A DNA stretch of 64,000 nucleotides from sequence record OR896837.1; one strand, 5' to 3'. The stretch is from Escherichia phage vB_Eco_mar004NP2. The notes beneath the pieces are model-generated. The model had not been told where the DNA came from. It saw only the letters and a program-made list of their open reading frames with translations, and ran no database searches. The translations under genes and the position numbers were made by a program. How positions within the stretch are numbered: position 1 is the stretch's first letter; every line of letters starts with the position of its first letter. This document shows, one piece after another, positions 1-64,000 of the stretch.

Positions 1-218
1 TTATATTAAATTACTTATTAACTTGTCCTGTCGCTCCGTATACTCCGCTACAAGTTAGTAATTTTAAATTACTGAACCACCACACCTTCTGTGTGGCAAC
101 TCTAAATGGTTAATTCTATTAACTCATAGAGTTATGATAACATACATTTAGCTATCTGTCAACGAGAGTTTGTATTTGAGTCTCGGTACAGGTATTGTGC
201 ACCGAGACATGCAGAATA

Positions 219-1103
219 TTATAATAACTCTTGGTATGCTTTTTGATACGCCTCAGTGTCAGTAGGTGTATCTTTTGCTAACGCAATTAATTCATCCGTT
301 ATCTGAATATTCGTATTATAACGTTGGTGGAACTCATCTGGGATTTCTAGGTATCTATTTATGAACGCTGCAGCAAGCGGTGTAACTAACCCAATTTCTA
401 GGGATAACTTAACTTGTTTCTCATAAATTAAATATTGAGAATCAGATTGGATTGGTGGGGTTACATCAATTTTCTCTGGTTCTTTTTCTGGAAGCAATGG
501 ATTGCTATACAATGCTTCATCTGGAAGTACAGATTTACGCTCTTTAAATATATAAGTTTCTAGATCCGATGCTTTAGATCCTGAGTAAACAGCAAAAACG
601 CTAGCTTTACCTTGAGATGCCCTAACTGGTAAGTAACTAGTAGGGTAGCTTCTTAATGCATCGTGGAATGGACTTCCTGAGTATTTGTACGTATCCCCAT
701 AGAGATCATCAATATTCATTCGTTCATCTTCAAAGATATGGAAAGAGCTAAATGATGGGATGGTGAAGTATTCCATTTGCAATCCATAAACTAAGAAACG
801 ATGTGCATATGCGCTAATCTTTAAGACTGTAAATGCTTTTTCACCTTCTTTATAAGAATTGCCCTTTGAAGTAACTTGGTAACGTTTACAGAACATCTCT
901 ACTAGACGTTTCTCATTAATATTGAGTGAGGAATATAAACGTCCACTTAGCCCTAGAAGAGCATCAAACATAAATGCTAACTTATCTTTTTCTTCTTGAG
1001 ACAGTTCTGGAAATGGTAATACTTTGGCATTAGGAACATTATTATTCTCTTTAGGTTTTGTTTTACCAGCATTTTGTCTTAGTTTATCTTTAAAGTTATA
1101 CAT
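219..1103 (-). CDS. hypothetical protein (294 aa)
   Basis: Long ORF in the leftward gene array; no motif recognised. Confidence 0.5.
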   Translation of the reverse strand: MYNFKDKLRQNAGKTKPKENNNVPNAKVLPFPELSQEEKDKLAFMFDALLGLSGRLYSSLNINEKRLVEMFCKRYQVTSKGNSYKEGEKAFTVLKISAYAHRFLVYGLQMEYFTIPSFSSFHIFEDERMNIDDLYGDTYKYSGSPFHDALRSYPTSYLPVRASQGKASVFAVYSGSKASDLETYIFKERKSVLPDEALYSNPLLPEKEPEKIDVTPPIQSDSQYLIYEKQVKLSLEIGLVTPLAAAFINRYLEIPDEFHQRYNTNIQITDELIALAKDTPTDTEAYQKAYQELL

Positions 1104-1183
1104 TATTATCTCCCGTTTTTAAGGTCTGGATGACCTTCTTTTTATTTTAGAGCCTCCGTAGAGGCTCATGTATTAGGAAATTA

Positions 1184-1786
1184 TTAATCCTTTTTACTCT
1201 CATTAAGAGCAGCTCCCAACGCCTCAAGGATAGTATCATTTATACTCCCAGGTCTAAGATTATTAAAGTGAGTAACATAGATGGGACTTCTAAAACCTTC
1301 AGTATCCGCAGGCGCTACGCTTTTCATGTCAGATTCAAGAGCTTCTTGGGTATGCTTTAACTGTACAGAAGGCCCATAATCTTCACCAAACTTATATGAC
1401 TTCGTACTACTTACCACACCCCCACAAGGAACATTGTGCAAATCCGACGTTATTTTAGGGCTGTTCCACATTGTATTTGGCCCTGACTGCCACGGATCTC
1501 GAATAGTCACTGGAGTACTAGGGCGGTTCACCTCAGTCTTCACAAGTTTGTATCCTGCATCGATTAATGTGTTAATCAGGTTATCAGCCGGGATGCGAGC
1601 CGTGCCAAAAATCTTACGAGCATCTTCTAGTTTACCTTCAAGATCTTTACATGCTTTAAGGTCAGTGTGTACAAATGTTAGCTTCATAGATTTGAATTGT
1701 ACAGTAGCAGTTAAATCTTTAAAGCTATAATCCCATGTGTTCAGTTCATGGTCTGGTACTACTTGAATAGGTTGTTGTGTAAACAT
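1184..1786 (-). CDS. hypothetical protein (200 aa)
   Basis: Long ORF; no motif recognised. Confidence 0.5.
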   Translation of the reverse strand: MFTQQPIQVVPDHELNTWDYSFKDLTATVQFKSMKLTFVHTDLKACKDLEGKLEDARKIFGTARIPADNLINTLIDAGYKLVKTEVNRPSTPVTIRDPWQSGPNTMWNSPKITSDLHNVPCGGVVSSTKSYKFGEDYGPSVQLKHTQEALESDMKSVAPADTEGFRSPIYVTHFNNLRPGSINDTILEALGAALNESKKD

Positions 1787-1971
1787 TATTTATTCTTCAG
1801 TTTGTCTAACAGTTTATGGGCTGCTAGGTTATATTGCTCAAGTTCACGATTAAGGATTTGGTTTTCACACTTTAGCTCTAGATTCTTATTATTAAGAATA
1901 TTGCAGATCAGTAGAAGTGCTAATATAACTAGCAAGGAACCTACGAGCATTAAAAGAAAAAGAGTTTCCAT
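1786..1971 (-). CDS. small membrane protein (61 aa)
   Basis: N-terminal hydrophobic helix LLMLVGSLLVILALLLI; start abuts upstream stop. Confidence 0.4.
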   Translation of the reverse strand: METLFLLMLVGSLLVILALLLICNILNNKNLELKCENQILNRELEQYNLAAHKLLDKLKNK

Positions 1972-2204
1972 TATTTAACTCCCATGTAACGTTTGAGATA
2001 TACGATGAAGTCTTCTGCGGTATGCTCTACGCTACCTTGAGCTACAAATAGTTTGAGGGCTTCACGTTGTAGTTTAAGGGCATCCAATTCACCTCGTAAT
2101 TTTACTACATCTTCCGCTAGTTCTATAGCTCTGCGCATAATAGCAAACGATACAAATGTTACAATAAATAACATAACTGCTAAAATAATTACTATGATCT
2201 CCAT
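1971..2204 (-). CDS. small membrane protein (77 aa)
   Basis: N-terminal TM helix IIVIILAVMLFIVTFVSFAI; coupled to neighbours. Confidence 0.4.
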   Translation of the reverse strand: MEIIVIILAVMLFIVTFVSFAIMRRAIELAEDVVKLRGELDALKLQREALKLFVAQGSVEHTAEDFIVYLKRYMGVK

Positions 2205-2482
2205 ATTAACATCCAGCTCTTATCGTATATTTGGGCATGTTCTACTAATTCATTTATCGATGTAGAATTATCGTAGATACCCTCTAGTAAACGTTTTCTG
2301 TCAAATTTATTAACCAAATACTCTGTGTCATTTATTACTACCCTATACAGCTCTGGAACTAAGGGATGTTTGTTTGGTATTGGGCGACTACCTAAGTCTA
2401 TTTCATTATATCCCCACGTTGTTTTAAATAGTTTGTTACTAAGTGCTGCTAGTGGGTTTGACCATACAATATAGCTACTCAC
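2192..2482 (-). CDS. hypothetical protein (96 aa)
   Basis: ORF in operon context. Confidence 0.4.
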   Translation of the reverse strand: MSSYIVWSNPLAALSNKLFKTTWGYNEIDLGSRPIPNKHPLVPELYRVVINDTEYLVNKFDRKRLLEGIYDNSTSINELVEHAQIYDKSWMLIWRS

Positions 2483-3023
2483 TACTTATCTCCATTCTTA
2501 GCTTTGAAAACTTATTATACCAAACTATATGATTATCGTCAATTACAAATTTATGGTAACATGCTGGTACGGTATAAGTTCCATAATCCGTGACACGCTG
2601 CACAACCTTGTGTGCGCACAGTCGACATCCATGACCTTCTAAATGAGATCTAGCAGTTTGCCAGTAATAACCATCGTGATCTGGACAATAGATCTCAACT
2701 TGCTGTTGCATTGTCTTATAATTTACACGCTCATACCCGAAGAAAGCTCCATGAGCTGCAACAGCTTTCTTGATAAATATAAGGTTTAGTGCTTCTTGTT
2801 GGAAGTCGGGATGTAGCTGCTTAATTTTAGTTCTATTAATAGATCCATCCGATTTGATGAACCTATTTATTGGAAAGTTGTTAGCTTCCTCGATTAATAA
2901 TTCATTTACTTTCTCTCTCATATTAAATAGTCTCACAGTTAAGGTAGAAACATTCGTAAGCATCCCCGGTAAACTCTTTATCTTGTAGTATACACTTAGC
3001 CTGGCCTTCGGGTACCCCCGCAT
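2475..3023 (-). CDS. hypothetical Cys/His-rich protein, possible Zn-binding nuclease-like fold
   Basis: CPDHDGYYW...HLEGHGCRLCAHK cluster; true start may be an internal Met. Confidence 0.35.
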   Translation of the reverse strand: MRGYPKARLSVYYKIKSLPGMLTNVSTLTVRLFNMREKVNELLIEEANNFPINRFIKSDGSINRTKIKQLHPDFQQEALNLIFIKKAVAAHGAFFGYERVNYKTMQQQVEIYCPDHDGYYWQTARSHLEGHGCRLCAHKVVQRVTDYGTYTVPACYHKFVIDDNHIVWYNKFSKLRMEISSE

Positions 3024-3126
3024 CTAATAATTGTTGTTTACTTGGCTTTTCAGCGAATACTTTTACAAAATACTCACCATCCTGATTATACTCATTTATA
3101 TCTCTAGTAAGGACGTATACTTGCAT
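2923..3126 (-). CDS. hypothetical small protein (67 aa)
   Basis: ORF; overlaps the N-terminal extension of the downstream ORF. Confidence 0.3.
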   Translation of the reverse strand: MQVYVLTRDINEYNQDGEYFVKVFAEKPSKQQLLDAGVPEGQAKCILQDKEFTGDAYECFYLNCETI

Positions 3127-3139
3127 TTGAAGTTCCTTG

Positions 3140-3175
3140 AAAACATAAAAGGCCAGAACAACTAAGTCCTGGCCT
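3140..3175 (-). terminator. rho-independent terminator candidate
   Basis: Hairpin AGGCCAG...CTGGCCT followed on the minus strand by a T-rich run. Confidence 0.45.
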
Positions 3176-3182
3176 CCTAAAA

Positions 3183-3620
3183 TTAATGAAGTTGTTTACC
3201 ACTTCTTAACATAGTGGCCGTTTCCATAAGACCTAGCGTAGCATCACGCTTATTGATCTGTTTACCAAGTTCATCAGTACGTTTACCGATGTAAGCATTA
3301 ATAGCCATATTCATAGCTGTAGCGAGATCTTCTTTGGTTATCTCTTCATCGTCTAAAGCTAATTTAGCCAAAGAATCAAATGTGCTAGAGAGTCCTATAA
3401 GATCTGAGGTTTCTCCAGCCAAAATAGGATTAATATTATCTACTGTTACTTCTAGCATGGAGTTGACAATATCTTCACCGTCTATTAGACCAGTTTCAAT
3501 ATTACTCTCCCACTCCTTCATCTGCTCCAATAATGGATTTTTCTTTTCTGTCATGGTAGAGGTTTCCTGTGTCAGTCGGTAAGAAGGATGATTGCGTTTT
3601 AGGTGGATGTTGCTTAGCAA
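3183..3620 (-). CDS. hypothetical acidic protein
   Basis: ORF; real start probably internal (MTEKKNPLL...). Confidence 0.4.
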   Translation of the reverse strand: MLSNIHLKRNHPSYRLTQETSTMTEKKNPLLEQMKEWESNIETGLIDGEDIVNSMLEVTVDNINPILAGETSDLIGLSSTFDSLAKLALDDEEITKEDLATAMNMAINAYIGKRTDELGKQINKRDATLGLMETATMLRSGKQLH

Positions 3621-3963
3621 TCCAGTTAAGAATCAGCACGCGACTAGGGACAATATCGGTGTTGTACCAGAAATCATGAACCCATTGACGAGCATCCTCA
3701 AACTTACCAAATTTATACGCTTTCTTAAACAATTCAAACCCAAAACAATCTGGTGTGAAGTCTACTTCACGATACTGAATTACTTTAGAACCAGTTAGGT
3801 CTTGGATTGCTGCATTAATTTCTGTATGTGAGAATTTTGTTTCGTGAAACTTATTAAAGAATCGGTAGTTGAAGCGTCCGTTCGTTTCGACAAACAACTG
3901 GATGAAGAGATCGTTAAATTGGCTATCAAACCAGTAATTCTGTAGTTGTTGTAGTGCTGTCAT
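3502..3963 (-). CDS. hypothetical protein (153 aa)
   Basis: ORF. Confidence 0.45.
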   Translation of the reverse strand: MTALQQLQNYWFDSQFNDLFIQLFVETNGRFNYRFFNKFHETKFSHTEINAAIQDLTGSKVIQYREVDFTPDCFGFELFKKAYKFGKFEDARQWVHDFWYNTDIVPSRVLILNWIAKQHPPKTQSSFLPTDTGNLYHDRKEKSIIGADEGVGE

Positions 3964-4160
3964 TTACTAACTCCGTTAATTGCCACGATGATGCCTTCGT
4001 ACATAAAAGGAAGTAGCCCAGAAGTGTAGAAGATATTTTCCGTTATTCCTAGATGTCGAAAAAGTATATTAAATAATGCTGTTAGAAATACAATCTGAGG
4101 CAGTAATACAAAATACTCAGTTACAATCTTTGGTGCCTGATAAACAAGACGTTTTACCAT
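3960..4160 (-). CDS. small hydrophobic protein (66 aa)
   Basis: Hydrophobic segments; start/stop coupling. Confidence 0.3.
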   Translation of the reverse strand: MVKRLVYQAPKIVTEYFVLLPQIVFLTALFNILFRHLGITENIFYTSGLLPFMYEGIIVAINGVSK

Positions 4161-4259
4161 TGTTTTTAAGTCTCCTTATTACTTTGGCCTGCTCCACAAT
4201 AATGAAAACTGCGAGCACTAATAGTGCTATTAGCCCCGCAGTAATTGGTACTAAATCAA

Positions 4260-4586
4260 TCATGGGAGACGCCATACATAATTAGCTGTCTGTAGAGTCT
4301 TAGCGGTATCATCATGGTACATTACTACAGACTTTGGTGAATAGCTATCAGCTAGTTCTTTACGAATCATTTCACACTCTTCACCAGTATCAATATTTTT
4401 AACTATCACTTTCATATTAAGTGGTGTTAATACAGAAAGTGGTTTCCAAGAATCCTCAATTTCAATTCCTACCTTTTTCTCGATTAACATGAGAACTTCT
4501 AGCGTGTCATCTGGAATGCTAATATTATTATTCACAAACTGTAGTATCTCATGTAAGGTATTTAATTCATTAAAATTAAGCTTCAT
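4260..4586 (-). CDS. hypothetical protein (108 aa)
   Basis: ORF. Confidence 0.4.
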   Translation of the reverse strand: MKLNFNELNTLHEILQFVNNNISIPDDTLEVLMLIEKKVGIEIEDSWKPLSVLTPLNMKVIVKNIDTGEECEMIRKELADSYSPKSVVMYHDDTAKTLQTANYVWRLP

Positions 4587-4821
4587 CTTTAAGAATATCC
4601 TCTACCATATCACAAGACTGTTGCAATTCATCAGCAATGCGTTTAATATCGGTCTTCGTCACTTTACCAATTAACATCACCAGTAACATAGAAAGTATAA
4701 TAAGTGGGACTGGAATAACAAATAGTGCTACCTTAACTACATTCTTTGGTGCCCATGTATGGTACTTAGTAACTAGAACTCCCACCACGATTAGATAAAA
4801 TGCTAGAATAAATATCATCAT
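4576..4821 (-). CDS. small membrane protein (81 aa)
   Basis: Two predicted TM helices. Confidence 0.4.
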   Translation of the reverse strand: MMIFILAFYLIVVGVLVTKYHTWAPKNVVKVALFVIPVPLIILSMLLVMLIGKVTKTDIKRIADELQQSCDMVEDILKDEA

Positions 4822-5099
4822 TTTTTAATCTCCGTGATTATCTGTGTACGCATTACTTTAGCGGGTAATTTATTATTCCCAATTATTGCTTCTATATTAT
4901 TTAATTTTTCTTTAAGAATATCTGAGCGTCTTTGTGCTAATTCAATATCTTGCTCTTGCTCTAGCAAACGGTGGTGTAATCCATCATTAGTAATGAGCAT
5001 ACTTTCCATGTTTTTTCGTGCGTTTACAACCCCAATAACTCCACCAATCGCTACTAGCGTAGTAAGAATTAGTAACCCAATAAGAATTTCAACCAACAT
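4818..5099 (-). CDS. small membrane protein (93 aa)
   Basis: N-terminal TM helix, then coiled-coil-like segment. Confidence 0.4.
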   Translation of the reverse strand: MLVEILIGLLILTTLVAIGGVIGVVNARKNMESMLITNDGLHHRLLEQEQDIELAQRRSDILKEKLNNIEAIIGNNKLPAKVMRTQIITEIKK

Positions 5100-5101
5100 T
5101 A

Positions 5102-5263
5102 AATATCCTTACATTTTTCATTATTTGGAACTAGTTTACACACCTCCACATTTAACTCGTGGATAGAATTGTCTAGTTCTGCTAAACGTGTGTGAAGAGA
5201 AACTATACTATATATTAACACTCCTAAAAGGAGTGATAGCATAAAAATGGATATTCTTTCCAT
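5102..5263 (-). CDS. small membrane protein (about 53 aa, not in ORF track)
   Basis: Hand translation MERISIFMLSLLLGVLIYSIV...; RBS-like AAAGGAG upstream. Confidence 0.3.
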
Positions 5264-5532
5264 TATTTCTTACCTTTCAGTTGCTTAACTTCACGCTCAA
5301 AAGATGCTGCACGACGTTCGGCAGTTGCCTGATGCTCTTTAGCAAAACGTGCTTCTTGTTTTGCAAGGTTGAACGCCATAGCATTCTTATTCAGGGAATC
5401 GTACATCTTTTTCATTGCCGGAATAGACATCTTCATGAGCTGGCCTTCAAAACCCTGCATGTCGAGGAGAATTGCCAGAACGTTAGCCATTTCATTTTTA
5501 GTCATGTTTTCCATTAGAATTTCCTCTCTCAT
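5263..5532 (-). CDS. hypothetical protein (89 aa)
   Basis: ORF. Confidence 0.4.
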   Translation of the reverse strand: MREEILMENMTKNEMANVLAILLDMQGFEGQLMKMSIPAMKKMYDSLNKNAMAFNLAKQEARFAKEHQATAERRAASFEREVKQLKGKK

Positions 5533-5592
5533 TAATTTATGAACTTATTATACAGAATTTTAAGGCTTAAAGCAACTGAATTTTTTAATTAC

Positions 5593-6024
5593 TTACCAAT
5601 CGTTAACAACGCCGGAGAACTCAGAAGCAAAAACTTTTTCAAATTTCTCTGCAATTTCAGGATGATCTTTGCAGATCAGCTCAATGCATGCTTCTGGAGT
5701 CATTCCTTCATCTTCAGGATCACCATAGTATTTATCCCAAAGATCATCGGGAATGATATGCTCTGCCAAATCTTGGAAAGAGATTAACTGATAACGTTCT
5801 GCCTCCTCAGCGATAAAAATTTCGCACAGATCTTTATCTATATCGCTACGATAATCAGCAATTAATAAGGCATTGCATGCATGACATTCCCAGACCATCA
5901 AACGTTCAGAGATAGGATTAGACTTATCCTGAACGTAAGACTGGAACAAGGTTCGGAAAGTTGCCTTAACTTGTTCAAACTTATCTGCTGCTGCGAAAAC
6001 TAGAGCTTTATCAACTTTGTTCAT
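5593..6024 (-). CDS. hypothetical protein (143 aa)
   Basis: ORF. Confidence 0.45.
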   Translation of the reverse strand: MNKVDKALVFAAADKFEQVKATFRTLFQSYVQDKSNPISERLMVWECHACNALLIADYRSDIDKDLCEIFIAEEAERYQLISFQDLAEHIIPDDLWDKYYGDPEDEGMTPEACIELICKDHPEIAEKFEKVFASEFSGVVNDW

Positions 6025-6191
6025 TTTGATTCCTTCTCATCAATTTATAAAGTAATTATACAGAAACTTAGGCATTTTAGCAAATAAAACTTTCAATTAA
6101 AATGCCTAATCCTGTGCCAATAGTAATACAAATGATTATAAGTATTGCTATCGCCTGTATAATTCGTTTAATAATAACCTCAGCTATATAC

Positions 6192-6713
6192 TTAGACATT
6201 TAACATCCAGCTAGTTTTATCATGAGAAGTGTACTTACCATTCATGATGTCTTCCAGGCGTACTGGTGATTTTGCATACTCTACACAAACGTTAATATAA
6301 CGGGGGTCCCCCATTAACTCAAAGTGAGTATGCCCATGTAAGTTCTTCTTGCCCCTTAACTCTTCTGGATGTACTGGAGCATGGGAAAGCCAAAAGTTTT
6401 TATACTTAACTAGGGATTGTACGTTATCCACAACTCCCACTAAGTCTTTGAAAGATAACCCTTCTCGTTCTAAGTCGTGGTTCCCCAAAACTAATGTAGT
6501 TCTAACATTACTAAAGAGTTTTTCGAATTTCTCCAAACCATTTCTAGATACAAATGCATCCCCTAAAATATAAAATACTGTACGCTTATCTTTCATGGAT
6601 GTAATAGTATCCATAATAAATTCATCATGCTCTTCCATAGTAGAGAAGATTGGTCTGAATTTAGTAATATTTGCATGCCCTAAGTGTAGATCGCTCCAAA
6701 AGCAGACTTTCAT
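6192..6713 (-). CDS. calcineurin-like metallophosphoesterase
   Basis: Motifs DLHLGH, GDAF, GNHD typical of the metallophosphatase fold. Confidence 0.7.
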   Translation of the reverse strand: MKVCFWSDLHLGHANITKFRPIFSTMEEHDEFIMDTITSMKDKRTVFYILGDAFVSRNGLEKFEKLFSNVRTTLVLGNHDLEREGLSFKDLVGVVDNVQSLVKYKNFWLSHAPVHPEELRGKKNLHGHTHFELMGDPRYINVCVEYAKSPVRLEDIMNGKYTSHDKTSWMLNV

Positions 6714-7588
6714 TAAAGAATCCTCTGTATGCCACAGCTATCTTCGCGAAGCGTGGTAAATGTTGTGATTTTGCCAGTTTCATCATTAACTTGCGCAACC
6801 GTCAACTGCCCGTTGAAAACACCGCCAGTATCTAAGTAAACACGATTTTGGTGTAAAATAGGGTAAGGTACTCCAGTATGCCCATGAAACACAAAGTCTA
6901 CCCCACTAACTGGAGGTATTTCTACCATGTATTTTTCTTTAAACCCAGAATAACGCTGGAAATACGGGTGTTCCTCACCATTTTTGGACAAATGGAAGCC
7001 TATTTCTTGTATTACATCTCGATCCCATAAATATGGTTCAACATGGTATCCAGGATGGTCATGTGGGTCTTCCTTAGCTGCTTCTACTTGTGCAATAAGG
7101 TTATCCCATACTGGAGTTTCTACTTCGTTACCACATTCTTTGTATGTAAAAGGTACACCACCATGAACAACACCATACTTCTTGCCACGATGCAGCACAG
7201 TCATAAATACTGGAAGTTTTTCAGCCATGTCTTCGGCAATATTTTTAATGGTATCTGCGTCCAGCTCATTCATAGCCCACATACCTCCATTATACATCCA
7301 GTTAGCCCAATCTCCTACAATCATAAACTGGTCATGATTTCCACGAACGCTACAAAAACGTGGATTATATAAGAATTTAGCTAAAACTTGTAAGTTTTGT
7401 GTGCCCCGGTCAATTAAGTCACCAACACATACTACGCAATCTTTCTTGCTATTATACCCAGCTAATTTCAACGCATCTTCCAGCAAATCATTGCATCCAT
7501 GAATATCACCAACGAAAAACAAGTTGGCATCATCTGGCACTACTAGAGTTTTATGTACATTAAATTCTTTTTTCATAATTATTCCCAA
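6713..7588 (-). CDS. serine/threonine protein phosphatase (PPP family)
   Basis: GDIHGC, GDLIDRG, GNHD motifs. Confidence 0.8.
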   Translation of the reverse strand: MGIIMKKEFNVHKTLVVPDDANLFFVGDIHGCNDLLEDALKLAGYNSKKDCVVCVGDLIDRGTQNLQVLAKFLYNPRFCSVRGNHDQFMIVGDWANWMYNGGMWAMNELDADTIKNIAEDMAEKLPVFMTVLHRGKKYGVVHGGVPFTYKECGNEVETPVWDNLIAQVEAAKEDPHDHPGYHVEPYLWDRDVIQEIGFHLSKNGEEHPYFQRYSGFKEKYMVEIPPVSGVDFVFHGHTGVPYPILHQNRVYLDTGGVFNGQLTVAQVNDETGKITTFTTLREDSCGIQRIL

Positions 7589-7824
7589 ATAACAGTTAAA
7601 ATAGTTGTGCCATACTCATTAGATAGTTGGAGAGTATAACCCTCTTTATAGAGGGCTTTTATAGCTTCATAACTAATTTCATCACGATTAAACTGTACAA
7701 AAGAACCTCCAATCTCCACAGAAGAAACTATTCTCTTTTTAACATACTTATATGGTTTCTTTCTGCTCTTAAGAATTGCAGCTCTATTTATCCTAGCTAA
7801 ACGTTTTGCTTGTTCCGCTAACAT
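7579..7824 (-). CDS. hypothetical protein (81 aa)
   Basis: ORF overlapping phosphatase start. Confidence 0.4.
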   Translation of the reverse strand: MLAEQAKRLARINRAAILKSRKKPYKYVKKRIVSSVEIGGSFVQFNRDEISYEAIKALYKEGYTLQLSNEYGTTILTVIWE

Positions 7825-7945
7825 TTAATTATCACCAGTGGTTAGTATGCTTCTCAGCTTCCTCATCGTTAGGCTCAAAGACAACATGGCAGTCAACTGC
7901 TTCCCAAAAAGCCTCACGGATTAAAGAGTTTTTAGCTGAAATGTC

Positions 7946-8206
7946 TTATTCTCCCCACTCTTCTAAAGTCTCTAGGTCTGTATCAACTTCGGTATCACAG
8001 CCAACCAGCCCCAAAGAGACAACAATAGTAACGCGATCTTCACGCTGTTCGGGATAAACATCAGCATATTCCCAAGCAGCTTCTTCAACATAATATTGTT
8101 GTTCCTTTTCTGGAAGTGACTTATACTTTTCTTCTGTAATACCCATCTCAACGGCGCGAGTACCACAAACTACGTTATTATTAATAATTAGATATGCATA
8201 GTTCAT
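7946..8206 (-). CDS. hypothetical acidic protein (86 aa)
   Basis: ORF; an alternative overlapping frame also exists. Confidence 0.35.
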   Translation of the reverse strand: MNYAYLIINNNVVCGTRAVEMGITEEKYKSLPEKEQQYYVEEAAWEYADVYPEQREDRVTIVVSLGLVGCDTEVDTDLETLEEWGE

Positions 8207-8294
8207 TGGAATACCCCTATTTCTTGTAGTGTGTAGATAGCCTTTTCATCAATTTATATAAGTATTATACCAAAATTTTTAGCAAAAAGCAAGT

Positions 8295-8328
8295 AAAATA
8301 AAAGCCTGATCAGCTAAGATCAGGCTTT
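8295..8328 (-). terminator. rho-independent terminator candidate
   Basis: Perfect hairpin AAAGCCTGATC-AGCTAA-GATCAGGCTTT flanked by T/A runs. Confidence 0.55.
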
Positions 8329-8333
8329 GTTTA

Positions 8334-8624
8334 TTAGTCCTCTGGATTATCATCCAGGAAATTTTTAATAGCTTCGTGAATAGTTTCTTTACGAAGCTGA
8401 CGTCCAATCAGAATATGATTAGCTTCTACTCGACCATTAGGTAAGCGATCCGCCAGAACTACTACAGGAACTTGGCGCACACCAAATTTCTGCATTAATT
8501 CTGTATTATCAGTCTCTTTATGGATTTCCAAATTATAGTCACTGACTACTTTATCAAATACTGGCTCGAAAAGTTTACACGGGTTACAGGTGGAACCTTT
8601 TAATAGATAGACTAATTTACTCAT
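8334..8624 (-). CDS. thioredoxin/glutaredoxin-fold protein
   Basis: CNPC redox motif near N-terminus; about 96 aa. Confidence 0.55.
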   Translation of the reverse strand: MSKLVYLLKGSTCNPCKLFEPVFDKVVSDYNLEIHKETDNTELMQKFGVRQVPVVVLADRLPNGRVEANHILIGRQLRKETIHEAIKNFLDDNPED

Positions 8625-9048
8625 AGTTATTAATGGCCTCTAAGAAGTTTTTCATAGTTTTTACGGTTGCGGTGCTCAGATCAAGATTTACACCCAAACA
8701 CTCGGTTAATGCTTCCTGATAAGGAGCCTTTAATCTGCCCTCTGGGACTTCTACCTTCTTATATTCTTTATTTTTGACCTTTTTAATCATAGTCTCTAGT
8801 ACAAGAAGTGGTAATTTAGCACCTTCAATATCAGTACCCAAAAGTTCAGTTAAAATTTTATTAAGATCAAGACGAGTTAACTTTTTGCCCTTAGACATAG
8901 ATGCACCTACCTTTGTATCAATAGATTTTTCCGCTTTCTTTTCGAGCTTTTTGTACTCAGGAGAGTCATGATCACGGAGTGCAATGTTTAGCTCGTAATG
9001 TGGTATACGAAAATGTTCCGCCATTTGAGTGTAGAAACGATCAGACAT
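8617..9048 (-). CDS. hypothetical protein (143 aa)
   Basis: ORF. Confidence 0.45.
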   Translation of the reverse strand: MSDRFYTQMAEHFRIPHYELNIALRDHDSPEYKKLEKKAEKSIDTKVGASMSKGKKLTRLDLNKILTELLGTDIEGAKLPLLVLETMIKKVKNKEYKKVEVPEGRLKAPYQEALTECLGVNLDLSTATVKTMKNFLEAINNYE

Positions 9049-9123
9049 AATATATACCTCTCTTAACTAATTTATGTATATATTATATAATAACTAGGGC
9101 TAAAAGTCAACTACTTTTTTATC

Positions 9124-9540
9124 TTAATCTACTGCATGTATAAATCTTTTCCTAACTAGATACATAGTTATTGGGTAAATTGAGTACATAAGTATCGGGT
9201 AGAAAAGGGTGAAATACGCTGTAACTCCCCCAGCTAACATTAAAGGTATTAATGCTAGAGTAAGGGCCATAAGAATCATACCGAATGAAACAGCCAAAGC
9301 TATGGATATGGGATTCTCTAGTTCCATCCATAACCAACAATATTTCGTATCTCTATGGCAATTGCATTTACAAACTCCGAATGAACCCATAATTATATAC
9401 TCTAGTCCGTGAATAACCTTTATTAATAAGCTATTTCGGGTAGTTAATGCAATGATAGTAAAGACTATCATTAAAACGAATACTACTAGACTTATTTTCC
9501 AGATACCTAGCAGCATCATAGTGAATAGTTCTGCAAACAT
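9124..9540 (-). CDS. integral membrane protein (138 aa)
   Basis: 3-4 predicted TM helices. Confidence 0.45.
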   Translation of the reverse strand: MFAELFTMMLLGIWKISLVVFVLMIVFTIIALTTRNSLLIKVIHGLEYIIMGSFGVCKCNCHRDTKYCWLWMELENPISIALAVSFGMILMALTLALIPLMLAGGVTAYFTLFYPILMYSIYPITMYLVRKRFIHAVD

Positions 9541-9617
9541 GGCTTTCTCCTATCTTCAAAAATTATTAAAGCCCACTTTGCCTAAAAAGGCGGGAATATT
9601 CCCGCCTCAGTTATTAA

Positions 9618-10031
9618 TTAAACTAGTTCGACATGACCTCCATCATAGGTACCACGTTTTATTTCATCGTGATAGTCTCCTGAAGCATTCCAATCAGCAC
9701 CAAAACGAAGTTTAATGCCTAGTTCTTTACCAGCTTGTTCAAAAGCCTTTTTAACCGCCCAAAATGCTTCTAAGTCATTCCAATCAATTTTGCCATTAAT
9801 ATATGGAGCAAAATCAATAGCATCCCCAGTAATATGTTTGCTTTTACTAGGATCTTTTAGAAATGAAGTACCATTAGCAATGTTCTGGGCACTTTGTGCT
9901 ACTGTACGAATACCTTGCACGATTGTGAAATCATACGGAGATAATTCTAAAGCCCTACGAGCTACTTTTTGTAGCTCGGGCTTAACGGTAGCTAATTGTT
10001 TTTCGCTATTTTTACCAAATTTAAAACTCAT
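9618..10031 (-). CDS. endolysin, L-alanyl-D-glutamate peptidase (M15-like)
   Basis: 137 aa; HITGDAIDF...GADW...DYHD...GGHVE metal-binding pattern; sits just downstream of the putative holin. Confidence 0.8.
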   Translation of the reverse strand: MSFKFGKNSEKQLATVKPELQKVARRALELSPYDFTIVQGIRTVAQSAQNIANGTSFLKDPSKSKHITGDAIDFAPYINGKIDWNDLEAFWAVKKAFEQAGKELGIKLRFGADWNASGDYHDEIKRGTYDGGHVELV

Positions 10032-10738
10032 ATTGACCTACCTAAAGATCTCTGTTGTGTGGAACAGAGCTTTGCTAAATATTCCTTGAACTGTTCAGAA
10101 TCAGCTGTATCTACCGGATTATCTTTCCAAGCAATACCAATGTACCCAGCATAGATATTTTTTAGATTGAAGTATGGACAAGTGTATATGTAATTAAAAG
10201 TAACGTTTTTAAACGCAGGTATATTTAACCCCATATATTTATTTACTCTTACACTTAAATCCGATGCGTAGTTAAAGCCCTCTAAATGACGTCTGTATAA
10301 TTCAGACGTTTTATTTACCGCTTTATCGGCCAAGTCAGCCCTATCTAATTGCGCATTACTTTCCCATGCAATAATATTGGAATAATCATTGATAGCATCT
10401 GGTTTATACTTGACTACAAAAACAGCATCTGCACCCGTCTGAGAGAAGAGAACCATGCTCTTTTCCCTCGCCACATTAGGGAAGTTATCTATCCTCTGGG
10501 TTTGTAAATCCTGTAAAACTGCAGACGTGGAAAAAGTCTTTAAGAATGACATTACTTCACTAGTATTACTAACAAATAAGAAAATAATGACAGCAACTAA
10601 GATAGTTAGCAGACGTTTAAGAAGCGATGCTGGGTCTTTCGCTTCTTGGAGCAGTACTGTTAATAATTGTAAGAACTTTTCCAATTTGTAACCTCCTCTA
10701 ACCAGTACCATTATACTAATTTTGGAGGAAAATTTCAA
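10028..10738 (-). CDS. putative holin
   Basis: TM segment LLTILVAVIIFLFV; position immediately upstream of and overlapping the endolysin. Confidence 0.5.
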   Translation of the reverse strand: MKFSSKISIMVLVRGGYKLEKFLQLLTVLLQEAKDPASLLKRLLTILVAVIIFLFVSNTSEVMSFLKTFSTSAVLQDLQTQRIDNFPNVAREKSMVLFSQTGADAVFVVKYKPDAINDYSNIIAWESNAQLDRADLADKAVNKTSELYRRHLEGFNYASDLSVRVNKYMGLNIPAFKNVTFNYIYTCPYFNLKNIYAGYIGIAWKDNPVDTADSEQFKEYLAKLCSTQQRSLGRSI

Positions 10739-10840
10739 TGGGTTTTTAAATGTTACACTTGGAGCATAAAATTATGTCGTTGTCAAGAAGAATTTTAGAT
10801 AAAAGAAAAGCCAGGGTACTTAACCCTGGCTTAAAATTAC

Positions 10841-11323
10841 TTACTCTTCGTTGTGCTCCTCAGATTGAGTTAACTGCATTTTATTATATTGCTCAGATCT
10901 ATATTTCGCCAAGATTTCAATACGCTTATGGATTTCCTTGCTATCTAGATAGATATTTTTGTTGTCTTTTACCATCTCGTCTATTTCATCTATTGAGAAG
11001 AACGGATAGTAGACATCTAGCATCATATCTTCTACGAACTTGTTGTAAGATTCATAGGCTTTCTTGATTTCTTGACCTTTCTCACAGAATCCGCCAGAGA
11101 ACGTGTGTCCCATTAGCGTAGCATGTGGATGTACTACCCATCCATGACAGGATAGGAAAATTGTGCAGTAAGCAGAAGCACTAGGACCAACCAGATGTCC
11201 TATAACTGTTCCACGGCAATTAGCAATTAAGTTAGATAACTGTGCAGCAGTATCAACATAACCACCTGGACCATTAATCATCAGATTAATTTCGTCGTCC
11301 TCATTTGCTTGCATAAGTACCAT
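10841..11323 (-). CDS. ClpP-like (S14) serine peptidase, N-terminally interrupted
   Basis: INGPGG, GPSASA and VHPHATLMGH segments align with ClpP catalytic regions; N-terminal part lies in another frame (see findings). Confidence 0.5.
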   Translation of the reverse strand: MVLMQANEDDEINLMINGPGGYVDTAAQLSNLIANCRGTVIGHLVGPSASAYCTIFLSCHGWVVHPHATLMGHTFSGGFCEKGQEIKKAYESYNKFVEDMMLDVYYPFFSIDEIDEMVKDNKNIYLDSKEIHKRIEILAKYRSEQYNKMQLTQSEEHNEE

Positions 11324-11451
11324 TGATAAATCACGGTATTCATCCGGCGGACCGAGTTCTTCATCAAAGAAAAAGGTATACTCATTAGATTGGCGAATGG
11401 AGTGAAACAGGTTAGTCTTTTCTTCTTTTTATTAGTCATAGCGATCCTTGA

Positions 11452-12204
11452 TTATCCAACTAGTGGTTCTAGCTCTAAGTCACAGAAGTTATAAACTTCT
11501 AGTTTAAGGTTATTGATACCATCGAATTTATTAACTAATTCGTGAGTAATATATTTTGCAGGAATACCACTTTCAGATGGATGATCTGATTTAATAGTGA
11601 ACTTCTGCTCAGCTGGTACTACATTTACTATCAAAGAATCCATATCTAAATGGTTTGTTTCTCTGAGTAGCTCTCCTTCATTGAGGAATCTAACATCTGT
11701 TATTACGGCGACATCTGGGTCGTCTTTAGCGATGGATTGCTCCAGAATTATGAGCCAAATGCGTTCATGTACCAGCTGCCTTCCTAGCTCTGTCCCTACG
11801 AGCTGTAACATTTTTCTCGGAGAAATAAATAAACTATAAAGTCCGTCTTCTTTATTCTCTGAGATAAGTTGTTGAGGATTAAGATATTTTTCCTCAAAAA
11901 TCGGCCAAACGTACGAGAAGTCTTCAAACTTATCGATACCGTATTTAAACCATACGTCTCTAGCTCGCTCCAATTGAGATTGTGTGACCGTAAACCATTG
12001 GTCAATCTCTTTTCCCCTGCGCTCTCCTAGAAACTCTGGAGTTACACCGAGGATTACAGATGCAAGTTCATAAACGGGCTTGGCAAAACTGTAACGACGG
12101 GGTAAACACGTTGGATACGTGTCATTACACCAATCGATAATTAATTTTGCAACGGTATCTTTTCCCGAACCAGCTTCACCATGTAAACCGACTAATACTG
12201 ACAT
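11452..12204 (-). CDS. deoxynucleoside monophosphate kinase
   Basis: P-loop GEAGSGKDT at N-terminus; about 250 aa; phage dNMP kinase family. Confidence 0.7.
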   Translation of the reverse strand: MSVLVGLHGEAGSGKDTVAKLIIDWCNDTYPTCLPRRYSFAKPVYELASVILGVTPEFLGERRGKEIDQWFTVTQSQLERARDVWFKYGIDKFEDFSYVWPIFEEKYLNPQQLISENKEDGLYSLFISPRKMLQLVGTELGRQLVHERIWLIILEQSIAKDDPDVAVITDVRFLNEGELLRETNHLDMDSLIVNVVPAEQKFTIKSDHPSESGIPAKYITHELVNKFDGINNLKLEVYNFCDLELEPLVG

Positions 12205-12557
12205 TAATCTTTCCTATTGTTAATTGGTGGATAATATACTAAACAACGTTTTTCTTGCAAATCTTGGCGGTAGAAGCAAACCATACTTGTCAGTCGTAAG
12301 ATATATGAATATTCTGCCTCGCGGCATTTTGCCAACATATTCCAATCTTTATATGGTACGACTACTACTACGCCATCTTCACCGTTTGTAGCTAATTTCT
12401 TTTCAAATTTGAAATCAAAGCTACAAGGTTGAAGTTCTTTAGGCCAGTCCACATGAGCTGTTGGTAGTTCATGGGTAGGTTCTGGCTTTATTTCTTGTGC
12501 ACAGCCTGTGATTGTGATTGCGGCTGCGAGCAGTATTCCAAGTTTCCAGTTAAACAT
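12204..12557 (-). CDS. outer-membrane lipoprotein, putative o-spanin
   Basis: Signal peptide with lipobox LAAAITITGC; overlaps the upstream i-spanin-like gene. Confidence 0.5.
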   Translation of the reverse strand: MFNWKLGILLAAAITITGCAQEIKPEPTHELPTAHVDWPKELQPCSFDFKFEKKLATNGEDGVVVVVPYKDWNMLAKCREAEYSYILRLTSMVCFYRQDLQEKRCLVYYPPINNRKD

Positions 12558-12937
12558 GCTAATCTTTCCTCGAACTCCTTACTCTGCTTTTTAGCAATTA
12601 ATGTAACCAATCCAGGCTTTGCAGCTATAATATCTTGACAACTAAGTGCTTTATCAAGCTGATTAATTTTCTTGTCTAGATCTGCTTGCGAAACATTATT
12701 CATTGTGAAATACTGATTCATTCGAGTCTCACGAAGTTCACTCTCAGCCCTCACATTATTAAGGGAGGTTTCTAGAGAAGAGATCTTTTTAGTAGCTACT
12801 GCAAGATCACCTGCTAGAGTCTCAACCTTATTAACTAAGTGATAAGCACCGAATCCGATGCCTATCGCTAGACCTGCTCCCAGGATATACCACTTACCTT
12901 GCCATATTCCTGAAAGAAGTTTTTGTATCAAATCCAT
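12488..12937 (-). CDS. putative i-spanin
   Basis: N-terminal TM helix then coiled-coil periplasmic region; overlapping lipoprotein partner. Confidence 0.5.
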   Translation of the reverse strand: MDLIQKLLSGIWQGKWYILGAGLAIGIGFGAYHLVNKVETLAGDLAVATKKISSLETSLNNVRAESELRETRMNQYFTMNNVSQADLDKKINQLDKALSCQDIIAAKPGLVTLIAKKQSKEFEERLACLTGNLEYCSQPQSQSQAVHKK

Positions 12938-13592
12938 GTGCTGCTAACCTGTCTTTATCTGATACTTTAATCATATCAGGCTCACCAGTTCCCAGTACAC
13001 CGAAGATATACTGTTCAAGAACTTGGTGTAAACGGTATAAGTTACTTTCAATTTCCTGCCACGGAATACCTGACTGATGGAAACGAATGTTAGTCTGAAT
13101 CACGAAGTTACGAACATCATCGTTATCGTTCTTCTTAATACCTTTCACATATGCAATCGGTACACGCAGTTCGGACAAGATACGTTCTGCTTTAGGTTTT
13201 GCTTCAACGAGCAAATCACGCATTGTTTCACGAACATCTCCACGACTCTTATCCATTAAGTAGGAGCGAGCATGCAATCCCATCTCTTCCATTTTATCGA
13301 ACATAGTGTCGAGGTTGAACGTTTTGAAACTAAATGCTGGGTGCCAGCAGTACAGCTCGTGTAGCCAGTAAACTTCACCTGCAATAAACAGTGGGTTTAC
13401 GAAGTATTCGAAGTCACCACGGAAAGATAGTGAACCCTCACGAAATACTTGGCGAGTATGCACAATGTTCTTTTCTGCATCATCAGTTACCTTAACTAGT
13501 AACTCTTCAGTTTTACGCTCCCAAACACGATCGGGATCAAACAAACTGTTCTGCAAATCATACACATCTGCGAATTTAGAAATGATTCTCAT
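12894..13592 (-). CDS. hypothetical protein (232 aa)
   Basis: ORF. Confidence 0.5.
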   Translation of the reverse strand: MRIISKFADVYDLQNSLFDPDRVWERKTEELLVKVTDDAEKNIVHTRQVFREGSLSFRGDFEYFVNPLFIAGEVYWLHELYCWHPAFSFKTFNLDTMFDKMEEMGLHARSYLMDKSRGDVRETMRDLLVEAKPKAERILSELRVPIAYVKGIKKNDNDDVRNFVIQTNIRFHQSGIPWQEIESNLYRLHQVLEQYIFGVLGTGEPDMIKVSDKDRLAAHGFDTKTSFRNMAR

Positions 13593-13746
13593 ATTTAATC
13601 CTATTGCCTCAATCTATGAGTATGTTATACAAAAGTTTGGGCATCTATGCAACTAAAATTTTATTACAAAAATAGCCCAGTCGCAAAAGTGCAGGCTGGG
13701 CTTTGTCATTATTTGCTTTTGCTAGTAAGTTGACTTAGTGTCAATC

Positions 13747-14127
13747 TTATGTAATATTAGTTTCTCTAGCTTTGCGTAGTACCCCTGCATTTCTCCATAA
13801 TTTGATGTCAGCAACTGTTTCTTTGTACGGAGCAATAGTAGAACCAATTGGGCCAGCAATTAATAACCCAAAGAATCCTATAATACGCATGTAGAATAAA
13901 CATTCTTTGACTGTCATTTTCTCTACTGCCTTTTTCTGCTTTTCATCTTTAAATTCATGTTCCTTGTTGTCGATACGAAGGTATTTGATGAACCATTCAG
14001 CAGAATATTCGTCTAAATGTCTAAGTACAGCTACTGCATACCCAGCACCAATTAAAAACCAAGTGGTAACAAGAATTAATACTATAGTCATATCATCTCC
14101 AGTTAAGGTCAGCGACCAACTCACCAC
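13747..14127 (-). CDS. membrane protein (126 aa)
   Basis: Multiple TM helices. Confidence 0.45.
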   Translation of the reverse strand: MVSWSLTLTGDDMTIVLILVTTWFLIGAGYAVAVLRHLDEYSAEWFIKYLRIDNKEHEFKDEKQKKAVEKMTVKECLFYMRIIGFFGLLIAGPIGSTIAPYKETVADIKLWRNAGVLRKARETNIT

Positions 14128-14201
14128 TTACCGCACTAAGGGGCACGACTCCCTTATCCGTAACAGTTGCAGGTGACGCAACTCGGTCCTACGCGAGTTC
14201 T

Positions 14202-14486
14202 TTAATTATTCTGCATTTCTGCTTTAAATTTTTTCATATTACGAGTTTTTCGGTAATAGAAAAATACAGATGCTGGTCCTAGCAGAATATCCATAATAAA
14301 TAGCACAGACATACCACATCTTAATAGTGTTTTATTGTCAAGAGGTGCTAGATCTAGTGGACGTGTTTTATGTATAACATATAAAAGTACATCTTTGTTC
14401 TTAGAGATATACAGATCATCAATCAAGCTGTAAATAGCAACTATAGACCCAATGACGAACCAAAGAGCAAATGGAGAGATAATCAT
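14202..14486 (-). CDS. membrane protein (94 aa)
   Basis: TM helices; ATGA overlap with an unlisted upstream small ORF. Confidence 0.45.
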   Translation of the reverse strand: MIISPFALWFVIGSIVAIYSLIDDLYISKNKDVLLYVIHKTRPLDLAPLDNKTLLRCGMSVLFIMDILLGPASVFFYYRKTRNMKKFKAEMQNN

Positions 14487-14756
14487 TTCAGATCCTTTTC
14501 CTTAATTAGAATATCAGTAAACAGAGGGGCAAATCCTAAACTCATAGTAGGTCCAAATGTTTTCATAGCTATCCATAACTGCATAGTAATCATGCCATCT
14601 TTAATTTCTGGATCTTTGTATTCCCCAATACGGGTTTTGGCAAAAGCCACTATATCTGGATTATTTTTATTTTCCTGAATATAGTCGTGTCAAAACTGAG
14701 TGTTTTCACTACGTAGGAATGTTAAAATATCCTTAGTTGCTGGAATCTGCACTGTG

Positions 14757-15176
14757 CTATTGATGTTTAGCTTTTTCACGTTCTTCTCTCCGACGTTTGC
14801 ATTCTTTCATCATATGAGCTGCTACTACTTCATGGTAGTGGTCATTAATGTTATCTTCTGGTAAGAAGTGTTTAATAGTCTCTAGTTGACAAATAACTCG
14901 ATGAAGATGGTTATTTGGTAGACACAATTTCATACCTGCAACAAATCCAGAGAAGCCTGGAATACTAAACATAGGTTGGGCTTCTACTCTACCTTCAGAG
15001 TTGATATTAAGCTCAATTGAGATACCCATTTTCATGCTATAAAGCTGGCAATATTCTCCATTACCAGACCTTGACCAAACAGTGAAGTCCTCATCAATTT
15101 GATCTTGGATTTCTGTAATTGCAAATTTAATTCTAGGGTCTAAATTATTCATCTTCACCTTCAAAGTCGCAATCAT
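14757..15176 (-). CDS. hypothetical protein (139 aa)
   Basis: ORF. Confidence 0.45.
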   Translation of the reverse strand: MIATLKVKMNNLDPRIKFAITEIQDQIDEDFTVWSRSGNGEYCQLYSMKMGISIELNINSEGRVEAQPMFSIPGFSGFVAGMKLCLPNNHLHRVICQLETIKHFLPEDNINDHYHEVVAAHMMKECKRRREEREKAKHQ

Positions 15177-15555
15177 AACGACAAGTAAAAGAACTAGAGC
15201 TATTAGTACGTTGAGTAGTTATCTCACCACGTTTGCTAACAGTAACAGCCGGAGTAGAGAAGTTTTTATTAGTATATATTTCTACTTTGCCGTTACGTTC
15301 CTTAACATCACGAACTTTACCATACTCGGTAATAATGCCGTTCTGTTGTACTTTAACATTGCCATTTTTCATAAAAACTTTGGTAGATGCTAGAGAACCG
15401 AAACTAACTGCCGAAACCATCAATGCAATAATAAACTTATTCATCAGTATCTTCCTCATTACAGTCACGGCATACATCATAATCATTGAAGGAATGTTCG
15501 TGAGCTTCACACCACCAAGAACAAGAATCACAGAGGAATATTTCGGTTTTCTCAA
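15145..15555 (-). CDS. secreted/periplasmic hypothetical protein
   Basis: Signal-peptide-like N-terminal hydrophobic stretch. Confidence 0.4.
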   Translation of the reverse strand: MRKPKYSSVILVLGGVKLTNIPSMIMMYAVTVMRKILMNKFIIALMVSAVSFGSLASTKVFMKNGNVKVQQNGIITEYGKVRDVKERNGKVEIYTNKNFSTPAVTVSKRGEITTQRTNSSSSFTCRYDCDFEGEDE

Positions 15556-15718
15556 GTGCTTGGCCTAAAAGATCATCAGCTTCCTCAGCAGTAATCTTCA
15601 ATCCACATACATCTGCCACACGTTCTTTAATTAAGCGACCTGCCTCATGGTAAGACATACAGGTTCCAACAACACTATGCTCGACAACGTGGATAGCACA
15701 GTCTAGACGAGTTTTCAT
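15437..15718 (-). CDS. Cys-rich small protein, possible zinc ribbon
   Basis: CDSCSWWC...CRDC pairs. Confidence 0.4.
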   Translation of the reverse strand: MKTRLDCAIHVVEHSVVGTCMSYHEAGRLIKERVADVCGLKITAEEADDLLGQALEKTEIFLCDSCSWWCEAHEHSFNDYDVCRDCNEEDTDE

Positions 15719-15795
15719 TTCAAACCTCTCCCATCAATTTATATAAATATTATAACAAGAAATTAAGCATCAAGCAACTGCGTTTTTCTTGAAAT

Positions 15796-15874
15796 TGGTA
15801 GATCGCCTGGGACTCGAACCCAGAACCTTCCGATTAAAAGTCGGATGCTACTAAACCTATTGAGCTAGCGATCT
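15796..15874 (-). tRNA. tRNA-Lys (anticodon UUU)
   Basis: Hand fold: acceptor AGATCGC/GCGATCT, T-arm CTGGG-TTCGAGT-CCCAG, anticodon loop CTTTTAA, CCA encoded. Confidence 0.7.
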
Positions 15875-16063
15875 ATTAGTAACCATTATATACTTCTTTA
15901 ATAGAGTGAACTTTCAAGTAAGGGTGATTAATCCCAAACTCCGCCATTACTTCTTTCTCATCTTTTCCATAATGAGCAAGTAAGGATTTTGAGGTATTCT
16001 TACCTAAACGTTTGTCACTTACTACTAATCGAAATACTTTCATTTCGAAATCCTCTATTAAAG

Positions 16064-16140
16064 TGGAAGCGGGTGCAGGAATCGAACCTACCTCTTTCTA
16101 GCTTATGAGACTAGCGATCTCTACCAGAGATCTAACCCGC
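16064..16140 (-). tRNA. tRNA with CAU anticodon (Met or Ile2)
   Basis: Anticodon arm CTAGT-CTCATAA-GCTAG; T-loop TTCGATT; imperfect acceptor stem. Confidence 0.55.
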
Positions 16141-16147
16141 AATTGTT

Positions 16148-16225
16148 TGGTCTCCGTGGGAGGATTTGAACCCACGACCCTATCGCCCCAAACGAAACGC
16201 TCTGGCCAAACTGAGCTACACGGAG
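16148..16225 (-). tRNA. tRNA-Pro (anticodon UGG)
   Basis: Perfect acceptor CTCCGTG/CACGGAG + A + CCA; D-arm GCTC/GAGC; loop TTTGGGG; T-stem imperfect. Confidence 0.55.
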
Positions 16226-16600
16226 AATATTATTTCTTTAACCACAGCAAAGATAAGCCCAGCATACTAAAACCGCTAACTAATCCGATACATTTTTCTT
16301 CTATAGTAAAAGTATCTAGATTAAATGCTGTTATAGCTATTGGTATACACCATAATGCCATAAAAACTTGAGCTATCTTGTGTTTCATTTTGCTTTCCTT
16401 CTCTTCACTTTATAAAATATATTATACAGATAATAAAGCAGAATAGCAAATGAATTTTTAATAAATTTACTTATTGTGTAGGCCACCTGGAGGCTACCAA
16501 CCCCACGGCTGACAAAGAAGTTTGCGAGACCTCTCTTAAATGCCAGAATAGACCCGGCGGGTCTATCGGAACCTACATAATAAGTAAACTTTATAGTGTC

Positions 16601-16720
16601 ATTCTAGACAGGACTCGAACCTATTATCACTTGTGCGGACTTACGAGAACCATTCTTTCACTCGAATCGAACGAGCTTCTGCCCTCGCCAAGCTGGTTTC
16701 CCCATCAACCACGCTAGAAT
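16601..16720 (-). ncRNA. tRNA-like structured RNA, about 120 nt
   Basis: Terminal 7-bp pairing ATTCTAG/CTAGAAT, D-like stem GGTT/AACC, T-arm ATAGG-TTCGAGT-CCTGT, but about 70 nt of extra internal sequence and no canonical anticodon arm. Confidence 0.3.
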
Positions 16721-16842
16721 GTTTGATTGTTTTCAGTGCAAGAGTCCGAGTCTTGGACACGACCGCTTCGCAAGTACATAGGCAGCTTATCATGAGTCAG
16801 CACTTCCGAATTGCTAGCTCCGTGTTCTGCACTGAAATTTTG

Positions 16843-17190
16843 TTAATTTAATAGTAAAGTACGATCTACTTCACCATTAATTGTTCGGCATTCTTCTGGG
16901 ATTGCTGGTGTAGTCTTATATTCCCACCATTCAGAACCATCATATTCACCACGTTCTAACCAAGTTCCATCGGTAAACCATACGTTACCATAAAGCAATT
17001 GTCCGCCGAAACCAGAATCATGTTTAAAGTCTAGATTATCTAGAAAATCTTCAATATCTTTTTCTGTATAACCTACGGGTAATACCCAAACTTCTTTATC
17101 CCCATAATAACCGAATTCTATCTTAATACACTTAACTTCAGAATTAGTATTCTTTAGGGCAAGTAACAATTCTTCTTTAGCATTAATCAT
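16843..17190 (-). CDS. hypothetical protein (115 aa)
   Basis: ORF inside the tRNA region. Confidence 0.45.
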   Translation of the reverse strand: MINAKEELLLALKNTNSEVKCIKIEFGYYGDKEVWVLPVGYTEKDIEDFLDNLDFKHDSGFGGQLLYGNVWFTDGTWLERGEYDGSEWWEYKTTPAIPEECRTINGEVDRTLLLN

Positions 17191-17216
17191 AGCATATTTC
17201 TCGTGCTAGTTTAATT

Positions 17217-17291
17217 TGGTACACCCTGTTCGTATCGAACGAACCTCTCAAGCTCTTCAGGCAAGCGCTAATCCATCTCAGCTAAAGGTGC
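17217..17291 (-). tRNA. tRNA-Phe-like (GAA) candidate, possibly defective
   Basis: 75 nt; acceptor GCACCTT/AGGGTGT with 2 G-U pairs; T-arm GTTCG-TTCGATA-CGAAC; loop CTGAAGA; anticodon stem has two T-T mismatches. Confidence 0.4.
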
Positions 17292-17445
17292 AAATTTTGG
17301 CAGGGGTAAAGGTATTCGAAAGCTTGGGCTTCAGAAGTAGCTCTGGCTAACCTATATCCTTTTTTATATTCATCAGGGTATTCTCTATCTTGAATAAACA
17401 CAACATAAACTATGTATAATTCCACTTGTAATCCCCTAATTAAGT

Positions 17446-17523
17446 TGGTGGCTCCCCGAGGATTCGAACCTACGTACCTTCCGGTTATGAGCCGGGTGCT
17501 CATACCATATGAGCTTGAGAACC
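17446..17523 (-). tRNA. tRNA with CAU anticodon (Met/Ile2), second copy
   Basis: Acceptor GGTTCTC/GGGAGCC + A + CCA; D-arm GCTCA/TGAGC; loop CTCATAA; weak T-stem. Confidence 0.5.
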
Positions 17524-17529
17524 AGAATT

Positions 17530-17619
17530 TGGCGGAAGAAGTGGGAATCGAACCCACAAGGCTATATTTCAAACCGACAGATTAGCAATCTGCTGCAATA
17601 CCGTTATGCTATTCTTCCG
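17530..17619 (-). tRNA. tRNA-Ser (anticodon GCU)
   Basis: Acceptor GGAAGAA/TTCTTCC + G + CCA; loop TTGCTAA; long variable arm; perfect T-arm GTGGG-TTCGATT-CCCAC. Confidence 0.65.
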
Positions 17620-17638
17620 AATTTATAAATATATTATA

Positions 17639-18157
17639 TTAGAAATTTAGCTTCATAGCAAGAAAATTTTTCAAGTTTTCGGTAGACATCTCATCCACAT
17701 CTACAGGAGAAACAAATCCATTTAATTGTCTAGCAAATTTTTCACCAGCAGGATCATTATCCCCAACAGCTACCAATTTAAAAGGTAGTAATTTCAATTG
17801 CTTTAACAACGCTTTTCCGGGGGAAGAACCCAACATTGCCAGGGCTGGATAACCAGCGTTATGTAACGCAACTGCCTTAAATACAGATTCAGCAATCAAT
17901 ACTACTTTTTCGTCTCCATTGAGAGTTTCTAGTCCCCGTACACACTGTGTAGTAGAATAAGTAAAATATCTAGCTTCAAAGGGGCATTTACCATGACCTT
18001 TTGGAGCAGAAGGATTATAAGTCTGATAGCCTCTCAACATCCCAGAGAAGTCATACAATGGGACTGTTAGCCATCCTTCTGGGCTTAGCCAGCAGTGATA
18101 TTTATCTGTATCAAACCCTCTAGATAAGAGATGTTCTGTTAGTTCATCAACAGTCAT
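17639..18157 (-). CDS. Toprim-domain protein
   Basis: Conserved Glu in VVLIAESV and acidic cluster VAVGDNDPAGEKFA resemble the Toprim fold. Confidence 0.45.
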   Translation of the reverse strand: MTVDELTEHLLSRGFDTDKYHCWLSPEGWLTVPLYDFSGMLRGYQTYNPSAPKGHGKCPFEARYFTYSTTQCVRGLETLNGDEKVVLIAESVFKAVALHNAGYPALAMLGSSPGKALLKQLKLLPFKLVAVGDNDPAGEKFARQLNGFVSPVDVDEMSTENLKNFLAMKLNF

Positions 18158-18254
18158 TATTTGATCCCCTAGTTAGTTGTATAAATACATTATACAGAAA
18201 AGCCCTGCGTTCTCCAGGAAACACAGGGCTTACTTCGAATATTACGCGTGGATA

Positions 18255-19203
18255 TTACTTATTACGCATATCCATAATCATCTGGCCATCGTAACCAGTG
18301 CCAACCACAGTCTGCGGTACACCACCTTGATACTTCTGAGCACGAATCATTTCAACTTCTAGTTGCTTCCAGCGAATCATCTCAGGAGTAATGGTACGTT
18401 GCAGCGCGGCGTTAGCTTCAGCTTCTTTCTTAGCTGCGTACAGTTTAGCATCTGCGTCGCGTTCGTTAGCAATAGCTTGGTTATTACGAGCTTCACGGTC
18501 TGCTTCTGCTTGTTTAACTTTCTGCTGAGCTTCTTGTTCAACGCGAGCCAGTTCAGCTTTTGCAGCATTAACTTGCTCTTCACGAACTTTGGTATTCTGT
18601 ACCTGTTCCATGATTACTGGTGGCAAAGTAATATCCTGAAGAAACATCTGCTTAACTGTGTAGCCATATGGGCGTGCATACTCTTCAACTTCCTGTTGAA
18701 TTGCAGTTTGCAATTGAGCCTGAATTTTAGCATCAAATAAATCTTGTGCTTTAGGTACAGACTTACCAAACTCACGAATAGTAGACAGTAATTTTTCAGT
18801 TACATATTTGTCTAATGCTTGATCCTGAGTACCTGCATTAATACGGTTAATCGGTGCCTTAGAACCATCAAACTGCAACATAACAGTCAGGTCAACAGTG
18901 GATTTAAACTTATCCTGGCTAGGAACCTGAAGTTTATCTAATTTTTACAGCAATATCTTTTGTACTAAAAGTATCGAAAGATGCAAATGGGTTTACAGGA
19001 TGGAAACCAGGTAATACTGGGTTAGGATCTACTTTACCAAGAAATGTTTGGGTTTTAACCGTACCATCAGAAACAATAGTATATGAATTAAAAGCTAGGA
19101 TTAAACCTGCTAAACCAACTACAGCACCAATCCCCCAACGTTTAATAGTACGAATTACTTTCTGCTCAGAAGTTAGTTCTTTCATATTTTTAGTATTAAA
19201 CAT
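18255..19203 (-). pseudogene. SPFH/band-7 membrane protein, reading frame interrupted (two ORFs, 18934..19203 and 18255..18881)
   Basis: Upstream ORF gives TM anchor plus first SPFH segment; downstream ORF gives the rest plus coiled coil; frames differ by +1 across an A5 run. Confidence 0.5.
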
Positions 19204-19237
19204 ATATTTCCTTTGTTTTAGTTACAGTTAATAAAAT

Positions 19238-19312
19238 TGGCCGAGGTGACAGGATTCGAACCTGCATAAAGGAATTTAGAAGACTCCTGCCTATCCCTTA
19301 GACTACACCCCG
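19238..19312 (-). tRNA. tRNA-Arg (anticodon UCU)
   Basis: Acceptor CGGGGTG/CACCTCG + G + CCA; anticodon arm GGAGT-CTTCTAA-ATTCC; T-arm GCAGG-TTCGAAT-CCTGT. Confidence 0.6.
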
Positions 19313-19814
19313 TTTAAGTATTTTTAAGAACTCTCGTAAAAACTCTTAAAAATACAGACGATACCGGGAGAGTCATAAGTCTCACTCATTAAGTATTTCA
19401 AGACAAAATACAGTAACGTCTATTATTTTCCAGTTTAAGTCAGGGTGACTTAGTGGTTATGTCCTGCGGTATATTGAGGACTCGGTTAGGCTTGGGGTCA
19501 TGACTTCCCACCTTTTGCTGCTACTCAACAGGAGTTATCGCGAATTACCTGTGCTATTGTGCACCATTAGTGACATCTCTCATGTCAGCATTTCCCACTT
19601 TGTGGATAGCTTGAAAAACTACTCCGATATGGAGAAAGAACTTCACTACCCTAGAATACCTTCTAAAGTTCTTCTTTAGCCTAGGCATAGTTAAATCGTA
19701 ATAAAACTATTCAGCAGACTGGTTGGTTAGTCTGGAACCAACTACCGCGTGGTTTAGGCAGTGCGCAACTAACCTCGGAAGCTTTTACGTTAAAAGCATC
19801 AGTTATCCAGTTCT

Positions 19815-19890
19815 TACCGACCGTAGGATTCGAACCTACATCTTCCACCAGTTACGGCTTGATAATACCAATTATACTAGGACGGCAGTG
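19815..19890 (-). ncRNA. tRNA-like element, possible tRNA pseudogene
   Basis: Perfect T-arm GTAGG-TTCGAAT-CCTAC and partial acceptor pairing; no anticodon stem could be folded; no CCA. Confidence 0.3.
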
Positions 19891-20161
19891 TTACTACATA
19901 AGTGATTTCCACACCCCACTATTTATAAATTAGAGAAGAGTTTAGGGGAGAGGTTTCAGACGCCTCATTTTACACGTTCTAGCCACTAACCGGGATTGCC
20001 GCCCCCTGTGTACTAGTTTTACAACTAACCCACCGACTCTATTCAACGAATCTTAGTGCTTGACGCATCTTACATTAAGACAAGTTCAGCGTAATCGGCT
20101 CGCTGTTCTCTAATTTATGAATATATTATACAGAATTTATAAGCATTTAGCAAATAAATTT

Positions 20162-20605
20162 TTAATTAAATTCGCCAGCAATCTGAGCAGCAGTACCACC
20201 ATCATAACGCCCAGGAAATTCTTCCTTAATCGCTTTCATTAGCATACCTTTTGTAATTCCAGGGTTTAGCTTAACTAATTCTGCAAAGTATTTACGAATC
20301 TCAGTATCAGATAACTGAGGAGGCAGATACTCCTGCAACCACTTATTTAGAATGTATTCATACTGAGCGGACTGCAAGCTATAACTATCAAGATCTTGAC
20401 CATGAAGTTTAGCTTTCATCTGGTTAATGCTTTTTAGTTGAGCTTTGAGATAAGACACAAATTGTTCAGAAGTGATGAAATCTTTATTAATACGCTGAAG
20501 ATCCCCGATTATGGTCTGATAGCTTTTAGCGACTTCTTTATCAGAACCATTAAACTTAGAATCCTGCAAAGCTCTACGCAAAACATCTAAAATATTCTCT
20601 TCCAT
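20162..20605 (-). CDS. GatB/YqeY-domain protein
   Basis: C-terminal GMLMKAIKEEFPGRYDGGTAAQI matches the YqeY/GatB C-terminal signature. Confidence 0.55.
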   Translation of the reverse strand: MEENILDVLRRALQDSKFNGSDKEVAKSYQTIIGDLQRINKDFITSEQFVSYLKAQLKSINQMKAKLHGQDLDSYSLQSAQYEYILNKWLQEYLPPQLSDTEIRKYFAELVKLNPGITKGMLMKAIKEEFPGRYDGGTAAQIAGEFN

Positions 20606-20843
20606 TATTTCATTCCTAACGCTTGGTTAAAAGATCGTTCTGTCATAACTGCTGAGACTTTGGCGAAATCAAACTTTTTAGGGTTCGTAGTGATCTCAGC
20701 AACGTTAGAAGTTTTAACAGTTTTCGTAGTACGAATACCGCGAGTGTTAACACCAATAATTACAACTGATTTCATATTTCGCTTCCTCTCATTAATTTAT
20801 GGAAGTATTATACTGAAATTTAAGTATTTAAGCAAGTAAATTT

Positions 20844-21311
20844 TTAAGTTTTAGTGACAACAGGTTTATAAAACGTATGTCCCTTAATCTTAGTTGTTTT
20901 CTTAAACTTCTTTGTCCAGTAAGGTTTATCTTTACCACTATGGAAGTATAGTGCTCCATGTGTAGGATCTTGTGGTAAATCAACGTAGTATATCACTCTA
21001 GCTAAATTCTTGGCGGTTTGCCAAGCCTCATCAGTTTTATCAACTTTTGGTCTCTTAGATACCCAAGAGAACTGGTTAGACTGATATACTACTTTACAGT
21101 AGGAATCTGGGAATTTACCGGAGTTTACACGGTTTTTAGTAACATGTGCAATCGCCGTCATTCCCTTTATGCCCTCACCACGACTTTCGAAATAGATATT
21201 TTTAGCAATGCAATCTATTTCTTTTGCATCGTGCGATGCCTGACTACTAAAGCTGAAGGTAAGGGCAGCTACTAAAAGCAAAGCTGCCTTCATTCTTTTT
21301 ACTCCTGCCAA
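20844..21311 (-). CDS. secreted cell-wall hydrolase (SleB-like)
   Basis: Signal peptide AALLLVAALTFSFSSQA; NIYFESRGE...VTKNR motif. Confidence 0.6.
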   Translation of the reverse strand: MAGVKRMKAALLLVAALTFSFSSQASHDAKEIDCIAKNIYFESRGEGIKGMTAIAHVTKNRVNSGKFPDSYCKVVYQSNQFSWVSKRPKVDKTDEAWQTAKNLARVIYYVDLPQDPTHGALYFHSGKDKPYWTKKFKKTTKIKGHTFYKPVVTKT

Positions 21312-21616
21312 TCATATTCAACACGATTGGGATTTTCTTTATACCCTAAGTCAAGCAAATCATTACGCATATTTTGCTTAGCTACTGGGTTCGAGGTTAC
21401 TAGTACCACTTTCTTTGGTCTCTGCCCAAATTCTAAGAGTAAACGAAGAATTTGATAACCTTCCATACCATCTACAGCCAAGTCATTATCCATATAAACG
21501 AAATGGCCTGTGGTATCAGTTTTATTCAGAAACTCTACAGCGGCTTCTGGGGTTCGAATGATAATGTCCATTCCATGAAGATTACGCACATCATCAATCA
21601 AAATATGAAAAGTCAT
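21299..21616 (-). CDS. hypothetical protein, possible receiver-like fold
   Basis: Weak resemblance only. Confidence 0.35.
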   Translation of the reverse strand: MTFHILIDDVRNLHGMDIIIRTPEAAVEFLNKTDTTGHFVYMDNDLAVDGMEGYQILRLLLEFGQRPKKVVLVTSNPVAKQNMRNDLLDLGYKENPNRVEYDWQE

Positions 21617-21802
21617 AATAGCCTCGTTTCATCAATTTAAAAATATATTATACATATAATTTAGTGGATTAGCAAATACATTTTTAAATTGTGAAACTAG
21701 TAAACCGATAAACAGCCTAGAGGCGCCACAGGCCATATCTTATGAGCCATGTACCTTTGATCTAGGGTTTGAATCATCAACGAATACTTTGCATCTTTTA
21801 GC

Positions 21803-21818
21803 TTTAGAAGTTTAGAAG
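21803..21818. repeat. tandem 8-mer TTTAGAAG x2 in a long non-coding spacer
   Basis: Direct reading of sequence. Confidence 0.8.
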
Positions 21819-22058
21819 TTTGAGTTCTTTAAACTTTTCAGCTTTCATACTTAAATGTTGATCTTTGAAGTTGTGTCGGTAATATCAACGACGCTTTGTT
21901 CTTACGTGTCAGCTTAAAAGGCTGGTGTAATAAACATAATCTCCAATAGATTATACTTTATAGTATGGTCAGCGGTCTTATTTAACCTCGTATTTCAACC
22001 GCTGCTGCGAGGTAAGATGCTTGGGCTTTCGTCTACCGATTTACTAGCTTTTAAATTA

Positions 22059-22697
22059 TTACTCTACTTCAATGAAGGTAGAGGCGTTAGACTCGGACAG
22101 AACAAAGTCAACATTTGTTGCAAAGTCCTGGTATTCCTCGTCATGCTGCTTAATCAGCTTCTCCAGTTCCAGCGGATCAATCAAGAATGGAGTATTCTTG
22201 AGTTCCAGCAGGTTGAGCTGCATTTTAACTTCATCTTCGGAAGTTTTCTTATCGCGGGTAGCCATGCTATCCTGCAAACGCTCATATTTAGCATCAAACT
22301 GTGCTTTCTGCGTATTAAATTTAACCGTAGCGGCATGGAACTGCTTACGCATGTTAGCCAGCAGTTGAGCTTTAAGCTCCATAGAACGCTTAGCTTCAAT
22401 TGCTTCCGCAACAGTCATCTTACGAGAGCCAATCTCAACTACTGTTTCCGCATTGCTCTTAATCAGAGCAGCTTTGATACGATCACGCTGAGACATCATA
22501 TCCAGCAGAGACTGGAAATCTGTCTTAATACGCTCAGATAAATCATCTACTTCGATTGCAGCGCCAACTACAACCTTATTTTTATCCTTACCTTCACCAA
22601 CAGCGATCAGAAGCTGTTGTTCAGTAGCTTTACGGATTTTAGCTTCCAGAGATTTGATAGTTGCTAGAGCGCGAGTTTTAGAGATACGAGTAGTCAT
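22059..22697 (-). CDS. hypothetical coiled-coil protein (212 aa)
   Basis: ORF. Confidence 0.5.
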   Translation of the reverse strand: MTTRISKTRALATIKSLEAKIRKATEQQLLIAVGEGKDKNKVVVGAAIEVDDLSERIKTDFQSLLDMMSQRDRIKAALIKSNAETVVEIGSRKMTVAEAIEAKRSMELKAQLLANMRKQFHAATVKFNTQKAQFDAKYERLQDSMATRDKKTSEDEVKMQLNLLELKNTPFLIDPLELEKLIKQHDEEYQDFATNVDFVLSESNASTFIEVE

Positions 22698-22750
22698 TAT
22701 TTGCTTCCTTATATGAAGTTTGAGATTTGAATTTGTTTAAATTTGGTCTA

Positions 22751-22933
22751 TTACAGACCAATTGCCAGCAGAGTGCGCAGAACAGTATCATTACTGTTAT
22801 CAATTTTAGGATTAGCACGATTTAGCAGATCAAAGATTTTCTGGATACCTGATTGACGTTCAGCCATACGACGGATACCCAGATTACGAGTAGCTTTCTT
22901 ACCATTTTTACGAACATTTTTAGATACTGGCAT
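22751..22933 (-). CDS. small basic protein (60 aa)
   Basis: Lys/Arg-rich N-terminus. Confidence 0.35.
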   Translation of the reverse strand: MPVSKNVRKNGKKATRNLGIRRMAERQSGIQKIFDLLNRANPKIDNSNDTVLRTLLAIGL

Positions 22934-23003
22934 ATTTGTTTTCCTTTTATTGTTTTCTCAAATTTATGAATATATTATACAGAATTTTGGAGCCGGAAGC
23001 AAA

Positions 23004-23705
23004 TCAAATTTTCATTTTTTCGATCATAGCTGCAACACAATAACTCTCAACTAGGGCATCGAATGCTGGGTCGTGCTTAACCGGATAGATCCCATAACGA
23101 ATGGTGTCCATCTTCTCCATTTTAGCTATTGCCCAGCTAATACCTTCGGTCTCTAGAGCCTTATAACTGTATCCAGCTTGCATCCAGAGATTACGAAGAG
23201 ATCGAACATTACCCAAATTCCAGAATTTCCATGGAACTACCTCTTCATTGGTTCCAGCATGGAACGTGTTTGCAGAGTAGATAGTCATATCAAACTCTGG
23301 GCCATTGCCATAATACAAAGCATTTTCGCCTAGAGCCAACTCCATAATATTTTGAGCCATAGAGAAGGCAGCATAGTTTGAGCCTAATTTATTAGTGCAA
23401 TGATGTTTACCATTTTGGAAGGCAATCAGTTTTGTATTACGTTCCTTCATAGCTTCCATAATGTGGATAGCAGATGGGCTATTTTTAGCTTGATCCATCC
23501 AGAATGCTAGAGTAGATGCTGTAACTTTGGCACCAGAATTAAGCTGATCCTGCACATCCAAAGTAACAAATACTAGATCAGGGTCTTTATCAACCCCATG
23601 CATAGCCACAAAAGCGAAAGAAGGCATTACGATATGAGTAGTACCACAATCTCCTGGAGTTCCTAGAGATTCAATATCTAGCATACCAAATGGTTTTACT
23701 TTCAT
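23004..23705 (-). CDS. DEDDh-type 3'-5' exonuclease
   Basis: N-terminal FGMLDIESLG (DxE) and C-terminal HDPAFD motifs. Confidence 0.55.
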   Translation of the reverse strand: MKVKPFGMLDIESLGTPGDCGTTHIVMPSFAFVAMHGVDKDPDLVFVTLDVQDQLNSGAKVTASTLAFWMDQAKNSPSAIHIMEAMKERNTKLIAFQNGKHHCTNKLGSNYAAFSMAQNIMELALGENALYYGNGPEFDMTIYSANTFHAGTNEEVVPWKFWNLGNVRSLRNLWMQAGYSYKALETEGISWAIAKMEKMDTIRYGIYPVKHDPAFDALVESYCVAAMIEKMKI

Positions 23706-23733
23706 AACTTATCCTTTACTGTGTAGAAAACTA

Positions 23734-23970
23734 TTAAAGAGCTGTCTCTTTAATAGACTCCCACTTCTTGGGGTCTTTAAAGCCAGGAAGCATATCCTCA
23801 CTGACATCCCAGTTCTCTTCCATAGAGAAGTCGGGCCATTCATTCCAGCTACCTTCCAGCTCTTCATAACAGGTGTCCATTACCTCATGACTAGAAAGTC
23901 GTGTATAATCTCTAGCGGACTTATGAGTGCTAGCACGGTTAAAATCATTCTTTGCTACAAAATTACGCAT
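23734..23970 (-). CDS. hypothetical acidic protein (78 aa)
   Basis: ORF. Confidence 0.4.
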   Translation of the reverse strand: MRNFVAKNDFNRASTHKSARDYTRLSSHEVMDTCYEELEGSWNEWPDFSMEENWDVSEDMLPGFKDPKKWESIKETAL

Positions 23971-24011
23971 AGTTTCTCCAAATAAGAGTGGCTTTCGCCC
24001 CCTGATTTAAA

Positions 24012-24227
24012 TCACTTGCCCAGCAGTTTAAGGATATTTTCCATAATAGTTTGGGCAGATTTTTCACTCTTGTTGGTTTCAGCCAACTTTAAAGCGAGTT
24101 CTTCCTGCTGTTTCTGAATATCCGCCGCAATTTTTTGATCAGCCTCAATACGAGCTTGAAGCTCATCAGTGATAGTGGTAAAGGAAGCAACGATTTCAGT
24201 AACGGAACGTGGTTTCTTAGAGAACAT
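24012..24227 (-). CDS. hypothetical protein (71 aa)
   Basis: ORF. Confidence 0.4.
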   Translation of the reverse strand: MFSKKPRSVTEIVASFTTITDELQARIEADQKIAADIQKQQEELALKLAETNKSEKSAQTIMENILKLLGK

Positions 24228-24291
24228 AAAAAATATCCTTGATTAGTTAGAGAATTAGTAGATTGTAGGGGCTTCTGCCCCTATTTATCTA

Positions 24292-24807
24292 TTACTTCGC
24301 TTTACGTTTACGAGCTGGTTTAGCAGATTTACGAGCAGAATCACCCGTGAACTTAATGCCTACACCGTAACATAGAGCACGAACATTATCTTTGCTATAC
24401 TCTACACCGAAGATATTTGGCTTAACAGAACCAAACTGTCCACGAGTATCACGAAATACATCTGCCGTTGGTTTGCGTTTCTGGTTAACTGCTTTCTCGT
24501 AATCTTTCATGGCCATGCCATTACGAGGGAACAATTCTGCTCCAGCATTGAAACTCAGTGCTACTGGAACAGATTTGTGACCATAACCCTGTACATAGGT
24601 CACAAGGCGGGCTACAGAACGAGTGGTATTCTTAGCCTTCGGCTTTTGACGAATCGAAGCCGGACGATTCAGTGCCTGTGCAGCTTGAGCATCAGTAGGG
24701 TGCTTGCGCAGGTGGCGTTCCAGACGAGCTTTGCGGTTAGCCTCAGTCTGAGGGAAAGTTTTAACTGCCGGGGCTGCTTGAGTTTTTGCGTTTTTCTGCT
24801 TAGCCAT
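24292..24807 (-). CDS. basic, probably nucleic-acid-binding protein (171 aa)
   Basis: Lys/Arg-rich termini. Confidence 0.45.
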   Translation of the reverse strand: MAKQKNAKTQAAPAVKTFPQTEANRKARLERHLRKHPTDAQAAQALNRPASIRQKPKAKNTTRSVARLVTYVQGYGHKSVPVALSFNAGAELFPRNGMAMKDYEKAVNQKRKPTADVFRDTRGQFGSVKPNIFGVEYSKDNVRALCYGVGIKFTGDSARKSAKPARKRKAK

Positions 24808-24890
24808 TATTTATTTTCCTTTTTGTTTATCAATTTATGAAGTATATTATACGAGAATTTGAAGCGTTTAGCAAATGAATTTTTTAAAAA

Positions 24891-25169
24891 TTATCTACCA
24901 ACCATCTTGGCTTGTTCTGCATCGGAAACATATTGATACGCTCCTTTATTATATGCTGGAGCAGTACACATTTTCTTACGCTCAATCTCTTCTTGAGCTT
25001 TTCTTTCGCGTTCAGCTAATTCTTCATCCAGATAAACTAAACGTTGTTCCGGAGGAGGTGGAAGACGTGTTTCTGGCTCACCAATATTAGCCTTTCTTAT
25101 TTGACGAGGTGATTGTGCACGTTTTCTCAACGGTTTAAATCCTAATGAATTTGAGTTATAAATTCTCAT
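24891..25169 (-). CDS. hypothetical protein (92 aa)
   Basis: ORF. Confidence 0.4.
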   Translation of the reverse strand: MRIYNSNSLGFKPLRKRAQSPRQIRKANIGEPETRLPPPPEQRLVYLDEELAERERKAQEEIERKKMCTAPAYNKGAYQYVSDAEQAKMVGR

Positions 25170-25246
25170 AAAGCCCTCCTCACTTTCAATACGAATATTA
25201 TACTAAATTAGAGGGCTTTAAGCAAGAAAATTTTTTAATTTATTTA

Positions 25247-25723
25247 TCACATCTCAGCCATTTCAGCTTCAGTAATAACTGTGTTACATAAGGCGTCTAC
25301 AGCTTCATTACCACTAATACCAGAATGTCCTTTAACCTTAATAAAGGTAGGGTTAGTATTATGAAAGTTGATATACTGCTGTGTTAATTTAAATGCTTCC
25401 TGCCAAAGTTCTAGATTAAGAGGAACTTCACCATCTGCTTTCTTCCAGCCTTTCCTTTGCCAAGAAAACATCCAACTTTCCATACCATTTTTGCAATAAG
25501 CAGAATCAGTATAGATAACAATTGGTCTATTATCTTTTTTAACTGACCAACGTAGAGCCTCTACAATAGCCGTGAGTTCCATCTCATTATTTGTAGTTTT
25601 AGGACTATATCCAGATTTAGAACCTAAACGATCATCGTTATCATCATAGACAATAAATCCCCAAGCACCTGGACCTGGGTTAGACTTACAAGCACCATCT
25701 GTGTAAATGTGGAAAACCGACAT
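25247..25723 (-). CDS. rnhA: ribonuclease H
   Basis: IYTDGAC...NEMELTA...YTDS...GHSG...NE.VD RNase HI signature. Confidence 0.8.
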   Translation of the reverse strand: MSVFHIYTDGACKSNPGPGAWGFIVYDDNDDRLGSKSGYSPKTTNNEMELTAIVEALRWSVKKDNRPIVIYTDSAYCKNGMESWMFSWQRKGWKKADGEVPLNLELWQEAFKLTQQYINFHNTNPTFIKVKGHSGISGNEAVDALCNTVITEAEMAEM

Positions 25724-25992
25724 TATTTGCTCCAGTCAATTTCAAGCCAAAAACCTTCACGCTGCTCATACTTAGCTTCTACGACGTAGCCTAGTTTAGT
25801 GAGTCGTTGCATAACGCTGTTTCTGGCGTTTTCTGAATATTCAGTTAATCCCTGAATATGGCAGTTAAATTCTTTTTCTTTGATTGCTTTATCAATCTCT
25901 ACGGCAATAAGTGACTCTAGATTAAGTACTTCCTGTTTAATAACAGCAATAGTATTTTGTTTTGCTTCTAAAGCAGATAAAAGAATAGACAT
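25723..25992 (-). CDS. hypothetical protein (89 aa)
   Basis: ORF, start/stop coupled. Confidence 0.4.
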   Translation of the reverse strand: MSILLSALEAKQNTIAVIKQEVLNLESLIAVEIDKAIKEKEFNCHIQGLTEYSENARNSVMQRLTKLGYVVEAKYEQREGFWLEIDWSK

Positions 25993-26288
25993 TAGTTTTC
26001 GCCTTCTATAATTACCCTAGTCGCTGGAGGAATTGGCGGCATAGGAGAAATACATGGTTGACCTCTCTGTGCATCATTTAGTACTCTTGGCGGTTCAGGT
26101 CTAATTGCCTTTAATTCCTTTTCTAGGAATTGTTCTAACGCCCGTTCTACAAAATGATCGAAAGGTAAGTGATAATACTGAGACAGAGCTAAGAACCTAC
26201 GTTCTTGACTTTGTGTTAAATAAACTTTCTTTTTAAATAGTCCCATAGTTGTCTCCGATTTATAAAATATATTATATCTAAATTTCAC
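25992..26288 (-). CDS. hypothetical protein (98 aa)
   Basis: ORF. Confidence 0.4.
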   Translation of the reverse strand: MKFRYNIFYKSETTMGLFKKKVYLTQSQERRFLALSQYYHLPFDHFVERALEQFLEKELKAIRPEPPRVLNDAQRGQPCISPMPPIPPATRVIIEGEN

Positions 26289-26338
26289 TCAGTAAGCAAA
26301 TGAAATTTAAATATAATAGCCCCGAAGGGCTATTTGAG

Positions 26339-27178
26339 TTAAGAAGACATCTTAGCTTTAAGAGCTGGGTGAGGATCGTACCCCTCTAAATGGAATGACC
26401 AAGCTGCAGTATTATTCTCCAGTAAATCGTAGAGATCTACAAATTCTGGCATTACTAGAGTTGGTAAAGAACGAGGTTTACGTTTTACCTGTTCTTCTAC
26501 CTGTTCCATATGGTCATTATAGATATGAGTATCACCGCCACTAAAGATAAGGTAGCGAGGTTTTAATCCAGTCAGTTTTGCCAGGATATGTGTTAATAAA
26601 GCATAACTAGCAATATTGAAAGGTAAACCGAGGAAACAATCCACAGAGCGTTGTGTCCATTTAAGATCTAGGTATCCATCGTTACTTACATAGCACTGGA
26701 AGCCGTAGTGACAAGGTGGTAATGCCATTTTATCAAGTTCAGCTACGTTCCACGCAGAAACTAGATGTCTGCGGCCATGAGGATTATTCTTGAGTCCTTC
26801 AATAAGTTCTAGAATCTGATCTCGCCCACCAAAGTTACGCCACTGTTTACCATATACCGGTCCTAGATTACCCTTATCATACCCCATACTTATAGCTTGA
26901 TCTTCATAATTTGGAGTCCAGATGGTCCACTGTCCTTCGTCACGACCAAATGTGAATACACGTAGATCATGGAGATTTGTGGAACCAGACAAGAACCATA
27001 AGAGTTCTCCTACTACGGATTTCCAAGCTAGACGTTTGGTAGTTACAGCCGGAAACCCCTCACGTAGGTCGAATTTAGCATAGGAATCAAAAATTGAAAC
27101 TGTGCCTGTTCCTGTACGGTCATTACGGGGTTCACCTAGTAAAATTACATCTGTCAAAATTTTTAAGTATTGTTGCAT
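26339..27178 (-). CDS. thyA: thymidylate synthase
   Basis: Active-site region LPPCH and overall ThyA-like sequence. Confidence 0.9.
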   Translation of the reverse strand: MQQYLKILTDVILLGEPRNDRTGTGTVSIFDSYAKFDLREGFPAVTTKRLAWKSVVGELLWFLSGSTNLHDLRVFTFGRDEGQWTIWTPNYEDQAISMGYDKGNLGPVYGKQWRNFGGRDQILELIEGLKNNPHGRRHLVSAWNVAELDKMALPPCHYGFQCYVSNDGYLDLKWTQRSVDCFLGLPFNIASYALLTHILAKLTGLKPRYLIFSGGDTHIYNDHMEQVEEQVKRKPRSLPTLVMPEFVDLYDLLENNTAAWSFHLEGYDPHPALKAKMSS

Positions 27179-27711
27179 TAATAAGTAACCAATTCCTGTA
27201 CAAATCGCAGGCTGTTATCACTGTTTGCGCCAACTGCATAGACTAATCGAGTGGATTCGTAGTTATAATCCAGTATCATACTATCTAGGTGTATATCCGC
27301 CTCTAGCTTCTGCTCGCTAAAGATTGTAGATACAAAAGCACTTTCTATATGTCCATGCTGATACATTTCTAGGAGAAGATTAGCTCCGCCTAGAACTACT
27401 GTTTGCTGATCTTTTAAGAACGTAGGTAATGTATCCCCAATCTTAGAAATTGGGGTATAGATACCATGTTTAATATCATCAGGCAGAGGACGATCCGCAC
27501 GAATAAAGAGGTCAGATTCTCCAATCATACGTTGCCGAATAACTTCTGGAAGTGCTAAATAAGTACCCGCACCAATGATGATGTTATCTGGGTTCAACAC
27601 GTCCAGTTGAGAGTAGAAAGCATCTAGTTCTTCTTTGAAGGAACCCCAAGGGAGTTTACCTCGGAGGCCGAACTCCCCATTCGGCCCAACTGCATATAAT
27701 GCCGTTATCAT
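27178..27711 (-). CDS. frd: dihydrofolate reductase
   Basis: DHFR-like N-terminus and GGA glycine motif; stop overlaps thyA start. Confidence 0.8.
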   Translation of the reverse strand: MITALYAVGPNGEFGLRGKLPWGSFKEELDAFYSQLDVLNPDNIIIGAGTYLALPEVIRQRMIGESDLFIRADRPLPDDIKHGIYTPISKIGDTLPTFLKDQQTVVLGGANLLLEMYQHGHIESAFVSTIFSEQKLEADIHLDSMILDYNYESTRLVYAVGANSDNSLRFVQELVTY

Positions 27712-28853
27712 AAGAAATCTCCAAATTCATTACCCAGATCTTTCAGAGTATCAGTAGAGGTCTCAGTTACCTGACCCACACGGTAGGCTGCACCAATCTG
27801 GATTTCTTGTGGAGCAGGCTGTAAAGAAGTGGTATCCAACCAGTTCATGATCCACGGAATAGGGTTTTTGGTGATTACTGGTAAATGACTAGGCCATTCT
27901 ACACCAATGTGCATAAACGCATTACGCCCCACAAAATATAGATACTCTTCTAGAAGTTCTGCGTTCAAACCAATCAGACTACGACCTTTGAAAATGAAAT
28001 GACCCCATTCAATTTCAGTTTTCAGAGTTTTCAGGAGCTGTGCTGGTGCTTTAGCCACTGCTTCATCTACCAGATCTTTGTCAAATTGTTGAAACATAAT
28101 CTGGATGATTGCTTTGGACATCTGAGTGTGCAGAGCTTCATCTTTAGCGATTAATTGCAGATTTTTAGCAATACCTTGCAGAATATCGTTCTCTGCTAAT
28201 GCAAAGGTACATGCAAAGGATGCGTAAAACTGCATTGCTTCCAGACCATAGATCGCAAAGTAAGCATCTAATAGCTTAGCCTGAGTTTCACGTTTAACTT
28301 CAGGGAACTCAGTTTCTGGATATGTATTGTCGCCACGATGATCGCGTACTGCGATGAAATACTGACCTAACTGGTACAGTTCATCGAATAGTTCAACAGA
28401 ATCAGCGATGCGTGCGAATGCTTCTTGGTTTTTGGTTACAGAATCAATAAATTCTGCTGGATCAGTCAGCACATTACGAATAATATTACTATATGCACGG
28501 CTATGCAGATCTTCGAAGTAGCTCCACTGCTTGAGCATACCTTCCAACTCTGGACGACTTACAAGCGGCATAATAGCTGCTTCAGGGGCACGACTGATAA
28601 AGGAATCTGTTTGAGTCTGCCATGCTAAGTTCAGGAGTGTAATTTCCTGAATTTCACGCGGGAGATTAGGCCACTGTTTCTTATCTGCTTCCAGACTAAT
28701 TTCAGTTTCAGTCCAAAATTGAGAGCGTTGCAGAAGTGCCAGACGTTCTAGTTCTGGATGTGCTACACGTACATAATCTGCGATACCGAGAGAATCTCCC
28801 AGGAAAAGGTCAGCGTTAGTATGATCCCAATTCAGGTTTAGTAAAGTAGTCAT
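27708..28853 (-). CDS. nrdB: ribonucleotide reductase small subunit
   Basis: R2 iron/radical site helices (EAMQFYASFA, LIAKDEALH); ATGA overlap with frd. Confidence 0.9.
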   Translation of the reverse strand: MTTLLNLNWDHTNADLFLGDSLGIADYVRVAHPELERLALLQRSQFWTETEISLEADKKQWPNLPREIQEITLLNLAWQTQTDSFISRAPEAAIMPLVSRPELEGMLKQWSYFEDLHSRAYSNIIRNVLTDPAEFIDSVTKNQEAFARIADSVELFDELYQLGQYFIAVRDHRGDNTYPETEFPEVKRETQAKLLDAYFAIYGLEAMQFYASFACTFALAENDILQGIAKNLQLIAKDEALHTQMSKAIIQIMFQQFDKDLVDEAVAKAPAQLLKTLKTEIEWGHFIFKGRSLIGLNAELLEEYLYFVGRNAFMHIGVEWPSHLPVITKNPIPWIMNWLDTTSLQPAPQEIQIGAAYRVGQVTETSTDTLKDLGNEFGDFL

Positions 28854-28920
28854 TGATTTTCCTCTTTCTCACTATTTCAGGAATATTATAGCAAATCTGG
28901 TAGCGATTAGCAAGTAAAAT

Positions 28921-28951
28921 TTCAAAGAAAAAGGAGACCCGAAGATCTCCT
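28921..28951 (-). terminator. hairpin/attenuator between nrdA and nrdB
   Basis: AGGAGA-loop-TCTCCT hairpin with T-rich flanks on both strands. Confidence 0.4.
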
Positions 28952-28959
28952 TGTTTTTA

Positions 28960-31290
28960 TTAAATAGTACAACCACCGGATGCACAACCGGCTGCTTCTT
29001 CTCCAGCACCTCCACCATTTGCGGTATTGAAGTTAGCATAATACCAAGTTTTCCACCCATACTTAACAGCAGTCATGAAATCACGAACTACTACTGGGCC
29101 AGGAATGATTTCATTCTCAAACTTGGTGTAGTCATAGTACATATTAGTACTGATAGACTGACTGAAGAATTTCTGCATAGTTGCTACCCACTTGATCCAC
29201 TCGATACGATCTACATCATAGGCCAGTTTATAGCTCATTAACGTTTCCCAATCGGTTGCACCTGGAGCAATTGCAATTACTTTATTTACTGCACTACCCT
29301 TGATAGATACAATCTTACGAGGTGGTTCAATAGAGTTAGTAACACCTAACAGAACAGAAGAACTTTCTCCCGGCATCTGAGCAGTCAGAACAGAGTTACG
29401 CATACCATATTTCAGAATATCTGCACGTAGAGACTCCCAATCCATTTCTAGACCTACGGATACCAGTTCATCAACAGTTTTCTTGTACGTGTCGATTACC
29501 AGAATTCCTTTAGATGGTTTAGTACGATCAAACCACTCACATGCACCCTGTTCTTTAGCTAGGCGTACAGAGGCTTTATGCAGGAAGTAAGACAGTTTTT
29601 CAGCCTCACGGTGAATCCAGTTACGGGCTTCAATACCTTCATAAGCCAGACCTTCTGCTGCCATTGCACCTGCTGCGTTCATCAGTCCAATACCAACATT
29701 ACGACGTTTCTTAGCCGTATATTCCATAGTTGGGAACGGATAATCCTGGATTTCAATAATTGTATCAACGAATTTCAGGAGGATGTAGCAAGTTTTTTCC
29801 CACTCAGCCAGAGATTCCATGCGTCCAAGTACAACACCACCTAAGTTACACAGAGATACTTCACCAATATCCTCCGGCTTCATTTGATCAAGTTGTTCTT
29901 TTGTTTTATACAGTTCCGTGATATGGTGGAACGGGCGTGTAGGCTGAGTAATCTCAACACAAAGGTTTGTCATACGGATCGGATCAAGGAAATTACCGTG
30001 ACGATTAGATTCCCCGATGTGATGCGCATACATACGTCCTGTTTCCATTCGGATACGTAGCCAAGTATCTAGGATTTCTTTTGCAGAGACTTTAGGAGCT
30101 GCTGGAACTGTTTTTCCTTCGTGGTCGATCTTTGTAAGAGATGCCACACGTTTCTCCGCTGCCACGTAGATTTCTTCAAATTTAGCCTCGTCATCACTAT
30201 AAAACGCTTCATGAACTTCTGGAGCATAGAAGTATGACATTAGCGTAATATCTTCGTTTTTAAGATAACGTTTTAACAAAAGATTGTTAAAGCTCAGAGA
30301 ATAATCCATCTTATCGATTTTATTCTCATCTGTAGCACGTTGTTGCTTAACCTGCATCAATTGAATGATTTCAGGGTCGAAGTACGGATAAGACACTGTG
30401 GCAGAACCACCACGAGTTTGCTGAGTATTGGCCTTTACTGAGCGGTCAATGTGTCGATAATATGGCAGTTTTCCGGAATGCGGGAATGCCCCATTTCGCA
30501 CCGGATCAGCAATTGATCGGCTTTCAAGATGATACCCGATTCCCGCTCTGGCTGCGACCATTTTGAAGACGATGTGCTCGGCGGTGTCGATTGAATCCAA
30601 CGTGTCAGTGGAATCCACGAGGCAGCAACTAGCAAATCCACGGTCACTAGAGCGCAGACCAACCAGTGGCGGCGTAGGAACGTTGATTTTGTGGAGTGAC
30701 ATTGCGTTGTAGAGGTCGATTGCATCTAGAATTGTCCAGCTAGGTTGAGATAACATCGCCATTGCCATACCCATGTAGGCAAACTGCGGAGTTTCATAAA
30801 TTTCACCAGTGGCTATGTTACGACGGGAATACTTATCAAAGAACTGTTTCAGTCCACCACTAGTAAAAAGACGGTCACGATCATGGTCGATAACCTGATT
30901 CAGAGCTTCGAACTGCTCATCGGTAATCCATGCACTCATGTCTTCCCATGCACCTACGCTAACCATATGGTCATGGAAGAAGCGTAGAGAAGGTGGTTCG
31001 AAAGAGTCGTAAAGGCGTTTACGCATTTGCGCAAGACGTAATTCCTTTGCTGGCACATCGTATGCTGGGTTATCTTTGATAAGACTTTCAGCAGCTTTAA
31101 TTAATGCGTCCATCAGAGTGTCGGAATCTACAACCCCCTTAGGCAGAGTTTTTTGAGCAGCCATAGTAATGGCTGACCAACTTACATCAACTGTTTTGCA
31201 ACCATACTCTGCCCAACCATTGAGTTTTTCAGGAGCAAAGTCTTCTACAGTACCGTCACGTTTAATTACTTTTTCAATGCGATGGCTCAT
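28960..31290 (-). CDS. nrdA: ribonucleotide reductase large subunit
   Basis: ATP-cone N-terminus MSHRIEKVIKRDG, class I catalytic motifs, C-terminal Cys pair; start set at ATG 31290 with RBS rather than track start 31395. Confidence 0.9.
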   Translation of the reverse strand: MSHRIEKVIKRDGTVEDFAPEKLNGWAEYGCKTVDVSWSAITMAAQKTLPKGVVDSDTLMDALIKAAESLIKDNPAYDVPAKELRLAQMRKRLYDSFEPPSLRFFHDHMVSVGAWEDMSAWITDEQFEALNQVIDHDRDRLFTSGGLKQFFDKYSRRNIATGEIYETPQFAYMGMAMAMLSQPSWTILDAIDLYNAMSLHKINVPTPPLVGLRSSDRGFASCCLVDSTDTLDSIDTAEHIVFKMVAARAGIGYHLESRSIADPVRNGAFPHSGKLPYYRHIDRSVKANTQQTRGGSATVSYPYFDPEIIQLMQVKQQRATDENKIDKMDYSLSFNNLLLKRYLKNEDITLMSYFYAPEVHEAFYSDDEAKFEEIYVAAEKRVASLTKIDHEGKTVPAAPKVSAKEILDTWLRIRMETGRMYAHHIGESNRHGNFLDPIRMTNLCVEITQPTRPFHHITELYKTKEQLDQMKPEDIGEVSLCNLGGVVLGRMESLAEWEKTCYILLKFVDTIIEIQDYPFPTMEYTAKKRRNVGIGLMNAAGAMAAEGLAYEGIEARNWIHREAEKLSYFLHKASVRLAKEQGACEWFDRTKPSKGILVIDTYKKTVDELVSVGLEMDWESLRADILKYGMRNSVLTAQMPGESSSVLLGVTNSIEPPRKIVSIKGSAVNKVIAIAPGATDWETLMSYKLAYDVDRIEWIKWVATMQKFFSQSISTNMYYDYTKFENEIIPGPVVVRDFMTAVKYGWKTWYYANFNTANGGGAGEEAAGCASGGCTI

Positions 31291-31411
31291 TTGGCTTTCC
31301 TTTTTATAGTTATCAGGATTTAAGGAATATTCTACTTTATTATCTGTCATTAGGCAAATAAAATTTTCTGATAGAAAAGGCCCGAGTATTTTCATACCCA
31401 GGCCCTGTATA

Positions 31412-31723
31412 TTACCAGTCTAGCTTTTTAGCTTGTTCAATTACTTTAGCTCTAGCTACTTCTTTTAATAGAATATCTATAGAGGTGCTCAGCTCGTTAT
31501 AATTGAATGGTTTATTTGGATTTGAGGTTACAATTTTCCACGCTAGGGTTGTCTTAGGACTTTCTTTCCCTTCCTTACGTGTAATCATATTAGCAGCACT
31601 CAGTGAAGTACGATGTATTTTAGTTTTACGGCTCAGATGAACGACGTTTCCCATATTACACCTTTCCCATATCTTTAAAAATATCATAGAATGCTTTAGA
31701 CTCAACAGAACGAACGTTATCAA
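31412..31723 (-). CDS. hypothetical small protein
   Basis: ORF; overlaps phoH 3' end so true start is probably internal. Confidence 0.3.
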   Translation of the reverse strand: MITFVLLSLKHSMIFLKIWERCNMGNVVHLSRKTKIHRTSLSAANMITRKEGKESPKTTLAWKIVTSNPNKPFNYNELSTSIDILLKEVARAKVIEQAKKLDW

Positions 31724-32408
31724 TCAATTCGATCATTGAGAATGGGGCATTTTCATATTTCTCATAGACTTCCATAAGGAGTGCTAGACCTGAGTCACCT
31801 TTAATGTCTTTCTGAGCTATATCTCCGCAGATAATTAAACGGCAGTCTTGCCCTACACGAGTTAGGAGACAAATCATTGCCTCAACGGAAATATTCTGAG
31901 CTTCATCGACAATTACATAGGAGTTGTTGAAAGTTCTGCCACGAGCATGTTCGACAGCCAAAAATTTAATTTTCTGACGTTCGACATATCCCTTATAGGC
32001 ATGATCGCCGATGGCCCATTTCATACCATCAGCTATTGGCTCTAACCAAGGCTCTAGCTTTTCCGCCAGATCACCAGGAAGCATACCAAGAGACTTACCT
32101 AGAGGTTCATTAGGACGTACGAGAATCACTTGCTCAATATCTGAGTGAATGTCTACGAGTTCCTGAGCTGCAAGAACGGACGGAATAAAGGTTTTACCAG
32201 TACCTGGCTCACCGATACCCACAGTCACTGTGTTGTTCTTGATCATATTGATATATGATTTTTGCTCGCGGTTTTTACCTACTAGGGATTTAGCAACTGG
32301 GTTAGCGTAATCATTAGAAAAATTAGTCTGAATTACGTTATTCTCATATTTGTTGCCACGCTTTCTTGAACCATTGCGGTTCTCTCTTTTTTGACGTGCT
32401 TTTCCCAT
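31656..32408 (-). CDS. phoH: PhoH-like ATPase
   Basis: Walker A GEPGTGKT and Walker B VIVDEAQN; start set at ATG 32408 after AGGAG RBS. Confidence 0.8.
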   Translation of the reverse strand: MGKARQKRENRNGSRKRGNKYENNVIQTNFSNDYANPVAKSLVGKNREQKSYINMIKNNTVTVGIGEPGTGKTFIPSVLAAQELVDIHSDIEQVILVRPNEPLGKSLGMLPGDLAEKLEPWLEPIADGMKWAIGDHAYKGYVERQKIKFLAVEHARGRTFNNSYVIVDEAQNISVEAMICLLTRVGQDCRLIICGDIAQKDIKGDSGLALLMEVYEKYENAPFSMIELIDNVRSVESKAFYDIFKDMGKV

Positions 32409-32481
32409 AAATAACACTCCTATAGTGTACTTCGCTAACAGAGGATCAACAAAAAGATCTTGTTTATCAACTTACAAATAT

Positions 32482-32510
32482 ATTATACCAATATATACAG
32501 TAAAAAGCAA
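32482..32510 (-). promoter_or_regulatory. sigma70-like promoter reading leftward toward phoH
   Basis: Reverse complement gives TTGCTT, 17-bp spacer, TATAAT. Confidence 0.45.
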
Positions 32511-32622
32511 CTACAATTTTAAATAAGCCTATGATATTGCATTTAAATAAAAAATTTGCTTGCTTTTAACGTGAGATGTGTGATACTAGATAATCATTTT
32601 ATATCGCGTGTACGAGTGCGTG

Positions 32623-32651
32623 ATTATACAATTTTTAATAGAGATTGGCAA
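32623..32651 (-). promoter_or_regulatory. second leftward sigma70-like promoter
   Basis: Reverse complement TTGCCA, 17 bp, TATAAT. Confidence 0.4.
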
Positions 32652-32702
32652 ATAAAATTTTTTGACTCAGATCATGTTACAGAACTTTATAGTAAAATAT
32701 TG

Positions 32703-32731
32703 TTGACATCTGCCCTCGAATGAGTTATAAT
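32703..32731 (+). promoter_or_regulatory. consensus sigma70 promoter for nrdD
   Basis: TTGACA, 17-bp spacer, TATAAT, then GGAGAG RBS and ATG at 32761. Confidence 0.65.
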
Positions 32732-32760
32732 AGTAGTCTTAGTTATAGAAGGAGAGTATA

Positions 32761-34635
32761 ATGAATCGCAATGAAGAACTAAAGTATAAAGAAATGCAGG
32801 CGTTAATTAGAAACTGCAAAGAGATTATCGAAGGGTCAGCAGATGAAGAGCTGCTGTTTAATAATGCCAATAAACCCTCAGAACGTTTCCCTACACAAAG
32901 GGATATGCTTGCAGGTGAATTGAGTAAGTATCTGATTCTAGAAGAAATGCCAATTCAGATTCGAAATGCTCATATGATTGGGGATATTCATTTCCATGAT
33001 GCTGATTATGCTGCATTAGGCATGACTAACTGTTGCCTGGTAGCTCTGGAAGATATGTTGAAGAATGGTATGAAGGTTGGTAATGCTGAAATTAGCACTC
33101 CAAACTCTATCACTACTGCGGCGGCTATCACTGCTCAGATTATCACTCAAGTTAGCTCCCATCAGTATGGTGGTACTTCTGTAGATCGCCTTGATGAAGT
33201 ATTAGCACCTTATGTTCGTAAATCCTATGACAAAAATCATGCGTTTGCAAAACGTTGGACTAAGGATGAAGCCAAAGCATCCGTAATGGCTACGGAGATG
33301 ACTGAAAAAGAAGTCTATGACGCTTGTCAGGGTTTAGAATATGAAATCAATACCATGTTCAACTCTAATGGTCAGAGTCCGTTTATTACCTTTGGTTTTG
33401 GTCTAGGAACTTCTTGGGAAGCACGTCTAGTACAGAAAGCAATACTGAAAGTACGCATGGATGGTTTAGGTATCAATAAGCGTACAGCTATCTTCCCGAA
33501 ACTGGTATTTGTACTCCGTGATGGCGTTAACATGAAACCAGGAGATGTTAATTATGACATCAAGAAGTTAGCTATGAAATGTACTGCTGAACGTATGTAT
33601 CCAGATTATATCAGCTATGATAAGGTTGTGGAAGTTACTGGAGACTATAAAGTTTCTATGGGCTGCCGTTCATTCCTAGCTGCTACAGAAGATGGTGAAA
33701 CTGCCGGTCGTAATAACTTAGGTGTTGTTTCTGTAAACTTGCCTAGAATTGCTATCGAAGCTGAAGGAAATATTGACCTATTCTTTGATTTGCTTGAGCT
33801 ACGTGTGGATACAGCGTTAAAAGCATTGGAGTGGAGAGTTGATCGCTTAAAATACATCCAAGCTAAAGCTGCGCCCATCCTCTATATGTCAGGAGCCTTT
33901 GGACTGCGCTTGGAGCCTGATGAATATGTATTCGATCATTTCTATAACCGTGCTTCTGTATCTCTAGGGTATATTGGTTGCCATGAAATGCTACAGTTCA
34001 TGTTTGGCAAAGATGTAGACACAATGTCCGAGACCTGCATCAAGTTTGTTCAGCGTGTATTGCAGTACATGCGGGATAGAGTCGATCAGAAGAAGGAAGA
34101 AACTAAGTTAGGTTATAGCCTGTATGCTACACCATCAGAATCCCTATGTGACCGTTTTTGTCGTCTAGACCGCGAATATTTCCCGGAGCATGAAGATATT
34201 CTGTCTAAAGGATACTACACTAACTCGCACCACCTTGATGTAGAACGTAAGGTTGCTCCCAATGTGAAATTTGATTATGAATCTAACTTTACGCCTATTG
34301 CTTCTGGTGGGTGCATTTCCTATGTAGAACTACCAGATATGAAACGATTCCCAGATGCACTGGAATGGGTTATTAATTATGCTGCTAGTAAAGTTCATTA
34401 CTTCGGTATTAATACTCCAGTGGATTCTTGCGGTAAATGTGGATTCTTAGGTGAAACAGTAGCATCCGAAGATGGGTTTAAGTGCCCTATCTGTGGTAAT
34501 CATGATCCCGAAACTCTTGAAGTAACTCGCCGAGTTTGTGGGTATCTTGGAAATCCAGGTGCTCGTCCATTTAACCCTGGTAAACAGCACGAGGTTATGG
34601 GCAGGGTGAAACATCAGGATATTCGAGCTAAATAA
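32761..34635 (+). CDS. nrdD: anaerobic ribonucleoside-triphosphate reductase
   Basis: C-terminal glycyl-radical motif RVCGYLGNP; Zn-ribbon cysteines CGKCG...CPICG. Confidence 0.9.
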   Translation: MNRNEELKYKEMQALIRNCKEIIEGSADEELLFNNANKPSERFPTQRDMLAGELSKYLILEEMPIQIRNAHMIGDIHFHDADYAALGMTNCCLVALEDMLKNGMKVGNAEISTPNSITTAAAITAQIITQVSSHQYGGTSVDRLDEVLAPYVRKSYDKNHAFAKRWTKDEAKASVMATEMTEKEVYDACQGLEYEINTMFNSNGQSPFITFGFGLGTSWEARLVQKAILKVRMDGLGINKRTAIFPKLVFVLRDGVNMKPGDVNYDIKKLAMKCTAERMYPDYISYDKVVEVTGDYKVSMGCRSFLAATEDGETAGRNNLGVVSVNLPRIAIEAEGNIDLFFDLLELRVDTALKALEWRVDRLKYIQAKAAPILYMSGAFGLRLEPDEYVFDHFYNRASVSLGYIGCHEMLQFMFGKDVDTMSETCIKFVQRVLQYMRDRVDQKKEETKLGYSLYATPSESLCDRFCRLDREYFPEHEDILSKGYYTNSHHLDVERKVAPNVKFDYESNFTPIASGGCISYVELPDMKRFPDALEWVINYAASKVHYFGINTPVDSCGKCGFLGETVASEDGFKCPICGNHDPETLEVTRRVCGYLGNPGARPFNPGKQHEVMGRVKHQDIRAK

Positions 34636-34642
34636 GCTAATC

Positions 34643-34679
34643 AGCCGGGTTGCTAGTCGACCTGGCTTTTATTTTATTT
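34643..34679 (+). terminator. rho-independent terminator after nrdD
   Basis: GC hairpin (AGCCGGG...CCTGGCT) followed by TTTTATTTTATTT. Confidence 0.5.
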
Positions 34680-34706
34680 GCTTTCAGCCAAAAATTTATG
34701 TATAAT
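34678..34706 (+). promoter_or_regulatory. sigma70-like promoter
   Basis: TTGCTT, 17 bp, TATAAT, followed by the conserved ATAAATTTGAGAGGAG leader. Confidence 0.55.
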
Positions 34707-34734
34707 TGATTTATAAATTTGAGAGGAGAAAGCT

Positions 34735-34947
34735 ATGAGAGTTCACAAGGTAGATAAAGAACGTATCTATTTTATTATGGATTCTGGGGCGTATGGTTCC
34801 ATTCTCCGTGGGGATATAGCTAAATTATGTTTAGTAAATACTTGGATGGACGAAGGGAAGATTGATCCTAGGGTGGGATTGTGCTTATCTGGGCCCGCCC
34901 TTTATATTGCTAGTGCAGAAATTGAAATGTTTGAGGAACAAGAATGA
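34735..34947 (+). CDS. hypothetical protein (70 aa)
   Basis: ORF with RBS GAGAGGAG. Confidence 0.45.
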   Translation: MRVHKVDKERIYFIMDSGAYGSILRGDIAKLCLVNTWMDEGKIDPRVGLCLSGPALYIASAEIEMFEEQE

Positions 34948-35147
34948 AGAACGTAAAACATCTTAAATATCGCTTAATTTACAACGGACGTATGGAAACA
35001 GAAGACCTGGCCCAGTTAGCTATTAATTCTAATGAGGTTACAGTGCGTGCGCTGGCAATTGAAAAGTTGCGTGCTTCTTATGAAAATCGTGTTATGGAAC
35101 TAGAGGAGAAACTTTATGGCATTCTCGAAGCCGATGCTACCAGATAA
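34944..35147 (+). CDS. hypothetical protein (67 aa)
   Basis: ATGA-coupled ORF. Confidence 0.4.
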   Translation: MKNVKHLKYRLIYNGRMETEDLAQLAINSNEVTVRALAIEKLRASYENRVMELEEKLYGILEADATR

Positions 35148-35337
35148 GGGTTTAAATGCCGCTTTGGAAAACGCATTAATGCAGCATTGGGAAACTGGCT
35201 ATAAGGATGGTGTTGAATCCTGCGCTAATATGCTAGAAGTTATTGCTAATACCTTAATGGAGAAAGGCAATAAAGAATTAGCTGAGCTATTAGACAGTAT
35301 TGGGCAAAACTTCAGAGAACAGGTGGAAAATGCGTAG
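35116..35337 (+). CDS. hypothetical protein (73 aa)
   Basis: ORF. Confidence 0.4.
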   Translation: MAFSKPMLPDKGLNAALENALMQHWETGYKDGVESCANMLEVIANTLMEKGNKELAELLDSIGQNFREQVENA

Positions 35338-36148
35338 ATTAATTATTATTAGCGGTGCGGGTTTGAGTGTTGAAAGTGGTGTACGAGCTTTTCGTACTGA
35401 TACTGCTAGTGGTAAAGCACTGTGGGATGATTATGATCTAGAAGAAGTATGTAATATTCATGCCTTTCGTAGTAATTTTTACCATAAAACCCATATGTTT
35501 TACAACAAACGTCGTGAAGAGCTAAAAACTGTTGAACCCAATCTTGCACATTTGCGTATTGGTGAATGGTATAAACAATATCCAGGTCAGGTAGTAAACT
35601 TGACTACCAACGTTGATGACCTTATTGAGCGTGCTGGCGTTCCACATAGTGACATTCTGCACATTCACGGATATTTAAAAGAGGTTATTGTAGCTGATAG
35701 CTACAATAGTAGCAATAAACGGATTATTGATGTAGGGTACAATTCTATTGATCCAGATGATTATAAATGGGTTAAACCTAATGTAATCTTCTTTGGGGAG
35801 CATGCTCCAGCGTATGCAGAAATGTACAATATTTTTGATGGTATTACCAGTCAAGATATGATCATTGTGGTTGGTTGCTCTAACCAAGTAATTAACTTCT
35901 ACTGGGAATTATTTCCTGTTCTTAATTTGACTGCTGCGAAACTTATGGTTGTTAACTACTATGATAGTGCCCTCGCAGCGGAACCGGGCTATCAAGGTAT
36001 GACTCGTAGTGAGATGTACCAGCTGGAAGAACGTGGTATCCCTTACTGGAGTAAAGGTGCGGTAGATGCTTTCAACGACCCTGATTTTATTGCTCGTGTA
36101 GAAGCCCATTTAGAGGGTAGACCTTATGTGTCGAGAAGCAAGAAATAA
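35330..36148 (+). CDS. Sir2-family (sirtuin-like) NAD-binding protein
   Basis: GAGLSVESGVRAFR, NVDDLIERAG, HIHG, FFGE motifs; no Zn-binding Cys tetrad visible; start set at ATG 35330. Confidence 0.65.
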   Translation: MRRLIIISGAGLSVESGVRAFRTDTASGKALWDDYDLEEVCNIHAFRSNFYHKTHMFYNKRREELKTVEPNLAHLRIGEWYKQYPGQVVNLTTNVDDLIERAGVPHSDILHIHGYLKEVIVADSYNSSNKRIIDVGYNSIDPDDYKWVKPNVIFFGEHAPAYAEMYNIFDGITSQDMIIVVGCSNQVINFYWELFPVLNLTAAKLMVVNYYDSALAAEPGYQGMTRSEMYQLEERGIPYWSKGAVDAFNDPDFIARVEAHLEGRPYVSRSKK

Positions 36149-36240
36149 TGAATGGGATATTTTTATAGCTTAGTCTGGCACTTGGTGTTATATATATGTT
36201 GATACGGTTGAGTATGATACGTTCTTAGAAAGGAACAAAA

Positions 36241-36747
36241 ATGGAAATAAGTAATACTCCAATTATTTTTCTAGACATTGATGGGGTGCTCAATTCGAGC
36301 ATCTCCCATCATCATGCACCTGATAATGAAAAGATTTTCTTTGGAAGTGACTGGGTTTTCAAACCGCTTCTCAAGGCTTTTCAGGATTTTATTCGTCCTT
36401 CTCCGATAATGATTGTTGGAGTATCCTCATGGTTCTCTGTTAGGAATGAGATGGAGAACGTTCAGATTATGACCGGATTAGGTCTTATCGATCGTTTTCT
36501 TGGTACAACTGATTTTACTGGGGGTGGGCTATCTAGAGGTAATTCTGTTCTCCGTTTCGTTGAAAAGCATAAGCTCAAACATTGGTGTGTGCTTGATGAT
36601 GCTGGTGCTACGATGTATCAGTATCCAACGGTTATAGTCAACGGTAGGACTGGGATAAATCTTCAAGATTTAAAAGCTGTTAGCTATATGCTAGAATTTA
36701 GCCCAGATATTGAAATGTGTAAATCCTTACAACAATTTAAGGTGTAA
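36241..36747 (+). CDS. HAD-superfamily phosphatase (nucleotidase-like)
   Basis: N-terminal FLDIDGVLN (DxDG) motif. Confidence 0.55.
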   Translation: MEISNTPIIFLDIDGVLNSSISHHHAPDNEKIFFGSDWVFKPLLKAFQDFIRPSPIMIVGVSSWFSVRNEMENVQIMTGLGLIDRFLGTTDFTGGGLSRGNSVLRFVEKHKLKHWCVLDDAGATMYQYPTVIVNGRTGINLQDLKAVSYMLEFSPDIEMCKSLQQFKV

Positions 36748-36749
36748 AT

Positions 36750-37178
36750 ATGTTCAATAATGTATTCTCTAAAGAAGCTAACCCAATTTTGGTTAACTTT
36801 TGGCGTACTCTCCCAGCTAGCCTGTATAATGAGGCTATTAACTCTTTGAAAATATGGTGTGAGAATAACGAAATCTCCTTTGCTTTTAAGGATGATATTG
36901 ATGAGGCCCCCTGTATTGGTTTAATTGTGCAGGTAGAGGATGGTCTTGAAGAGATTGTGGGCTGGAAAGAGTTAGACGAAATGGGCTTAGTTTTTGCGTT
37001 AAACTATAAGCTGTTTATGCCTGCTAAGCATCGCCTAGTTGTTAACTATAAAACTAGTGAATCTCCTGGTTTTCAGGTTAATGAACGTTATGGTTGGTCT
37101 TACTCACCGGAAGAAGTGAATGAGGGGATTCAGAAACTTCGCCGTTTCGGGTATATGATCCCAGGTTTAACTGCTTAA
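36750..37178 (+). CDS. hypothetical protein, paralog A of tandem pair
   Basis: Shares SF(A/T)F...(D/P)C.G...W.EL..MGL...LN..LF...PGL with the next ORF. Confidence 0.5.
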   Translation: MFNNVFSKEANPILVNFWRTLPASLYNEAINSLKIWCENNEISFAFKDDIDEAPCIGLIVQVEDGLEEIVGWKELDEMGLVFALNYKLFMPAKHRLVVNYKTSESPGFQVNERYGWSYSPEEVNEGIQKLRRFGYMIPGLTA

Positions 37179-37187
37179 GGAGGCAGA

Positions 37188-37580
37188 ATGGAACAAGTAT
37201 ATTGGCGTCAGATTGATCCTAGTTTGGTGAAGCGTGCTGAGAAGCTGCTACAACGTTGGTTGGGGGTAAAGCAAGCCTCCTTCACTTTTCCAGAGCAGCA
37301 AATAGATGATCCCTGCACTGGCGTTTTCCTGTCTGGATATGCCGGGGAATGGGAGATGGACTGGAATGAATTGTCCTCTATGGGTTTAATTGTTTCCCTA
37401 AATTTCTCTTTGTTCCATCCACGTGGTTTTGCCATATGTCGTGTGCCTGATGACGGTTGTTCGCCCCATCTTTTACAGGTGAAAGATGATATTTGGGAGT
37501 ACACTCCAGATATTCTCAAAGAAGCTAAAGAACAATTAAACCGTGTTGGGATTTATGTTCCAGGCCTAAATGATGAATGA
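37188..37580 (+). CDS. hypothetical protein, paralog B of tandem pair
   Basis: Similarity to preceding ORF. Confidence 0.5.
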   Translation: MEQVYWRQIDPSLVKRAEKLLQRWLGVKQASFTFPEQQIDDPCTGVFLSGYAGEWEMDWNELSSMGLIVSLNFSLFHPRGFAICRVPDDGCSPHLLQVKDDIWEYTPDILKEAKEQLNRVGIYVPGLNDE

Positions 37581-37671
37581 TTTTTACTAGCTGAACTCTG
37601 ATTACCGAGTCATTTTGGCTCGGTTTTCTCTGTACTCAAAGACACTGATAGCACCTTTGGGAAAAATTTAC

Positions 37672-37700
37672 TTGCACGGTGCTCAAAATCTTGATATAAT
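37672..37700 (+). promoter_or_regulatory. sigma70-like promoter at start of a 0.6-kb non-coding region
   Basis: TTGCAC, 17 bp, TATAAT. Confidence 0.55.
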
Positions 37701-38199
37701 ATTTATATTGAATTGAGAGACATTAGTAAAAATTGATTTTGCTAATTTTTCTTGTTTACAATCCGCGATACGGAACAGTTAGGCTGCCCCATTAAGGGTT
37801 GTTTTAACTGTTACGTGTTAGTTTTTAAACAAATAGTTAATAGAATACTTAGCGATCTGCGTCCCGTAGGAACCCTGGTAAGGCCTCGAAGCAACCTAGA
37901 TAGAGGTGGTTGTGAAGTGAGACGGGAGGAGTGAAAAACTCCGAGACGTGATTCTGTAAGTTATATTGCATCTAGTATGAGCTAGTATATGAAGCATTAG
38001 GTGAGCAAATCTGGCTTAGCGGCCATCCTCAAGGATTTGTGCGGTATAGCAAAGCAGCAGCGCAGCGTGAAAGTGGAAGTTGCCACCCCACTTCAGTATT
38101 TGCGATTAATTTGTTGAGAAATTGACAGTAACAGTTGTTCTATTCTTTCTGAATAGTCCTAAAGAAAACTTATTTCATTTCCAACACAGGAGTATTGTT

Positions 38200-40989
38200 G
38201 TGTTTTCAATCCTACAAGGTCATGCAGGATTTCATCGCGATTTAGCCACAGGCAATTGGCGAGAAGTTAAAGCAGAAGATTATCTTTTTGCTAAAAGATT
38301 TTCCTCAAAGCATCCTGAAGGTAAACCAGCTTCAATGCCCTTCAAGTTTGATGTAATTGACGAAGTTGATCCTCAAACCCTAGTAGAAATGCTTCCTCTT
38401 ATGAGACGTTTAACGTCTGACCCTCATATCGTTGCGGTACGAGGTCGATGTCTTGCACCTAAAAATAATGTGCGGCGTAAGAATGGCAACTTTAATGTAT
38501 CTAACCCAAGTCATATAATTGCAATGGATGTGGATGGTATTGTAGATACAGGTGGTTGTAACAAGTTTGATCTTGTTGGCATGGCTCGACATATTATTAG
38601 AATGTTAAATAGTATTAGTGAGGATATGTTTCCTCTTGATGCAGGGTTTATCGCTCATGCATCGTCTTCGGCTGGGCTAAAACCAGGTATCCGAATGCAC
38701 TTAATACTAGAATCTAATGTTAAAGTAACTCAGGGTCAAATCAAATTCTTATTTACATCTATCAACGAAAGTAGTAGACAAAAGTATGGCTTTGATATTG
38801 CCGACTTAGCTTATTACTCTTCCGTACAGCTCCATTATTTTGCAGATCCGTTATTTACCGATGGTATAGTAGATCCGTTTAAAGAGGAGGGTGCTTCACG
38901 TCTGGTATTTGTTAAGGGTTCTAAAGTAAATTTACCCAATAATCTGGTTGACTATGAAACAACTAGAGGTGAGTTTAAAGAAGAGTTCTACTCTTTACTA
39001 GACCAAATTAAGGGTAAAAAAGCTGCCTCTGATAAAGTAGAAGAAACCATCAGCGAACTAGAAGAAGCTGAGGATGGAGTGTATCTACGTATTATTCCTA
39101 AACTCTATCACAGGGCTTTAGAGGATGGTGTTGATTTTGCATGGCTAGAAAAAGAAATCCGTCCAGCCTTATCAGAATATATTGCAACTAAAGATAATAG
39201 TCGTAATATTCAAGACTACTTTAATAATGGTCGTAAACAGGCTCTAAAAGCATTTGTTAATAATTCTAAACGTTATATACCGGATGTTTTAAAAGGTATT
39301 CCACTCAAAAAGCTAGAAACTAACTCTTTAGAGACTGATAACTTCTTGAAATTAAATACTGTGCCACCAGAAGGTTATATGACTTTTGTAAAAGCGAGTC
39401 TAGGTACAGGTAAAACTACAGCGGTTGTGCGTTGGTTAGATTCAGGAGTTATTAAAGGTAATTTCTTAGCAATTACCAATACTCGAGCACTGGTATCTTC
39501 CAATGCTAAGAAATTTAGTGCAGGACAATATGATAAGTCTGTAGATATGCTTAATTTTAAGCGTGGTGCTATTGACCGTATGTCCACAACTATTCACTCT
39601 TTGCATAAGTTCAAGAGTTTTATTGGTCAAATTGATGCAATCTTTATCGATGAATGTGATGCAGTAATGAACGACCTATTATTCGCCCCGGTTGTTAAAC
39701 AACGTCGTGAATGTATTCAGGTTCTTCGGGATATTCTTGCAACTGCAAAAATCATTATATTATCAGATGGTGATATTAGTGCAGAAACAATTGAAGCATA
39801 TGGTTCTTTGATCGAGTTTGATAAACCGGTTGCATTTTATAATCATCACCGTAAAATGCTGTCAAAAGCTCATGCTTATGAGTTTCCTGATGAATCCAGT
39901 ATTTGGGTTGCACTTCAGACTTCTCTAGAGATGGGTGAGAAATCTATTCTGGTATCTGATTGTGGCCCTGATGAGCTGAATGAGAAGGGTATGGCATTAC
40001 GTCGTAATACGGGTGCGTTAGTTAAGGAAATCCACTCAAATTCTACGTCTGATGTGGATATTAGACGTATTCTGGATTACACAACTAATGAGCTGATTGA
40101 TCAACAAATTGATTGCTTATTATGTAGTCCATCCGTAACGAGTGGAGTTGACTTCAACTATTTTGATAACGTATTCGTTATTACTAGAACCAGTAACCAA
40201 GCGCCAAACATGCGTTTTCAAGCAATCAGGCGCGACCGTGGTGCTCAGAATATCTATTATTTTATTGATAAATCTACGAGTGGATTCTCTGCAGGTTCTG
40301 AACAATATAATATTGATGAGGGCTGGCTGGAGTTAGCACAGCAATTATATGCACGTCGTAGAGAGCTGGAATCTAGAAATTATACTAGTACTTTACGTTA
40401 TTACTTGCTTGATCAGGGTGCAACTATTGATATTTTCAGCGAAAGCTGGGGAACTATTGAAGGTGCAGGGAAAGAATATATGGAAGAGCGAATCAAAGCT
40501 ATTCTACATTCAACTCCTGATTATTGTGCTCCACGTCATGCGGATGCGTATGAAGCTAAACTACTTCTTGTTCGCTATTATCATCTTGAGTCTATTAAAG
40601 ATGTAACAGTTGAGCATGTTGAACAATATATCAAGGATAAACCTAATGATCGAGCGGCATTCTTCCATAAAATGCACGAGATGTTTTGGGAAGATATTAA
40701 GAAGTGTTCAAACGTCACTATCAAACCATTCATAGAAGCTCTGAAAGGTAAGAAGAAGGACTTCTTCCTTAAAACAGGTCAGAGTGCTAACCCAAAATAT
40801 GCTAGAATGTATCTTGGTATGATGGGTATTGGTAAGGATATGAACACTGAAAATATTGTAGACTGGTACAGAACCTATTGTAAAATCGAGTGTATGCCAA
40901 TTCCTTATAAGTTTATGACTGATGAGGAGAAACATATGCATGATGAAGCAATGGCAGAGCTAGGTGCTAGAAATGACAGTGAAGAATAA
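38200..40989 (+). CDS. replication initiation / origin-binding-type protein with P-loop NTPase domain
   Basis: Walker A SLGTGKTT and Walker B IFIDECD in a 929-aa protein at the head of the replication module; start set at GTG 38200 after ACAGGAG RBS. Confidence 0.5.
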   Translation: MFSILQGHAGFHRDLATGNWREVKAEDYLFAKRFSSKHPEGKPASMPFKFDVIDEVDPQTLVEMLPLMRRLTSDPHIVAVRGRCLAPKNNVRRKNGNFNVSNPSHIIAMDVDGIVDTGGCNKFDLVGMARHIIRMLNSISEDMFPLDAGFIAHASSSAGLKPGIRMHLILESNVKVTQGQIKFLFTSINESSRQKYGFDIADLAYYSSVQLHYFADPLFTDGIVDPFKEEGASRLVFVKGSKVNLPNNLVDYETTRGEFKEEFYSLLDQIKGKKAASDKVEETISELEEAEDGVYLRIIPKLYHRALEDGVDFAWLEKEIRPALSEYIATKDNSRNIQDYFNNGRKQALKAFVNNSKRYIPDVLKGIPLKKLETNSLETDNFLKLNTVPPEGYMTFVKASLGTGKTTAVVRWLDSGVIKGNFLAITNTRALVSSNAKKFSAGQYDKSVDMLNFKRGAIDRMSTTIHSLHKFKSFIGQIDAIFIDECDAVMNDLLFAPVVKQRRECIQVLRDILATAKIIILSDGDISAETIEAYGSLIEFDKPVAFYNHHRKMLSKAHAYEFPDESSIWVALQTSLEMGEKSILVSDCGPDELNEKGMALRRNTGALVKEIHSNSTSDVDIRRILDYTTNELIDQQIDCLLCSPSVTSGVDFNYFDNVFVITRTSNQAPNMRFQAIRRDRGAQNIYYFIDKSTSGFSAGSEQYNIDEGWLELAQQLYARRRELESRNYTSTLRYYLLDQGATIDIFSESWGTIEGAGKEYMEERIKAILHSTPDYCAPRHADAYEAKLLLVRYYHLESIKDVTVEHVEQYIKDKPNDRAAFFHKMHEMFWEDIKKCSNVTIKPFIEALKGKKKDFFLKTGQSANPKYARMYLGMMGIGKDMNTENIVDWYRTYCKIECMPIPYKFMTDEEKHMHDEAMAELGARNDSEE

Positions 40990-41206
40990 AAAATGGGAAA
41001 CAAGGAAGTTCCCAGTAAAAGAGCGTAAAGTTCCTGTTTACGATACTTCGGAAAAGCTATGTAGGGTGGTTCCTGCTAGATTAGCTGGCATCCCTAACAT
41101 ATCCGAGTGGTTACTTAAACAACGGAAAACAAACGTGTCTCTTCGCATCGGCTTTGAATTAGATAAAGTCTATGCTGAACTTGCTTCTTTGCTCAAGGAA
41201 TCGTAA
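40973..41206 (+). CDS. hypothetical small protein
   Basis: ORF overlapping end of preceding gene. Confidence 0.35.
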   Translation: MTVKNKKWETRKFPVKERKVPVYDTSEKLCRVVPARLAGIPNISEWLLKQRKTNVSLRIGFELDKVYAELASLLKES

Positions 41207-41214
41207 AAATTTAT

Positions 41215-41243
41215 TTGCATAGTGCAAAAAATTTCTGTATAAT
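41215..41243 (+). promoter_or_regulatory. sigma70-like promoter
   Basis: TTGCAT, 17 bp, TATAAT, then ATAAATTTGAGAGAGGAG leader. Confidence 0.55.
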
Positions 41244-41274
41244 AGATTCATAAATTTGAGAGAGGAGTTTAAAT

Positions 41275-41979
41275 ATGGCTGGTTCTCGTAGAAAGAAACA
41301 TATCCATGAAATCCCGGATGAAGTCTTTAAAAAGGTTATAGAGCATCTGGAGAACGGTGGTACTAAGAAAGCAGCATGTGAAATGCTCGGCGTATCATCT
41401 AATCCAACTATGGAAAGAATGATTGAAGAATGGCAAGACCGCCAGATTCAAGTTGCCGAAATGAAGAAAAAGAAACGTGGCACACTCATTGAAGGCATTG
41501 AGTTAGCTAACGTTATTGAGCAGTATTTATCTGGTGATTCTTTTGAAGAAATTGCCGATCGTAATTACCGCTCTGTAGCAATGGTTAAATCTGTTCTGGA
41601 ACGATATGGTGCTCTACTTCGTTTGAACGATATTGTAGATCCATTGAATCCTCCAATTATTCCTGATGATGCTGTAGCAGAAGAATTTGCAGTTGGTGAG
41701 CTTGTTTGGGTTCCTGGATACCAGTGTATCGGTGAAATCAAAAAAGCAATGGATAATCCTGTTGGTTGTTACCGTGTATGGCTTCTATCGGAAGGCAAAC
41801 AACAGAACGTCCATTATATGAATTACGAGTTGGCCTCTGTTAAGCATCTAGAAAAGTTAGGGGTTGACGTAAAATCTCTAGGGTACAAGTGGACTCGTGA
41901 AGAAATTATTACGTTGATTAACGAAGCTGTTAAGGCCGCCCTGAAGCTTGATAAAGAAAAAGGAAAACGCCGTGAGTAA
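41275..41979 (+). CDS. putative HTH DNA-binding protein
   Basis: N-terminal GGTKKAACEMLGVSSNPTMERMIEEW helix-turn-helix-like segment. Confidence 0.45.
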   Translation: MAGSRRKKHIHEIPDEVFKKVIEHLENGGTKKAACEMLGVSSNPTMERMIEEWQDRQIQVAEMKKKKRGTLIEGIELANVIEQYLSGDSFEEIADRNYRSVAMVKSVLERYGALLRLNDIVDPLNPPIIPDDAVAEEFAVGELVWVPGYQCIGEIKKAMDNPVGCYRVWLLSEGKQQNVHYMNYELASVKHLEKLGVDVKSLGYKWTREEIITLINEAVKAALKLDKEKGKRRE

Positions 41980-42235
41980 GCTAACAGATTTGCTTAAAGA
42001 TGGAGATGTAAAATATCTCCAGCGGGATAGCTGGGGTAATTGGGACGCTCGTACTTATTACTCTACTATTATAAAAGTAGATGTTGATAATAATGATATT
42101 GTCGAGTTTACCTGGTGGCTCAATGAAGGTGGGTATACCAAGTTCGATATAAAAGACGCAACATGGAAAACCTCCTCCCTAACCCTAGAAGAAGCTCTGG
42201 CGGATGATTGGGAGATCGTTGAGCTAGATGTGTAG
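41971..42235 (+). CDS. hypothetical protein
   Basis: ORF; probable GTG start after AAAAAGGAAAA. Confidence 0.4.
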
Positions 42236-42256
42236 CAATTACAGAAAAAATTTCAG

Positions 42257-42285
42257 TTGCTTAATCCTATAATTCTTGATATAAT
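42257..42285 (+). promoter_or_regulatory. sigma70-like promoter
   Basis: TTGCTT, 17 bp, TATAAT. Confidence 0.5.
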
Positions 42286-42342
42286 ATTCTCATAGTTTGA
42301 AAGAACTATTCTGTTTAATTATTAATTAAGGAAATATAAAAT

Positions 42343-42753
42343 ATGACTACTCCAACTCAGTGGACTGATGAACTGTTCGAAAAAATGTCTTCCGAATACG
42401 TTGCTCGTATGGAGCAATTCCCAGAGGATGAACGTCCGGGTGTTAGCATGGAAATTGTTAGCGAAATTGCCCAGGAAAATGGTGTAACTCCGAACGGTTT
42501 TCGTATGAAGCTAACTAAAGCAGGTGTGTATATCAAGAAAGCTGCTGGCTCTGCTTCTAAATCTAGCGCATCTACTGGAGAAAAAGCTTCTGGTGGTTCT
42601 CGTACTTCCAAAGCCCAAGCTCATGCCGATCTTCGTTCAGCATTCTCTGATGCTGGCTTAGCACCAGATTTTCTGGATGATGCAATTATCGACAAACTGA
42701 CCGGTAAAGCGGCTGCTCATCTGGCAGAAGCAATCCGAGCTATCACTAAGTAA
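42343..42753 (+). CDS. hypothetical protein (136 aa)
   Basis: ORF with RBS AAGGAAA. Confidence 0.5.
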   Translation: MTTPTQWTDELFEKMSSEYVARMEQFPEDERPGVSMEIVSEIAQENGVTPNGFRMKLTKAGVYIKKAAGSASKSSASTGEKASGGSRTSKAQAHADLRSAFSDAGLAPDFLDDAIIDKLTGKAAAHLAEAIRAITK

Positions 42754-42789
42754 TTTCTAGATAAATCCACCAACAAAAGGAACACAGTT

Positions 42790-43083
42790 ATGACCAAAGC
42801 TGAAATTATCGCACAATGTGAAAAATTTGGTGAGTTTTATCTTCATTACGAGAAACTTCGTCAGAAAGGAACCACGTACCTTCAGGGTACGATGGAATTT
42901 GATCCAGCCCAAGATAAATATCTGGCTGAGCGTATTAAACGTGAACGTATTCGTAAAGCGAAAGATGATGAGATCCTTGTCTTCTCTCGTACTAATGATA
43001 GCTTCCGTTTTATTCCTGTCGAGAAAGTCCGTCGTGTGACTAGCCTCCAATCAGAGTTAGATCGTGCTTCTCCAGTAGGCTGA
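42790..43083 (+). CDS. hypothetical protein (97 aa)
   Basis: ORF. Confidence 0.45.
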   Translation: MTKAEIIAQCEKFGEFYLHYEKLRQKGTTYLQGTMEFDPAQDKYLAERIKRERIRKAKDDEILVFSRTNDSFRFIPVEKVRRVTSLQSELDRASPVG

Positions 43084-43095
43084 TAAGAAACCAAT

Positions 43096-43118
43096 TAGCC
43101 CCTATATGGGGCTTTTTG
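43096..43118 (+). terminator. rho-independent terminator
   Basis: AGCCCC-TATA-TGGGGCT hairpin + TTTTTGTG. Confidence 0.55.
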
Positions 43119-43136
43119 TGTATTTGGGATATGTAA

Positions 43137-43445
43137 ATGAGCGAACAGGTAAATCAAAACTATGAAGGACACGTTGATGACCAGTCCATCATACTCTGGG
43201 AGAAGGAGGGAGAACAAGTAAGATTAACAGTATCTGAATTTCGTGGGAATCTATACATGGGTATTCGTTACTGGCTTCTTGATATTAATGATGAATGGTT
43301 TCCAACGAAATCTGGCTTCTCTTTTCCTTACACCCTAGAAACAACATCGCAGCTTTTCTATGCGTTTACACAGATTCTTAGCGAATCTGAGGTTTTACAT
43401 GAAGTACAGAAACGAGCTGAAGAACTCAAAGCCAAGAATGCCTAG
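43137..43445 (+). CDS. hypothetical protein (102 aa)
   Basis: ORF. Confidence 0.45.
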   Translation: MSEQVNQNYEGHVDDQSIILWEKEGEQVRLTVSEFRGNLYMGIRYWLLDINDEWFPTKSGFSFPYTLETTSQLFYAFTQILSESEVLHEVQKRAEELKAKNA

Positions 43446-43472
43446 TTCTTGGCTTTTTCTTTATAAATGTAT

Positions 43473-43501
43473 TTGCTTTCAACTCAGTTTTGTTATATAA
43501 T
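43473..43501 (+). promoter_or_regulatory. sigma70-like promoter
   Basis: TTGCTT, 17 bp, TATAAT. Confidence 0.55.
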
Positions 43502-43532
43502 ATTTATATAAATTAATGAGAGATACAAATAA

Positions 43533-44504
43533 ATGACTAATGTAAAAGACTTTATTAAACGTTGCCAAGAAGCATATTACCAGGGAATGTCTTTAATCTC
43601 TGACGAAGAATATGATCGTCTGATTAAAAGATTTCCGTTAGAAGAAGAGATCGGGCCTAAGGGCGATATTCCACATCTGTATCGTATGTATTCTTTACAG
43701 AAAGTTTATTATAATCGTGGAGATAAACCTCCGTTTAACCCATTAGGTCAGGTAGAAACTGATAAGTTAGATGGTTGTGCGATTTCTCTGTTATATATTA
43801 ATGGCGAATTTGTTCAAGCATTAACTCGTGGTAATGGCATTCTAGGGAATGATGTCACAAGCAACGTAAGATTGCTGAACATCCCTAAAAAGATTTCCCA
43901 AAAAGTACCTACTCAAATCACTGGTGAAGTTCTAATTACAAAAGAAGTAGAAAATAAACGTAACTTTGCCTCTGGTGCTATTAACCTCAAGGATAGAGAT
44001 GATTTCGTACAACGTATCGGGGAAGGTGGTTTAATCTTCGTTGCATATGGTATCCAGTGTTCTGCTGAATCTGTAGGTATTACAGAAGCGTATTTAAAAG
44101 ATATGCTTTGGCTGGAGAATGAGAACTTCTTAACAGTTGTTAATGTGCGTTCCTTCTTTAAATGGATTCCGACGGACGGTAAAGTTGTTCGTATCAATGA
44201 CAATAACAAATTCTTCCGAGAAGGCTGGACTAATAAATTCCCTCGTGGAGCATTCGCTATTAAAGAGGATGAAGAAGGCGAAATTACAACTCTTACTAAA
44301 GTTGAATGGCAGGTAGGGGCTTCTGGTAAAGTAACTCCAGTTGGTTATTTTGAACCGGTAATTATTGATGATGCTACAATTGTTAAAGCGACTCTTAATA
44401 ACGTTGATTATATTAACTCTCTCGATCTAGAGATCGGTTGCCAGATTCGAGTGATTCGTGCTGGTGGTGTAATCCCGTGTATAGTAGAGCGAGTATACGA
44501 TTAA
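43533..44504 (+). CDS. NAD-dependent DNA ligase, adenylation-domain subunit (split ligase, part A)
   Basis: KLDG adenylation motif and OB-like region; C-terminal Zn/HhH/BRCT modules are in the next gene. Confidence 0.7.
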   Translation: MTNVKDFIKRCQEAYYQGMSLISDEEYDRLIKRFPLEEEIGPKGDIPHLYRMYSLQKVYYNRGDKPPFNPLGQVETDKLDGCAISLLYINGEFVQALTRGNGILGNDVTSNVRLLNIPKKISQKVPTQITGEVLITKEVENKRNFASGAINLKDRDDFVQRIGEGGLIFVAYGIQCSAESVGITEAYLKDMLWLENENFLTVVNVRSFFKWIPTDGKVVRINDNNKFFREGWTNKFPRGAFAIKEDEEGEITTLTKVEWQVGASGKVTPVGYFEPVIIDDATIVKATLNNVDYINSLDLEIGCQIRVIRAGGVIPCIVERVYD

Positions 44505-44554
44505 TACATAACCCTTTGCTACCCATCTACCATATCGGAATTATAAAGTGGTTA

Positions 44555-44583
44555 TTGACATTTTCGCCGCTTAGGTATATACT
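44555..44583 (+). promoter_or_regulatory. sigma70-like promoter in ligase intergenic region
   Basis: TTGACA, 17 bp, TATACT. Confidence 0.5.
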
Positions 44584-44646
44584 ATTATCATTCAGTTGAG
44601 GGATAGAAAGTTATGGCGAGGGTAAGCAAAGTTAGTTAAAATTGTA

Positions 44647-44676
44647 GTTGCTAAATGCTTAAATACTTGCTATAAT
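44647..44676 (+). promoter_or_regulatory. sigma70-like promoter
   Basis: TTGCTA, 18 bp, TATAAT. Confidence 0.45.
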
Positions 44677-44703
44677 ATTTATATAAATTGATAAGGAAGA
44701 AAT

Positions 44704-45486
44704 TTGATGAAAATCGAAATTCCAACACAATGTCCCTCTTGTGGTTCTAAGCTAGATCTTGTCAACGGACAATTATTCTGTCGGAATAAGTCCAACTGTC
44801 CAGCGCAATCAAGTAAGTTAATTGAGAACTTCTGTTCAAAAATGAAGTTAAAGGGCTTTGGCCCAAAAACTATTGAGAAGCTGGAGCTGACGAAGATTTC
44901 AGAACTATTTTACCTAACCGAAGAAGATTTGGTTAGAGCCGTGGGTAGCAAGGTTGCCGCTAAGTTAATTAGCGAATTAAATACTAAAGTTCGCGGAGAC
45001 ATTGACTTTGGTTCAGTTCTCGGTTCTTTAGGAATCCCTCTAATTGGAGAGGTTGCAGCAAAGAAATTATCCCAAAATTACACTAGCTTCCATGATGTGA
45101 AGGCTGACGGCAAGGCTGGAGAAAATTACAAAGCCTGGCTAAATTCCCCACAAGGCAAGGATGTTATCGAACTACCGTGGAAATTTTCAACTGGTATTAA
45201 GGGCACTAAAGCTGACGTCATCATTACAGATGAATTAGTTGCCCAGCCAAATGGAATCGCGGTATGTATTACCGGATCTTTGCAAGATTTTGCAAATCGA
45301 ACGGATGCAACAAACTATTTAGAAGGTCTAGGGTATACGGTTAAGAAATCCGTTACTAAAGACGTCAAATACCTAATCTGTGAGGATGAATCAAAACGTT
45401 CTTCCTCATCTTATAAGAAAGCCGAAACGAATGGGATAGAAATCCTGTCGATTAAAGAACTATTGGAGAAAAATAATAATGTCTAA
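44704..45486 (+). CDS. NAD-dependent DNA ligase, Zn-finger/HhH/BRCT subunit (split ligase, part B)
   Basis: CPSCGSKL...CRNKSNCPAQ zinc finger, helix-hairpin-helix-like GFGPKT, C-terminal BRCT-like region. Confidence 0.7.
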   Translation: MMKIEIPTQCPSCGSKLDLVNGQLFCRNKSNCPAQSSKLIENFCSKMKLKGFGPKTIEKLELTKISELFYLTEEDLVRAVGSKVAAKLISELNTKVRGDIDFGSVLGSLGIPLIGEVAAKKLSQNYTSFHDVKADGKAGENYKAWLNSPQGKDVIELPWKFSTGIKGTKADVIITDELVAQPNGIAVCITGSLQDFANRTDATNYLEGLGYTVKKSVTKDVKYLICEDESKRSSSSYKKAETNGIEILSIKELLEKNNNV

Positions 45487-46246
45487 ACTGAACTGGAACG
45501 TAGAAGGTGTAACCGAGTCTCTGAAAGCAAAAGCCACTGCTCTGGGTGTTGCTGTAATCTCTCAAGAACAAGTAGCTGCTATCGCTGCTGAACTGGCTGC
45601 TGAAACTGGCAAAGACGTTACCGCTCGCTCTGTTGGCTCTAAGCTGCGTAAAGAAGGTTTTGAAGTACAAAAAGCTAACGAAGTACAGAAATCCCCGTGG
45701 ACTCCTGAGCAGGAAGCTGAACTGGTTGATTTCCTGAACGCTCATGCTGGTCAGTATACCTATGCTGAAATCGCTGCTGCTGTAGCTGGTGGTCAATTTG
45801 GTGCTAAGCAGGTACAGGGTAAGATCCTGAGTCTGGAAATGACCGCCTCTGTTAAACCAACTGAAAAAGCTGCTGCTGTTCGTTCCTTCACTCCTGATGA
45901 AGAAACCGATTTTGTTAATCAGGTTGTTGCTGGGGCTACTATTGAAGCTATCGCTGCTCACTTCGGTCGTAATATCAAGCAGATCCGTGGTAAAGCTCTG
46001 AGCCTGCTTCGTGAAGGTCGTATCGCTGCTATGCCGGTACAGGAAACTTCAAGTGCTAAAACTCGTGAAGATCTGTTAGAAGGTCTGGATCTGGCTAACA
46101 TGACTGTTGCTGAGATCGCTGAGAAAACTGGTAAATCTGAGCGCGGTGTTAAATCTATGCTGTCTCGTCGTGGTCTAGTTGCTAAGGACTATGATGGTGC
46201 TGCTAAGCGTGCTAAACTGGATGCAAAAGCTGCGGCTGCTGAATAA
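45479..46246 (+). CDS. Ala-rich protein with four internal repeats, putative abundant DNA-binding protein
   Basis: Repeated ~50-aa units ending in basic helices; codon usage strongly biased to host-preferred codons unlike neighbours. Confidence 0.45.
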   Translation: MSKLNWNVEGVTESLKAKATALGVAVISQEQVAAIAAELAAETGKDVTARSVGSKLRKEGFEVQKANEVQKSPWTPEQEAELVDFLNAHAGQYTYAEIAAAVAGGQFGAKQVQGKILSLEMTASVKPTEKAAAVRSFTPDEETDFVNQVVAGATIEAIAAHFGRNIKQIRGKALSLLREGRIAAMPVQETSSAKTREDLLEGLDLANMTVAEIAEKTGKSERGVKSMLSRRGLVAKDYDGAAKRAKLDAKAAAAE

Positions 46247-46264
46247 TCTGGTAAATTAAACCTA

Positions 46265-46297
46265 AGGGGAGGGGGCTATGCTCCTTCCCCTTTTTTG
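46265..46297 (+). terminator. rho-independent terminator
   Basis: GGGGAGGGGG...CCTTCCCC hairpin + TTTTTT. Confidence 0.5.
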
Positions 46298-46329
46298 CAT
46301 TTAGAAGGCACGAAAGCGTGCAAAGGAGA

Positions 46330-47802
46330 ATGACCTTGTTTAACGTGCAAGCTGTAGTGTTGAAGATGCTTCTTGCTTCTGAACAGAAGCAAATAGCATT
46401 GGAAACATTCTCAAAACTGCATAAAGATCATTTTAATGACGCTTTCTCCTCAATTTACCAAGCCGTCCAGAATTATTATAAAAAATATAACACAATGCCG
46501 TCCATTGACGCACTTATGCTTGAAGCTAATAGGAACGCCCGCCTTTCTCAAGCTCTAGTCGTCTTAGCTAACACTCAAATTCCAGAAGTGAGCATGGAAC
46601 AGGCACTTGAAGTCCTAGAGGCCGAATATACACAAGATTTATTCCTAAAGCTTCTAGAAACAGATGTGCTTCAAGATTTAACAATGCTGGATCAGGGAGA
46701 AATTCTCAACCGAGTTGCCTCCCTTCACTTAAAATTAGAAGAGAAAGTAACGAATACTGGAAAAGTATTCAACGCAGATAACATGCGTATTTTCCAGAGA
46801 GAAGAAGATACCAAACTGAACTTAATCGCTCTTGGTATTTGTAATGAGTTCGACGCTCAAATTGGTTTAGCTCGCACAGAAACGTTACTGCTTGGTGGTT
46901 GGCGTGGTACTGGTAAATCCATTATCTGTTCAAACATACAGGTTCAGCAATATTTGAATGGAGATATTGCTCCATACTTCTCAATTGAGATGAAAGAACA
47001 TGAAGTATTTAGACGTAATCTAGCCATGTTAGCTGGTGTATCAGCATTAGCAATGCGTAATAATACTCTAGAAGGTGCAGCTCTGTTGAGATTGGCCAGA
47101 ACTAGAGCTAGGATGTTCAACGGGGGTGAGGAGCTTTTCGATAACTTCGTTAAACAGTATACAATGGCTAAGATGAGTGATTTCTACGATATGGAGAGTA
47201 AGCTAATAGAAGGATATGAGCTACATACTCCTATGATTATTGTTTATGACCCTGAGCTGTCCATTACAACAGTTGACGTAGAATTAAATAAATTAGTTGC
47301 TAGATACGGAGATAAAGTTACAGTAGCTTTACTGGACTATATTAACCAAACCCGACTTCCAGACTCTAAAACCATTGATATGTATGACTGGAAAGAACAG
47401 ATGGTTGTCAGCTCGTCTTTCAAATCTATCTGCCAGAAACATAACGTGGCTGGTGTAGCTCCTTACCAGATTGATCAAGATGGTAGAACACGTATGTCAA
47501 AGGGGATTCTTGATTCCGCAGACATGGCTGCTAATCTTAATGCTGCAAAAGCTGATAATGGTCAAGGTGCTATTATGTTTGACTTCGTTAAGACCCGTTC
47601 TTCTGATAGCGTGAAGTTTATGCCTAAAATGAACTGGGAAACCCTGCGGATGGATAACACTATCAACCTAGCAATGGAAGATATATCTCAAATGGAAGCT
47701 GAGTTCGTTATCCCTATTGAGAAGGATAAGCCGGCTCAATCTAAACGTGCTAAGAAAGACAAAGCTGAAAATTCAACAGGTGAACAGGCCAGCGATATAT
47801 GA
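46330..47802 (+). CDS. RecA-fold replicative helicase-like ATPase (DnaB-like)
   Basis: Walker A GGWRGTGKS; directly upstream of and coupled to the primase; start uncertain (ATG 46330 or TTG 46336). Confidence 0.5.
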   Translation: MTLFNVQAVVLKMLLASEQKQIALETFSKLHKDHFNDAFSSIYQAVQNYYKKYNTMPSIDALMLEANRNARLSQALVVLANTQIPEVSMEQALEVLEAEYTQDLFLKLLETDVLQDLTMLDQGEILNRVASLHLKLEEKVTNTGKVFNADNMRIFQREEDTKLNLIALGICNEFDAQIGLARTETLLLGGWRGTGKSIICSNIQVQQYLNGDIAPYFSIEMKEHEVFRRNLAMLAGVSALAMRNNTLEGAALLRLARTRARMFNGGEELFDNFVKQYTMAKMSDFYDMESKLIEGYELHTPMIIVYDPELSITTVDVELNKLVARYGDKVTVALLDYINQTRLPDSKTIDMYDWKEQMVVSSSFKSICQKHNVAGVAPYQIDQDGRTRMSKGILDSADMAANLNAAKADNGQGAIMFDFVKTRSSDSVKFMPKMNWETLRMDNTINLAMEDISQMEAEFVIPIEKDKPAQSKRAKKDKAENSTGEQASDI

Positions 47803-48689
47803 GTAGAATAACAGAACTACTTGATCTGAAAGGCATTGAGTATAAAGACACAGGTGGGGACATCCTCATCTGTTGTCTCAATCCAGATCATGACGATAAA
47901 CATCCAAGTTTGCGTATTGATCCTGAAACAGGTATTATGCACTGCTTGAGTTGTGGCTTCGGTAAAGGTATACCGAGCATTTACCATTATTTTAATGAGA
48001 CTCAGTACCGACAGTCTCCAAGACTATCGCAGGTACGTAAAAAGATTTCAGAGATTAGGAATGGATCTACGAATCTTGCAATTCCTGAATCTGCTTACCT
48101 TTTCGAAGGTGATTTCCGAGGTATAAGTTCTAAGACCTTGAAGAAATATTTTGCTTTCCAACACCAAGCAGATTGGGAGGGCAGAATTGTATTCCCAATC
48201 ACAGATGCTGTTGGACGCAATATCCTATTTTTGGGTCGTTCTATAAACAGTTCTGCCCCTCCTAAATACTTAGTAAAACCAAAACAAGTTTCACCACCGA
48301 TTTTCCCTGTACGATATAATACTCCAGTTCTTATTCTAGTTGAAGGTATCTTTGATATGCTGAACCTAGAGGATAATGGTATAGACTATGCTTCTTGCTG
48401 CTTTGGTACACATCAGTTTACTTCGGATAACATTGCAGATAAGTTCAGTCCTTATATTATTGCTGGTGTAAAAGTTGTTGTTATCTTACTAGATAATGAT
48501 GCTTCTGGTAATAAAACTGCACAAGCATTGGCTAAGCTAATTCGTACAAAAACGCGTTTAACACCTGTAGTTGCTAACTTTCTCCTACCTGAAGGCAAAG
48601 ATCCAGGTGATTTAAACAAAGATGAAATTGATATGTTAGCAAAACGTATTGAAATTTTAGTTGCTGAATCGCTTAAAGATTTGGTATAA
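47799..48689 (+). CDS. DNA primase (DnaG-like)
   Basis: Zn-finger CLNPDHDDKHPSLRIDPETGIMHCLSCG; Toprim EGIFDMLNL...DNDASG. Confidence 0.75.
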   Translation: MSRITELLDLKGIEYKDTGGDILICCLNPDHDDKHPSLRIDPETGIMHCLSCGFGKGIPSIYHYFNETQYRQSPRLSQVRKKISEIRNGSTNLAIPESAYLFEGDFRGISSKTLKKYFAFQHQADWEGRIVFPITDAVGRNILFLGRSINSSAPPKYLVKPKQVSPPIFPVRYNTPVLILVEGIFDMLNLEDNGIDYASCCFGTHQFTSDNIADKFSPYIIAGVKVVVILLDNDASGNKTAQALAKLIRTKTRLTPVVANFLLPEGKDPGDLNKDEIDMLAKRIEILVAESLKDLV

Positions 48690-48715
48690 TAGTCCTAAAT
48701 AACTGAGGAGCTACT

Positions 48716-49045
48716 ATGGAATATGTATATATTTATGCGGATGTTCCAGTGTATGATAGTGTAACACACAAAGAGGTTAAACTAGAGCGGTTTACAACAC
48801 TGGAGTCCCTTAATAAACGAAAGAATTTCCATTTATTTGGTGATCCTAAATTACCTGCATCTTATATTTACTTTAAAGTAAAAGATACAGGTCAAGAGGT
48901 ATACCTAACATATGATTGGGCTGTTGTAGAAAATACTGAGCAATCTATGAAAGCGCTAGATGCTTTTCTGCGTATAGATGAAGAATTTCGGGTACTAGAA
49001 AAGCAGCGCAATGAAATGCGTAAATTACTTCACACCTATAAATAG
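48716..49045 (+). CDS. hypothetical protein (109 aa)
   Basis: ORF with RBS GAGGAG. Confidence 0.45.
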   Translation: MEYVYIYADVPVYDSVTHKEVKLERFTTLESLNKRKNFHLFGDPKLPASYIYFKVKDTGQEVYLTYDWAVVENTEQSMKALDAFLRIDEEFRVLEKQRNEMRKLLHTYK

Positions 49046-49048
49046 TAT

Positions 49049-49077
49049 TTGCTATTATCCCAATATTTTGATATAAT
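49049..49077 (+). promoter_or_regulatory. sigma70-like promoter upstream of DNA polymerase
   Basis: TTGCTA, 17 bp, TATAAT. Confidence 0.55.
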
Positions 49078-49138
49078 ATATTGGTAAGTTAGAGAAGAAA
49101 CACTGAAGTTATACTTACTTACCAAGAGGAGATTAAAT

Positions 49139-51706
49139 TTGAAAATCGCAGTAGTTGATAAAGCTCTAAATAACACTCGTTATGATAAACATTTCCAGCT
49201 ATACGGCGAGGAAGTTGATGTATTCCATATGTGTAACGAGAAGTTATCCGGTCGTTTGCTCAAAAAGCATATTACTATCGGGACTCCGGAAAACCCATTT
49301 GACCCGAATGATTATGATTTTGTTATACTGGTAGGTGCCGAGCCTTTCCTGTACTTTGCAGGTAAGAAAGGCATTGGTGACTATACTGGTAAACGTGTAG
49401 AGTATAATGGATATGCTAACTGGATTGCGAGTATCAGCCCCGCCCAGTTACACTTTAAGCCTGAAATGAAACCAGTTTTCGATGCAACAGTAGAGAATAT
49501 CCACGATATTATCAATGGTCGTGAGAAGATTGCAAAAGCTGGTGATTACCGTCCTATTACTGACCCTGACGAGGCGGAAGAATATATCAAGATGGTGTAT
49601 AATATGGTTATCGGACCTGTCGCATTCGACTCCGAAACCTCAGCACTATACTGTCGAGATGGTTATCTGCTTGGTGTTTCTATGTCTCACCAAGAGTATC
49701 AGGGTGTATATATCGATTCTGATTGTCTCACAGAGGTTGCAGTATATTATCTCCAGAAAATTCTGGATAGTGAAAACCACACTATTGTTTTTCACAACTT
49801 GAAGTTTGATATGCACTTTTATAAGTACCATCTGGGACTTACTTTTGATAAAGCACATAAAGAACGCAGGCTCCATGATACCATGTTGCAGCATTATGTT
49901 CTAGATGAGCGTCGTGGTACTCATGGCTTGAAATCTCTAGCAATGAAGTATACCGATATGGGCGACTATGACTTTGAACTAGATAAGTTCAAGGAGGATT
50001 ACTGCAAAGCACATAAAATCAAGAAAGAAGATTTCACCTATGATTTAATTCCGTTTGATATTATGTGGCCTTACGCTGCAAAAGATACCGATGCCACCAT
50101 ACGTTTGCACAACTTCTTCTTATCAAAAATTGAGAAGAATGAAAAACTTTGCAGTCTGTATTATGATGTCCTAATGCCTGGTTGTGTATTTCTCCAGCGT
50201 GTTGAGGATCGTGGTGTACCTATTTCTATTGATCGTTTAAAAGAAGCTCAGTACCAGTTAACCCATAATCTGAATAAGGCTCGTGAGAAACTGTATACTT
50301 ATCCAGAAGTCGTTCAGCTAGAAAAAGACCAGAACGAGGCGTTTAACCCAAACTCTGTTAAGCAACTGCGTGTTCTTCTGTTTGATTATGTTGGCTTAAC
50401 TCCAACAGGTAAATTGACGGATACTGGGGCAGACTCTACAGATGCAGAAGCTCTGAATGAACTGGCTACGCAGCATCCAATTGCTAAGACTCTACTAGAG
50501 ATTCGTAAGCTGACTAAGCTGATCTCTACTTATGTTGAGAAGATTCTTCTGAGTATTGATGCAGATGGTTGCATTCGTACTGGTTTCCATGAACATATGA
50601 CTACTTCTGGTCGTCTGAGTTCTTCTGGTAAACTGAACCTGCAACAGTTACCTCGTGATGAATCTATTATCAAGGGTTGTGTAGTAGCTCCTCCCGGGTA
50701 TCGTGTAATTGCATGGGACTTAACAACTGCGGAAGTTTATTATGCTGCTGTTCTATCTGGTGATAGAAATATGCAACAAGTATTTATCAACATGAGAAAT
50801 GAACCTGATAAATACCCTGACTTCCACTCTAACATCGCACACATGGTATTTAAACTCCAATGCGAGCCTCGTGATGTTAAAAAGTTATTCCCAGCTCTGC
50901 GTCAGGCTGCTAAAGCAATCACCTTTGGTATTCTGTATGGTTCTGGCCCGGCTAAAGTAGCTCATTCTGTTAACGAAGCTCTTCTGGAACAGGCTGCTAA
51001 GACAGGTGAACCGTTTGTAGAGTGTACTGTTGCGGATGCGAAGGACTATATCGAAACTTACTTCGGTCAGTTCCCGCAGCTTAAGCGTTGGATTGATAAG
51101 TGTCACGACCAGATCAAGAATCATGGATTTATCTATAGTCACTTTGGTCGTAAACGTCGTCTGCATAATATCCATTCCGAAGACCGTGGTGTTCAGGGTG
51201 AAGAAATCCGTTCTGGATTTAACGCAATCATTCAGTCTGCTTCTTCCGACAGTCTCCTTTTAGGTGCTGTAGATGCAGATAATGAGATCATTTCTCTTGG
51301 CCTAGAACAAGAGATGAAGATTGTTATGCTAGTTCATGACTCCGTAGTTGCTATTGTTCGTGAAGACTTGATCGACCAATACAATGAAATCCTGATTCGT
51401 AATATTCAGAAAGACCGTGGTATTAGTATTCCTGGCTGTCCGATTGGTATTGATTCAGATTCTGAAGCAGGAGGTTCTCGTGACTATTCTTGTGGTAAGA
51501 TGAAGAAACAGCACCCATCAATCGCTTGTATTGATGATGATGAATATACTCGTTATGTCAAGGGTGTATTACTTGATGCAGAGTTCGAGTATAAGAAACT
51601 AGCTGCAATGGATAAAGAGCATCCAGATCATAGCAAGTACAAGGATGATAAGTTTATTGCTATATGTAAAGATTTGGATAACGTGAGAAGGATTCTCGGT
51701 GCTTAA
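49139..51706 (+). CDS. DNA polymerase, family A, with 3'-5' exonuclease domain
   Basis: Exo motif AFDSETSALY, motif B RQAAKAITFGILYG, motif C LVHDS; TTG start after AAGAGGAG RBS. Confidence 0.9.
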   Translation: MKIAVVDKALNNTRYDKHFQLYGEEVDVFHMCNEKLSGRLLKKHITIGTPENPFDPNDYDFVILVGAEPFLYFAGKKGIGDYTGKRVEYNGYANWIASISPAQLHFKPEMKPVFDATVENIHDIINGREKIAKAGDYRPITDPDEAEEYIKMVYNMVIGPVAFDSETSALYCRDGYLLGVSMSHQEYQGVYIDSDCLTEVAVYYLQKILDSENHTIVFHNLKFDMHFYKYHLGLTFDKAHKERRLHDTMLQHYVLDERRGTHGLKSLAMKYTDMGDYDFELDKFKEDYCKAHKIKKEDFTYDLIPFDIMWPYAAKDTDATIRLHNFFLSKIEKNEKLCSLYYDVLMPGCVFLQRVEDRGVPISIDRLKEAQYQLTHNLNKAREKLYTYPEVVQLEKDQNEAFNPNSVKQLRVLLFDYVGLTPTGKLTDTGADSTDAEALNELATQHPIAKTLLEIRKLTKLISTYVEKILLSIDADGCIRTGFHEHMTTSGRLSSSGKLNLQQLPRDESIIKGCVVAPPGYRVIAWDLTTAEVYYAAVLSGDRNMQQVFINMRNEPDKYPDFHSNIAHMVFKLQCEPRDVKKLFPALRQAAKAITFGILYGSGPAKVAHSVNEALLEQAAKTGEPFVECTVADAKDYIETYFGQFPQLKRWIDKCHDQIKNHGFIYSHFGRKRRLHNIHSEDRGVQGEEIRSGFNAIIQSASSDSLLLGAVDADNEIISLGLEQEMKIVMLVHDSVVAIVREDLIDQYNEILIRNIQKDRGISIPGCPIGIDSDSEAGGSRDYSCGKMKKQHPSIACIDDDEYTRYVKGVLLDAEFEYKKLAAMDKEHPDHSKYKDDKFIAICKDLDNVRRILGA

Positions 51707-52196
51707 TTTCAAATTGCCCGTATATGCTTTACGGGCGTTTGTATCAATTGAGCAAGAAGGTGATTATTCCGTAATTACAACAAGATATAATAAATATGTG
51801 CTAGATAACAGGAAGTTGCCTGGCACGTTTTCTCAACGTAGACTTATTCTATTTGAGAAACGGAAAGAATTACCATACAAGCTCTACCCTATTAGAGGTA
51901 GAATATCAATGTTGTCTCAATTAGTTGGGTCAAAGCGTAGCCAATTTATAGATTCTGATGGAAATCTTATTAACTGGAAGAAAACTACGTTCTATGATGT
52001 TGTCACCTCTAAAGTTTTGCATTCAGCTAGAATTTATAATGGAAAATACCAATGCTATGTGGCTAAAGTTCCTTATCCATTTGTATTATCCTATGTTCCA
52101 GCTTATATAAGCTATATTCTGGTAAATAATAGCCCTGTTATTTATCAAGTCCATCAAGAGGAGCCTGAAATTCCTAGACTTAGAATAAAATTATGA
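51699..52196 (+). CDS. hypothetical protein (165 aa)
   Basis: ORF coupled between polymerase and helicase. Confidence 0.4.
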   Translation: MLNFKLPVYALRAFVSIEQEGDYSVITTRYNKYVLDNRKLPGTFSQRRLILFEKRKELPYKLYPIRGRISMLSQLVGSKRSQFIDSDGNLINWKKTTFYDVVTSKVLHSARIYNGKYQCYVAKVPYPFVLSYVPAYISYILVNNSPVIYQVHQEEPEIPRLRIKL

Positions 52197-53545
52197 AGGT
52201 TGTTATATCTAATAAAGCCTATTTCAAGCCCGATGATGAACTTTGGGATTATTGTAGTAAGCAAACCACTTATCACATTGAGACAATGACTAGTAAATAC
52301 CCTATTATGTATAAGAATAGTGGTGTTGTTGCCAAAGAGATTAAGTGGATTCCTATTACGCGTCTGGACTTACTAGATGCTAAAGGAGTAAAATACGAAT
52401 TAGTCGATAAACGCACATTAGCTCCGGTAGATATACCAAAACCTAAGTTCAAGCTGCGTGAAGAAGACCAGCTCCCAATATATGAAGAGTGTGATGATAC
52501 CTGTATTATTAATGGTAAGCCTGGATTTGGCAAAACTATCCTAGCCCTTGCACTTGCGTATAAATTTGGCCAGAAAACTCTGGTAATTTGTACTAACACA
52601 TCTATTCGTGAGATGTGGGCAGCAGAAGTTCGTAAATGGTTTGGATTTGAGCCAGGTATTATAGGTTCTGGGAAATACAATATTGATCCACCAATTGTAG
52701 TCAGTAATATTCAAACAGTGAATAAACATGCGAATAATCTTTCTAAAGTATTCGGTACTGTTATAGTTGATGAAGTTCACCATTGTGTGGCTACAACTTT
52801 CATTAACTTCCTAGAAATATCATGTGCTCGCTATAAGATTGGGCTATCTGGAACATTAAAACGTAAAGATGGTCTACAAGTTATGCTCAAAGATTTCTTT
52901 GGATATAAGATCTTTAGCCCACCGGTTAATAATACTGTTGCACCTACAATCCACAGGTACTCCGTACCAGTTGAGTTGTCTGGAAACCAAAACGTACCGT
53001 GGGCATTACGTGCTAATGATGTGTATAATCATCCTGAATATCGAGAAACTATTATAAACCTAGCACATTTATATGTGAATATGGGACATAAAGTACTCAT
53101 TGTAAGTGATAGAACAGAGTTAATCCAAACAGTACTAGAAGCTCTTGCACAACGTGGTGTTACAACATATGAAATTATAGGGTCAACTCACTTGGATGAC
53201 CGATTAAAAATTCAGGAAGATATAGCAAAAGGTGGGCCTTGTGTACTTGCAGCAGCTCAAAGTATCTTCTCTGAAGGTATTTCCCTTAATGAGCTGTCTT
53301 GTTTAATAATGGGAAGCCTCATTAATAATGAATCTCTCATTGAACAGCTTGCAGGACGTGTTCAACGTATTGTCGATGGTAAACTCGACCCTATTGTTGT
53401 AGATCTAATTATGAAAGGTGGCACTGGACTAAGGCAGGCTTCTGGACGTATGGCAGTATATCATAACAATGGGTGGAAAACTATTACCATGACTCCTGAG
53501 AAAGCAGTTCAATTAGCTAAAATTGCATTTGGCAACAGCTCATAA
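52193..53545 (+). CDS. SF2 DNA helicase
   Basis: Walker A GKPGFGKT, Walker B VIVDEVHH, C-terminal helicase domain. Confidence 0.75.
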   Translation: MKVVISNKAYFKPDDELWDYCSKQTTYHIETMTSKYPIMYKNSGVVAKEIKWIPITRLDLLDAKGVKYELVDKRTLAPVDIPKPKFKLREEDQLPIYEECDDTCIINGKPGFGKTILALALAYKFGQKTLVICTNTSIREMWAAEVRKWFGFEPGIIGSGKYNIDPPIVVSNIQTVNKHANNLSKVFGTVIVDEVHHCVATTFINFLEISCARYKIGLSGTLKRKDGLQVMLKDFFGYKIFSPPVNNTVAPTIHRYSVPVELSGNQNVPWALRANDVYNHPEYRETIINLAHLYVNMGHKVLIVSDRTELIQTVLEALAQRGVTTYEIIGSTHLDDRLKIQEDIAKGGPCVLAAAQSIFSEGISLNELSCLIMGSLINNESLIEQLAGRVQRIVDGKLDPIVVDLIMKGGTGLRQASGRMAVYHNNGWKTITMTPEKAVQLAKIAFGNSS

Positions 53546-53558
53546 ATGATGTATAATA
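53530..53558 (+). promoter_or_regulatory. sigma70-like promoter
   Basis: TTGGCA, 17 bp, TATAAT, then conserved ATAAATTTGAGAGAGA leader. Confidence 0.45.
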
Positions 53559-53629
53559 ATATACATAAATTTGAGAGAGAAAGTTTCGGATTGATAAGAA
53601 AGTCCGAAGCAGAAAAATAAAAATTTTAG

Positions 53630-53659
53630 TTGCTAAATTCTCTCGAAATCTAGTATAAT
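53630..53659 (+). promoter_or_regulatory. sigma70-like promoter
   Basis: TTGCTA, 18 bp, TATAAT. Confidence 0.45.
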
Positions 53660-53766
53660 ATATACATAAATTCGAGGAGAAAACAAAAATTAAATTCTTC
53701 GATTATGAAAAGCTATACTTACTAGCTAGAGGAAATTCCGACCTAATTATTAAGTTATTCAAAAGA

Positions 53767-54051
53767 ATGCTCATAGAGCCTGATGCTCACCAATTATTGG
53801 TCGGTTCCTCATTCATTTTGAATGAGTCAACAATAGTTGATAATCCAAATAAATTGTCTAATAGACAACTGGCAGAATATCTAGGAATTTTAAGTCTACG
53901 AAATTATGCCGAATACAAGTTTACAAACGATCCTAGTTTGAACATACAATATGTTCCAGTATGGATACCACGTTTAGTAATCGACACTAACCCACTAATC
54001 GCAATTAACAAATCGAAATTAATCTTTAAAGAGGAAATAAAATATGGCTAA
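53767..54051 (+). CDS. hypothetical protein (94 aa)
   Basis: ORF. Confidence 0.35.
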   Translation: MLIEPDAHQLLVGSSFILNESTIVDNPNKLSNRQLAEYLGILSLRNYAEYKFTNDPSLNIQYVPVWIPRLVIDTNPLIAINKSKLIFKEEIKYG

Positions 54052-54817
54052 GTCTTGGGGCGAAACTACTGGCGGTTCTAACGATAAAATCGAATTCCTG
54101 AAGTTCAACAACGGTATCACTCGTGTCCGTATCGTTTCTGGTGTTCTTCCACGTTATGTCTATTGGCTGACTAATAAAGAGGGTAACGTAGCTCCTTTTG
54201 AATGTCTCCGTTTTAACCGTGACAAAGAGAGCTTTGTTCGTGGTAAAGCTGATCCGGTTCATGAGATGGGCTTCTTCGAGAAAGAGCTGGATAAAGACGG
54301 TAATCGTGTTCCGCTGAAACCGAAGAAAAACTATATCGCTTTTGTTATCGACCGTTCTGATAACAAACTGAAAGTAATGGAAGTCAAGGCTACTATTCTG
54401 AAAGGCATCCAGTCTATCATGAAGCAGTTGAATCTGGCAACTCCGTTTGATATTGATATTTCTATCGAGAAAAAAGGTAAAGGTTTCGATACTGAGTATG
54501 ATGTACAGCAGATTGCTGCTATGCAGTTCCAGATTAAGCTGCAAGATCCTAACAGTGCAGAATCTAAGCAATATGCTGCAGATGTAGATCTGATCGGTGA
54601 AGCTATGTGTGATGAAGATGGCGACATCATTAAGTTCGAAAAAGTTCCTTCTCTGGAACAAACCTATCCGGTTCCTACCTATGAAGAGCAGAAAGAAGCA
54701 ATTCAAGCCTTCATGGAGGGTCGTGAGAATAAAGATGATGATGCCAAATCTGGTAATAGCAATGCAGGCTCCCAGAAAGGTATTGACACAGAAGCTGCAA
54801 GCGATCTGGACGACTAA
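54044..54817 (+). CDS. putative ssDNA-binding protein with acidic C-terminal tail
   Basis: Highly expressed-type codon usage; acidic tail ...EAASDLDD; sits inside the replication/recombination module. Confidence 0.4.
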   Translation: MAKSWGETTGGSNDKIEFLKFNNGITRVRIVSGVLPRYVYWLTNKEGNVAPFECLRFNRDKESFVRGKADPVHEMGFFEKELDKDGNRVPLKPKKNYIAFVIDRSDNKLKVMEVKATILKGIQSIMKQLNLATPFDIDISIEKKGKGFDTEYDVQQIAAMQFQIKLQDPNSAESKQYAADVDLIGEAMCDEDGDIIKFEKVPSLEQTYPVPTYEEQKEAIQAFMEGRENKDDDAKSGNSNAGSQKGIDTEAASDLDD

Positions 54818-54822
54818 TAAAT

Positions 54823-54849
54823 AGAGGGGCTTCGGCCCCTTTCTTTTTA
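54823..54849 (+). terminator. rho-independent terminator
   Basis: AGGGGC-TTCG-GCCCCT hairpin + TTTCTTTTT. Confidence 0.65.
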
Positions 54850-54853
54850 ACTT

Positions 54854-55831
54854 ATGAGAATATTATTTAGTGCTGATCATCATATTAAGCTGGGCCAAGA
54901 TAAGATACCCAAAGAATGGCAGAAGCGTCGCTTCCTGATGCTAGGAGAACGGTTAAATGATATATTCCATAATCATAACTGTGATTTGCATATTATTGGT
55001 GGTGATTTATTTGATCATTCCGACCCGTCGTCGGAAGAAGTAGAACTTCTAGAAAAATTTATGTCTAGGCTAGATCATATAGGAATGGTATTTACAGGTA
55101 ATCATGAATTAATAACTAAGACTATTTCATGCCTATATCATTATGCAGGAGTTATTAATAAAGTAACGAGTGGTAAGTGGGAAGTAATTACCAAACCATA
55201 TCGTTCCCCTGAATTTGATATTGTTCCATATGACGAAATCCATAAATCTAAGTGGAAACCTCCTGTATCAAAACTATGTTTCACGCATGTTCGTGGTGAA
55301 ATCCCTCCACATGTAAAACCAGAAATTGATCTAACTAAGTACAACTGTTATGATACTGTAATTGCTGGCGATTTACATTCTTATACTAATAGCCAGACTA
55401 TCGGATCTACTAGACTTCTCTACCCAGGATCTCCATTAACTACATCGTTCCATAGAGAACGCACAAAAGGTACAAATGGTTGCTTTATCATTGATACCGA
55501 CACATTAAAAGTAGAATGGATTGAACTAGGTGATTTACCACAACTGATTCGTAAAACAATCGGAGCAGGTGAAGAGATGGAACCTAGTGATTATGATCGT
55601 GTAGTCTATGAAGTTACTGGTGACGTTGTTCAATTAAAGTCTATTAAAGACTCTGATTTGTTAGATAAGAAGATTAACCATCGAGTTACTAAAGACGCTA
55701 AGTTAAATCTTGTTGATCTTGATATGTTAGGGGAACTTGAACTTTACTTCCGTGAAGTCGAGAAGCTGTCTCAAGGCGACATTGATAGAATCTTGGCTAG
55801 AGCTGCGAAATATGTCAAAGATTACAATTAA
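54854..55831 (+). CDS. SbcD/Mre11-like nuclease
   Basis: Metallophosphoesterase motifs DHH, GGDLFD, GNHE. Confidence 0.8.
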   Translation: MRILFSADHHIKLGQDKIPKEWQKRRFLMLGERLNDIFHNHNCDLHIIGGDLFDHSDPSSEEVELLEKFMSRLDHIGMVFTGNHELITKTISCLYHYAGVINKVTSGKWEVITKPYRSPEFDIVPYDEIHKSKWKPPVSKLCFTHVRGEIPPHVKPEIDLTKYNCYDTVIAGDLHSYTNSQTIGSTRLLYPGSPLTTSFHRERTKGTNGCFIIDTDTLKVEWIELGDLPQLIRKTIGAGEEMEPSDYDRVVYEVTGDVVQLKSIKDSDLLDKKINHRVTKDAKLNLVDLDMLGELELYFREVEKLSQGDIDRILARAAKYVKDYN

Positions 55832-57650
55832 GACACTAAAATTTAGTAACGTTATGTCTTACGGTAGGGACATCGTAATTCATTTCGATAAGAATCCAGT
55901 TACTCAGTTAATCGGAGGAAACGGTCTAGGGAAGTCCACTATTGCTACTGTTATTGAGGAATTGTTTTATAGCAAGAACTCACGTGGTATCAAGAAGGAC
56001 GCCCTATTCTCTTGGGGTTCTCCGAAGAAAGAGTATGATATGCATGCTTACTTCTCGAAAGATGAAGATGAGTATGAATTGCATAAAGTAGTTAAATCAA
56101 CTGCTAAGGTTACACTGATTAAGAATGGAGAAGATATCAGTGGACACACAGCAACTCAAACGTACAAGATGATTGAAGAGATTATGGGTGGTGACTTCCA
56201 AACATTCACTAAACTAATCTATCAATCTGTTGGTTCCAATCTAGACTTCCTCAAAGCAACAGATGCAACACGTAAGGCTTTTCTTGTTAACTTGTTCAAT
56301 CAAGAACAGTATAAAGAAATGTCAGAAACTATTAAGGCTGACCGTAAAGAAATAGCAAATACCTTAAATAATTTGCAGGGCCAAATGGCTGTAATTACAA
56401 AAATCCTTAATGGAAAGAATAACTTGGGAACCTTACAAGAACCAGTCGAAGTACCAGAATTTGATGAAGAACCATTAGCACAAGAACTTACAGAATCGAA
56501 AATTAAGGCGGCATTAGCCAAGTCTCAAGAGGCTAATATTACTAAATTGCGTAATTTGGACAAAGCTGTACAAGTTGCCGAACAATCTTTCGAGCCTTTC
56601 AAAAATTTGCCTGCGCCCACCGACCAAAATGAAGAGATCTCGAGTGTTACGCGTGACCTAACGATTGTGACCTCACGTGCGGGCGAAGTCAAGAAACGTT
56701 ATCAGAAGTTCAAGCAAGAGGCTTCAAATACTGAATGTCCTACTTGTGGTACTCACCTGGATACAACTGCTGCTCAAAAAGCAATGGATATGGCTAGAAC
56801 AGAATATGATCCTCTGTTCAAAGAGAAGCAATCTCTTGAAACCAAGCTAGAACAGCTGAAGAAAGAACAACTTGAGTACACTACGTATATTAGAGCAAAG
56901 GATGCTTTGGATAAAGCAGTAGCAGCTAGAGACGAGTTCAAAAATTCAATGAGTGATGCTTCTTTTGAAGAACTCAATGTGCAAAACCTACAGGTGCAAA
57001 TACGACAATTAGAACAGGAAATTGCTGATGGACGTTCTAAGGTTGCAATTGCCAAAGAGCATAATGCAAATGTTGAATTAGCCAATGCAAAATATAAAGC
57101 GAAACTAGAACAGATTGAGAAAGCTGAGGCAGAAATGTCTGAGATTACTTCCAAACTGGATGAAGTATCAGAAGCTGTTGCTGATCTCGATATTCTGATC
57201 GCCGCATTGAAAAATCTGGTAGGGTATAAGCTAGAGCATAGTGTGAAAGTATTTGAAGAACTAATTAATAAATACCTTTCCATTATGACTGGTGGTAAGT
57301 TCGCACTTGGATTTGAACTTGATGAAACAAAATTACAAGTAGTAATCTTCAATGATGGAAACCGTACCAGTATGGAGAACTGCTCTACTGGTCAGCAAAG
57401 TCGAATCAACCTAGCAACTCTGTTAGCTATTCGAATGCTACTAACATCTATTAGTAAAGTTAATATTAATCTTCTATTCCTTGATGAAGTAATTAGCTTT
57501 ATTGATACGAAAGGACTTGACACCCTTGTTGAATTATTAAATGAGGAAGAAAGTCTAAACTCTATCATTGTTTCTCATGGGCATACGCATCCATTGGCCC
57601 ATAAGATTACTGTCAAAAAAGATGCAGAAGGATTTTCCTACTTAGAATAA
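55812..57650 (+). CDS. SbcC/Rad50-like ATPase
   Basis: Walker A GGNGLGKST, long coiled coil, C-terminal LLFLDEVISFID; start set at ATG 55812. Confidence 0.8.
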   Translation: MSKITIKTLKFSNVMSYGRDIVIHFDKNPVTQLIGGNGLGKSTIATVIEELFYSKNSRGIKKDALFSWGSPKKEYDMHAYFSKDEDEYELHKVVKSTAKVTLIKNGEDISGHTATQTYKMIEEIMGGDFQTFTKLIYQSVGSNLDFLKATDATRKAFLVNLFNQEQYKEMSETIKADRKEIANTLNNLQGQMAVITKILNGKNNLGTLQEPVEVPEFDEEPLAQELTESKIKAALAKSQEANITKLRNLDKAVQVAEQSFEPFKNLPAPTDQNEEISSVTRDLTIVTSRAGEVKKRYQKFKQEASNTECPTCGTHLDTTAAQKAMDMARTEYDPLFKEKQSLETKLEQLKKEQLEYTTYIRAKDALDKAVAARDEFKNSMSDASFEELNVQNLQVQIRQLEQEIADGRSKVAIAKEHNANVELANAKYKAKLEQIEKAEAEMSEITSKLDEVSEAVADLDILIAALKNLVGYKLEHSVKVFEELINKYLSIMTGGKFALGFELDETKLQVVIFNDGNRTSMENCSTGQQSRINLATLLAIRMLLTSISKVNINLLFLDEVISFIDTKGLDTLVELLNEEESLNSIIVSHGHTHPLAHKITVKKDAEGFSYLE

Positions 57651-57653
57651 AAC

Positions 57654-58136
57654 ATGGCTGTAGATAGTAGAGAGAAAGGTAAACGTGGTGAATATCAGGT
57701 AAGAGATATTCTACGCGAGCGTACAGGTCTTGAGTGGGAACGTGTTCCTGGCTCTGGTGCTTTTGGCCAGAGCCACGGACTGAAAGGTGACATCTACCTT
57801 CCACCACAAAGCGGACACATTAGTAAATACTGCTTCGAAGTTAAGTGGTATAAAGATGATAATATATCAAGTAATTTATTTAATGTCGGTGAATCCACTC
57901 TAGAGAAGTGGTGGCAGCAATGCTCACGTGAAGGTGAGCAGATGAACTCCAAGTCTGCATTAATATTCAAAAAAGACAGAGGACAGTGGTTAATAGCTTT
58001 GGATAGCGCAGACCCGATGGTTGACAACTTAATGAGTCGTACCCATATGGTGTTAAATAAGAAAGACATGGAAATCGTAATTGGTTTATTTGAACCGTGG
58101 CTACATCATGCATCTGTTGAGGACTTAATTAAATAA
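57654..58136 (+). CDS. PD-(D/E)xK-type nuclease-like protein (resolvase-like)
   Basis: GDIY...EVK motif pattern; position between SbcC-like gene and flap endonuclease. Confidence 0.4.
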   Translation: MAVDSREKGKRGEYQVRDILRERTGLEWERVPGSGAFGQSHGLKGDIYLPPQSGHISKYCFEVKWYKDDNISSNLFNVGESTLEKWWQQCSREGEQMNSKSALIFKKDRGQWLIALDSADPMVDNLMSRTHMVLNKKDMEIVIGLFEPWLHHASVEDLIK

Positions 58137-59011
58137 TGAGTAAATCCTGGGGAAAATTTATTGAAGAAGAGGAAGCTGAAATGGCTTCCCGTCGTAACCT
58201 AATGATTGTTGATGGAACTAACTTAGGCTTCCGCTTCAAACATAACAATAGTAAAAAACCATTTGCCTCAAGTTATGTTTCCACTATTCAGTCTCTAGCA
58301 AAATCTTATTCTGCTAGAACTACAATAGTTTTAGGGGATAAAGGAAAGTCTGCATTCCGCCTAGAGCATCTTCCAGAGTATAAAGGGAATCGAGATGAGA
58401 AATACTCTCAGCGTACGGAAGAGGAAAAAGCGTTAGATGAGCAGTTTTTCGAGTATTTGAAAGATGCTTTCGAACTATGTGAAACTACATTCCCAACCTT
58501 CACTATTCGTGGTGTAGAAGCAGATGATATGGCAGCTTATATTGTTAAGCTGATTGGGCATCTATATGATCATGTTTGGCTAATTTCTACCGATGGTGAC
58601 TGGGATACTTTATTAACTGATAAAGTTTCTCGCTTCTCTTTTACAACACGTCGTGAATATCATCTTCGTGATATGTATGAGCACCATAATGTTGACGATG
58701 TAGAGCAGTTTATCTCTCTGAAAGCAATTATGGGTGATTTAGGGGATAATATCCGTGGTGTTGAAGGTATTGGGGCAAAACGCGGGTATAATATTATTCG
58801 TGAATTTGGTAACGTTCTGGATATTATTGATCAGCTTCCACTACCTGGAAAACAGAAATATATACAGAATTTAAATGCTTCGGAAGAATTGCTTTATCGA
58901 AACCTAATTTTAGTTGATTTACCTACCTACTGTGTGGACGCTATTGCTGCTGTAGGTCAAGATGTATTAGATAAGTTTACAAAAGATATTTTGGAGATTG
59001 CAGAACAATGA
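58136..59011 (+). CDS. 5'-3' exonuclease / flap endonuclease
   Basis: FEN signatures MIVDGTNLGFR, EADD, STDGD, GD.GDN.RGVEGIG. Confidence 0.85.
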   Translation: MSKSWGKFIEEEEAEMASRRNLMIVDGTNLGFRFKHNNSKKPFASSYVSTIQSLAKSYSARTTIVLGDKGKSAFRLEHLPEYKGNRDEKYSQRTEEEKALDEQFFEYLKDAFELCETTFPTFTIRGVEADDMAAYIVKLIGHLYDHVWLISTDGDWDTLLTDKVSRFSFTTRREYHLRDMYEHHNVDDVEQFISLKAIMGDLGDNIRGVEGIGAKRGYNIIREFGNVLDIIDQLPLPGKQKYIQNLNASEELLYRNLILVDLPTYCVDAIAAVGQDVLDKFTKDILEIAEQ

Positions 59012-59454
59012 TTAAAATTAAATTAACTCATCCAGATTGTATGCCTAAGATTGGTTCCGAAGATGCCGCAGGTATGGATCTGCGAGCATTCTTTGGTACA
59101 AACCCTGCTGCAGATTTACGTGCTATTGCGCCAGGCAAATCCCTAATGATTGACACCGGTGTCGCGGTAGAAATTCCGCGAGGTTGGTTCGGTTTGGTGG
59201 TTCCTCGTAGCTCTTTAGGTAAGCGCTATTTGATGATTGCAAACACCGCAGGGGTGATCGACTCAGACTATCGTGGTACTATTAAGATGAACCTCTATAA
59301 TTACGGTTCTGAAATGCAAACTCTGGAGAATTTCGAGAGACTTTGTCAGCTAGTGGTATTGCCACATTACTCAACTCATAATTTTGAAATCGTTGATGAG
59401 TTAGAAGAGACTGTACGTGGAGAAGGAGGATTTGGAAGTTCAGGAAGTAAGTAA
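59008..59454 (+). CDS. dut: dUTPase
   Basis: Motifs AGMDLRA, GVIDSDYRG, GGFGSSG. Confidence 0.9.
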   Translation: MIKIKLTHPDCMPKIGSEDAAGMDLRAFFGTNPAADLRAIAPGKSLMIDTGVAVEIPRGWFGLVVPRSSLGKRYLMIANTAGVIDSDYRGTIKMNLYNYGSEMQTLENFERLCQLVVLPHYSTHNFEIVDELEETVRGEGGFGSSGSK

Positions 59455-59478
59455 TCTACATATAAAATAAATAATAAA

Positions 59479-59513
59479 CCCCAGTGGATTTTGTCCACTG
59501 GGATTTTCTTTTA
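59479..59513. terminator. bidirectional rho-independent terminator between early and late genes
   Basis: CCCAGTGGA-TTTTG-TCCACTGGG hairpin flanked by A-rich and T-rich runs. Confidence 0.65.
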
Positions 59514-61283
59514 TTGTGATACTAATTGTACCTTTAATTGCTCAAGCTCTTTCTCTAGATCTTCAATCCGTTTAATAAGATCTTGCACAACATGCATAGT
59601 GTCAAGAAGCATTGGAGTTGTATCTAATTCCTTTTGCTCCTGCTCTATTCCGTCATCATTATAAAATTTTCTAGTTTTTACATAAAGTGGTTCTATAGTC
59701 TCTACTTGCTGAGCAATAACCCCACGTCGGACACGAGATTTTTCATCGTTATTATATACAAAGGATTGGAATTCTAATCCTTTTAATACCTCGATGGACT
59801 TAGTTGCGTCTATAGCCTTAATATCATGCTTTAAGCGAGAATCAGATACAGCATTTAATTGCAAAGTATAGGTTGCTGAAGCACCTGGCCACCAAGAATA
59901 AAAATAAATACTATTATTATTCGGCTGAATTTTTAAACGCACACCAAATTTATTATCATCATCTCCCGCTACCTGCCAACAAGAATCTGCAAATGAGCCT
60001 AAGTCATTATGAATTAATCCAAAATGTGCAGATGTCTTATACCCTGCGGAAGAAGACTGGGAACCGCTCAATATACTATTAAAGTTAAATGTACTACCTA
60101 TATTGACCTCGTTCTGAGAAAGAGTACCTTGTACCCAGCCAGTCTGAGACCACGCCATGCCAGTAACTAATCTAGCTTTAAAACGATCCGTTACAAAATC
60201 CCCATTTATCTACAAGCTGGGCGGAATTCGATTTACCGGTAGATTTATTGTCTATTAGTAGTTCAGTAGAGTAGGTGCCACCAATAGTAGCTTTAGCTCG
60301 TAGTGTACTTACAGCCTCACTACTAGTACCTACTTTATACTCAGATAGTACACTCCCGCCATAAACAGTAGTACCAGTATTAGGTTTGACAGCATCACCA
60401 CTAATAACACTCCACGAAGTCTTTGCAGCCACGAACCCACCAGAAGCACGGATTACCCAGACACCTATAAAGCTGTTTGGAATAATAGTACCTTTTATTC
60501 CATAACGCCCATAAACAGGGTCCGCTAAGTTTGCATCAAAACTAAATCCGTATTGGTTATCAGGATTAACTACGGCGAATGATTTAGATGCACCTCCAGG
60601 AGCGGCACCTAAGCCGTTTTCACCACCAATCGCCCCAATAAGACCAAATCTAGATGAATATCTATTAAGCGCTTCTTCATATGCACCAGCAATAGCGCCA
60701 GGAAAACTACCAGTAATATTGGGTGCTGCAGCTTCTGATATTGAACCAGCTTGACCAGCATCCCCCCCCCCCCCACCGTCACCACGAGCGAATAACCCTT
60801 TGATTGAATTTAGTTGCACACCATTACGATCTGGGACGCGGAAAGTAGTGGTACCATCTCCCGTAGAATATTTCCCACGTTGTCCTACATCTGCTAACCA
60901 AACTGAATCATCTATAGCTCCAACCATTTGTGCATACGCCCAAAGTTCAGGCCAGTCAGCCCTGTTAAGAAGCTGCCCATCAGAAACTACCTCATAAGGT
61001 TGAATATACGCACGGCTATCTCGAAGATGAAAATCCCCACCCCGTAGTTCATAACACCATTCATTGTGGGTCCTACTGTGCCAGTATTAAGTTTGTTCTC
61101 CACCCAACGCTTAGTTGCGGCATCATAGTCACTAACAGGATCTCCAGCAAGAGGGGTAGATCCAATAGGACGCACATTTAGCCATGCTGCACGGTCTGCT
61201 AAGTCACTCAGGTTATTATTTTTATTAAGTGACTCATTTTTAAGTTTTGTAATATCCGTAGGAATTACTGTTTTAGTTACCAT
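59511..61283 (-). pseudogene. tail fiber protein with C-terminal intramolecular chaperone/autoprotease domain, split into three ORFs by two frame breaks
   Basis: N-terminus MVTKTVIP...PLAGDPVSDYDAATKRWV; open frame continues in another phase (HNEWCYELRGGDF...); C-terminal ORF carries the SDSRLK autocleavage-type motif. Confidence 0.55.
60762..60774. repeat. 13-nt C/G homopolymer inside the tail fiber coding sequence
   Basis: Read directly; encodes the Gly run GDGGGGGD on the minus strand. Confidence 0.9.
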
Positions 61284-61292
61284 TATAAAACC

Positions 61293-61571
61293 TTATGCCC
61301 ATACTCTAAGAGGCTGTTCTAGCTGAACTATAAAAGGCTCGAAGGATTCGTAAGTAAAGGATTCATCAAGAATCCTTACATTAATATAATACCCTTCATT
61401 ACGGATGCATCTAGGTTCCTCATCACCTAGCGGAGAGATTTCAGTATAAGTATATCCAATTTCGTCAAGCATTATTTGGTTTTGCAAATTTTCATTAGTA
61501 TCCCACTCTATTTTTAAGAGAAAATCTTTATATGCTGATTTATCCGTGAATTTTAGGATTATATCTCTCAT
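61293..61571 (-). CDS. hypothetical small protein between the two fiber genes
   Basis: ATGA overlap with upstream fiber gene stop. Confidence 0.4.
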   Translation of the reverse strand: MRDIILKFTDKSAYKDFLLKIEWDTNENLQNQIMLDEIGYTYTEISPLGDEEPRCIRNEGYYINVRILDESFTYESFEPFIVQLEQPLRVWA

Positions 61572-63625
61572 ACATACTCCTTCATTTGTCTATCAGTTAG
61601 TTCCTTATGCCAGATTCTAAAGTTTCTAACGTGCCCGAAAAGATGACGTTCGCCCCTAGTTGTTTGTCCTCCAATCCTTATAGTAGCCGTTGATTGTATG
61701 TATCTCCATTCCGTTTTTGTTTCGCTTGATATTCTGGCATTACTTACACAGCAAGTATTGTAATCACTCTTTACTCTCATTCCCATGATCATCTTTTTTA
61801 GTTTTGCATTCTCGTAAACCCTTCTGTTTGATTTACCTATATCGCAATAAGGGAAACCATCATTATCGCCTTCGGCAGATCCGAAAGCAAGAATAATAGC
61901 CGCTTCGGTTTGATGACCTCTGGTATCAAAAACACGTGGCGCTGCACTTGGCGTTATACTCCAGTTTTTATGAGCTTCCACAAGTACTGTAAACGGCAAA
62001 TTGTAAAGGTTGTTTTTTATTGGTAATGTGACCATATCGCTTGCCCGTGTTACTGGAGTCTCTTCTGTAATAATAAACGATGAAGCGCACGCCCCGCCTT
62101 CAACTTGAGGGGTAGCTACCTGTAAGTACTCTCCACCAGAATAAGTGCCAGGTGAAACAGGTGGAGCAATTTGGATCTGAGAGCTAACCATATTATCAAT
62201 AGCTTCAGATTGATATGTAACCTCGAAATAAATCCATCCATTAGATTCTTTCTCCGCTCGGGCGGTTATTCTTGCAGCCCCTACTTCCGTTTTTCTAATG
62301 GACATATCTGTTATATTAAGATATGCATCTGCTAGATAAAAATATGCGGATCCGTCATATCTTTCAAATCTTATACGACATTGTATATTAGCACTATCGC
62401 TTTTTACACGACATGATGTTGTAACATACTTTTCAGTTCCGGTAACATCGACACCTCTTCCTCCTGAAATCGCAGCGATATTCATTGCCGTATTTGTCCC
62501 AATTTTTTCGTCCTTTATTTGAAACCGCCCATAAGTAAATCCAAACTCATCAACACCACTTTCTGTTATAGTTACACTTGTTGTAGCTTCCCACTTAGAT
62601 GGCGTAAGTGAGTTAAGATGATAGTTAGTTCTTTGCCCCTCAATGAGCAAACCATCCTTTTCAAATCTAGGTTCATTAATCCCCGCAACAGTTAATACAC
62701 CTGATTTATTAATATATGTCGCAGTTGATGCACGTGTAAAGCTAACAATCTTGTCACTGGGCAGTGTTATTTCCTCATCACCGACTGTTATTTTTTTTTT
62801 ATAGTCTGGCGCAAAGCCGGTGATCATATCTAGAGAATCGTTAAACGGTATCCATACATCTGGAAGAGGTTGAATGTCGGGGGTAGAATTAGCAGCAGCT
62901 TCTGATCTATCAGCCTCAGTTTTTGAACGATCGGCTTCAGTTTTAGCAGTATTAGCACTATTAGCAGCATTAGTAGCTTGTTTTCCTGCTTCAGTAGCAG
63001 AATTAGCAGCACTAGTTGCAGAATTAGCAGCTTGGTTTTTTAGCGTGGTAGTTTCTGTTATCGCGCTATTCTTAATGCCTTGTGTGTCTGTTTTTAACTG
63101 CGCAACATCTGCCTTTATAGCTGTTGTCTCTGTTACAGCACTGTTTTTAATGGCCTGAGTATCTGATTTTAGCTGCTCAACATCTGATTTTAAGCCTTGA
63201 ATAGTAGTTACTGACTGACTAGCTGAAGTTGCGGAACTAGCTGCGTTATTCTCACTAGCTTTGGCTTTAGTCTCACTAGCTTTGGCTTTAGTCTCACTAG
63301 CTTTTGCATTAGTCTCGGATACTTTAGCAGCGGATGCAGATGTTGCAGCTTGTCTAGCGAATGTTTCTGCTTCATCCCTAAAACCTTTAGAATTGGCAGC
63401 AGACGCAGCAGCATTAGTCTCACTAATTTTAGCGTTAGTTTCGCTAATTTTTGCAGCCGCAGCAGATTTAGCAGCAGCCTCTATAGAAGATACTAACTCA
63501 TTAGCAGTAATAGAGCTAATAGAATTTCCAAGAGTTACTGTGTATCTAGGAAATTTACTAGCAGTAGCTTTAGTATCATCAATATTTAATATTTGTTGTA
63601 CAATAATCTTAGTAGTTATTGCCAT
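61568..63625 (-). CDS. L-shaped/side tail fiber protein (685 aa)
   Basis: N-terminus [18 protein letters not shown]..., repetitive SETNAKASETKAKASE coiled-coil repeats typical of side tail fibers. Confidence 0.7.
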   Translation of the reverse strand: MAITTKIIVQQILNIDDTKATASKFPRYTVTLGNSISSITANELVSSIEAAAKSAAAAKISETNAKISETNAAASAANSKGFRDEAETFARQAATSASAAKVSETNAKASETKAKASETKAKASENNAASSATSASQSVTTIQGLKSDVEQLKSDTQAIKNSAVTETTAIKADVAQLKTDTQGIKNSAITETTTLKNQAANSATSAANSATEAGKQATNAANSANTAKTEADRSKTEADRSEAAANSTPDIQPLPDVWIPFNDSLDMITGFAPDYKKKITVGDEEITLPSDKIVSFTRASTATYINKSGVLTVAGINEPRFEKDGLLIEGQRTNYHLNSLTPSKWEATTSVTITESGVDEFGFTYGRFQIKDEKIGTNTAMNIAAISGGRGVDVTGTEKYVTTSCRVKSDSANIQCRIRFERYDGSAYFYLADAYLNITDMSIRKTEVGAARITARAEKESNGWIYFEVTYQSEAIDNMVSSQIQIAPPVSPGTYSGGEYLQVATPQVEGGACASSFIITEETPVTRASDMVTLPIKNNLYNLPFTVLVEAHKNWSITPSAAPRVFDTRGHQTEAAIILAFGSAEGDNDGFPYCDIGKSNRRVYENAKLKKMIMGMRVKSDYNTCCVSNARISSETKTEWRYIQSTATIRIGGQTTRGERHLFGHVRNFRIWHKELTDRQMKEYV
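62791..62800. repeat. 10-nt T/A homopolymer inside the tail fiber coding sequence
   Basis: Read directly; encodes KKK on the minus strand. Confidence 0.9.
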
Positions 63626-63987
63626 TATCTAGTTACCCCATCACTGATAAATACTTTACCCTCCATTATACGAAAAGAGCTAATAGCTGATCCTATGACA
63701 TCTCGTGTCATAATTATATCATAGTATCCTGCAAAACGTTGGCGAGGGTTATACTTATCTCTCTCTTTGGTAGCTTTTTCACCAATATTATCTACCGCCT
63801 CTACAGGTAAACTTATAGCTATAGCACCTTGAGCAGCATCAATAATTTTAGTAGTAAAAGATGCCAAAGTTTCCGCGTTCTCATCAAGCCCCGCCTTTAT
63901 AGTACCCCTTAGGGAATACCCTGTTAAGTTAACAGGGGTATTTGTAGGTGGATAAGTACTATCATCAACATCTAAGAATTGCATCAT
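63625..63987 (-). CDS. hypothetical late (virion-associated?) protein, possibly truncated by window end
   Basis: ORF directly upstream of the fiber gene; its 5' end lies within 13 bp of the window edge. Confidence 0.35.
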
Positions 63988-64000
63988 TAGACCATAAGGT

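What the first reader, a model, noticed from the sequence alone, without database searches (positions are those of the whole stretch)
59511..63625. Tail-fiber locus: one fiber gene broken into three frames, plus a separate upstream fiber gene
The minus-strand region encodes a 685-aa fiber protein, a 92-aa ORF, then a second fiber gene whose N-terminus (60987..61283), middle (60178..60927) and C-terminal chaperone domain (59511..60158) sit in three different frames. The open frame upstream of the middle ORF's Met still reads as fiber sequence. Either the receptor-binding fiber is inactivated, the sequence has indel errors, or expression needs recoding.
Basis: partly seen in the sequence, partly recalled or inferred. 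Interest (0 to 1): 0.6.

Follow-up and report, generated by a model that had tools for sequence, protein, structure and literature searches.

The report
Frameshift-inactivated side tail fiber gene
In this T5-like coliphage, isolated on a laboratory E. coli strain that lacks O-antigen, one of the two lateral tail-fibre genes has been knocked out by two genuine single-base frameshifts. This is an ordinary loss of a dispensable host-range gene, not a sequencing error or a recoding signal.

Summary
The five minus-strand ORFs are at the stated coordinates. The 98-, 249- and 215-aa ORFs are pieces of one 1,773-nt fibre gene, which is a single 574-590-aa ORF in nine related Tequintavirus genomes.

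The N- and C-terminal pieces share a frame, and only the middle piece is shifted. The cause is two window-private changes: G5 to G4 at 61035-61038 and A2 to A3 at 60205-60207.

The window is Citizen Phage Library isolate CPL00229 (OR896837). It was isolated on rough E. coli BW25113 and sequenced with Illumina. An independent Logan assembly of run SRR27112525 gives a 5,498-bp contig identical to window 57777-63274, with both frameshifts. They are therefore in the reads, and real mutations are the best explanation (about 0.8). Assembly or sequencing error is about 0.12, and recoding about 0.02.

Lateral fibres are known to be dispensable on laboratory strains, so the finding itself is ordinary.

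More interesting in passing: the only homopolymers of 7 nt or more in the window are G13 in this gene and A10 in the upstream fibre gene. The G tract varies among relatives (G7, G10, G13, frameshifting G6, and an inferred G8). It is a candidate contingency locus.

The parts
63625..64000 (-). 3' part of the LtfC-like collar gene (lateral-fibre attachment). It runs off the window end.
   Evidence: Pfam PF23926 LtfC, E 3e-10. The frame is open to the window edge. Relatives annotate it as 'collar tail protein for L-shaped tail fibre attachment'.
61568..63625 (-). Upstream lateral fibre gene, 685 aa and intact. It has an LtfA/pb1-like N-terminus, a heptad-repeat shaft and a GTA-spike-fibre-like C-terminal domain. 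It has no S74 chaperone.
   Evidence: phrog_1419 'tail protein', E 3e-237. Residues 1-237 match DT57C LtfA 1-229, E 5e-21. NCBIfam NF048003 GTA_spike_fiber at aa 327-528. There are no Pfam hits. The orthologue in mar004NP2 is MS-confirmed as structural.
63427..63478 (-). Junction of a 333-nt (111-aa) shortening of the heptad-repeat shaft relative to SPLA5b, mar004NP2 and PMBT29 (796 aa). It lies between direct 'AAAAK-SETNAKISETN' repeats.
   Evidence: The independent Logan contig stops at 63274 and does not cover this junction, so an assembly collapse cannot be excluded here.
62791..62800 (-). A10 tract on the coding strand (T10 on +). It is in frame and adds one Lys compared with the A7 of relatives.
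61293..61571 (-). Conserved 92-aa ORF between the two fibre genes. Its function is unknown. It has a strong AAGGAG ribosome-binding site and overlaps the upstream stop by 4 nt.
   Evidence: phrog_1361, E 2e-32, full length. A 279-nt ORF is present at this position in all ten relatives examined. RBS shown.
59511..61283 (-). Second lateral fibre gene (ltfB-type branch or distal fibre), 1,773 nt, disrupted by two frameshifts.
   Evidence: It is one ORF of 574-590 aa in nine relatives. phrog_6921 'tail fiber', E 5e-180. It matches DT57C LtfA 526-874 and 914-1072, E 3e-135. The mar004NP2 paper calls it an ltfB orthologue.
60987..61283 (-). Fragment 1 (98 aa): 83 native N-terminal residues followed by 15 out-of-frame residues and a stop. 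This is the only fragment with a plausible ribosome-binding site.
61185..61190 (-). (GCA)2 where relatives have (GCA)3. This is an in-frame loss of one Ala.
61035..61038 (-). Frameshift 1: G4 where all relatives examined have G5 (a -1 change). A stop follows 17 codons later.
   Evidence: The intact G5 allele is also present in an IMG/VR contig and a gut-metagenome contig.
60178..60927 (-). Fragment 2 (249 aa), in the shifted frame. Its Met is an internal Met of the intact protein (AQ-M-VGAI), and it has no ribosome-binding site.
60762..60774 (-). G13 tract on the coding strand (C13 on +), encoding Gly5. It is in frame locally. It is the only G/C run longer than 5 nt in the window.
60205..60207 (-). 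Frameshift 2: A3 where relatives have A2 (a +1 change). It returns reading to the original frame. The middle ORF stops 27 nt later.
59511..60158 (-). Fragment 3 (215 aa), in the original frame. It contains the C-terminal Peptidase_S74 intramolecular chaperone (about 59688-59846). It has no ribosome-binding site.
   Evidence: Pfam PF13884, E 3e-12, at aa 480-532 of the intact homologue. PF13884 is also listed for the 215-aa product. RBS check.

Best explanation
The region is the lateral (L-shaped) tail-fibre module of a Tequintavirus. The gene order is: LtfC collar gene, a 685-aa proximal fibre that docks on the collar, a conserved 92-aa gene, and a 590-aa ltfB-type fibre with a C-terminal self-cleaving S74 chaperone.

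In this isolate (CPL00229, GenBank OR896837) the last gene is a pseudogene. A 1-nt deletion in a G5 run and a 1-nt insertion in an A2 run, 832 nt apart, break it. Translation from the native start ends after 98 codons. The two downstream pieces have no translation signals of their own.

Shown here: the indels exist, they are private to this genome, the gene is continuous in relatives, and an independent assembly of the reads carries both indels.

Inferred: the mutations are tolerated because this fibre only helps adsorption to O-antigen. It is therefore dispensable on the rough K-12 host BW25113 used for isolation, and perhaps on this lineage's natural host. The second hit was neutral once the first had occurred.
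For: 1. Relatives. Alignment to SPLA5b, mar004NP2, PMBT29 and KS_S14 shows exactly two frame-changing differences, and both are private to the window. Nine homologues have a single ORF, with perfectly conserved protein sequence across both break points.

2. Source. The three fragments are exact matches to NCBI WWD13551-3 on a 98,746-bp contig. The supplement of PMC10893117 lists CPL00229 with E. coli BW25113 as host, 98,746 bp, OR896837, and mar004NP2 as nearest relative.

3. Method. The genomes were sequenced on Illumina NovaSeq 2x150 and assembled with Shovill.

4. Independent assembly. Logan contig SRR27112525_10 (5,498 bp) is an exact substring of window 57777..63274. It includes both frameshifts, the G13 tract, the A10 tract and the GCA deletion.

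5. Selection filter. Of the six private 1-nt indels in 44 kb, three are intergenic or at a doubtful 5' end (53559, 46296, 42250). Two are in this gene. One is in a non-core SPFH-type gene (18946). None disrupts a replication or nucleotide-metabolism gene.

6. Mutation pattern. The private branch looks like recent unfiltered spontaneous mutation. About 46 scattered substitutions show roughly 3 nonsynonymous per synonymous change and a bias from G:C to A:T or T:A. With them come 9 small indels, about one per five substitutions.

7. Dispensability. Inactivating LtfB in DT571/2 does not affect growth on laboratory strains (PMC4728585).
Against: Two independent frameshifts with no private substitution in the same 1.77-kb gene is an unusual combination. 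The expectation is about 1.6 substitutions, so P(0) is about 0.2.

The window has more private 1-nt indels per substitution than PMBT29 or SPLA5b (6 versus 0). Taken alone, that pattern would suggest sequence error.

I could not inspect reads, so the allele frequencies in the phage stock are unknown. I also could not confirm directly that SRR27112525 is an Illumina run of this isolate; I inferred it from the exact 5.5-kb identity and from the paper's methods.
Confidence: 0.8

Rival explanations
1. The two single-base indels are sequencing or assembly errors, and the phage really has an intact 590-aa gene.
For: Both indels sit in mononucleotide runs. The window carries an excess of private 1-nt indels compared with its closest relatives (6 versus 0 in PMBT29 and SPLA5b). 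Frameshift errors in T5-group ltf loci have been reported before: the DT57C structure paper suggests a frameshift error in the T5 reference sequence of the LtfC gene.
Against: The genome was produced from Illumina 2x150 reads, and that platform rarely miscalls G4/G5 or A2/A3 at consensus level. An independent k-mer assembly of the reads (Logan) is base-for-base identical over 5,498 bp, including both sites. The same holds for the other broken gene, whose fragments are also in Logan. The private indels avoid essential genes, which random error would not do. The in-frame +3 changes (A7 to A10, and G13 versus G7/G10) are not typical error products.
Confidence: 0.12
2. The gene is expressed as one protein through recoding: a -1 ribosomal or transcriptional slip at the first site and a +1 slip at the second.
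For: The net length is a multiple of three. The N- and C-terminal parts are in the same frame.
Against: Two events of opposite sign would be needed in one mRNA. Neither site has a canonical slippery motif: the sequences are ACGGGGTGGGGATTTT and GATAAATGGGG. Every close relative encodes the same protein without any shift, so no conserved recoding signal exists. A stop follows the first site after only 17 codons.
Confidence: 0.02
3. The stock is a mixed population. The assembled consensus shows broken alleles, while a sub-population keeps or regains an intact gene. This would be phase-variation-like heterogeneity driven by slippage in the fibre genes.
For: The locus contains the only long homopolymers of the genome (G13, A10). 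The G tract differs in length among near-identical phages, with out-of-frame lengths G6 and an inferred G8. Phage contingency loci have been described (PMC12633550).
Against: The two breaks in this window are not at the long tracts but at G4 and A3, which slip rarely. Restoring function would need two independent reversions. A single clean Logan contig runs through the region.
Confidence: 0.05
4. The three ORFs are three independent small genes.
For: Each begins with ATG, and GenBank annotates them as three 'tail fiber protein' CDSs.
Against: Fragments 2 and 3 have no ribosome-binding site. Their Met codons are internal residues of a single protein in all homologues. Fibre-like sequence continues upstream of the Met of fragment 2.
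Confidence: 0.01

Closest known systems
Branched lateral tail fibres LtfA/LtfB of T5-like phages DT57C and DT571/2 (Golomidova et al. 2016, PMC4728585; structure 8HQZ, PMC10713586)
   Same: The gene neighbourhood is the same: LtfC collar gene, fibre genes, then the convergent dut gene. The upstream protein shares the LtfA/pb1 N-terminus (residues 1-237 against 1-229). The broken gene shares a very close core with LtfA 526-874 and the S74 chaperone. LTFs bind O-antigen and are dispensable on laboratory strains.
   Different: Here the proximal protein ends in a GTA-head-spike-like domain and has no S74 chaperone. A conserved 92-aa gene separates the two fibre genes. The second gene resembles the distal half of DT57C LtfA, although the mar004NP2 paper called it an ltfB orthologue. 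In this isolate it is frameshifted.
Same locus in Escherichia phage vB_Eco_mar004NP2 (LR027384 / NC_048205), Salmonella phages SPLA5b and PMBT29
   Same: The region is 99.3-99.4% identical in DNA and has the same four-gene layout. The upstream protein is MS-confirmed as structural in mar004NP2.
   Different: In these relatives the second fibre gene is an intact 589-590-aa ORF, the upstream gene is 796 aa rather than 685 aa, and the tracts are A7 and G7 or G10.
E. coli phage KS_S14 (LC788706)
   Same: The same fibre gene is also split, and is annotated as two CDSs.
   Different: The break is at the poly-G tract (G6), not at the two sites mutated in the window.
Hypermutable poly-G tracts in receptor-binding genes of Campylobacter Fletchervirus phages, and the contingency loci of T2/T4 (Sorensen et al. 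2021 as cited in PMC12633550; Gomez, Barrick and Waters preprint)
   Same: A homopolymeric G tract lies inside a receptor-recognition gene. Its length differs between otherwise near-identical genomes and sometimes puts the gene out of frame.
   Different: No within-population variation or phenotype has been shown for this T5-like tract. The inactivation seen in this window did not occur at the tract.

Membership tests
T5-group lateral tail fibre module (LtfC + LtfA/pb1-type + S74-chaperone fibre) | An adjacent LtfC/p132 collar gene | tested here: met
   PF23926 LtfC, E 3e-10, on 63625..63987.
T5-group lateral tail fibre module (LtfC + LtfA/pb1-type + S74-chaperone fibre) | A proximal fibre with the conserved pb1/LtfA N-terminal collar-docking region | tested here: met
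   Residues 1-237 against DT57C LtfA 1-229, E 5e-21. Also phrog_24369 and phrog_5481 N-terminal matches.
T5-group lateral tail fibre module (LtfC + LtfA/pb1-type + S74-chaperone fibre) | A C-terminal Peptidase_S74 intramolecular chaperone on each fibre protein, as in T5 Ltf and in DT57C LtfA and LtfB | tested here: inconclusive
   It is present in the second gene (PF13884, E 3e-12). It is absent from the 685-aa protein, which instead carries NF048003 GTA_spike_fiber. The module is therefore a variant of the DT57C layout.
T5-group lateral tail fibre module (LtfC + LtfA/pb1-type + S74-chaperone fibre) | The second fibre is attached to the virion through the first one (branched fibre) | not testable with these tools
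   This needs electron microscopy or genetics. For mar004NP2 it has only been proposed.
Functional gene (intact ORF) | One uninterrupted reading frame from the native start to the S74 domain | tested here: not met
   There is a stop at 60987-60989, after 98 codons, and the frame is restored only after 60205.
Programmed ribosomal frameshifting | A slippery sequence at the shift site, and conservation of the shift in homologues | tested here: not met
   There is no X XXY YYZ motif or comparable signal. All nine homologues are in one frame.
Sequencing or assembly artefact | The change is not reproduced by an independent assembly of the reads, or the platform is prone to homopolymer errors | tested here: not met
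   The Logan contig is identical over 5,498 bp. The platform was Illumina NovaSeq. Read-level frequencies were not testable.
Phage contingency locus (hypermutable homopolymer in a receptor-recognition gene) | A long homopolymer inside the coding sequence, exceptional for the genome | tested here: met
   G13 and A10 are the only runs of 7 nt or more in the 64-kb window. The whole mar004NP2 genome has 3 such runs against 48 +/- 6 expected, and 2 of the 3 are in the fibre genes.
Phage contingency locus (hypermutable homopolymer in a receptor-recognition gene) | Tract-length polymorphism among near-identical genomes, including out-of-frame lengths | tested here: met
   G7 occurs five times, G10 once and G13 once. 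G6 occurs in KS_S14, where the gene is split. G8 is inferred from the N-terminus of P0013.
Phage contingency locus (hypermutable homopolymer in a receptor-recognition gene) | High-frequency reversible switching within one population, with a host-range phenotype | not testable with these tools
   This needs deep read counts and plating experiments.

The most novel reading that the evidence does not exclude
The two lateral-fibre genes of this Tequintavirus clade carry the genome's only long homopolymers: A7-A10 in the proximal fibre gene and G6-G13 in the ltfB-type gene. These tracts may act as contingency loci. Polymerase slippage would switch the O-antigen-binding fibre branch on and off, and change its Gly or Lys linker length, as a bet-hedging device for host range. 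CPL00229 would then be a lineage caught after the switchable gene had been lost for good.
Probability: 0.3. Interest if true: 0.6.

Novelty: already known. Interest (0 to 1): 0.25.

Why it matters
For annotation, the three 'tail fiber protein' CDSs in OR896837 should be one pseudogene. The host-range or therapy potential of CPL00229 should not be inferred from the intact fibre set of its namesake, mar004NP2.

For biology, this is one more natural example of a dispensable O-antigen-binding fibre being lost in a phage isolated on a rough K-12 host.

The side observation is the part worth testing. Long homopolymers are strongly depleted genome-wide, except in the two fibre genes, and the poly-G length varies between near-identical phages. 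This would extend the recently proposed idea of phage contingency loci to T5-like coliphages.

Tried and rejected
1. "Same phage resequenced." NCBI gives the window's proteins the name vB_Eco_mar004NP2, so I tested whether this was a second, error-prone record of that phage. It is not. There are 230 mismatches and several tRNA-region deletions across 61 kb. It is a different isolate filed under the same species name.

2. Long-read error. I expected the Citizen Phage Library genomes to be Nanopore-only. The paper's methods say Illumina.

3. Indel-to-substitution ratio as proof of error. The window has 6 private 1-nt indels, against 0 in PMBT29 and SPLA5b. However, PMBT29's substitutions are almost all in recombination patches. 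The window's scattered private mutations look like a recent spontaneous-mutation branch. The ratio is therefore not diagnostic.

4. A mutator phage. The DNA polymerase has a private P299S change. I did not pursue this, and there is no evidence for it beyond the longer private branch.

5. Looking up the contigs behind other truncated cluster members (P0013, P0015). I inferred G8 for P0013 from its N-terminal sequence instead.

6. Scans of public viral and metagenome contigs for the poly-G region. Each scan gave only one further locus, and both had G7.
Full report
**What is there**

- 685 aa at 61568..63625
- 92 aa at 61293..61571
- 98 aa at 60987..61283
- 249 aa at 60178..60927
- 215 aa at 59511..60158

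The neighbourhood is a typical T5-like phage. SbcCD-like genes, a RusA-like resolvase, a flap endonuclease and dUTPase lie on the plus strand and converge on the fibre genes. A gene for the LtfC collar protein runs off the window end.

The 685-aa protein has three parts. Its N-terminus matches DT57C LtfA residues 1-229. Its shaft is made of 21-nt (heptad) repeats. Its C-terminal domain matches NCBIfam GTA_spike_fiber. It has no S74 chaperone.

The 92-aa ORF belongs to a PHROG of unknown function. It is present between the two fibre genes in all ten relatives examined.

**The three small ORFs are one gene**

A megablast of 59400-61700 finds 85 phage records. Five of them are 99.3-99.4% identical: SPLA5b, the two mar004NP2 records, KS_S14 and PMBT29.

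In SPLA5b, mar004NP2 and PMBT29 the region after the 92-aa gene is a single CDS of 1,770-1,773 nt. The same is true, at 574-589 aa, in JLBYU40, IrisVonRoten, Baret, T5_ev219, phC17 and Es2.

A base-level alignment shows that the window differs from these genomes in this gene by four indels only, all private to the window:
- loss of one GCA repeat (in frame)
- G5 to G4 at 61035-61038
- a longer poly-G tract, G13 against G7 or G10 (in frame)
- A2 to A3 at 60205-60207

With one G restored and one A removed, the 1,773 nt translate into a 590-aa protein. It differs from the SPLA5b protein by one missing Ala, one extra Gly and one Val-to-Gly change. Protein sequence around both break points is invariant in all nine homologues.

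The intact protein carries Peptidase_S74 at residues 480-532. It matches DT57C LtfA residues 526-874 and 914-1072 at E 3e-135. The paper describing mar004NP2 called it an ltfB orthologue and proposed that one of the two upstream genes supplies the other fibre component.

**Correction to the observation**

The pieces lie in two frames, not three. The N- and C-terminal fragments share a frame, as expected for a -1 change followed by a +1 change.

Fragments 2 and 3 start at Met codons that are internal residues of the intact protein. Neither is preceded by a Shine-Dalgarno motif, unlike the 92-aa gene (AAGGAG) and fragment 1 (TAAGG).

**Real mutation or error?**

An exact look-up shows that the three fragments, the 685-aa protein and two fragments of another broken gene are NCBI proteins WWD13551-55 and WWD13486-87. 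They are named for 'Escherichia phage vB_Eco_mar004NP2' and sit on a 98,746-bp contig.

This is not the original mar004NP2 genome. Compared with NC_048205 the window has 230 mismatches and several deletions in the tRNA region over 61 kb.

The supplement of the Citizen Phage Library paper lists the matching isolate: CPL00229, host E. coli BW25113, nearest relative mar004NP2, 98,746 bp, OR896837. According to that paper the phage genomes were sequenced on Illumina NovaSeq (2x150), corrected with Tadpole and assembled with Shovill.

The Logan project's own assembly of run SRR27112525 contains a 5,498-bp contig carrying the same 98-, 249- and 215-aa ORFs. That contig is an exact substring of window 57777..63274. 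It includes both frameshifts, the G13 tract, the A10 tract and the GCA deletion. The indels are therefore in the reads. Illumina consensus errors at G4/G5 or A2/A3 are very unlikely.

**Pattern of private changes**

In a 44-kb four-genome alignment the window has 9 private small indels, 6 of them 1 nt long, and about 87 private substitutions.

About 41 of the substitutions form one patch at 46076-48516 that is almost entirely synonymous. This looks like a recombination tract. The other 46 or so are scattered. They run at about 3 nonsynonymous per synonymous change and are biased from G:C to A:T or T:A. That is the signature of recent spontaneous mutations not yet filtered by selection.

The six 1-nt indels fall as follows:
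- Two are intergenic (53559, 42250).
- One (46296) lies 18 nt inside the annotated 5' end of a helicase gene, in what looks like a terminator T-run.
- Two are in the ltfB-type gene.
- One (18946, A4 to A5) splits a 315-aa SPFH/band-7 gene of the tRNA region into 89 + 208 aa.

None disrupts a replication or nucleotide-metabolism gene. Random error would not spare those genes; real mutations filtered by viability would. I therefore put real inactivation at about 0.8, error at about 0.12, and recoding at about 0.02. Recoding would need two opposite shifts, has no slippery motif, and no relative needs it.

**Why the loss is tolerated (inferred)**

In DT571/2, inactivating LtfB did not change growth on laboratory strains or on O-antigen-deficient mutants (PMC4728585). 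CPL00229 was isolated and grown on BW25113, a K-12 derivative. From general knowledge, K-12 makes no O-antigen.

After the first frameshift the gene was already dead, so the second was neutral. Whether the mutations arose before or after isolation cannot be told from sequence.

**The wider locus in this isolate**

The upstream fibre gene stays open but is unusual in three ways:
- It is 111 aa shorter than in relatives. The loss is a deletion between direct repeats in the heptad array. The Logan contig does not cover this junction, so it may be an assembly collapse.
- It has A10 where relatives have A7, which adds one Lys.
- Its last 400 codons carry 9 private substitutions, all nonsynonymous, where the four relatives are identical to each other.

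The fibre module is about 9% of the compared sequence. It holds 5 of the 9 private small indels and about a quarter of the private nonsynonymous changes. This points to relaxed or changed selection on the whole module in this lineage.

**Homopolymer tracts**

In the 64-kb window the only homopolymers of 7 nt or more are the G13 tract (60762-60774) and the A10 tract (62791-62800).

In the matching 50-70 kb of SPLA5b, PMBT29 and mar004NP2, the same two sites are again the only runs of 7 nt or more. In KS_S14 only the A7 tract reaches 7 nt, because its G tract is G6.

The complete mar004NP2 genome has 3 such runs, where a first-order Markov model expects 48 +/- 6. Two of the three lie in the fibre genes.

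The G tract lengths found were:
- G7 in mar004NP2, PMBT29, phC17, an IMG/VR contig and a human-gut metagenome contig
- G10 in SPLA5b
- G13 in the window
- G6 in KS_S14, where the gene is split
- G8, inferred from a truncated Logan/ENA protein that starts MTVGGD

JLBYU40 encodes the same Gly residues with an interrupted tract, so the pure G run is not needed for coding.

This resembles the poly-G tracts in Fletchervirus receptor-binding genes and the contingency loci recently proposed for T2 and T4. Switching within a population has not been shown here.

**Verdict**

The explanation is ordinary. A dispensable host-range fibre gene was pseudogenised by two slippage mutations in an isolate from a rough laboratory host. 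The result is useful for annotation and for anyone considering this phage for therapy. The homopolymer observation is the part worth an experiment.

Noticed in passing
window 60762-60774: C13 on the plus strand (G13 on the coding strand) inside the broken fibre gene. It is the only G/C run longer than 5 nt in the window. The tract is G7, G10 or G6 in relatives, plus an inferred G8, and the G6 and G8 lengths are out of frame. It is a candidate contingency locus.
   Followed up: partly
window 62791-62800: T10 on the plus strand (A10 on the coding strand) in the upstream fibre gene, where relatives have A7. It is in frame and adds one Lys. Together with the G13 tract it is the only homopolymer of 7 nt or more in the window. 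From general knowledge, a run of this length can also provoke transcriptional slippage.
   Followed up: partly
NC_048205.1 whole genome (loci L016, L017, L021): Long homopolymers are strongly depleted. There are 3 runs of 7 nt or more against about 48 expected from a first-order Markov model. Two of the three lie in the two lateral-fibre genes.
   Followed up: yes
window 63427-63478 (upstream fibre gene): The heptad-repeat shaft is 111 aa (333 nt) shorter than in SPLA5b, mar004NP2 and PMBT29. The loss lies between direct repeats. KS_S14 is shorter still (557 aa). The independent Logan contig stops at 63274, so a short-read assembly collapse cannot be excluded.
   Followed up: partly
window 61656-62677 (C-terminal 400 codons of the 685-aa gene): Nine private substitutions are all nonsynonymous, several of them Gly to Glu. 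The four closest relatives are identical to each other at these sites. Some of the changes fall in the GTA-spike-fibre-like domain (aa 327-528). This suggests adaptive change or relaxed constraint.
   Followed up: partly
window 18255-19203: A 315-aa SPFH/band-7 gene (annotated 'lipoprotein') is intact in T5, DT57C, SPLA5b, PMBT29 and KS_S14. Here it is split into 89 + 208 aa by a private A4-to-A5 insertion at about 18946. Both fragments are also present in the Logan assembly.
   Followed up: partly
window 46076-48516: A dense patch of about 41 private substitutions, 38 synonymous and 3 nonsynonymous, in the replicative helicase/primase region. It looks like a recombination tract from an unsampled relative.
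   Followed up: partly
window 18000-62700 (scattered): Outside the patch, the private substitutions number 30 nonsynonymous, 9 synonymous and 7 intergenic. They are biased from G:C to A:T or T:A. This is the signature of a recent branch of unfiltered spontaneous mutations, about four times longer than in SPLA5b.
   Followed up: partly
window 50123: A private Pro299Ser change in the DNA polymerase, possibly in the N-terminal exonuclease part. I did not examine whether it relates to the longer private mutation branch.
   Followed up: no
window 12900-17330: Compared with mar004NP2 and SPLA5b, the tRNA region lacks several blocks (mar004NP2 27123-28395, 28507-30526, 32023-36554, 39413-39951).
   Followed up: no
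window 59470-59505: An inverted repeat (CCCAGTGGA...TCCACTGGG) flanked by A- and T-runs lies between the convergent fibre gene and dut. It is probably a bidirectional terminator.
   Followed up: no
GenBank OR896837 (source record): The record is filed under the organism name vB_Eco_mar004NP2, but it is a different isolate (CPL00229) with a different fibre status. The shared name invites confusion.
   Followed up: yes

What the first reader, a model, noticed from the sequence alone, without database searches (positions are those of the whole stretch)
61060..61086. First tail-fiber frame break lies in a short window containing a C3/G3 run
The 98-aa frame stops at 60987, while the -1 frame is open from a TAA near 61087 and encodes HNEWCYELRGGDFHLRD. 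The switch must occur between about 61060 and 61086, which includes GGG at 61068..61070; one extra C on the coding strand would fuse the frames.
Basis: seen in the sequence. Interest (0 to 1): 0.45.

Follow-up and report, generated by a model that had tools for sequence, protein, structure and literature searches.

The report
Frameshifted side tail-fibre gene, break mislocated

Summary
The frame break is real but mislocated. The window is a Tequintavirus (T5-like) genome, 99.3-99.7% identical to phages SPLA5b, PMBT29 and mar004NP2. The minus-strand gene at 61283..59511 is their intact 589-590-aa ltfB-like tail fibre. In the window it carries four length changes:
- loss of one GCA (61185..61190), in frame
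- G5 to G4 on the coding strand (plus-strand CCCC at 61035..61038), which is the true first break
- a poly-G tract of 13 (60762..60774) against 6, 7 or 10 in relatives, in frame
- AA to AAA (60205..60207), the second break

Two contigs of an independent read-based (Logan) assembly of SRR27112525 are 100% identical to the window over 17.5 kb and contain all three frameshifts found in the window. Single-base indels avoid coding DNA (3 of 7 against 92% coding, P~0.001), and only two accessory genes are broken. The best reading is therefore a genuine replication-slippage mutation inactivating a dispensable fibre, in a phage that also shows tRNA-region deletions. A sequencing artefact remains possible (~0.2). 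This is ordinary and of low interest. The hypervariable G13 tract is the only mildly notable item.

The parts
59511..61283 (-). ltfB-like second lateral tail-fibre gene, 1773 nt, here split into 98-, 249- and 215-aa ORFs. With two single-base repairs it encodes a 590-aa protein.
   Evidence: Intact 589-590-aa CDS in SPLA5b, mar004NP2, PMBT29 and JLBYU40. The repaired product matches phrog_6921 end to end (E=2e-178). Residues 31-352 are 59% identical to DT571/2 LtfB.
61035..61038 (-). TRUE first frame break: a G4 run on the coding strand (CCCC on the plus strand) where close relatives have G5.
   Evidence: Alignments. Seven relatives have GGGGTGGGGGA and four more have GGTGT(T/A)GGTGA of the same length. 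Only the window and the Logan contig are one base shorter.
61060..61086 (-). There is no lesion here; it encodes native residues ~66-75 (...NTGTVGPTM...) in the start frame.
   Evidence: No difference from the five closest relatives across this interval (one search lists every differing column).
60987..61283 (-). Truncated 98-aa ORF: 83 native N-terminal residues plus a 15-residue out-of-frame tail (IFIFEIAVRIFNLMR), ending in TAG.
61185..61190 (-). GCA repeat with 2 copies against 3 in 10 relatives (an 11th has GCAGCAGCG, same length); this in-frame change loses one Ala.
60762..60774 (-). Poly-G tract of 13 on the coding strand, encoding Gly5. It is in frame here. Alleles are 6, 7 and 10 in near-identical phages.
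   Evidence: It is the only G/C run of 6 or more in the 64-kb window.
60205..60207 (-). Second frame break: AAA on the coding strand where relatives have AA (GAT AAT GGG becomes GAT AAA TGG G).
60178..60927 (-). 249-aa ORF, the largest ATG-started piece of the out-of-register middle segment. The native middle segment runs from 61034 to 60208. There is no Shine-Dalgarno sequence upstream.
59511..60158 (-). 215-aa ORF covering the C-terminal part. It is back in the start frame, but cut off from translation by the upstream stop.
59688..59846 (-). Peptidase_S74 intramolecular chaperone domain (SDSRLKHDIKAI...).
   Evidence: Pfam PF13884, E=3.4e-12, residues 480-532 of the repaired protein. Also flagged on the Logan gene call.
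61293..61571 (-). Conserved 92-aa ORF between the two fibre genes, function unknown.
   Evidence: phrog_1361, E=2e-32. Present in all relatives.
61568..63625 (-). ltfA-like fibre gene, 685 aa, with a T5 Ltf/LtfA-type N-terminus. It is 111 aa shorter than in the relatives.
   Evidence: phrog_1419, E=3e-237. N-terminus matches DT571/2 LtfA. 796 aa in SPLA5b and PMBT29.
63625..63987 (-). ltfC (fibre attachment protein). The gene runs off the end of the window.
   Evidence: 83% identical to DT571/2 LtfC residues 21-140.

Best explanation
The window is a T5-like (Tequintavirus) phage. Its second lateral tail-fibre gene (ltfB-like, 61283..59511, minus strand) has been inactivated by two genuine single-base slippage mutations. 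The first is loss of one G from a G5 run (61035..61038). It moves the ribosome out of frame after residue 83 and terminates translation 15 codons later, at the TAG at 60989..60987. The second is gain of one A (AA to AAA, 60205..60207). It happens to return the distal part to the original frame, but cannot rescue it because of the intervening stops.

Shown: the position and nature of each lesion, the intact state in all relatives, and the reproduction of the lesions in an independent read-based assembly.

Inferred: the lesions arose by replication slippage. They persist because this fibre branch, which in the experimentally studied LtfA/LtfB phages recognises an O-antigen, is dispensable on permissive or rough hosts. 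The virion therefore lacks a functional LtfB branch. The same genome shows other losses in dispensable regions, which fits relaxed selection, for example during propagation on a permissive host.
For: 1. Base-level alignment against 11 relatives fixes the lesions at 61035..61038 and 60205..60207. All relatives have an uninterrupted 574-590-aa ORF.
2. Two further public contigs, one IMG/VR and one ENA gut metagenome, carry the G5 allele.
3. Logan contigs of SRR27112525 are 100% identical to window 57987..63274 and 12934..25203. They contain the G4 run, the G13 tract, the AAA, the third frameshift at 18946 and the tRNA-region deletion junctions. So the lesions are not an artefact of one assembler or of polishing.
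4. Of about 105 ORFs of 90 aa or more shared with SPLA5b or PMBT29, only this gene and one 315-aa 'lipoprotein' gene are frame-broken. All replication genes are intact.
5. Only 3 of 7 single-base indels lie in coding DNA, against 92% coding density (P~0.001). This is the signature of variants filtered by selection, not of random error.
6. The other length changes in the fibre locus are all multiples of three (-3, +6, +3, +3), which random error would not produce.
7. Published genetics: ltfB-null DT571/2 grows normally on laboratory and rough strains, and ltf lesions accumulated during passage on C600 (PMC4728585). The mar004NP2 orthologue is called ltfB (PMC6563131).
8. The same genome lacks about 7.8 kb of the tRNA region (5 tRNAs against 21 annotated in SPLA5b) and 111 aa of LtfA.
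Against: - No reads were inspected, and the sequencing platform of SRR27112525 is unknown to me. If the window and the Logan contigs come from the same reads, a systematic homopolymer miscall would be reproduced by both.
- Both breaks are in homopolymers, the classic site of sequencing error.
- Two independent inactivating hits in one 1.8-kb gene is somewhat unusual for a recent loss.
- Other deposited relatives also show breaks in this gene (KS_S14 at the poly-G tract, VSe12 near residues 41-51). That could equally mean the gene is hard to sequence.
- The predicted phenotype (no LtfB branch) is untested.
Confidence: 0.7

Rival explanations
1. Sequencing or consensus artefact: the real phage has an intact 590-aa gene, and the G4 and AAA runs are homopolymer miscalls carried into both assemblies.
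For: Both frame breaks sit in homopolymer runs. The window and the Logan contigs probably derive from the same read set, so they are not independent at the read level. Frameshift errors in deposited T5-group fibre-locus sequences are documented; the DT57C structure paper notes one in T5 ltfC (PMC10713586). KS_S14 and VSe12 also show breaks in this gene.
Against: - The window has 622 A/T runs of 4-5 nt, 35 of 6 nt, and 132 G/C runs of 4-5 nt, yet only three frame-breaking indels in 64 kb, all in two accessory genes.
- Single-base indels are depleted from coding DNA (P~0.001). Random error would hit coding DNA about 92% of the time.
- A k=31 de Bruijn assembly gave 5.5- and 24.9-kb contigs with zero differences from the window, which points to accurate reads. 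For such reads a G4/G5 or A2/A3 consensus error is very unlikely.
- AA to AAA is hardly a homopolymer-error context.
Confidence: 0.2
2. Contingency-locus (phase-variable) control: homopolymer tracts in this fibre gene (G13, G4/5) slip at high frequency, so the phage population is a mixture of LtfB-ON and LtfB-OFF genomes. This would be a bet-hedging device for host range, and the assembly happened to capture an OFF majority.
For: - The poly-G tract has four different lengths (6, 7, 10, 13) among genomes that are more than 99% identical, including one out-of-frame allele.
- It is the only G/C run of 6 or more in 64 kb.
- Precedent: Fletchervirus G7-11 tracts in receptor-binding proteins, and homopolymer contingency loci of 6 bp or more in T2 and T4 (PMC12633550).
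- A -1 slip on the G4 run would regenerate exactly the wild-type peptide (inference from the sequence).
Against: - The two actual breaks are in a G4 and an A3 run, far below lengths known to slip at high rates (6 bp or more in PMC12633550).
- The long G13 tract is in frame here.
- Two separate OFF lesions are not how a reversible switch behaves.
- Three of the four poly-G alleles differ by multiples of three, which suggests selection to keep the frame rather than to toggle it.
- The preprint reports that homopolymers are under-represented in tail-fibre genes of coliphages (PMC12633550, section 8).
Confidence: 0.07
3. Programmed ribosomal frameshifting or another recoding event joins the frames during translation, so the gene is functional as written.
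For: The G_GGG context would allow a P-site tRNA-Gly to re-pair in the -1 frame and give the native sequence at break 1 (inference from the sequence).
Against: - There is no X_XXY_YYZ heptamer at the site.
- The 100 nt downstream fold less stably than shuffled controls (z=+1.37).
- All relatives encode the protein in one frame.
- A second shift of opposite sign would be needed 830 nt later, at GAT AAA TGG, which is not a known +1 site.
Confidence: 0.01
4. One reading: the break is a missing C (coding strand) in the C3/G3 run at 61068..61070.
For: Inserting a base there does mechanically fuse the two open frames.
Against: That run and its flanks are identical in the five closest relatives, which are intact there. 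The resulting peptide, PHNEWCYELRGG, replaces the conserved PTMNGVMNYGVG seen in all homologues. A one-base deficit is directly visible at 61035..61038 instead.
Confidence: 0.01

Closest known systems
Intact orthologues in Salmonella phage SPLA5b (WNT48387.1), Escherichia phage vB_Eco_mar004NP2 (MAR004NP2_00162, orf135) and Salmonella phage PMBT29 (XCD29680.1)
   Same: 99.3-99.4% nucleotide identity over the whole locus, with the same gene order: ltfC, ltfA-like, 92-aa ORF, this gene, then dut on the opposite strand. MAR004NP2_00162 is described as the ltfB orthologue (PMC6563131).
   Different: In those phages the ORF is uninterrupted (589-590 aa). The window has G4 instead of G5, AAA instead of AA, one GCA fewer, and G13 instead of G7 or G10.
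LtfB of T5-like phages DT57C and DT571/2 (branched lateral tail fibre; Golomidova et al. 2016, PMC4728585)
   Same: Same position in the ltf locus. Residues 31-352 are 59% identical to LtfB residues 187-496. Both have a C-terminal S74-type chaperone. ltfB-null mutants are viable on laboratory and rough hosts, which explains why a broken copy can persist.
   Different: DT571/2 LtfB is 767 aa, and its first ~186 residues, including the phiEco32 gp15-like docking segment, have no counterpart here. The distal half of the window protein resembles DT571/2 LtfA (42% identity over residues 524-1039) at least as much as LtfB. The upstream partner (685 aa) shares only its N-terminus with DT LtfA.
Laboratory-selected ltf lesions, such as the DT530(1) ltfA-ltfB deletion after passage on E. 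coli C600 (PMC4728585)
   Same: Loss of lateral-fibre function in a T5-like phage without loss of viability. The window genome also has an in-frame deletion in the ltfA repeat region.
   Different: Here the lesions are two point frameshifts rather than a recombinational deletion. The propagation history of this phage is unknown.
Hypermutable poly-G tracts in receptor-binding genes of Campylobacter Fletchervirus phages, and homopolymer contingency loci of T2 and T4 (as summarised in PMC12633550)
   Same: A long G tract (13) inside a receptor-binding fibre gene whose length differs among near-identical genomes, with one out-of-frame allele (KS_S14).
   Different: The frame breaks in question are not in that tract. 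No within-population heterogeneity or reversibility has been shown, and most alleles differ by multiples of three.

Membership tests
LtfB-type second lateral tail fibre of T5-like phages | The gene lies immediately downstream of ltfC and ltfA, and is convergent with dut. | tested here: met
   The order is ltfC (63625..63987+), ltfA-like (61568..63625), 92-aa ORF, this gene, then dut on the opposite strand (59008..59454). DT571/2 has the same order apart from the 92-aa ORF.
LtfB-type second lateral tail fibre of T5-like phages | Sequence homology to experimentally defined LtfB. | tested here: met
   BLASTP gives 59% identity over 329 residues (E=7e-118) to DT571/2 LtfB residues 187-496. The near-identical mar004NP2 protein is called an ltfB orthologue in PMC6563131.
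LtfB-type second lateral tail fibre of T5-like phages | N-terminal phiEco32 gp15-like segment (~45 aa) proposed to dock LtfB onto LtfA. | tested here: not met
   No alignment between the first 30 residues here and DT571/2 LtfB residues 1-186. Direct comparison with phiEco32 gp15 was not done. The docking mode of this shorter protein is therefore unknown.
LtfB-type second lateral tail fibre of T5-like phages | C-terminal intramolecular chaperone (Peptidase_S74) with an autocleavage motif. | tested here: met
   PF13884, E=3.4e-12, residues 480-532, motif SDSRLK.
LtfB-type second lateral tail fibre of T5-like phages | Attached to the virion through LtfA, and recognises a distinct O-antigen. | not testable with these tools
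   Needs electron microscopy, genetics and host-range assays.
Programmed -1 ribosomal frameshift site | Slippery heptamer X_XXY_YYZ in the zero frame. | tested here: not met
   The zero-frame codons at the site are GTG GGG ATT TTC, which contain no such heptamer.
Programmed -1 ribosomal frameshift site | Stable stimulatory structure a few nucleotides downstream. | tested here: not met
   MFE -21.5 kcal/mol against a shuffle mean of -25.8, z=+1.37.
Programmed -1 ribosomal frameshift site | The two-frame arrangement is conserved in relatives. | tested here: not met
   All 11 relatives examined are single-frame at this site.
Phage contingency locus (hypermutable homopolymer; PMC12633550) | Homopolymer of 6 bp or more within the coding sequence at the switching site. 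| tested here: not met
   Break 1 is a G4/G5 run and break 2 an A2/A3 run. The G13 tract at 60762..60774 does meet the criterion but is in frame here.
Phage contingency locus (hypermutable homopolymer; PMC12633550) | Tract length varies among very close relatives, including out-of-frame alleles. | tested here: inconclusive
   The poly-G tract shows 6, 7, 10 and 13 across genomes more than 99% identical. Only one allele (6, in KS_S14) is out of frame. At break 1, only the window differs.
Phage contingency locus (hypermutable homopolymer; PMC12633550) | Within-population length heterogeneity and reversibility. | not testable with these tools
   Requires read-level data or fluctuation assays.
Homopolymer sequencing artefact | The errors are scattered over homopolymers regardless of coding status or gene essentiality. 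| tested here: not met
   3 of 7 single-base indels are in coding DNA against 92% coding density (P~0.001). Only two accessory genes out of about 105 are broken.
Homopolymer sequencing artefact | The lesion is not reproduced by an independent assembly of reads. | tested here: not met
   Logan contigs of SRR27112525 are 100% identical across all three frameshifts.
Homopolymer sequencing artefact | Read pile-up shows mixed or low-quality support at the run. | not testable with these tools
   There is no access to reads.

The most novel reading that the evidence does not exclude
The ltfB-like fibre gene of this phage clade is a contingency locus. Slippage-prone G tracts (G13 at 60762..60774, with help from the G4/G5 runs at 61035..61043) switch the second fibre branch on and off, or vary a Gly linker. 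This would give mixed virion populations that hedge between O-antigen-bearing and rough hosts, and the window captures an OFF state.
Probability: 0.07. Interest if true: 0.55.

Novelty: already known. Interest (0 to 1): 0.12.

Why it matters
The main value is practical.
- **Annotation:** the three ORFs at 59511..61283 should be annotated as one disrupted (pseudo) ltfB-like gene. The break point for any repair or read check is 61035..61038 (plus 60205..60207), not 61068..61070.
- **Host range:** if the lesions are real, the phage is predicted to lack one receptor-binding branch and so to have a narrower host range on O-antigen-bearing strains than its near-identical relatives SPLA5b, PMBT29 and mar004NP2. 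That matters if it is considered for typing or therapy.
- **Biology:** it adds one more example of lateral-fibre loss in T5-like phages, which is already well documented. The variable G6/7/10/13 tract is a modest lead for work on phage contingency loci.

Tried and rejected
rejected by alignment with the five closest relatives (allele table) and by the peptide its repair would create.
- **The other G4 run (61040..61043):** rejected as the mutated run. It has four G in both the window and the relatives.
- **Programmed frameshifting:** no slippery heptamer, no downstream structure, and the arrangement is not conserved.
- **Independent translation of the 249- and 215-aa ORFs:** neither has a Shine-Dalgarno sequence upstream, and both are internal pieces of a conserved single ORF.
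- **Other carriers of the G4 allele:** scans of IMG/VR and of the metagenome collection found only G5. The exact 98-aa and 215-aa products exist only in SRR27112525. The 249-aa product was not indexed, although the same contig shows it.
- **Identifying SRR27112525:** a literature search found nothing.
- **Indel at 46296:** it first looked like a break in the replicative helicase, but it lies in a terminator T-tract upstream of the real AAGGAG-ATG start.
- **Pfam:** no hit for a collar or receptor-binding domain in the middle segment at E<=0.01. Only S74 was found.
- **Not used:** I did not run the large protein searches or structure prediction, because DNA-level comparison with intact near-identical genes answered the question.

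Full report
**What the window is.** The ORFs around the finding are a flap endonuclease (58136..59011) and a dUTPase (59008..59454) on the plus strand, facing a block of fibre genes on the minus strand. Megablast shows the window is a Tequintavirus. It is 99.3-99.7% identical to Salmonella phages SPLA5b and PMBT29 and to Escherichia phage vB_Eco_mar004NP2 over 25-kb stretches.

**Checking the observation.**
- The 98-aa minus-strand ORF ends at 60987 with a TAG.
- The adjacent frame opens after a TAA at 61089..61087 and reads HNEWCYELRGGDFHLRD.
- GGG is at 61068..61070.

The inference is not correct. The two frames are both open over 97 nt (61086..60990), and sequence alone cannot place the switch within that zone. 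The zone holds four homopolymer runs. A G3/C3 run occurs in 24.5% of all 27-nt intervals of this window, so its presence carries no information.

**Where the break really is.** In SPLA5b, mar004NP2, PMBT29, JLBYU40, IrisVonRoten, Baret, T5_ev219 and phC17, the region homologous to 61283..59511 is one uninterrupted CDS of 574-590 aa, annotated as a tail fibre protein. A base-level alignment shows four length differences in the window:
1. GCAGCAGCA becomes GCAGCA (61185..61190), in frame.
2. GGGGT-GGGGG-A becomes GGGGT-GGGG-A, a lost G in the run that is plus-strand CCCC at 61035..61038.
3. The poly-G tract has 13 G (60762..60774), against 10 in SPLA5b, 7 in most relatives and 6 in KS_S14. It is in frame in the window.
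4. GAT AAT GGG becomes GAT AAA TGG G (60205..60207), a +1 insertion.

Differences 2 and 4 are the two frame breaks. Extending the allele table to 11 relatives plus one IMG/VR contig and one gut-metagenome contig gives the same answer. Every sequence except the window and one Logan contig has the full length at site 2. More divergent relatives spell it GGT GTT GGT GAT, with no homopolymer.

The native protein therefore reads ...GPTMNGVMNYGVG|DFHLRDSRAY.... The CCC/GGG at 61068..61070 is identical in the five closest relatives. The module around the junction (residues ~27-119) is conserved in tail fibres of 248 phage records.

**What the gene is.** With the two single-base repairs, the gene encodes a 590-aa protein.
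- It matches phrog_6921 'tail fiber protein' end to end (E=2e-178).
- It carries a C-terminal Peptidase_S74 intramolecular chaperone domain (PF13884, E=3e-12).
- Residues 31-352 are 59% identical to DT571/2 LtfB residues 187-496, and residues 12-586 are 42% identical to the distal half of DT571/2 LtfA.

The locus order (ltfC, ltfA-like 685 aa, conserved 92-aa ORF, this gene, then dut on the opposite strand) matches the ltfC-ltfA-ltfB-dut order of DT571/2. The mar004NP2 orthologue is explicitly called an ltfB orthologue (PMC6563131). One feature of DT-type LtfB is not present: the long N-terminal segment that contains the phiEco32 gp15-like docking motif. This protein starts about 186 residues 'later'. 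I therefore call it ltfB-like by position and partial homology rather than a strict LtfB.

**Real mutation or artefact?** Several results bear on this.
- A look-up of the exact 98-aa product found a single public contig, Logan SRR27112525_10. It is 100% identical to window 57987..63274 and includes the G4 run, the G13 tract and the AAA.
- A second contig of the same run (24.9 kb) is 100% identical to window 12934..25203. It includes the window's third frameshift and three deletion junctions. The lesions are thus reproduced by an independent k-mer assembly from reads, though probably the same reads.
- Genome-wide, the window has only about a dozen small indels against both SPLA5b and PMBT29.
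- Of about 105 shared ORFs of 90 aa or more, only this fibre gene and a 315-aa 'lipoprotein' gene are frame-broken. Polymerase, helicases, primase, ligase, the ribonucleotide reductases and the rest are intact.
- Of seven single-base indels, only three lie in coding DNA although 92% of the region is coding (P~0.001). The one that seemed to hit the replicative helicase is in a terminator T-tract upstream of the true AAGGAG-ATG start.
- Four of the twelve small indels fall in this 1.77-kb gene (P=2e-4). All the non-disruptive length changes in the fibre locus are multiples of three.

This pattern is what selection-filtered real variation looks like, not random homopolymer error. I cannot see reads or the platform, so a systematic miscall remains possible. 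I put it at about 0.2.

**Mechanism and consequence.** The likeliest history is replication slippage at short runs (inferred). Translation from the ATG at 61283 gives 83 native residues plus 15 aberrant ones and then stops at the TAG at 60989..60987 (shown). The middle segment and the S74 chaperone are not translated.
- The internal ATGs at 60927 and 60158 have no Shine-Dalgarno sequence.
- Programmed recoding is excluded as far as sequence can show. There is no slippery heptamer, no downstream structure (z=+1.37), no conservation of the split, and a second shift of opposite sign would be needed.

Published genetics on DT571/2 shows that an ltfB-null phage grows normally on laboratory and rough strains but loses O-antigen-protected hosts. 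It also shows that ltf lesions accumulate on passage in C600 (PMC4728585), and that lateral fibres are not needed on rough hosts (PMC10713586). The window genome has other signs of loss in dispensable regions:
- about 7.8 kb missing from the tRNA region, leaving 5 tRNAs against 21 annotated in SPLA5b
- a 111-aa in-frame loss in the ltfA repeat region
- the broken 315-aa gene

**Comparison with what is known, and novelty.** Nothing here is new in kind. This is a known fibre gene, intact in near-identical deposited genomes, carrying ordinary frameshift lesions. Broken copies at other homopolymers also occur in KS_S14 (G6) and VSe12 (near residues 41-51).

The only mildly interesting element is the G tract, with lengths 6, 7, 10 and 13 among genomes more than 99% identical. 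It is the only G/C run of 6 or more in the 64-kb window. It formally meets the 6-bp criterion for putative phage contingency loci and recalls the Fletchervirus poly-G tracts in receptor-binding proteins (PMC12633550). However, it is in frame here and mostly varies by triplets. I give the contingency reading about 0.07.

**Verdict.** The true first break is at 61035..61038. Interest is low.

Noticed in passing
window 60762..60774: C13 on the plus strand (G13 on the coding strand, encoding Gly5), inside the ltfB-like gene. It is the only G/C homopolymer of 6 or more in the 64-kb window. Tract length is 6 (KS_S14, out of frame), 7 (mar004NP2, PMBT29, phC17, one IMG/VR and one ENA contig), 10 (SPLA5b) and 13 (window) in otherwise near-identical genes. 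It is a candidate hypermutable tract.
   Followed up: partly
window 60205..60207: Second frame break of the same gene: AAA where all relatives have AA. It returns the distal 215-aa part (with the S74 chaperone) to the start frame but cannot rescue translation.
   Followed up: yes
window 62791..62800: T10 (A10 on the coding strand) in the ltfA-like gene, 3 nt longer than in SPLA5b and PMBT29. It is the only A/T run of 8 or more in the window. There is a further +3 (TTT) insertion at about 63467.
   Followed up: partly
window 63427..63478 (gene 61568..63625): The ltfA-like gene is 685 aa against 796 aa in SPLA5b and PMBT29. It has a 339-nt in-frame loss between 52-nt direct repeats in the Ala/Ser/Lys-rich N-terminal repeat region. 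The Logan contig ends inside this repeat, so the junction is not independently confirmed.
   Followed up: partly
window ~15729..17325: About 7.8 kb of the tRNA region present in SPLA5b and PMBT29 is missing, in three blocks. The junctions are at 15729-15762 (34-nt overlap), 17213-17226 and 17321-17325. Only 5 tRNA genes remain, against 21 annotated in SPLA5b. The junctions are reproduced in Logan contig SRR27112525_1. This recalls deletion mutants of T5's dispensable tRNA region (from my own knowledge).
   Followed up: partly
window 18255..19203 (minus strand): A 315-aa gene annotated 'lipoprotein' in SPLA5b is split into 89-aa and 208-aa ORFs by a T4 to T5 insertion at about 18942..18946. It is the only other frame-broken gene in the window, and the break is also present in the Logan contig.
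   Followed up: partly
window 46255..46330: A T5 to T6 difference lies in the T-tract of a terminator-like hairpin (GGGGAGG...CCTTCCCC), just upstream of an AAGGAG-spaced ATG. The DnaB-like helicase start annotated in SPLA5b (MLLPLF...) is probably an over-extension; the real start is MTLFNV....
   Followed up: partly
L020 (Salmonella phage VSe12, MN022787.1 81000-84000) and L003 (KS_S14): Two other deposited T5-like genomes carry frame-broken copies of this same fibre gene at different homopolymers. VSe12 is broken near residues 41-51 in a C5/G5-rich stretch, and KS_S14 at the poly-G tract (G6).
   Followed up: partly
window 12896..12903: SPLA5b has about 0.54 kb here (the HNH endonuclease region) that is absent from both the window and PMBT29. 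This is probably a mobile homing-endonuclease presence/absence polymorphism.
   Followed up: no
window 61293..61571: A conserved 92-aa ORF of unknown function (phrog_1361) always sits between the ltfA-like and ltfB-like genes in this clade. It is absent from the DT571/2 locus and could be a fibre assembly or adaptor factor.
   Followed up: no

What the first reader, a model, noticed from the sequence alone, without database searches (positions are those of the whole stretch)
60181..60209. Second tail-fiber frame break lies in a 29-nt window with C4 and A4 runs
The middle ORF ends at 60178 and the C-terminal ORF's frame is open from a TAG at 60210..60212, so the shift is confined to 60181..60209, which contains CCCC (60200..60203) and AAAA (60195..60198). 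The C-terminal ORF carries the SDSRLK-type autocleavage motif, which only makes sense fused to an upstream fiber shaft.
Basis: partly seen in the sequence, partly recalled or inferred. Interest (0 to 1): 0.5.

Follow-up and report, generated by a model that had tools for sequence, protein, structure and literature searches.

The report
Frameshifted phage side tail-fibre gene
One extra A splits a T5-like phage's side tail-fibre gene (ltfB), which a one-base deletion upstream has already broken, so this isolate almost certainly makes no LtfB fibre; this is an ordinary loss-of-function mutation in a dispensable gene, not a recoding signal.

Summary
On the minus strand, the 249-aa ORF (60178..60927) and the 215-aa ORF (59511..60158) are consecutive pieces of one gene. 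The frame change must lie in 60181..60209.

Nine near or moderate relatives were aligned. Eight carry an intact 573-590 aa gene, and the ninth (KS_S14) is broken elsewhere in the gene. All read straight through the junction (...QLVDNGDFVTDRFKARLVTGMAWSQ...).

The alignment pins the break to one extra A in GAT-AA-TGG, which becomes GAT-AAA-TGG. On the + strand this is the TTT at 60205..60207.

The gene is an ltfB-type lateral tail-fibre gene of a Tequintavirus. It has a C-terminal Peptidase_S74 intramolecular chaperone, with Ser480 and Lys485 in the motif SDSRLK. A 1-nt deletion upstream (G5 to G4, 61035..61038) also breaks it.

Repairing both indels restores a 590-aa protein identical to relatives apart from two in-frame length differences.

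An independent Logan assembly of SRA run SRR27112525 reproduces both breaks exactly. The genome is probably Citizen Phage Library isolate CPL00229, sequenced on Illumina NovaSeq and isolated on E. coli K-12. A real pseudogenising mutation is therefore much more likely than a sequencing error.

There is no evidence for programmed frameshifting or for independent translation of the 215-aa piece. Interest is low.

The parts
59511..61283 (-). The whole ltfB-type lateral tail-fibre gene, here a pseudogene in three ORF fragments (98, 249 and 215 aa). After repair it encodes 590 aa.
   Evidence: intact orthologues; PDB 8hqz_d E = 1.6e-132; MAR004NP2_00162 is called the ltfB orthologue in PMC6563131.
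60987..61283 (-). N-terminal fragment ORF of 98 aa: 83 native residues followed by 15 out-of-frame residues. This is the only fragment with a plausible ribosome-binding site (TAAGG 8 nt upstream).
61185..61190 (-). (GCA)2 where relatives have (GCA)3. This is an in-frame private deletion of one Ala.
61035..61038 (-). First frame break: a G4 run where five close relatives have G5 (-1 nt). Translation then stops at TAG 60987..60989.
60762..60774 (-). Poly-G tract of G13, in frame, encoding GGGGG. It is length-polymorphic among lineages (G6, G7, G8, G10, G13).
60178..60927 (-). Middle fragment ORF of 249 aa. The last 9 residues (KWGFCNGSF) are out of frame. There is no Shine-Dalgarno sequence before its ATG.
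60181..60209 (-). The 29-nt interval in which both reading frames are open. This is the finding itself.
60205..60207 (-). Second frame break: coding-strand AAA where relatives have AA (+1 nt). GAT AAT GGG GAT becomes GAT AAA TGG GGA.
59511..60158 (-). C-terminal fragment ORF of 215 aa. It holds about 104 aa of the receptor-binding tip plus a 111-aa S74 intramolecular chaperone. Its ATG is internal Met376 of the intact protein and has no Shine-Dalgarno sequence.
59829..59846 (-). SDSRLK motif: predicted nucleophile Ser480 and base Lys485 of the autocleavage site.
   Evidence: (alignment to 6f45); T5 pb1 Ser1264/Lys1269 in PMC4690869.
59688..59846 (-). Pfam PF13884 Peptidase_S74 match (residues 480-532 of the repaired protein).
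59476..59506 (.). Bidirectional terminator-like hairpin between the end of ltfB and the convergent dUTPase gene.

Best explanation
The window comes from a T5-like phage (Tequintavirus, mar004NP2 species). The region 59511..61283 (- strand) is its ltfB-type lateral tail-fibre gene, inactivated by two real single-base slippage mutations. The finding is the second of them: one extra A (A2 to A3, 60205..60207). It moves the reading frame by +1 at codon 360 of a 590-aa protein, so the middle piece runs 9 wrong codons into a TAA stop. The receptor-binding tip and the S74 intramolecular chaperone are left in another frame. An upstream 1-nt deletion (G5 to G4, 61035..61038) already stops translation after 98 codons. 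Neither downstream fragment has a ribosome-binding site. No full-length LtfB can therefore be made, and the chaperone/autocleavage domain has nothing to fold or cleave. By analogy with DT57C/DT571-2 and fibreless T5, the phage stays viable because lateral fibres are dispensable on rough (K-12) hosts. Shown here: the indel position, the intact orthologues, the domain content, and reproduction of the breaks from the reads. Inferred: that no protein is made, that the loss is tolerated because of the K-12 isolation host, and the identity of the isolate.
For: 1. Aligning the window with SPLA5b, mar004NP2, KS_S14, PMBT29, JLBYU40, IrisVonRoten and T5_ev219 shows identical sequence on both sides of a single extra A.
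2. Removing that A and restoring the G gives a 590-aa ORF identical to relatives except for the in-frame Ala and poly-Gly length differences.
3. Eight fetched relatives have intact 573-590 aa genes. Seventy phage records carry at least 80% of the junction segment as one place, and the listed full-coverage rows are single pieces.
4. Logan contigs assembled independently from SRR27112525 are 100% identical to window 57777..63274, including both breaks.
5. The three fragments are NCBI WWD13551-13553. These accessions fall in the Citizen Phage Library batch. That project's methods are Illumina NovaSeq 2x150 with Shovill assembly, and isolation on E. coli BW25113.
6. Over 46 kb the window has six private 1-nt indels. 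Three are intergenic, two are in ltfB and one is in a gene of the variable tRNA region. None is in a replication gene. All 3n-nt indels lie in the fibre genes. This looks selection-filtered, not random error.
7. Inactivating LtfB does not affect growth on laboratory strains (PMC4728585). Laboratory-adapted fibreless T5 is viable (PMC11313276).
Against: All ten small indels are private to this genome, while three relatives hardly differ from each other by indels. ltfB has 4 indels and 0 substitutions against mar004NP2, a ratio that looks more like artefact than ordinary divergence. I could not inspect the reads. The Logan assembly uses the same reads, so it excludes assembler error but not a library or platform artefact. 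The link to CPL00229 and to Illumina sequencing rests on accession adjacency, not on the record itself.
Confidence: 0.8

Rival explanations
1. Sequencing or assembly artefact: the phage has an intact ltfB, and the extra A (together with the missing G) is an error in the deposited sequence.
For: The indels are private to this genome and sit in short runs or repeats. There are four indels and no substitutions in 1.77 kb against mar004NP2. A third private 1-nt indel breaks another conserved gene at 18946.
Against: An independent k-mer assembly (Logan) of the run gives the same sequence over 5.5 kb and 24.9 kb contigs. The probable platform is Illumina NovaSeq, for which A2 to A3 is not an error-prone context. 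The 1-nt indels avoid all essential genes, and the fibre-gene indels include four in-frame ones. Many longer A/T runs in the 46 kb compared are unchanged.
Confidence: 0.12
2. Recoding: ribosomes shift +1 at the end of the middle ORF (UCG UUU UAA A, 60178..60186). There, tRNA-Phe can re-pair on UUU one base downstream while the stop codon is decoded slowly, as at the RF2 (prfB) site. This would fuse the middle and C-terminal pieces with only 8 residues changed.
For: The sequence UUU-UAA-A lies exactly where the two frames overlap, and a +1 slip gives ...F-K-A-R-L-V-T-G-M-A-W..., the native continuation. From memory, UUU-U is a shift-prone P-site context in E. coli; this was not checked in a paper here.
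Against: The site was created by the mutation itself. Relatives read CGT TTT AAA in frame with no stop, so nothing is conserved as a recoding signal. No strong Shine-Dalgarno-like stimulator lies upstream. The first break terminates translation about 800 nt earlier, and the middle ORF has no ribosome-binding site, so few ribosomes would reach the site.
Confidence: 0.02
3. The 215-aa ORF is translated on its own from ATG 60158 and acts in trans, as a free tip or chaperone.
For: It starts with ATG and contains the complete S74 domain. GenBank annotates it as a separate 'tail fiber protein'.
Against: No GGAG, GAGG, AGGA or AAGG lies within 20 nt upstream. The Met is internal (Met376) in every homologue, and no homologue has a gene boundary there. 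In T5 pb1, cleavage needs residues of the folded trimeric fibre upstream of the scissile Ser, contributed in cis and from neighbouring chains (PMC4690869). The ORF boundary is explained fully by a private 1-nt insertion.
Confidence: 0.03

Closest known systems
LtfB of T5-like phages DT57C and DT571/2 (branched L-shaped tail fibres; Golomidova et al. 2016, PMC4728585), and its orthologue MAR004NP2_00162 in vB_Eco_mar004NP2 (PMC6563131)
   Same: It occupies the same genomic slot, downstream of the large fibre gene and convergent with dut. Residues 14-370 match DT57C LtfA 526-875 (E = 1.6e-132). It has a C-terminal pfam13884 autocleaving chaperone. The nucleotide sequence is identical to MAR004NP2_00162 except for four indels.
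   Different: Here the gene is interrupted twice (-1 and +1) and cannot give a full-length product. The partner fibre gene (685 aa) is not an ltfA orthologue and has no S74 domain.
T5 pb1 (Ltf) C-terminal intramolecular chaperone (PDB 4UW7/4UW8; Garcia-Doval et al. 2015, PMC4690869), and endosialidase-type S74 domains
   Same: It has the S-D-x-R-x-K motif with Ser and Lys five residues apart, lies at the extreme C-terminus of a trimeric fibre, and matches Pfam PF13884.
   Different: phmmer against PDB sequences found no direct match to pb1; the similarity is at family level only. In this window the domain is separated from its substrate by the frame break.
Fibreless T5 hd mutants (for example T5hd1) and the engineered ltfB nonsense mutants of DT571/2
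   Same: The lateral fibre is lost in a phage that remains viable on laboratory E. coli.
   Different: These are spontaneous 1-nt indels in an environmental isolate. The effect on virion morphology has not been examined.

Membership tests
Peptidase_S74 / intramolecular chaperone of fibres and spikes (PF13884) | Significant match to the family profile | tested here: met
   46.9 bits against a gathering cut-off of 22, E = 3.4e-12, residues 480-532. PF13884 is also recorded for the 215-aa ORF itself.
Peptidase_S74 / intramolecular chaperone of fibres and spikes (PF13884) | Catalytic Ser and Lys five residues apart at the cleavage site | tested here: met
   S480-D-S-R-L-K485, compared with Ser1264/Lys1269 of T5 pb1. 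It aligns to SDRRIK of PDB 6f45.
Peptidase_S74 / intramolecular chaperone of fibres and spikes (PF13884) | Domain is covalently joined to the C-terminus of the fibre it folds | tested here: not met
   It is joined in all relatives. In this window a +1 frame break at 60205..60207 and a -1 break at 61035..61038 separate it from the fibre.
Peptidase_S74 / intramolecular chaperone of fibres and spikes (PF13884) | Autoproteolytic release after trimer folding | not testable with these tools
   This needs protein expression and mass spectrometry.
LtfB-type lateral tail-fibre subunit of Tequintavirus | Sequence homology to DT57C LtfA/LtfB shaft and docking region | tested here: met
   8hqz_d E = 1.6e-132, query residues 14-370 against chain residues 526-875. 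tblastn also hits DT57C ltfB and DT571/2 ltfA.
LtfB-type lateral tail-fibre subunit of Tequintavirus | Position in the tail-fibre locus next to dut/D15/D14 | tested here: met
LtfB-type lateral tail-fibre subunit of Tequintavirus | Single uninterrupted ORF of about 570-600 aa | tested here: not met
   There are three fragments of 98, 249 and 215 aa. It is therefore a pseudogene member, not a functional one.
Programmed ribosomal frameshift site | Two-frame organisation and slippery site conserved in relatives | tested here: not met
   All relatives have one continuous frame and lack the extra A.
Pseudogene caused by a frameshift mutation | Frame disruption relative to intact orthologues, reproduced from the reads, with downstream pieces lacking translation signals | tested here: met
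   ribosome-binding-site inspection. Read-level allele frequencies were not available.

The most novel reading that the evidence does not exclude
ltfB of the mar004NP2 clade may be a slippage-prone contingency gene. Its poly-G tract is G6, G7, G8, G10 or G13 in different lineages. It is out of frame in three independent genomes. The present isolate has gained four slippage indels without a single substitution. The phage population might therefore switch the LtfB fibre branch on and off (phase variation of host range), as reported for poly-G tracts in Campylobacter phages (recalled from memory, not checked here). On that reading the A2-to-A3 break would be one more product of the same process, not a switch in itself.
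Probability: 0.12. Interest if true: 0.5.

Novelty: already known. Interest (0 to 1): 0.15.

Why it matters
The main value is for annotation. The three 'tail fiber protein' CDSs deposited for this genome are fragments of one ltfB pseudogene. Host-range predictions for this isolate should therefore not count an LtfB receptor-binding tip. The result fits the known dispensability of T5-type lateral fibres on rough hosts. It may relate to this isolate's reported failure to propagate on a clinical E. coli strain, if the window really is CPL00229. The finding does not reveal a new mechanism.

Tried and rejected
1. Programmed frameshifting was rejected. Relatives have a single frame and lack the extra base, and there is no conserved slippery site.
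2. Independent translation of the 215-aa ORF was rejected as unlikely. It has no ribosome-binding site, and its Met is internal in all homologues.
3. I looked for the AAA allele elsewhere. There were no exact matches in IMG/VR, GTDB genomes or JGI metagenomes. The wild-type 40-mer is also absent from IMG/VR. The allele therefore has no independent confirmation beyond the one SRA run.
4. A search of papers for SRR27112525 found nothing.
5. I tested whether the genome is generally error-ridden. There are only six private 1-nt indels in 46 kb and none in essential genes. That does not fit a poor-quality long-read assembly.
6. Transcriptional slippage on the G13 tract as a rescue for the first break was rejected. 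The out-of-frame stop at 60987 precedes the tract.
7. No structure prediction was run. A monomer model of a trimeric fibre would not change the conclusion.

Full report
**What is in the sequence.**
On the minus strand the window carries the tail-fibre end of a T5-like genome. It runs from a 685-aa fibre gene (61568..63625) and a 92-aa ORF to three consecutive ORFs of 98 aa (60987..61283), 249 aa (60178..60927) and 215 aa (59511..60158). These are followed by a hairpin terminator and the convergent dUTPase, flap endonuclease, D14 and SbcCD-like genes.

The 249-aa ORF ends at TAA 60178..60180. The frame of the 215-aa ORF is closed upstream by TAG 60210..60212. AAAA (60195..60198) and CCCC (60200..60203) are present.

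**Where the break really is.**
Megablast against 50,697 phage records found 13 records covering at least 80% of 59400..61400. The best are 99.3-99.5% identical: SPLA5b, vB_Eco_mar004NP2, KS_S14 and PMBT29.

SPLA5b, mar004NP2, PMBT29, JLBYU40, IrisVonRoten, T5_ev219, Baret and phC17 each annotate one uninterrupted gene of 573-590 aa at this position. Nucleotide alignment shows that the window differs from the closest ones by exactly four indels and nothing else:

| Site (window coordinates) | Change in the window | Effect |
|---|---|---|
| 61185..61190 | (GCA)3 to (GCA)2 | In frame, one Ala lost |
| 61035..61038 | G5 to G4 | -1, the first frame break |
| 60762..60774 | Poly-G tract is G13; G7, G10 or G6 elsewhere | In frame here |
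| 60205..60207 | One extra A: GAT AAT GGG becomes GAT AAA TGG | +1, the second frame break |

The flanks of the extra A are identical in seven relatives. The inserted base must therefore be one of the three A's (TTT on the + strand), not a base of the C4 or A4 run.

Restoring the G and deleting the A gives a 590-aa ORF. It is identical to relatives apart from the Ala and poly-Gly length differences. The native junction reads ...AQLVDNGDFVTDRFKARLVTGMAWSQTGW.... The window instead reads ...AQLVDKWGFCNGSF-stop, and Met376 becomes the apparent start of the 215-aa ORF.

**What the gene is.**
- The repaired protein matches chain d of PDB 8hqz (DT57C 'L-shaped tail fiber assembly', 1076 aa) at E = 1.6e-132. 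Residues 14-370 align to 526-875, and the C-terminus aligns to 915-1072.
- Pfam finds Peptidase_S74 at residues 480-532, with 46.9 bits against a cut-off of 22.
- The match begins at Ser480 of SDSRLK, with Lys485 five residues on. This geometry equals the catalytic Ser1264/Lys1269 of T5 pb1. In pb1, cleavage also needs residues of the correctly folded trimeric fibre upstream (PMC4690869).
- Michniewski et al. identify the mar004NP2 copy (MAR004NP2_00162) as the ltfB orthologue of DT57C-type branched lateral fibres (PMC6563131).
- The 215-aa ORF therefore holds the last ~104 residues of the receptor-binding tip plus the 111-aa intramolecular chaperone.
- tblastn with a 163-aa segment spanning the junction finds 70 phage records holding at least 80% of it as one place. 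The listed full-coverage rows are single pieces of exactly 163 codons, down to 41% identity, and include ~70-78 kb E. coli phage genomes outside the T5 group.
- Every further cluster member long enough to span the junction also reads through it. No homologue has a gene boundary here.

**Error or mutation?**
- The exact 249-aa, 215-aa and 89-aa (see below) products are on record from only one other place: Logan contigs of SRA run SRR27112525.
- Contig _10 of that run is 100% identical to window 57777..63274. It carries both breaks and the G13 tract. Contig _1 is 24.9 kb. The indels are therefore in the reads and are not the product of one assembler.
- The three fragments are also NCBI proteins WWD13551-13553, labelled 'tail fiber protein [Escherichia phage vB_Eco_mar004NP2]', on a 98,746-nt contig.
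- Those accessions fall just after Citizen Phage Library records: Baret is OR896834/CPL00220, and OR896836 is CPL00224, starting at WWD13340 with 100 features. OR896837 is absent from the collection.
- I infer that the window is CPL00229, an unnamed Tequintavirus isolated on E. coli BW25113. That project sequenced phages on Illumina NovaSeq 2x150 and assembled with Shovill (PMC10893117). An A2-to-A3 miscall is very unlikely on that platform.
- Genome-wide comparison of window 17321..63478 with SPLA5b, PMBT29 and mar004NP2 gives 96 private substitutions and ten private small indels for the window.
- Of the six 1-nt indels, three are intergenic. One of these lies in the T-tract of a terminator-like hairpin. 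Two are in ltfB. One breaks a 315-aa gene, annotated variously as 'lipoprotein' or 'band 7 domain-containing protein', in the variable tRNA region.
- None of the 1-nt indels touches a replication gene. All four 3n-nt indels lie in the two fibre genes. This distribution looks filtered by selection, as real mutations would be.

**Against this.**
ltfB shows 4 indels and 0 substitutions against mar004NP2, although the genomes differ by about 0.29% elsewhere. I cannot explain that ratio. It keeps an artefact alive as a minority possibility.

**Consequence.**
Ribosomes starting at ATG 61283 (TAAGG 8 nt upstream) read 83 native and 15 foreign codons and stop at 60987. The middle frame has no ATG, GTG or TTG before 60927. 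Neither 60927 nor 60158 is preceded by a Shine-Dalgarno sequence. Full-length LtfB cannot be made, and the S74 domain is orphaned.

This is tolerable. LtfB knock-outs of DT571/2 grow normally on laboratory strains (PMC4728585), and fibreless T5 is viable (PMC11313276). The probable isolation host is K-12. CPL00229 was reported not to propagate on a clinical E. coli strain, but that is only a correlation.

**Alternatives.**
- Programmed frameshifting is not supported, because relatives have one frame.
- The mutation happens to create UCG UUU UAA A at the end of the middle ORF. A +1 slip of tRNA-Phe there would rejoin the native frame with 8 residues changed. The site is not conserved and has no evident stimulator, and it lies downstream of the first break. 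I give this 2%.
- Independent translation of the 215-aa piece gets 3%.

**Verdict.**
The position is refined to 60205..60207. The feature is an ordinary frameshift in a known, dispensable tail-fibre gene, so novelty and interest are low.

The more interesting side observation is the length-polymorphic poly-G tract in the same gene. It is out of frame in three independent genomes: KS_S14 with G6, and SRR13494487 and SRR23801862 with G8.

Noticed in passing
window 60762..60774 (- strand); L001, L002, L003, L018, L019, L020: The poly-G tract inside ltfB varies in length among otherwise near-identical phages. It is G6 in KS_S14 (gene broken), G7 in mar004NP2, PMBT29, phC17 and a common Logan lineage, G8 in two independent Logan assemblies SRR13494487 and SRR23801862 (gene broken), G10 in SPLA5b and G13 in this window. 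It could be a hypermutable or phase-variable tract, or a sequencing-prone site.
   Followed up: partly
window 61035..61038 (- strand): This is the first frame break of the same gene. It is a private 1-nt deletion in GGGGTGGGGG (G5 to G4), which terminates translation at 60987 after 98 codons.
   Followed up: yes
window 18255..19203 (- strand), indel at about 18942..18946: A private 1-nt insertion (A4 to A5) splits a conserved 315-aa gene into 89-aa and 208-aa ORFs. The gene is annotated 'lipoprotein' or 'band 7 domain-containing protein' in relatives and lies in the tRNA region. Six near-identical relatives lack the extra A. The same break is present in Logan contig SRR27112525_1.
   Followed up: partly
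window 59511..61283 compared with L001 and L003: ltfB has 4 private indels but 0 substitutions relative to mar004NP2 and KS_S14, while the rest of the genome differs from mar004NP2 by about 0.29%. The indel-to-substitution ratio is unexplained. Possible causes are recent recombination followed by slippage, or selection.
   Followed up: partly
window 61568..63625 (- strand), especially about 63270..63480: The large fibre gene upstream is 685 aa here but 796 aa in mar004NP2, SPLA5b and PMBT29, and 557 aa in KS_S14. The difference lies in an N-terminal Ala/Ser/Lys-rich tandem-repeat region (SETNAKASETKAKASE...). The Logan contig ends inside it at 63274, so the repeat number may be collapsed in short-read assemblies. 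The protein has no Pfam hit and no S74 domain. Two private in-frame +AAA insertions lie at about 62800 and about 63469.
   Followed up: no
window about 12896..17325 compared with SPLA5b (L004 + L005): Relative to SPLA5b, the window lacks about 8 kb in several blocks of the tRNA-rich region. This is typical of the variable, deletable region of T5-like genomes.
   Followed up: no
window 36190..36200: An intergenic (AT)n microsatellite between the two Sir2-like ORFs differs in length in all four genomes compared.
   Followed up: no
window 46270..46300 (+ strand): SPLA5b annotates the DnaB-like helicase as starting inside a GC-rich hairpin plus T-tract that looks like an intrinsic terminator. The ATG 50 nt downstream, preceded by AAGGAG, is the more likely start. 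The window's private +T lies in that T-tract.
   Followed up: partly
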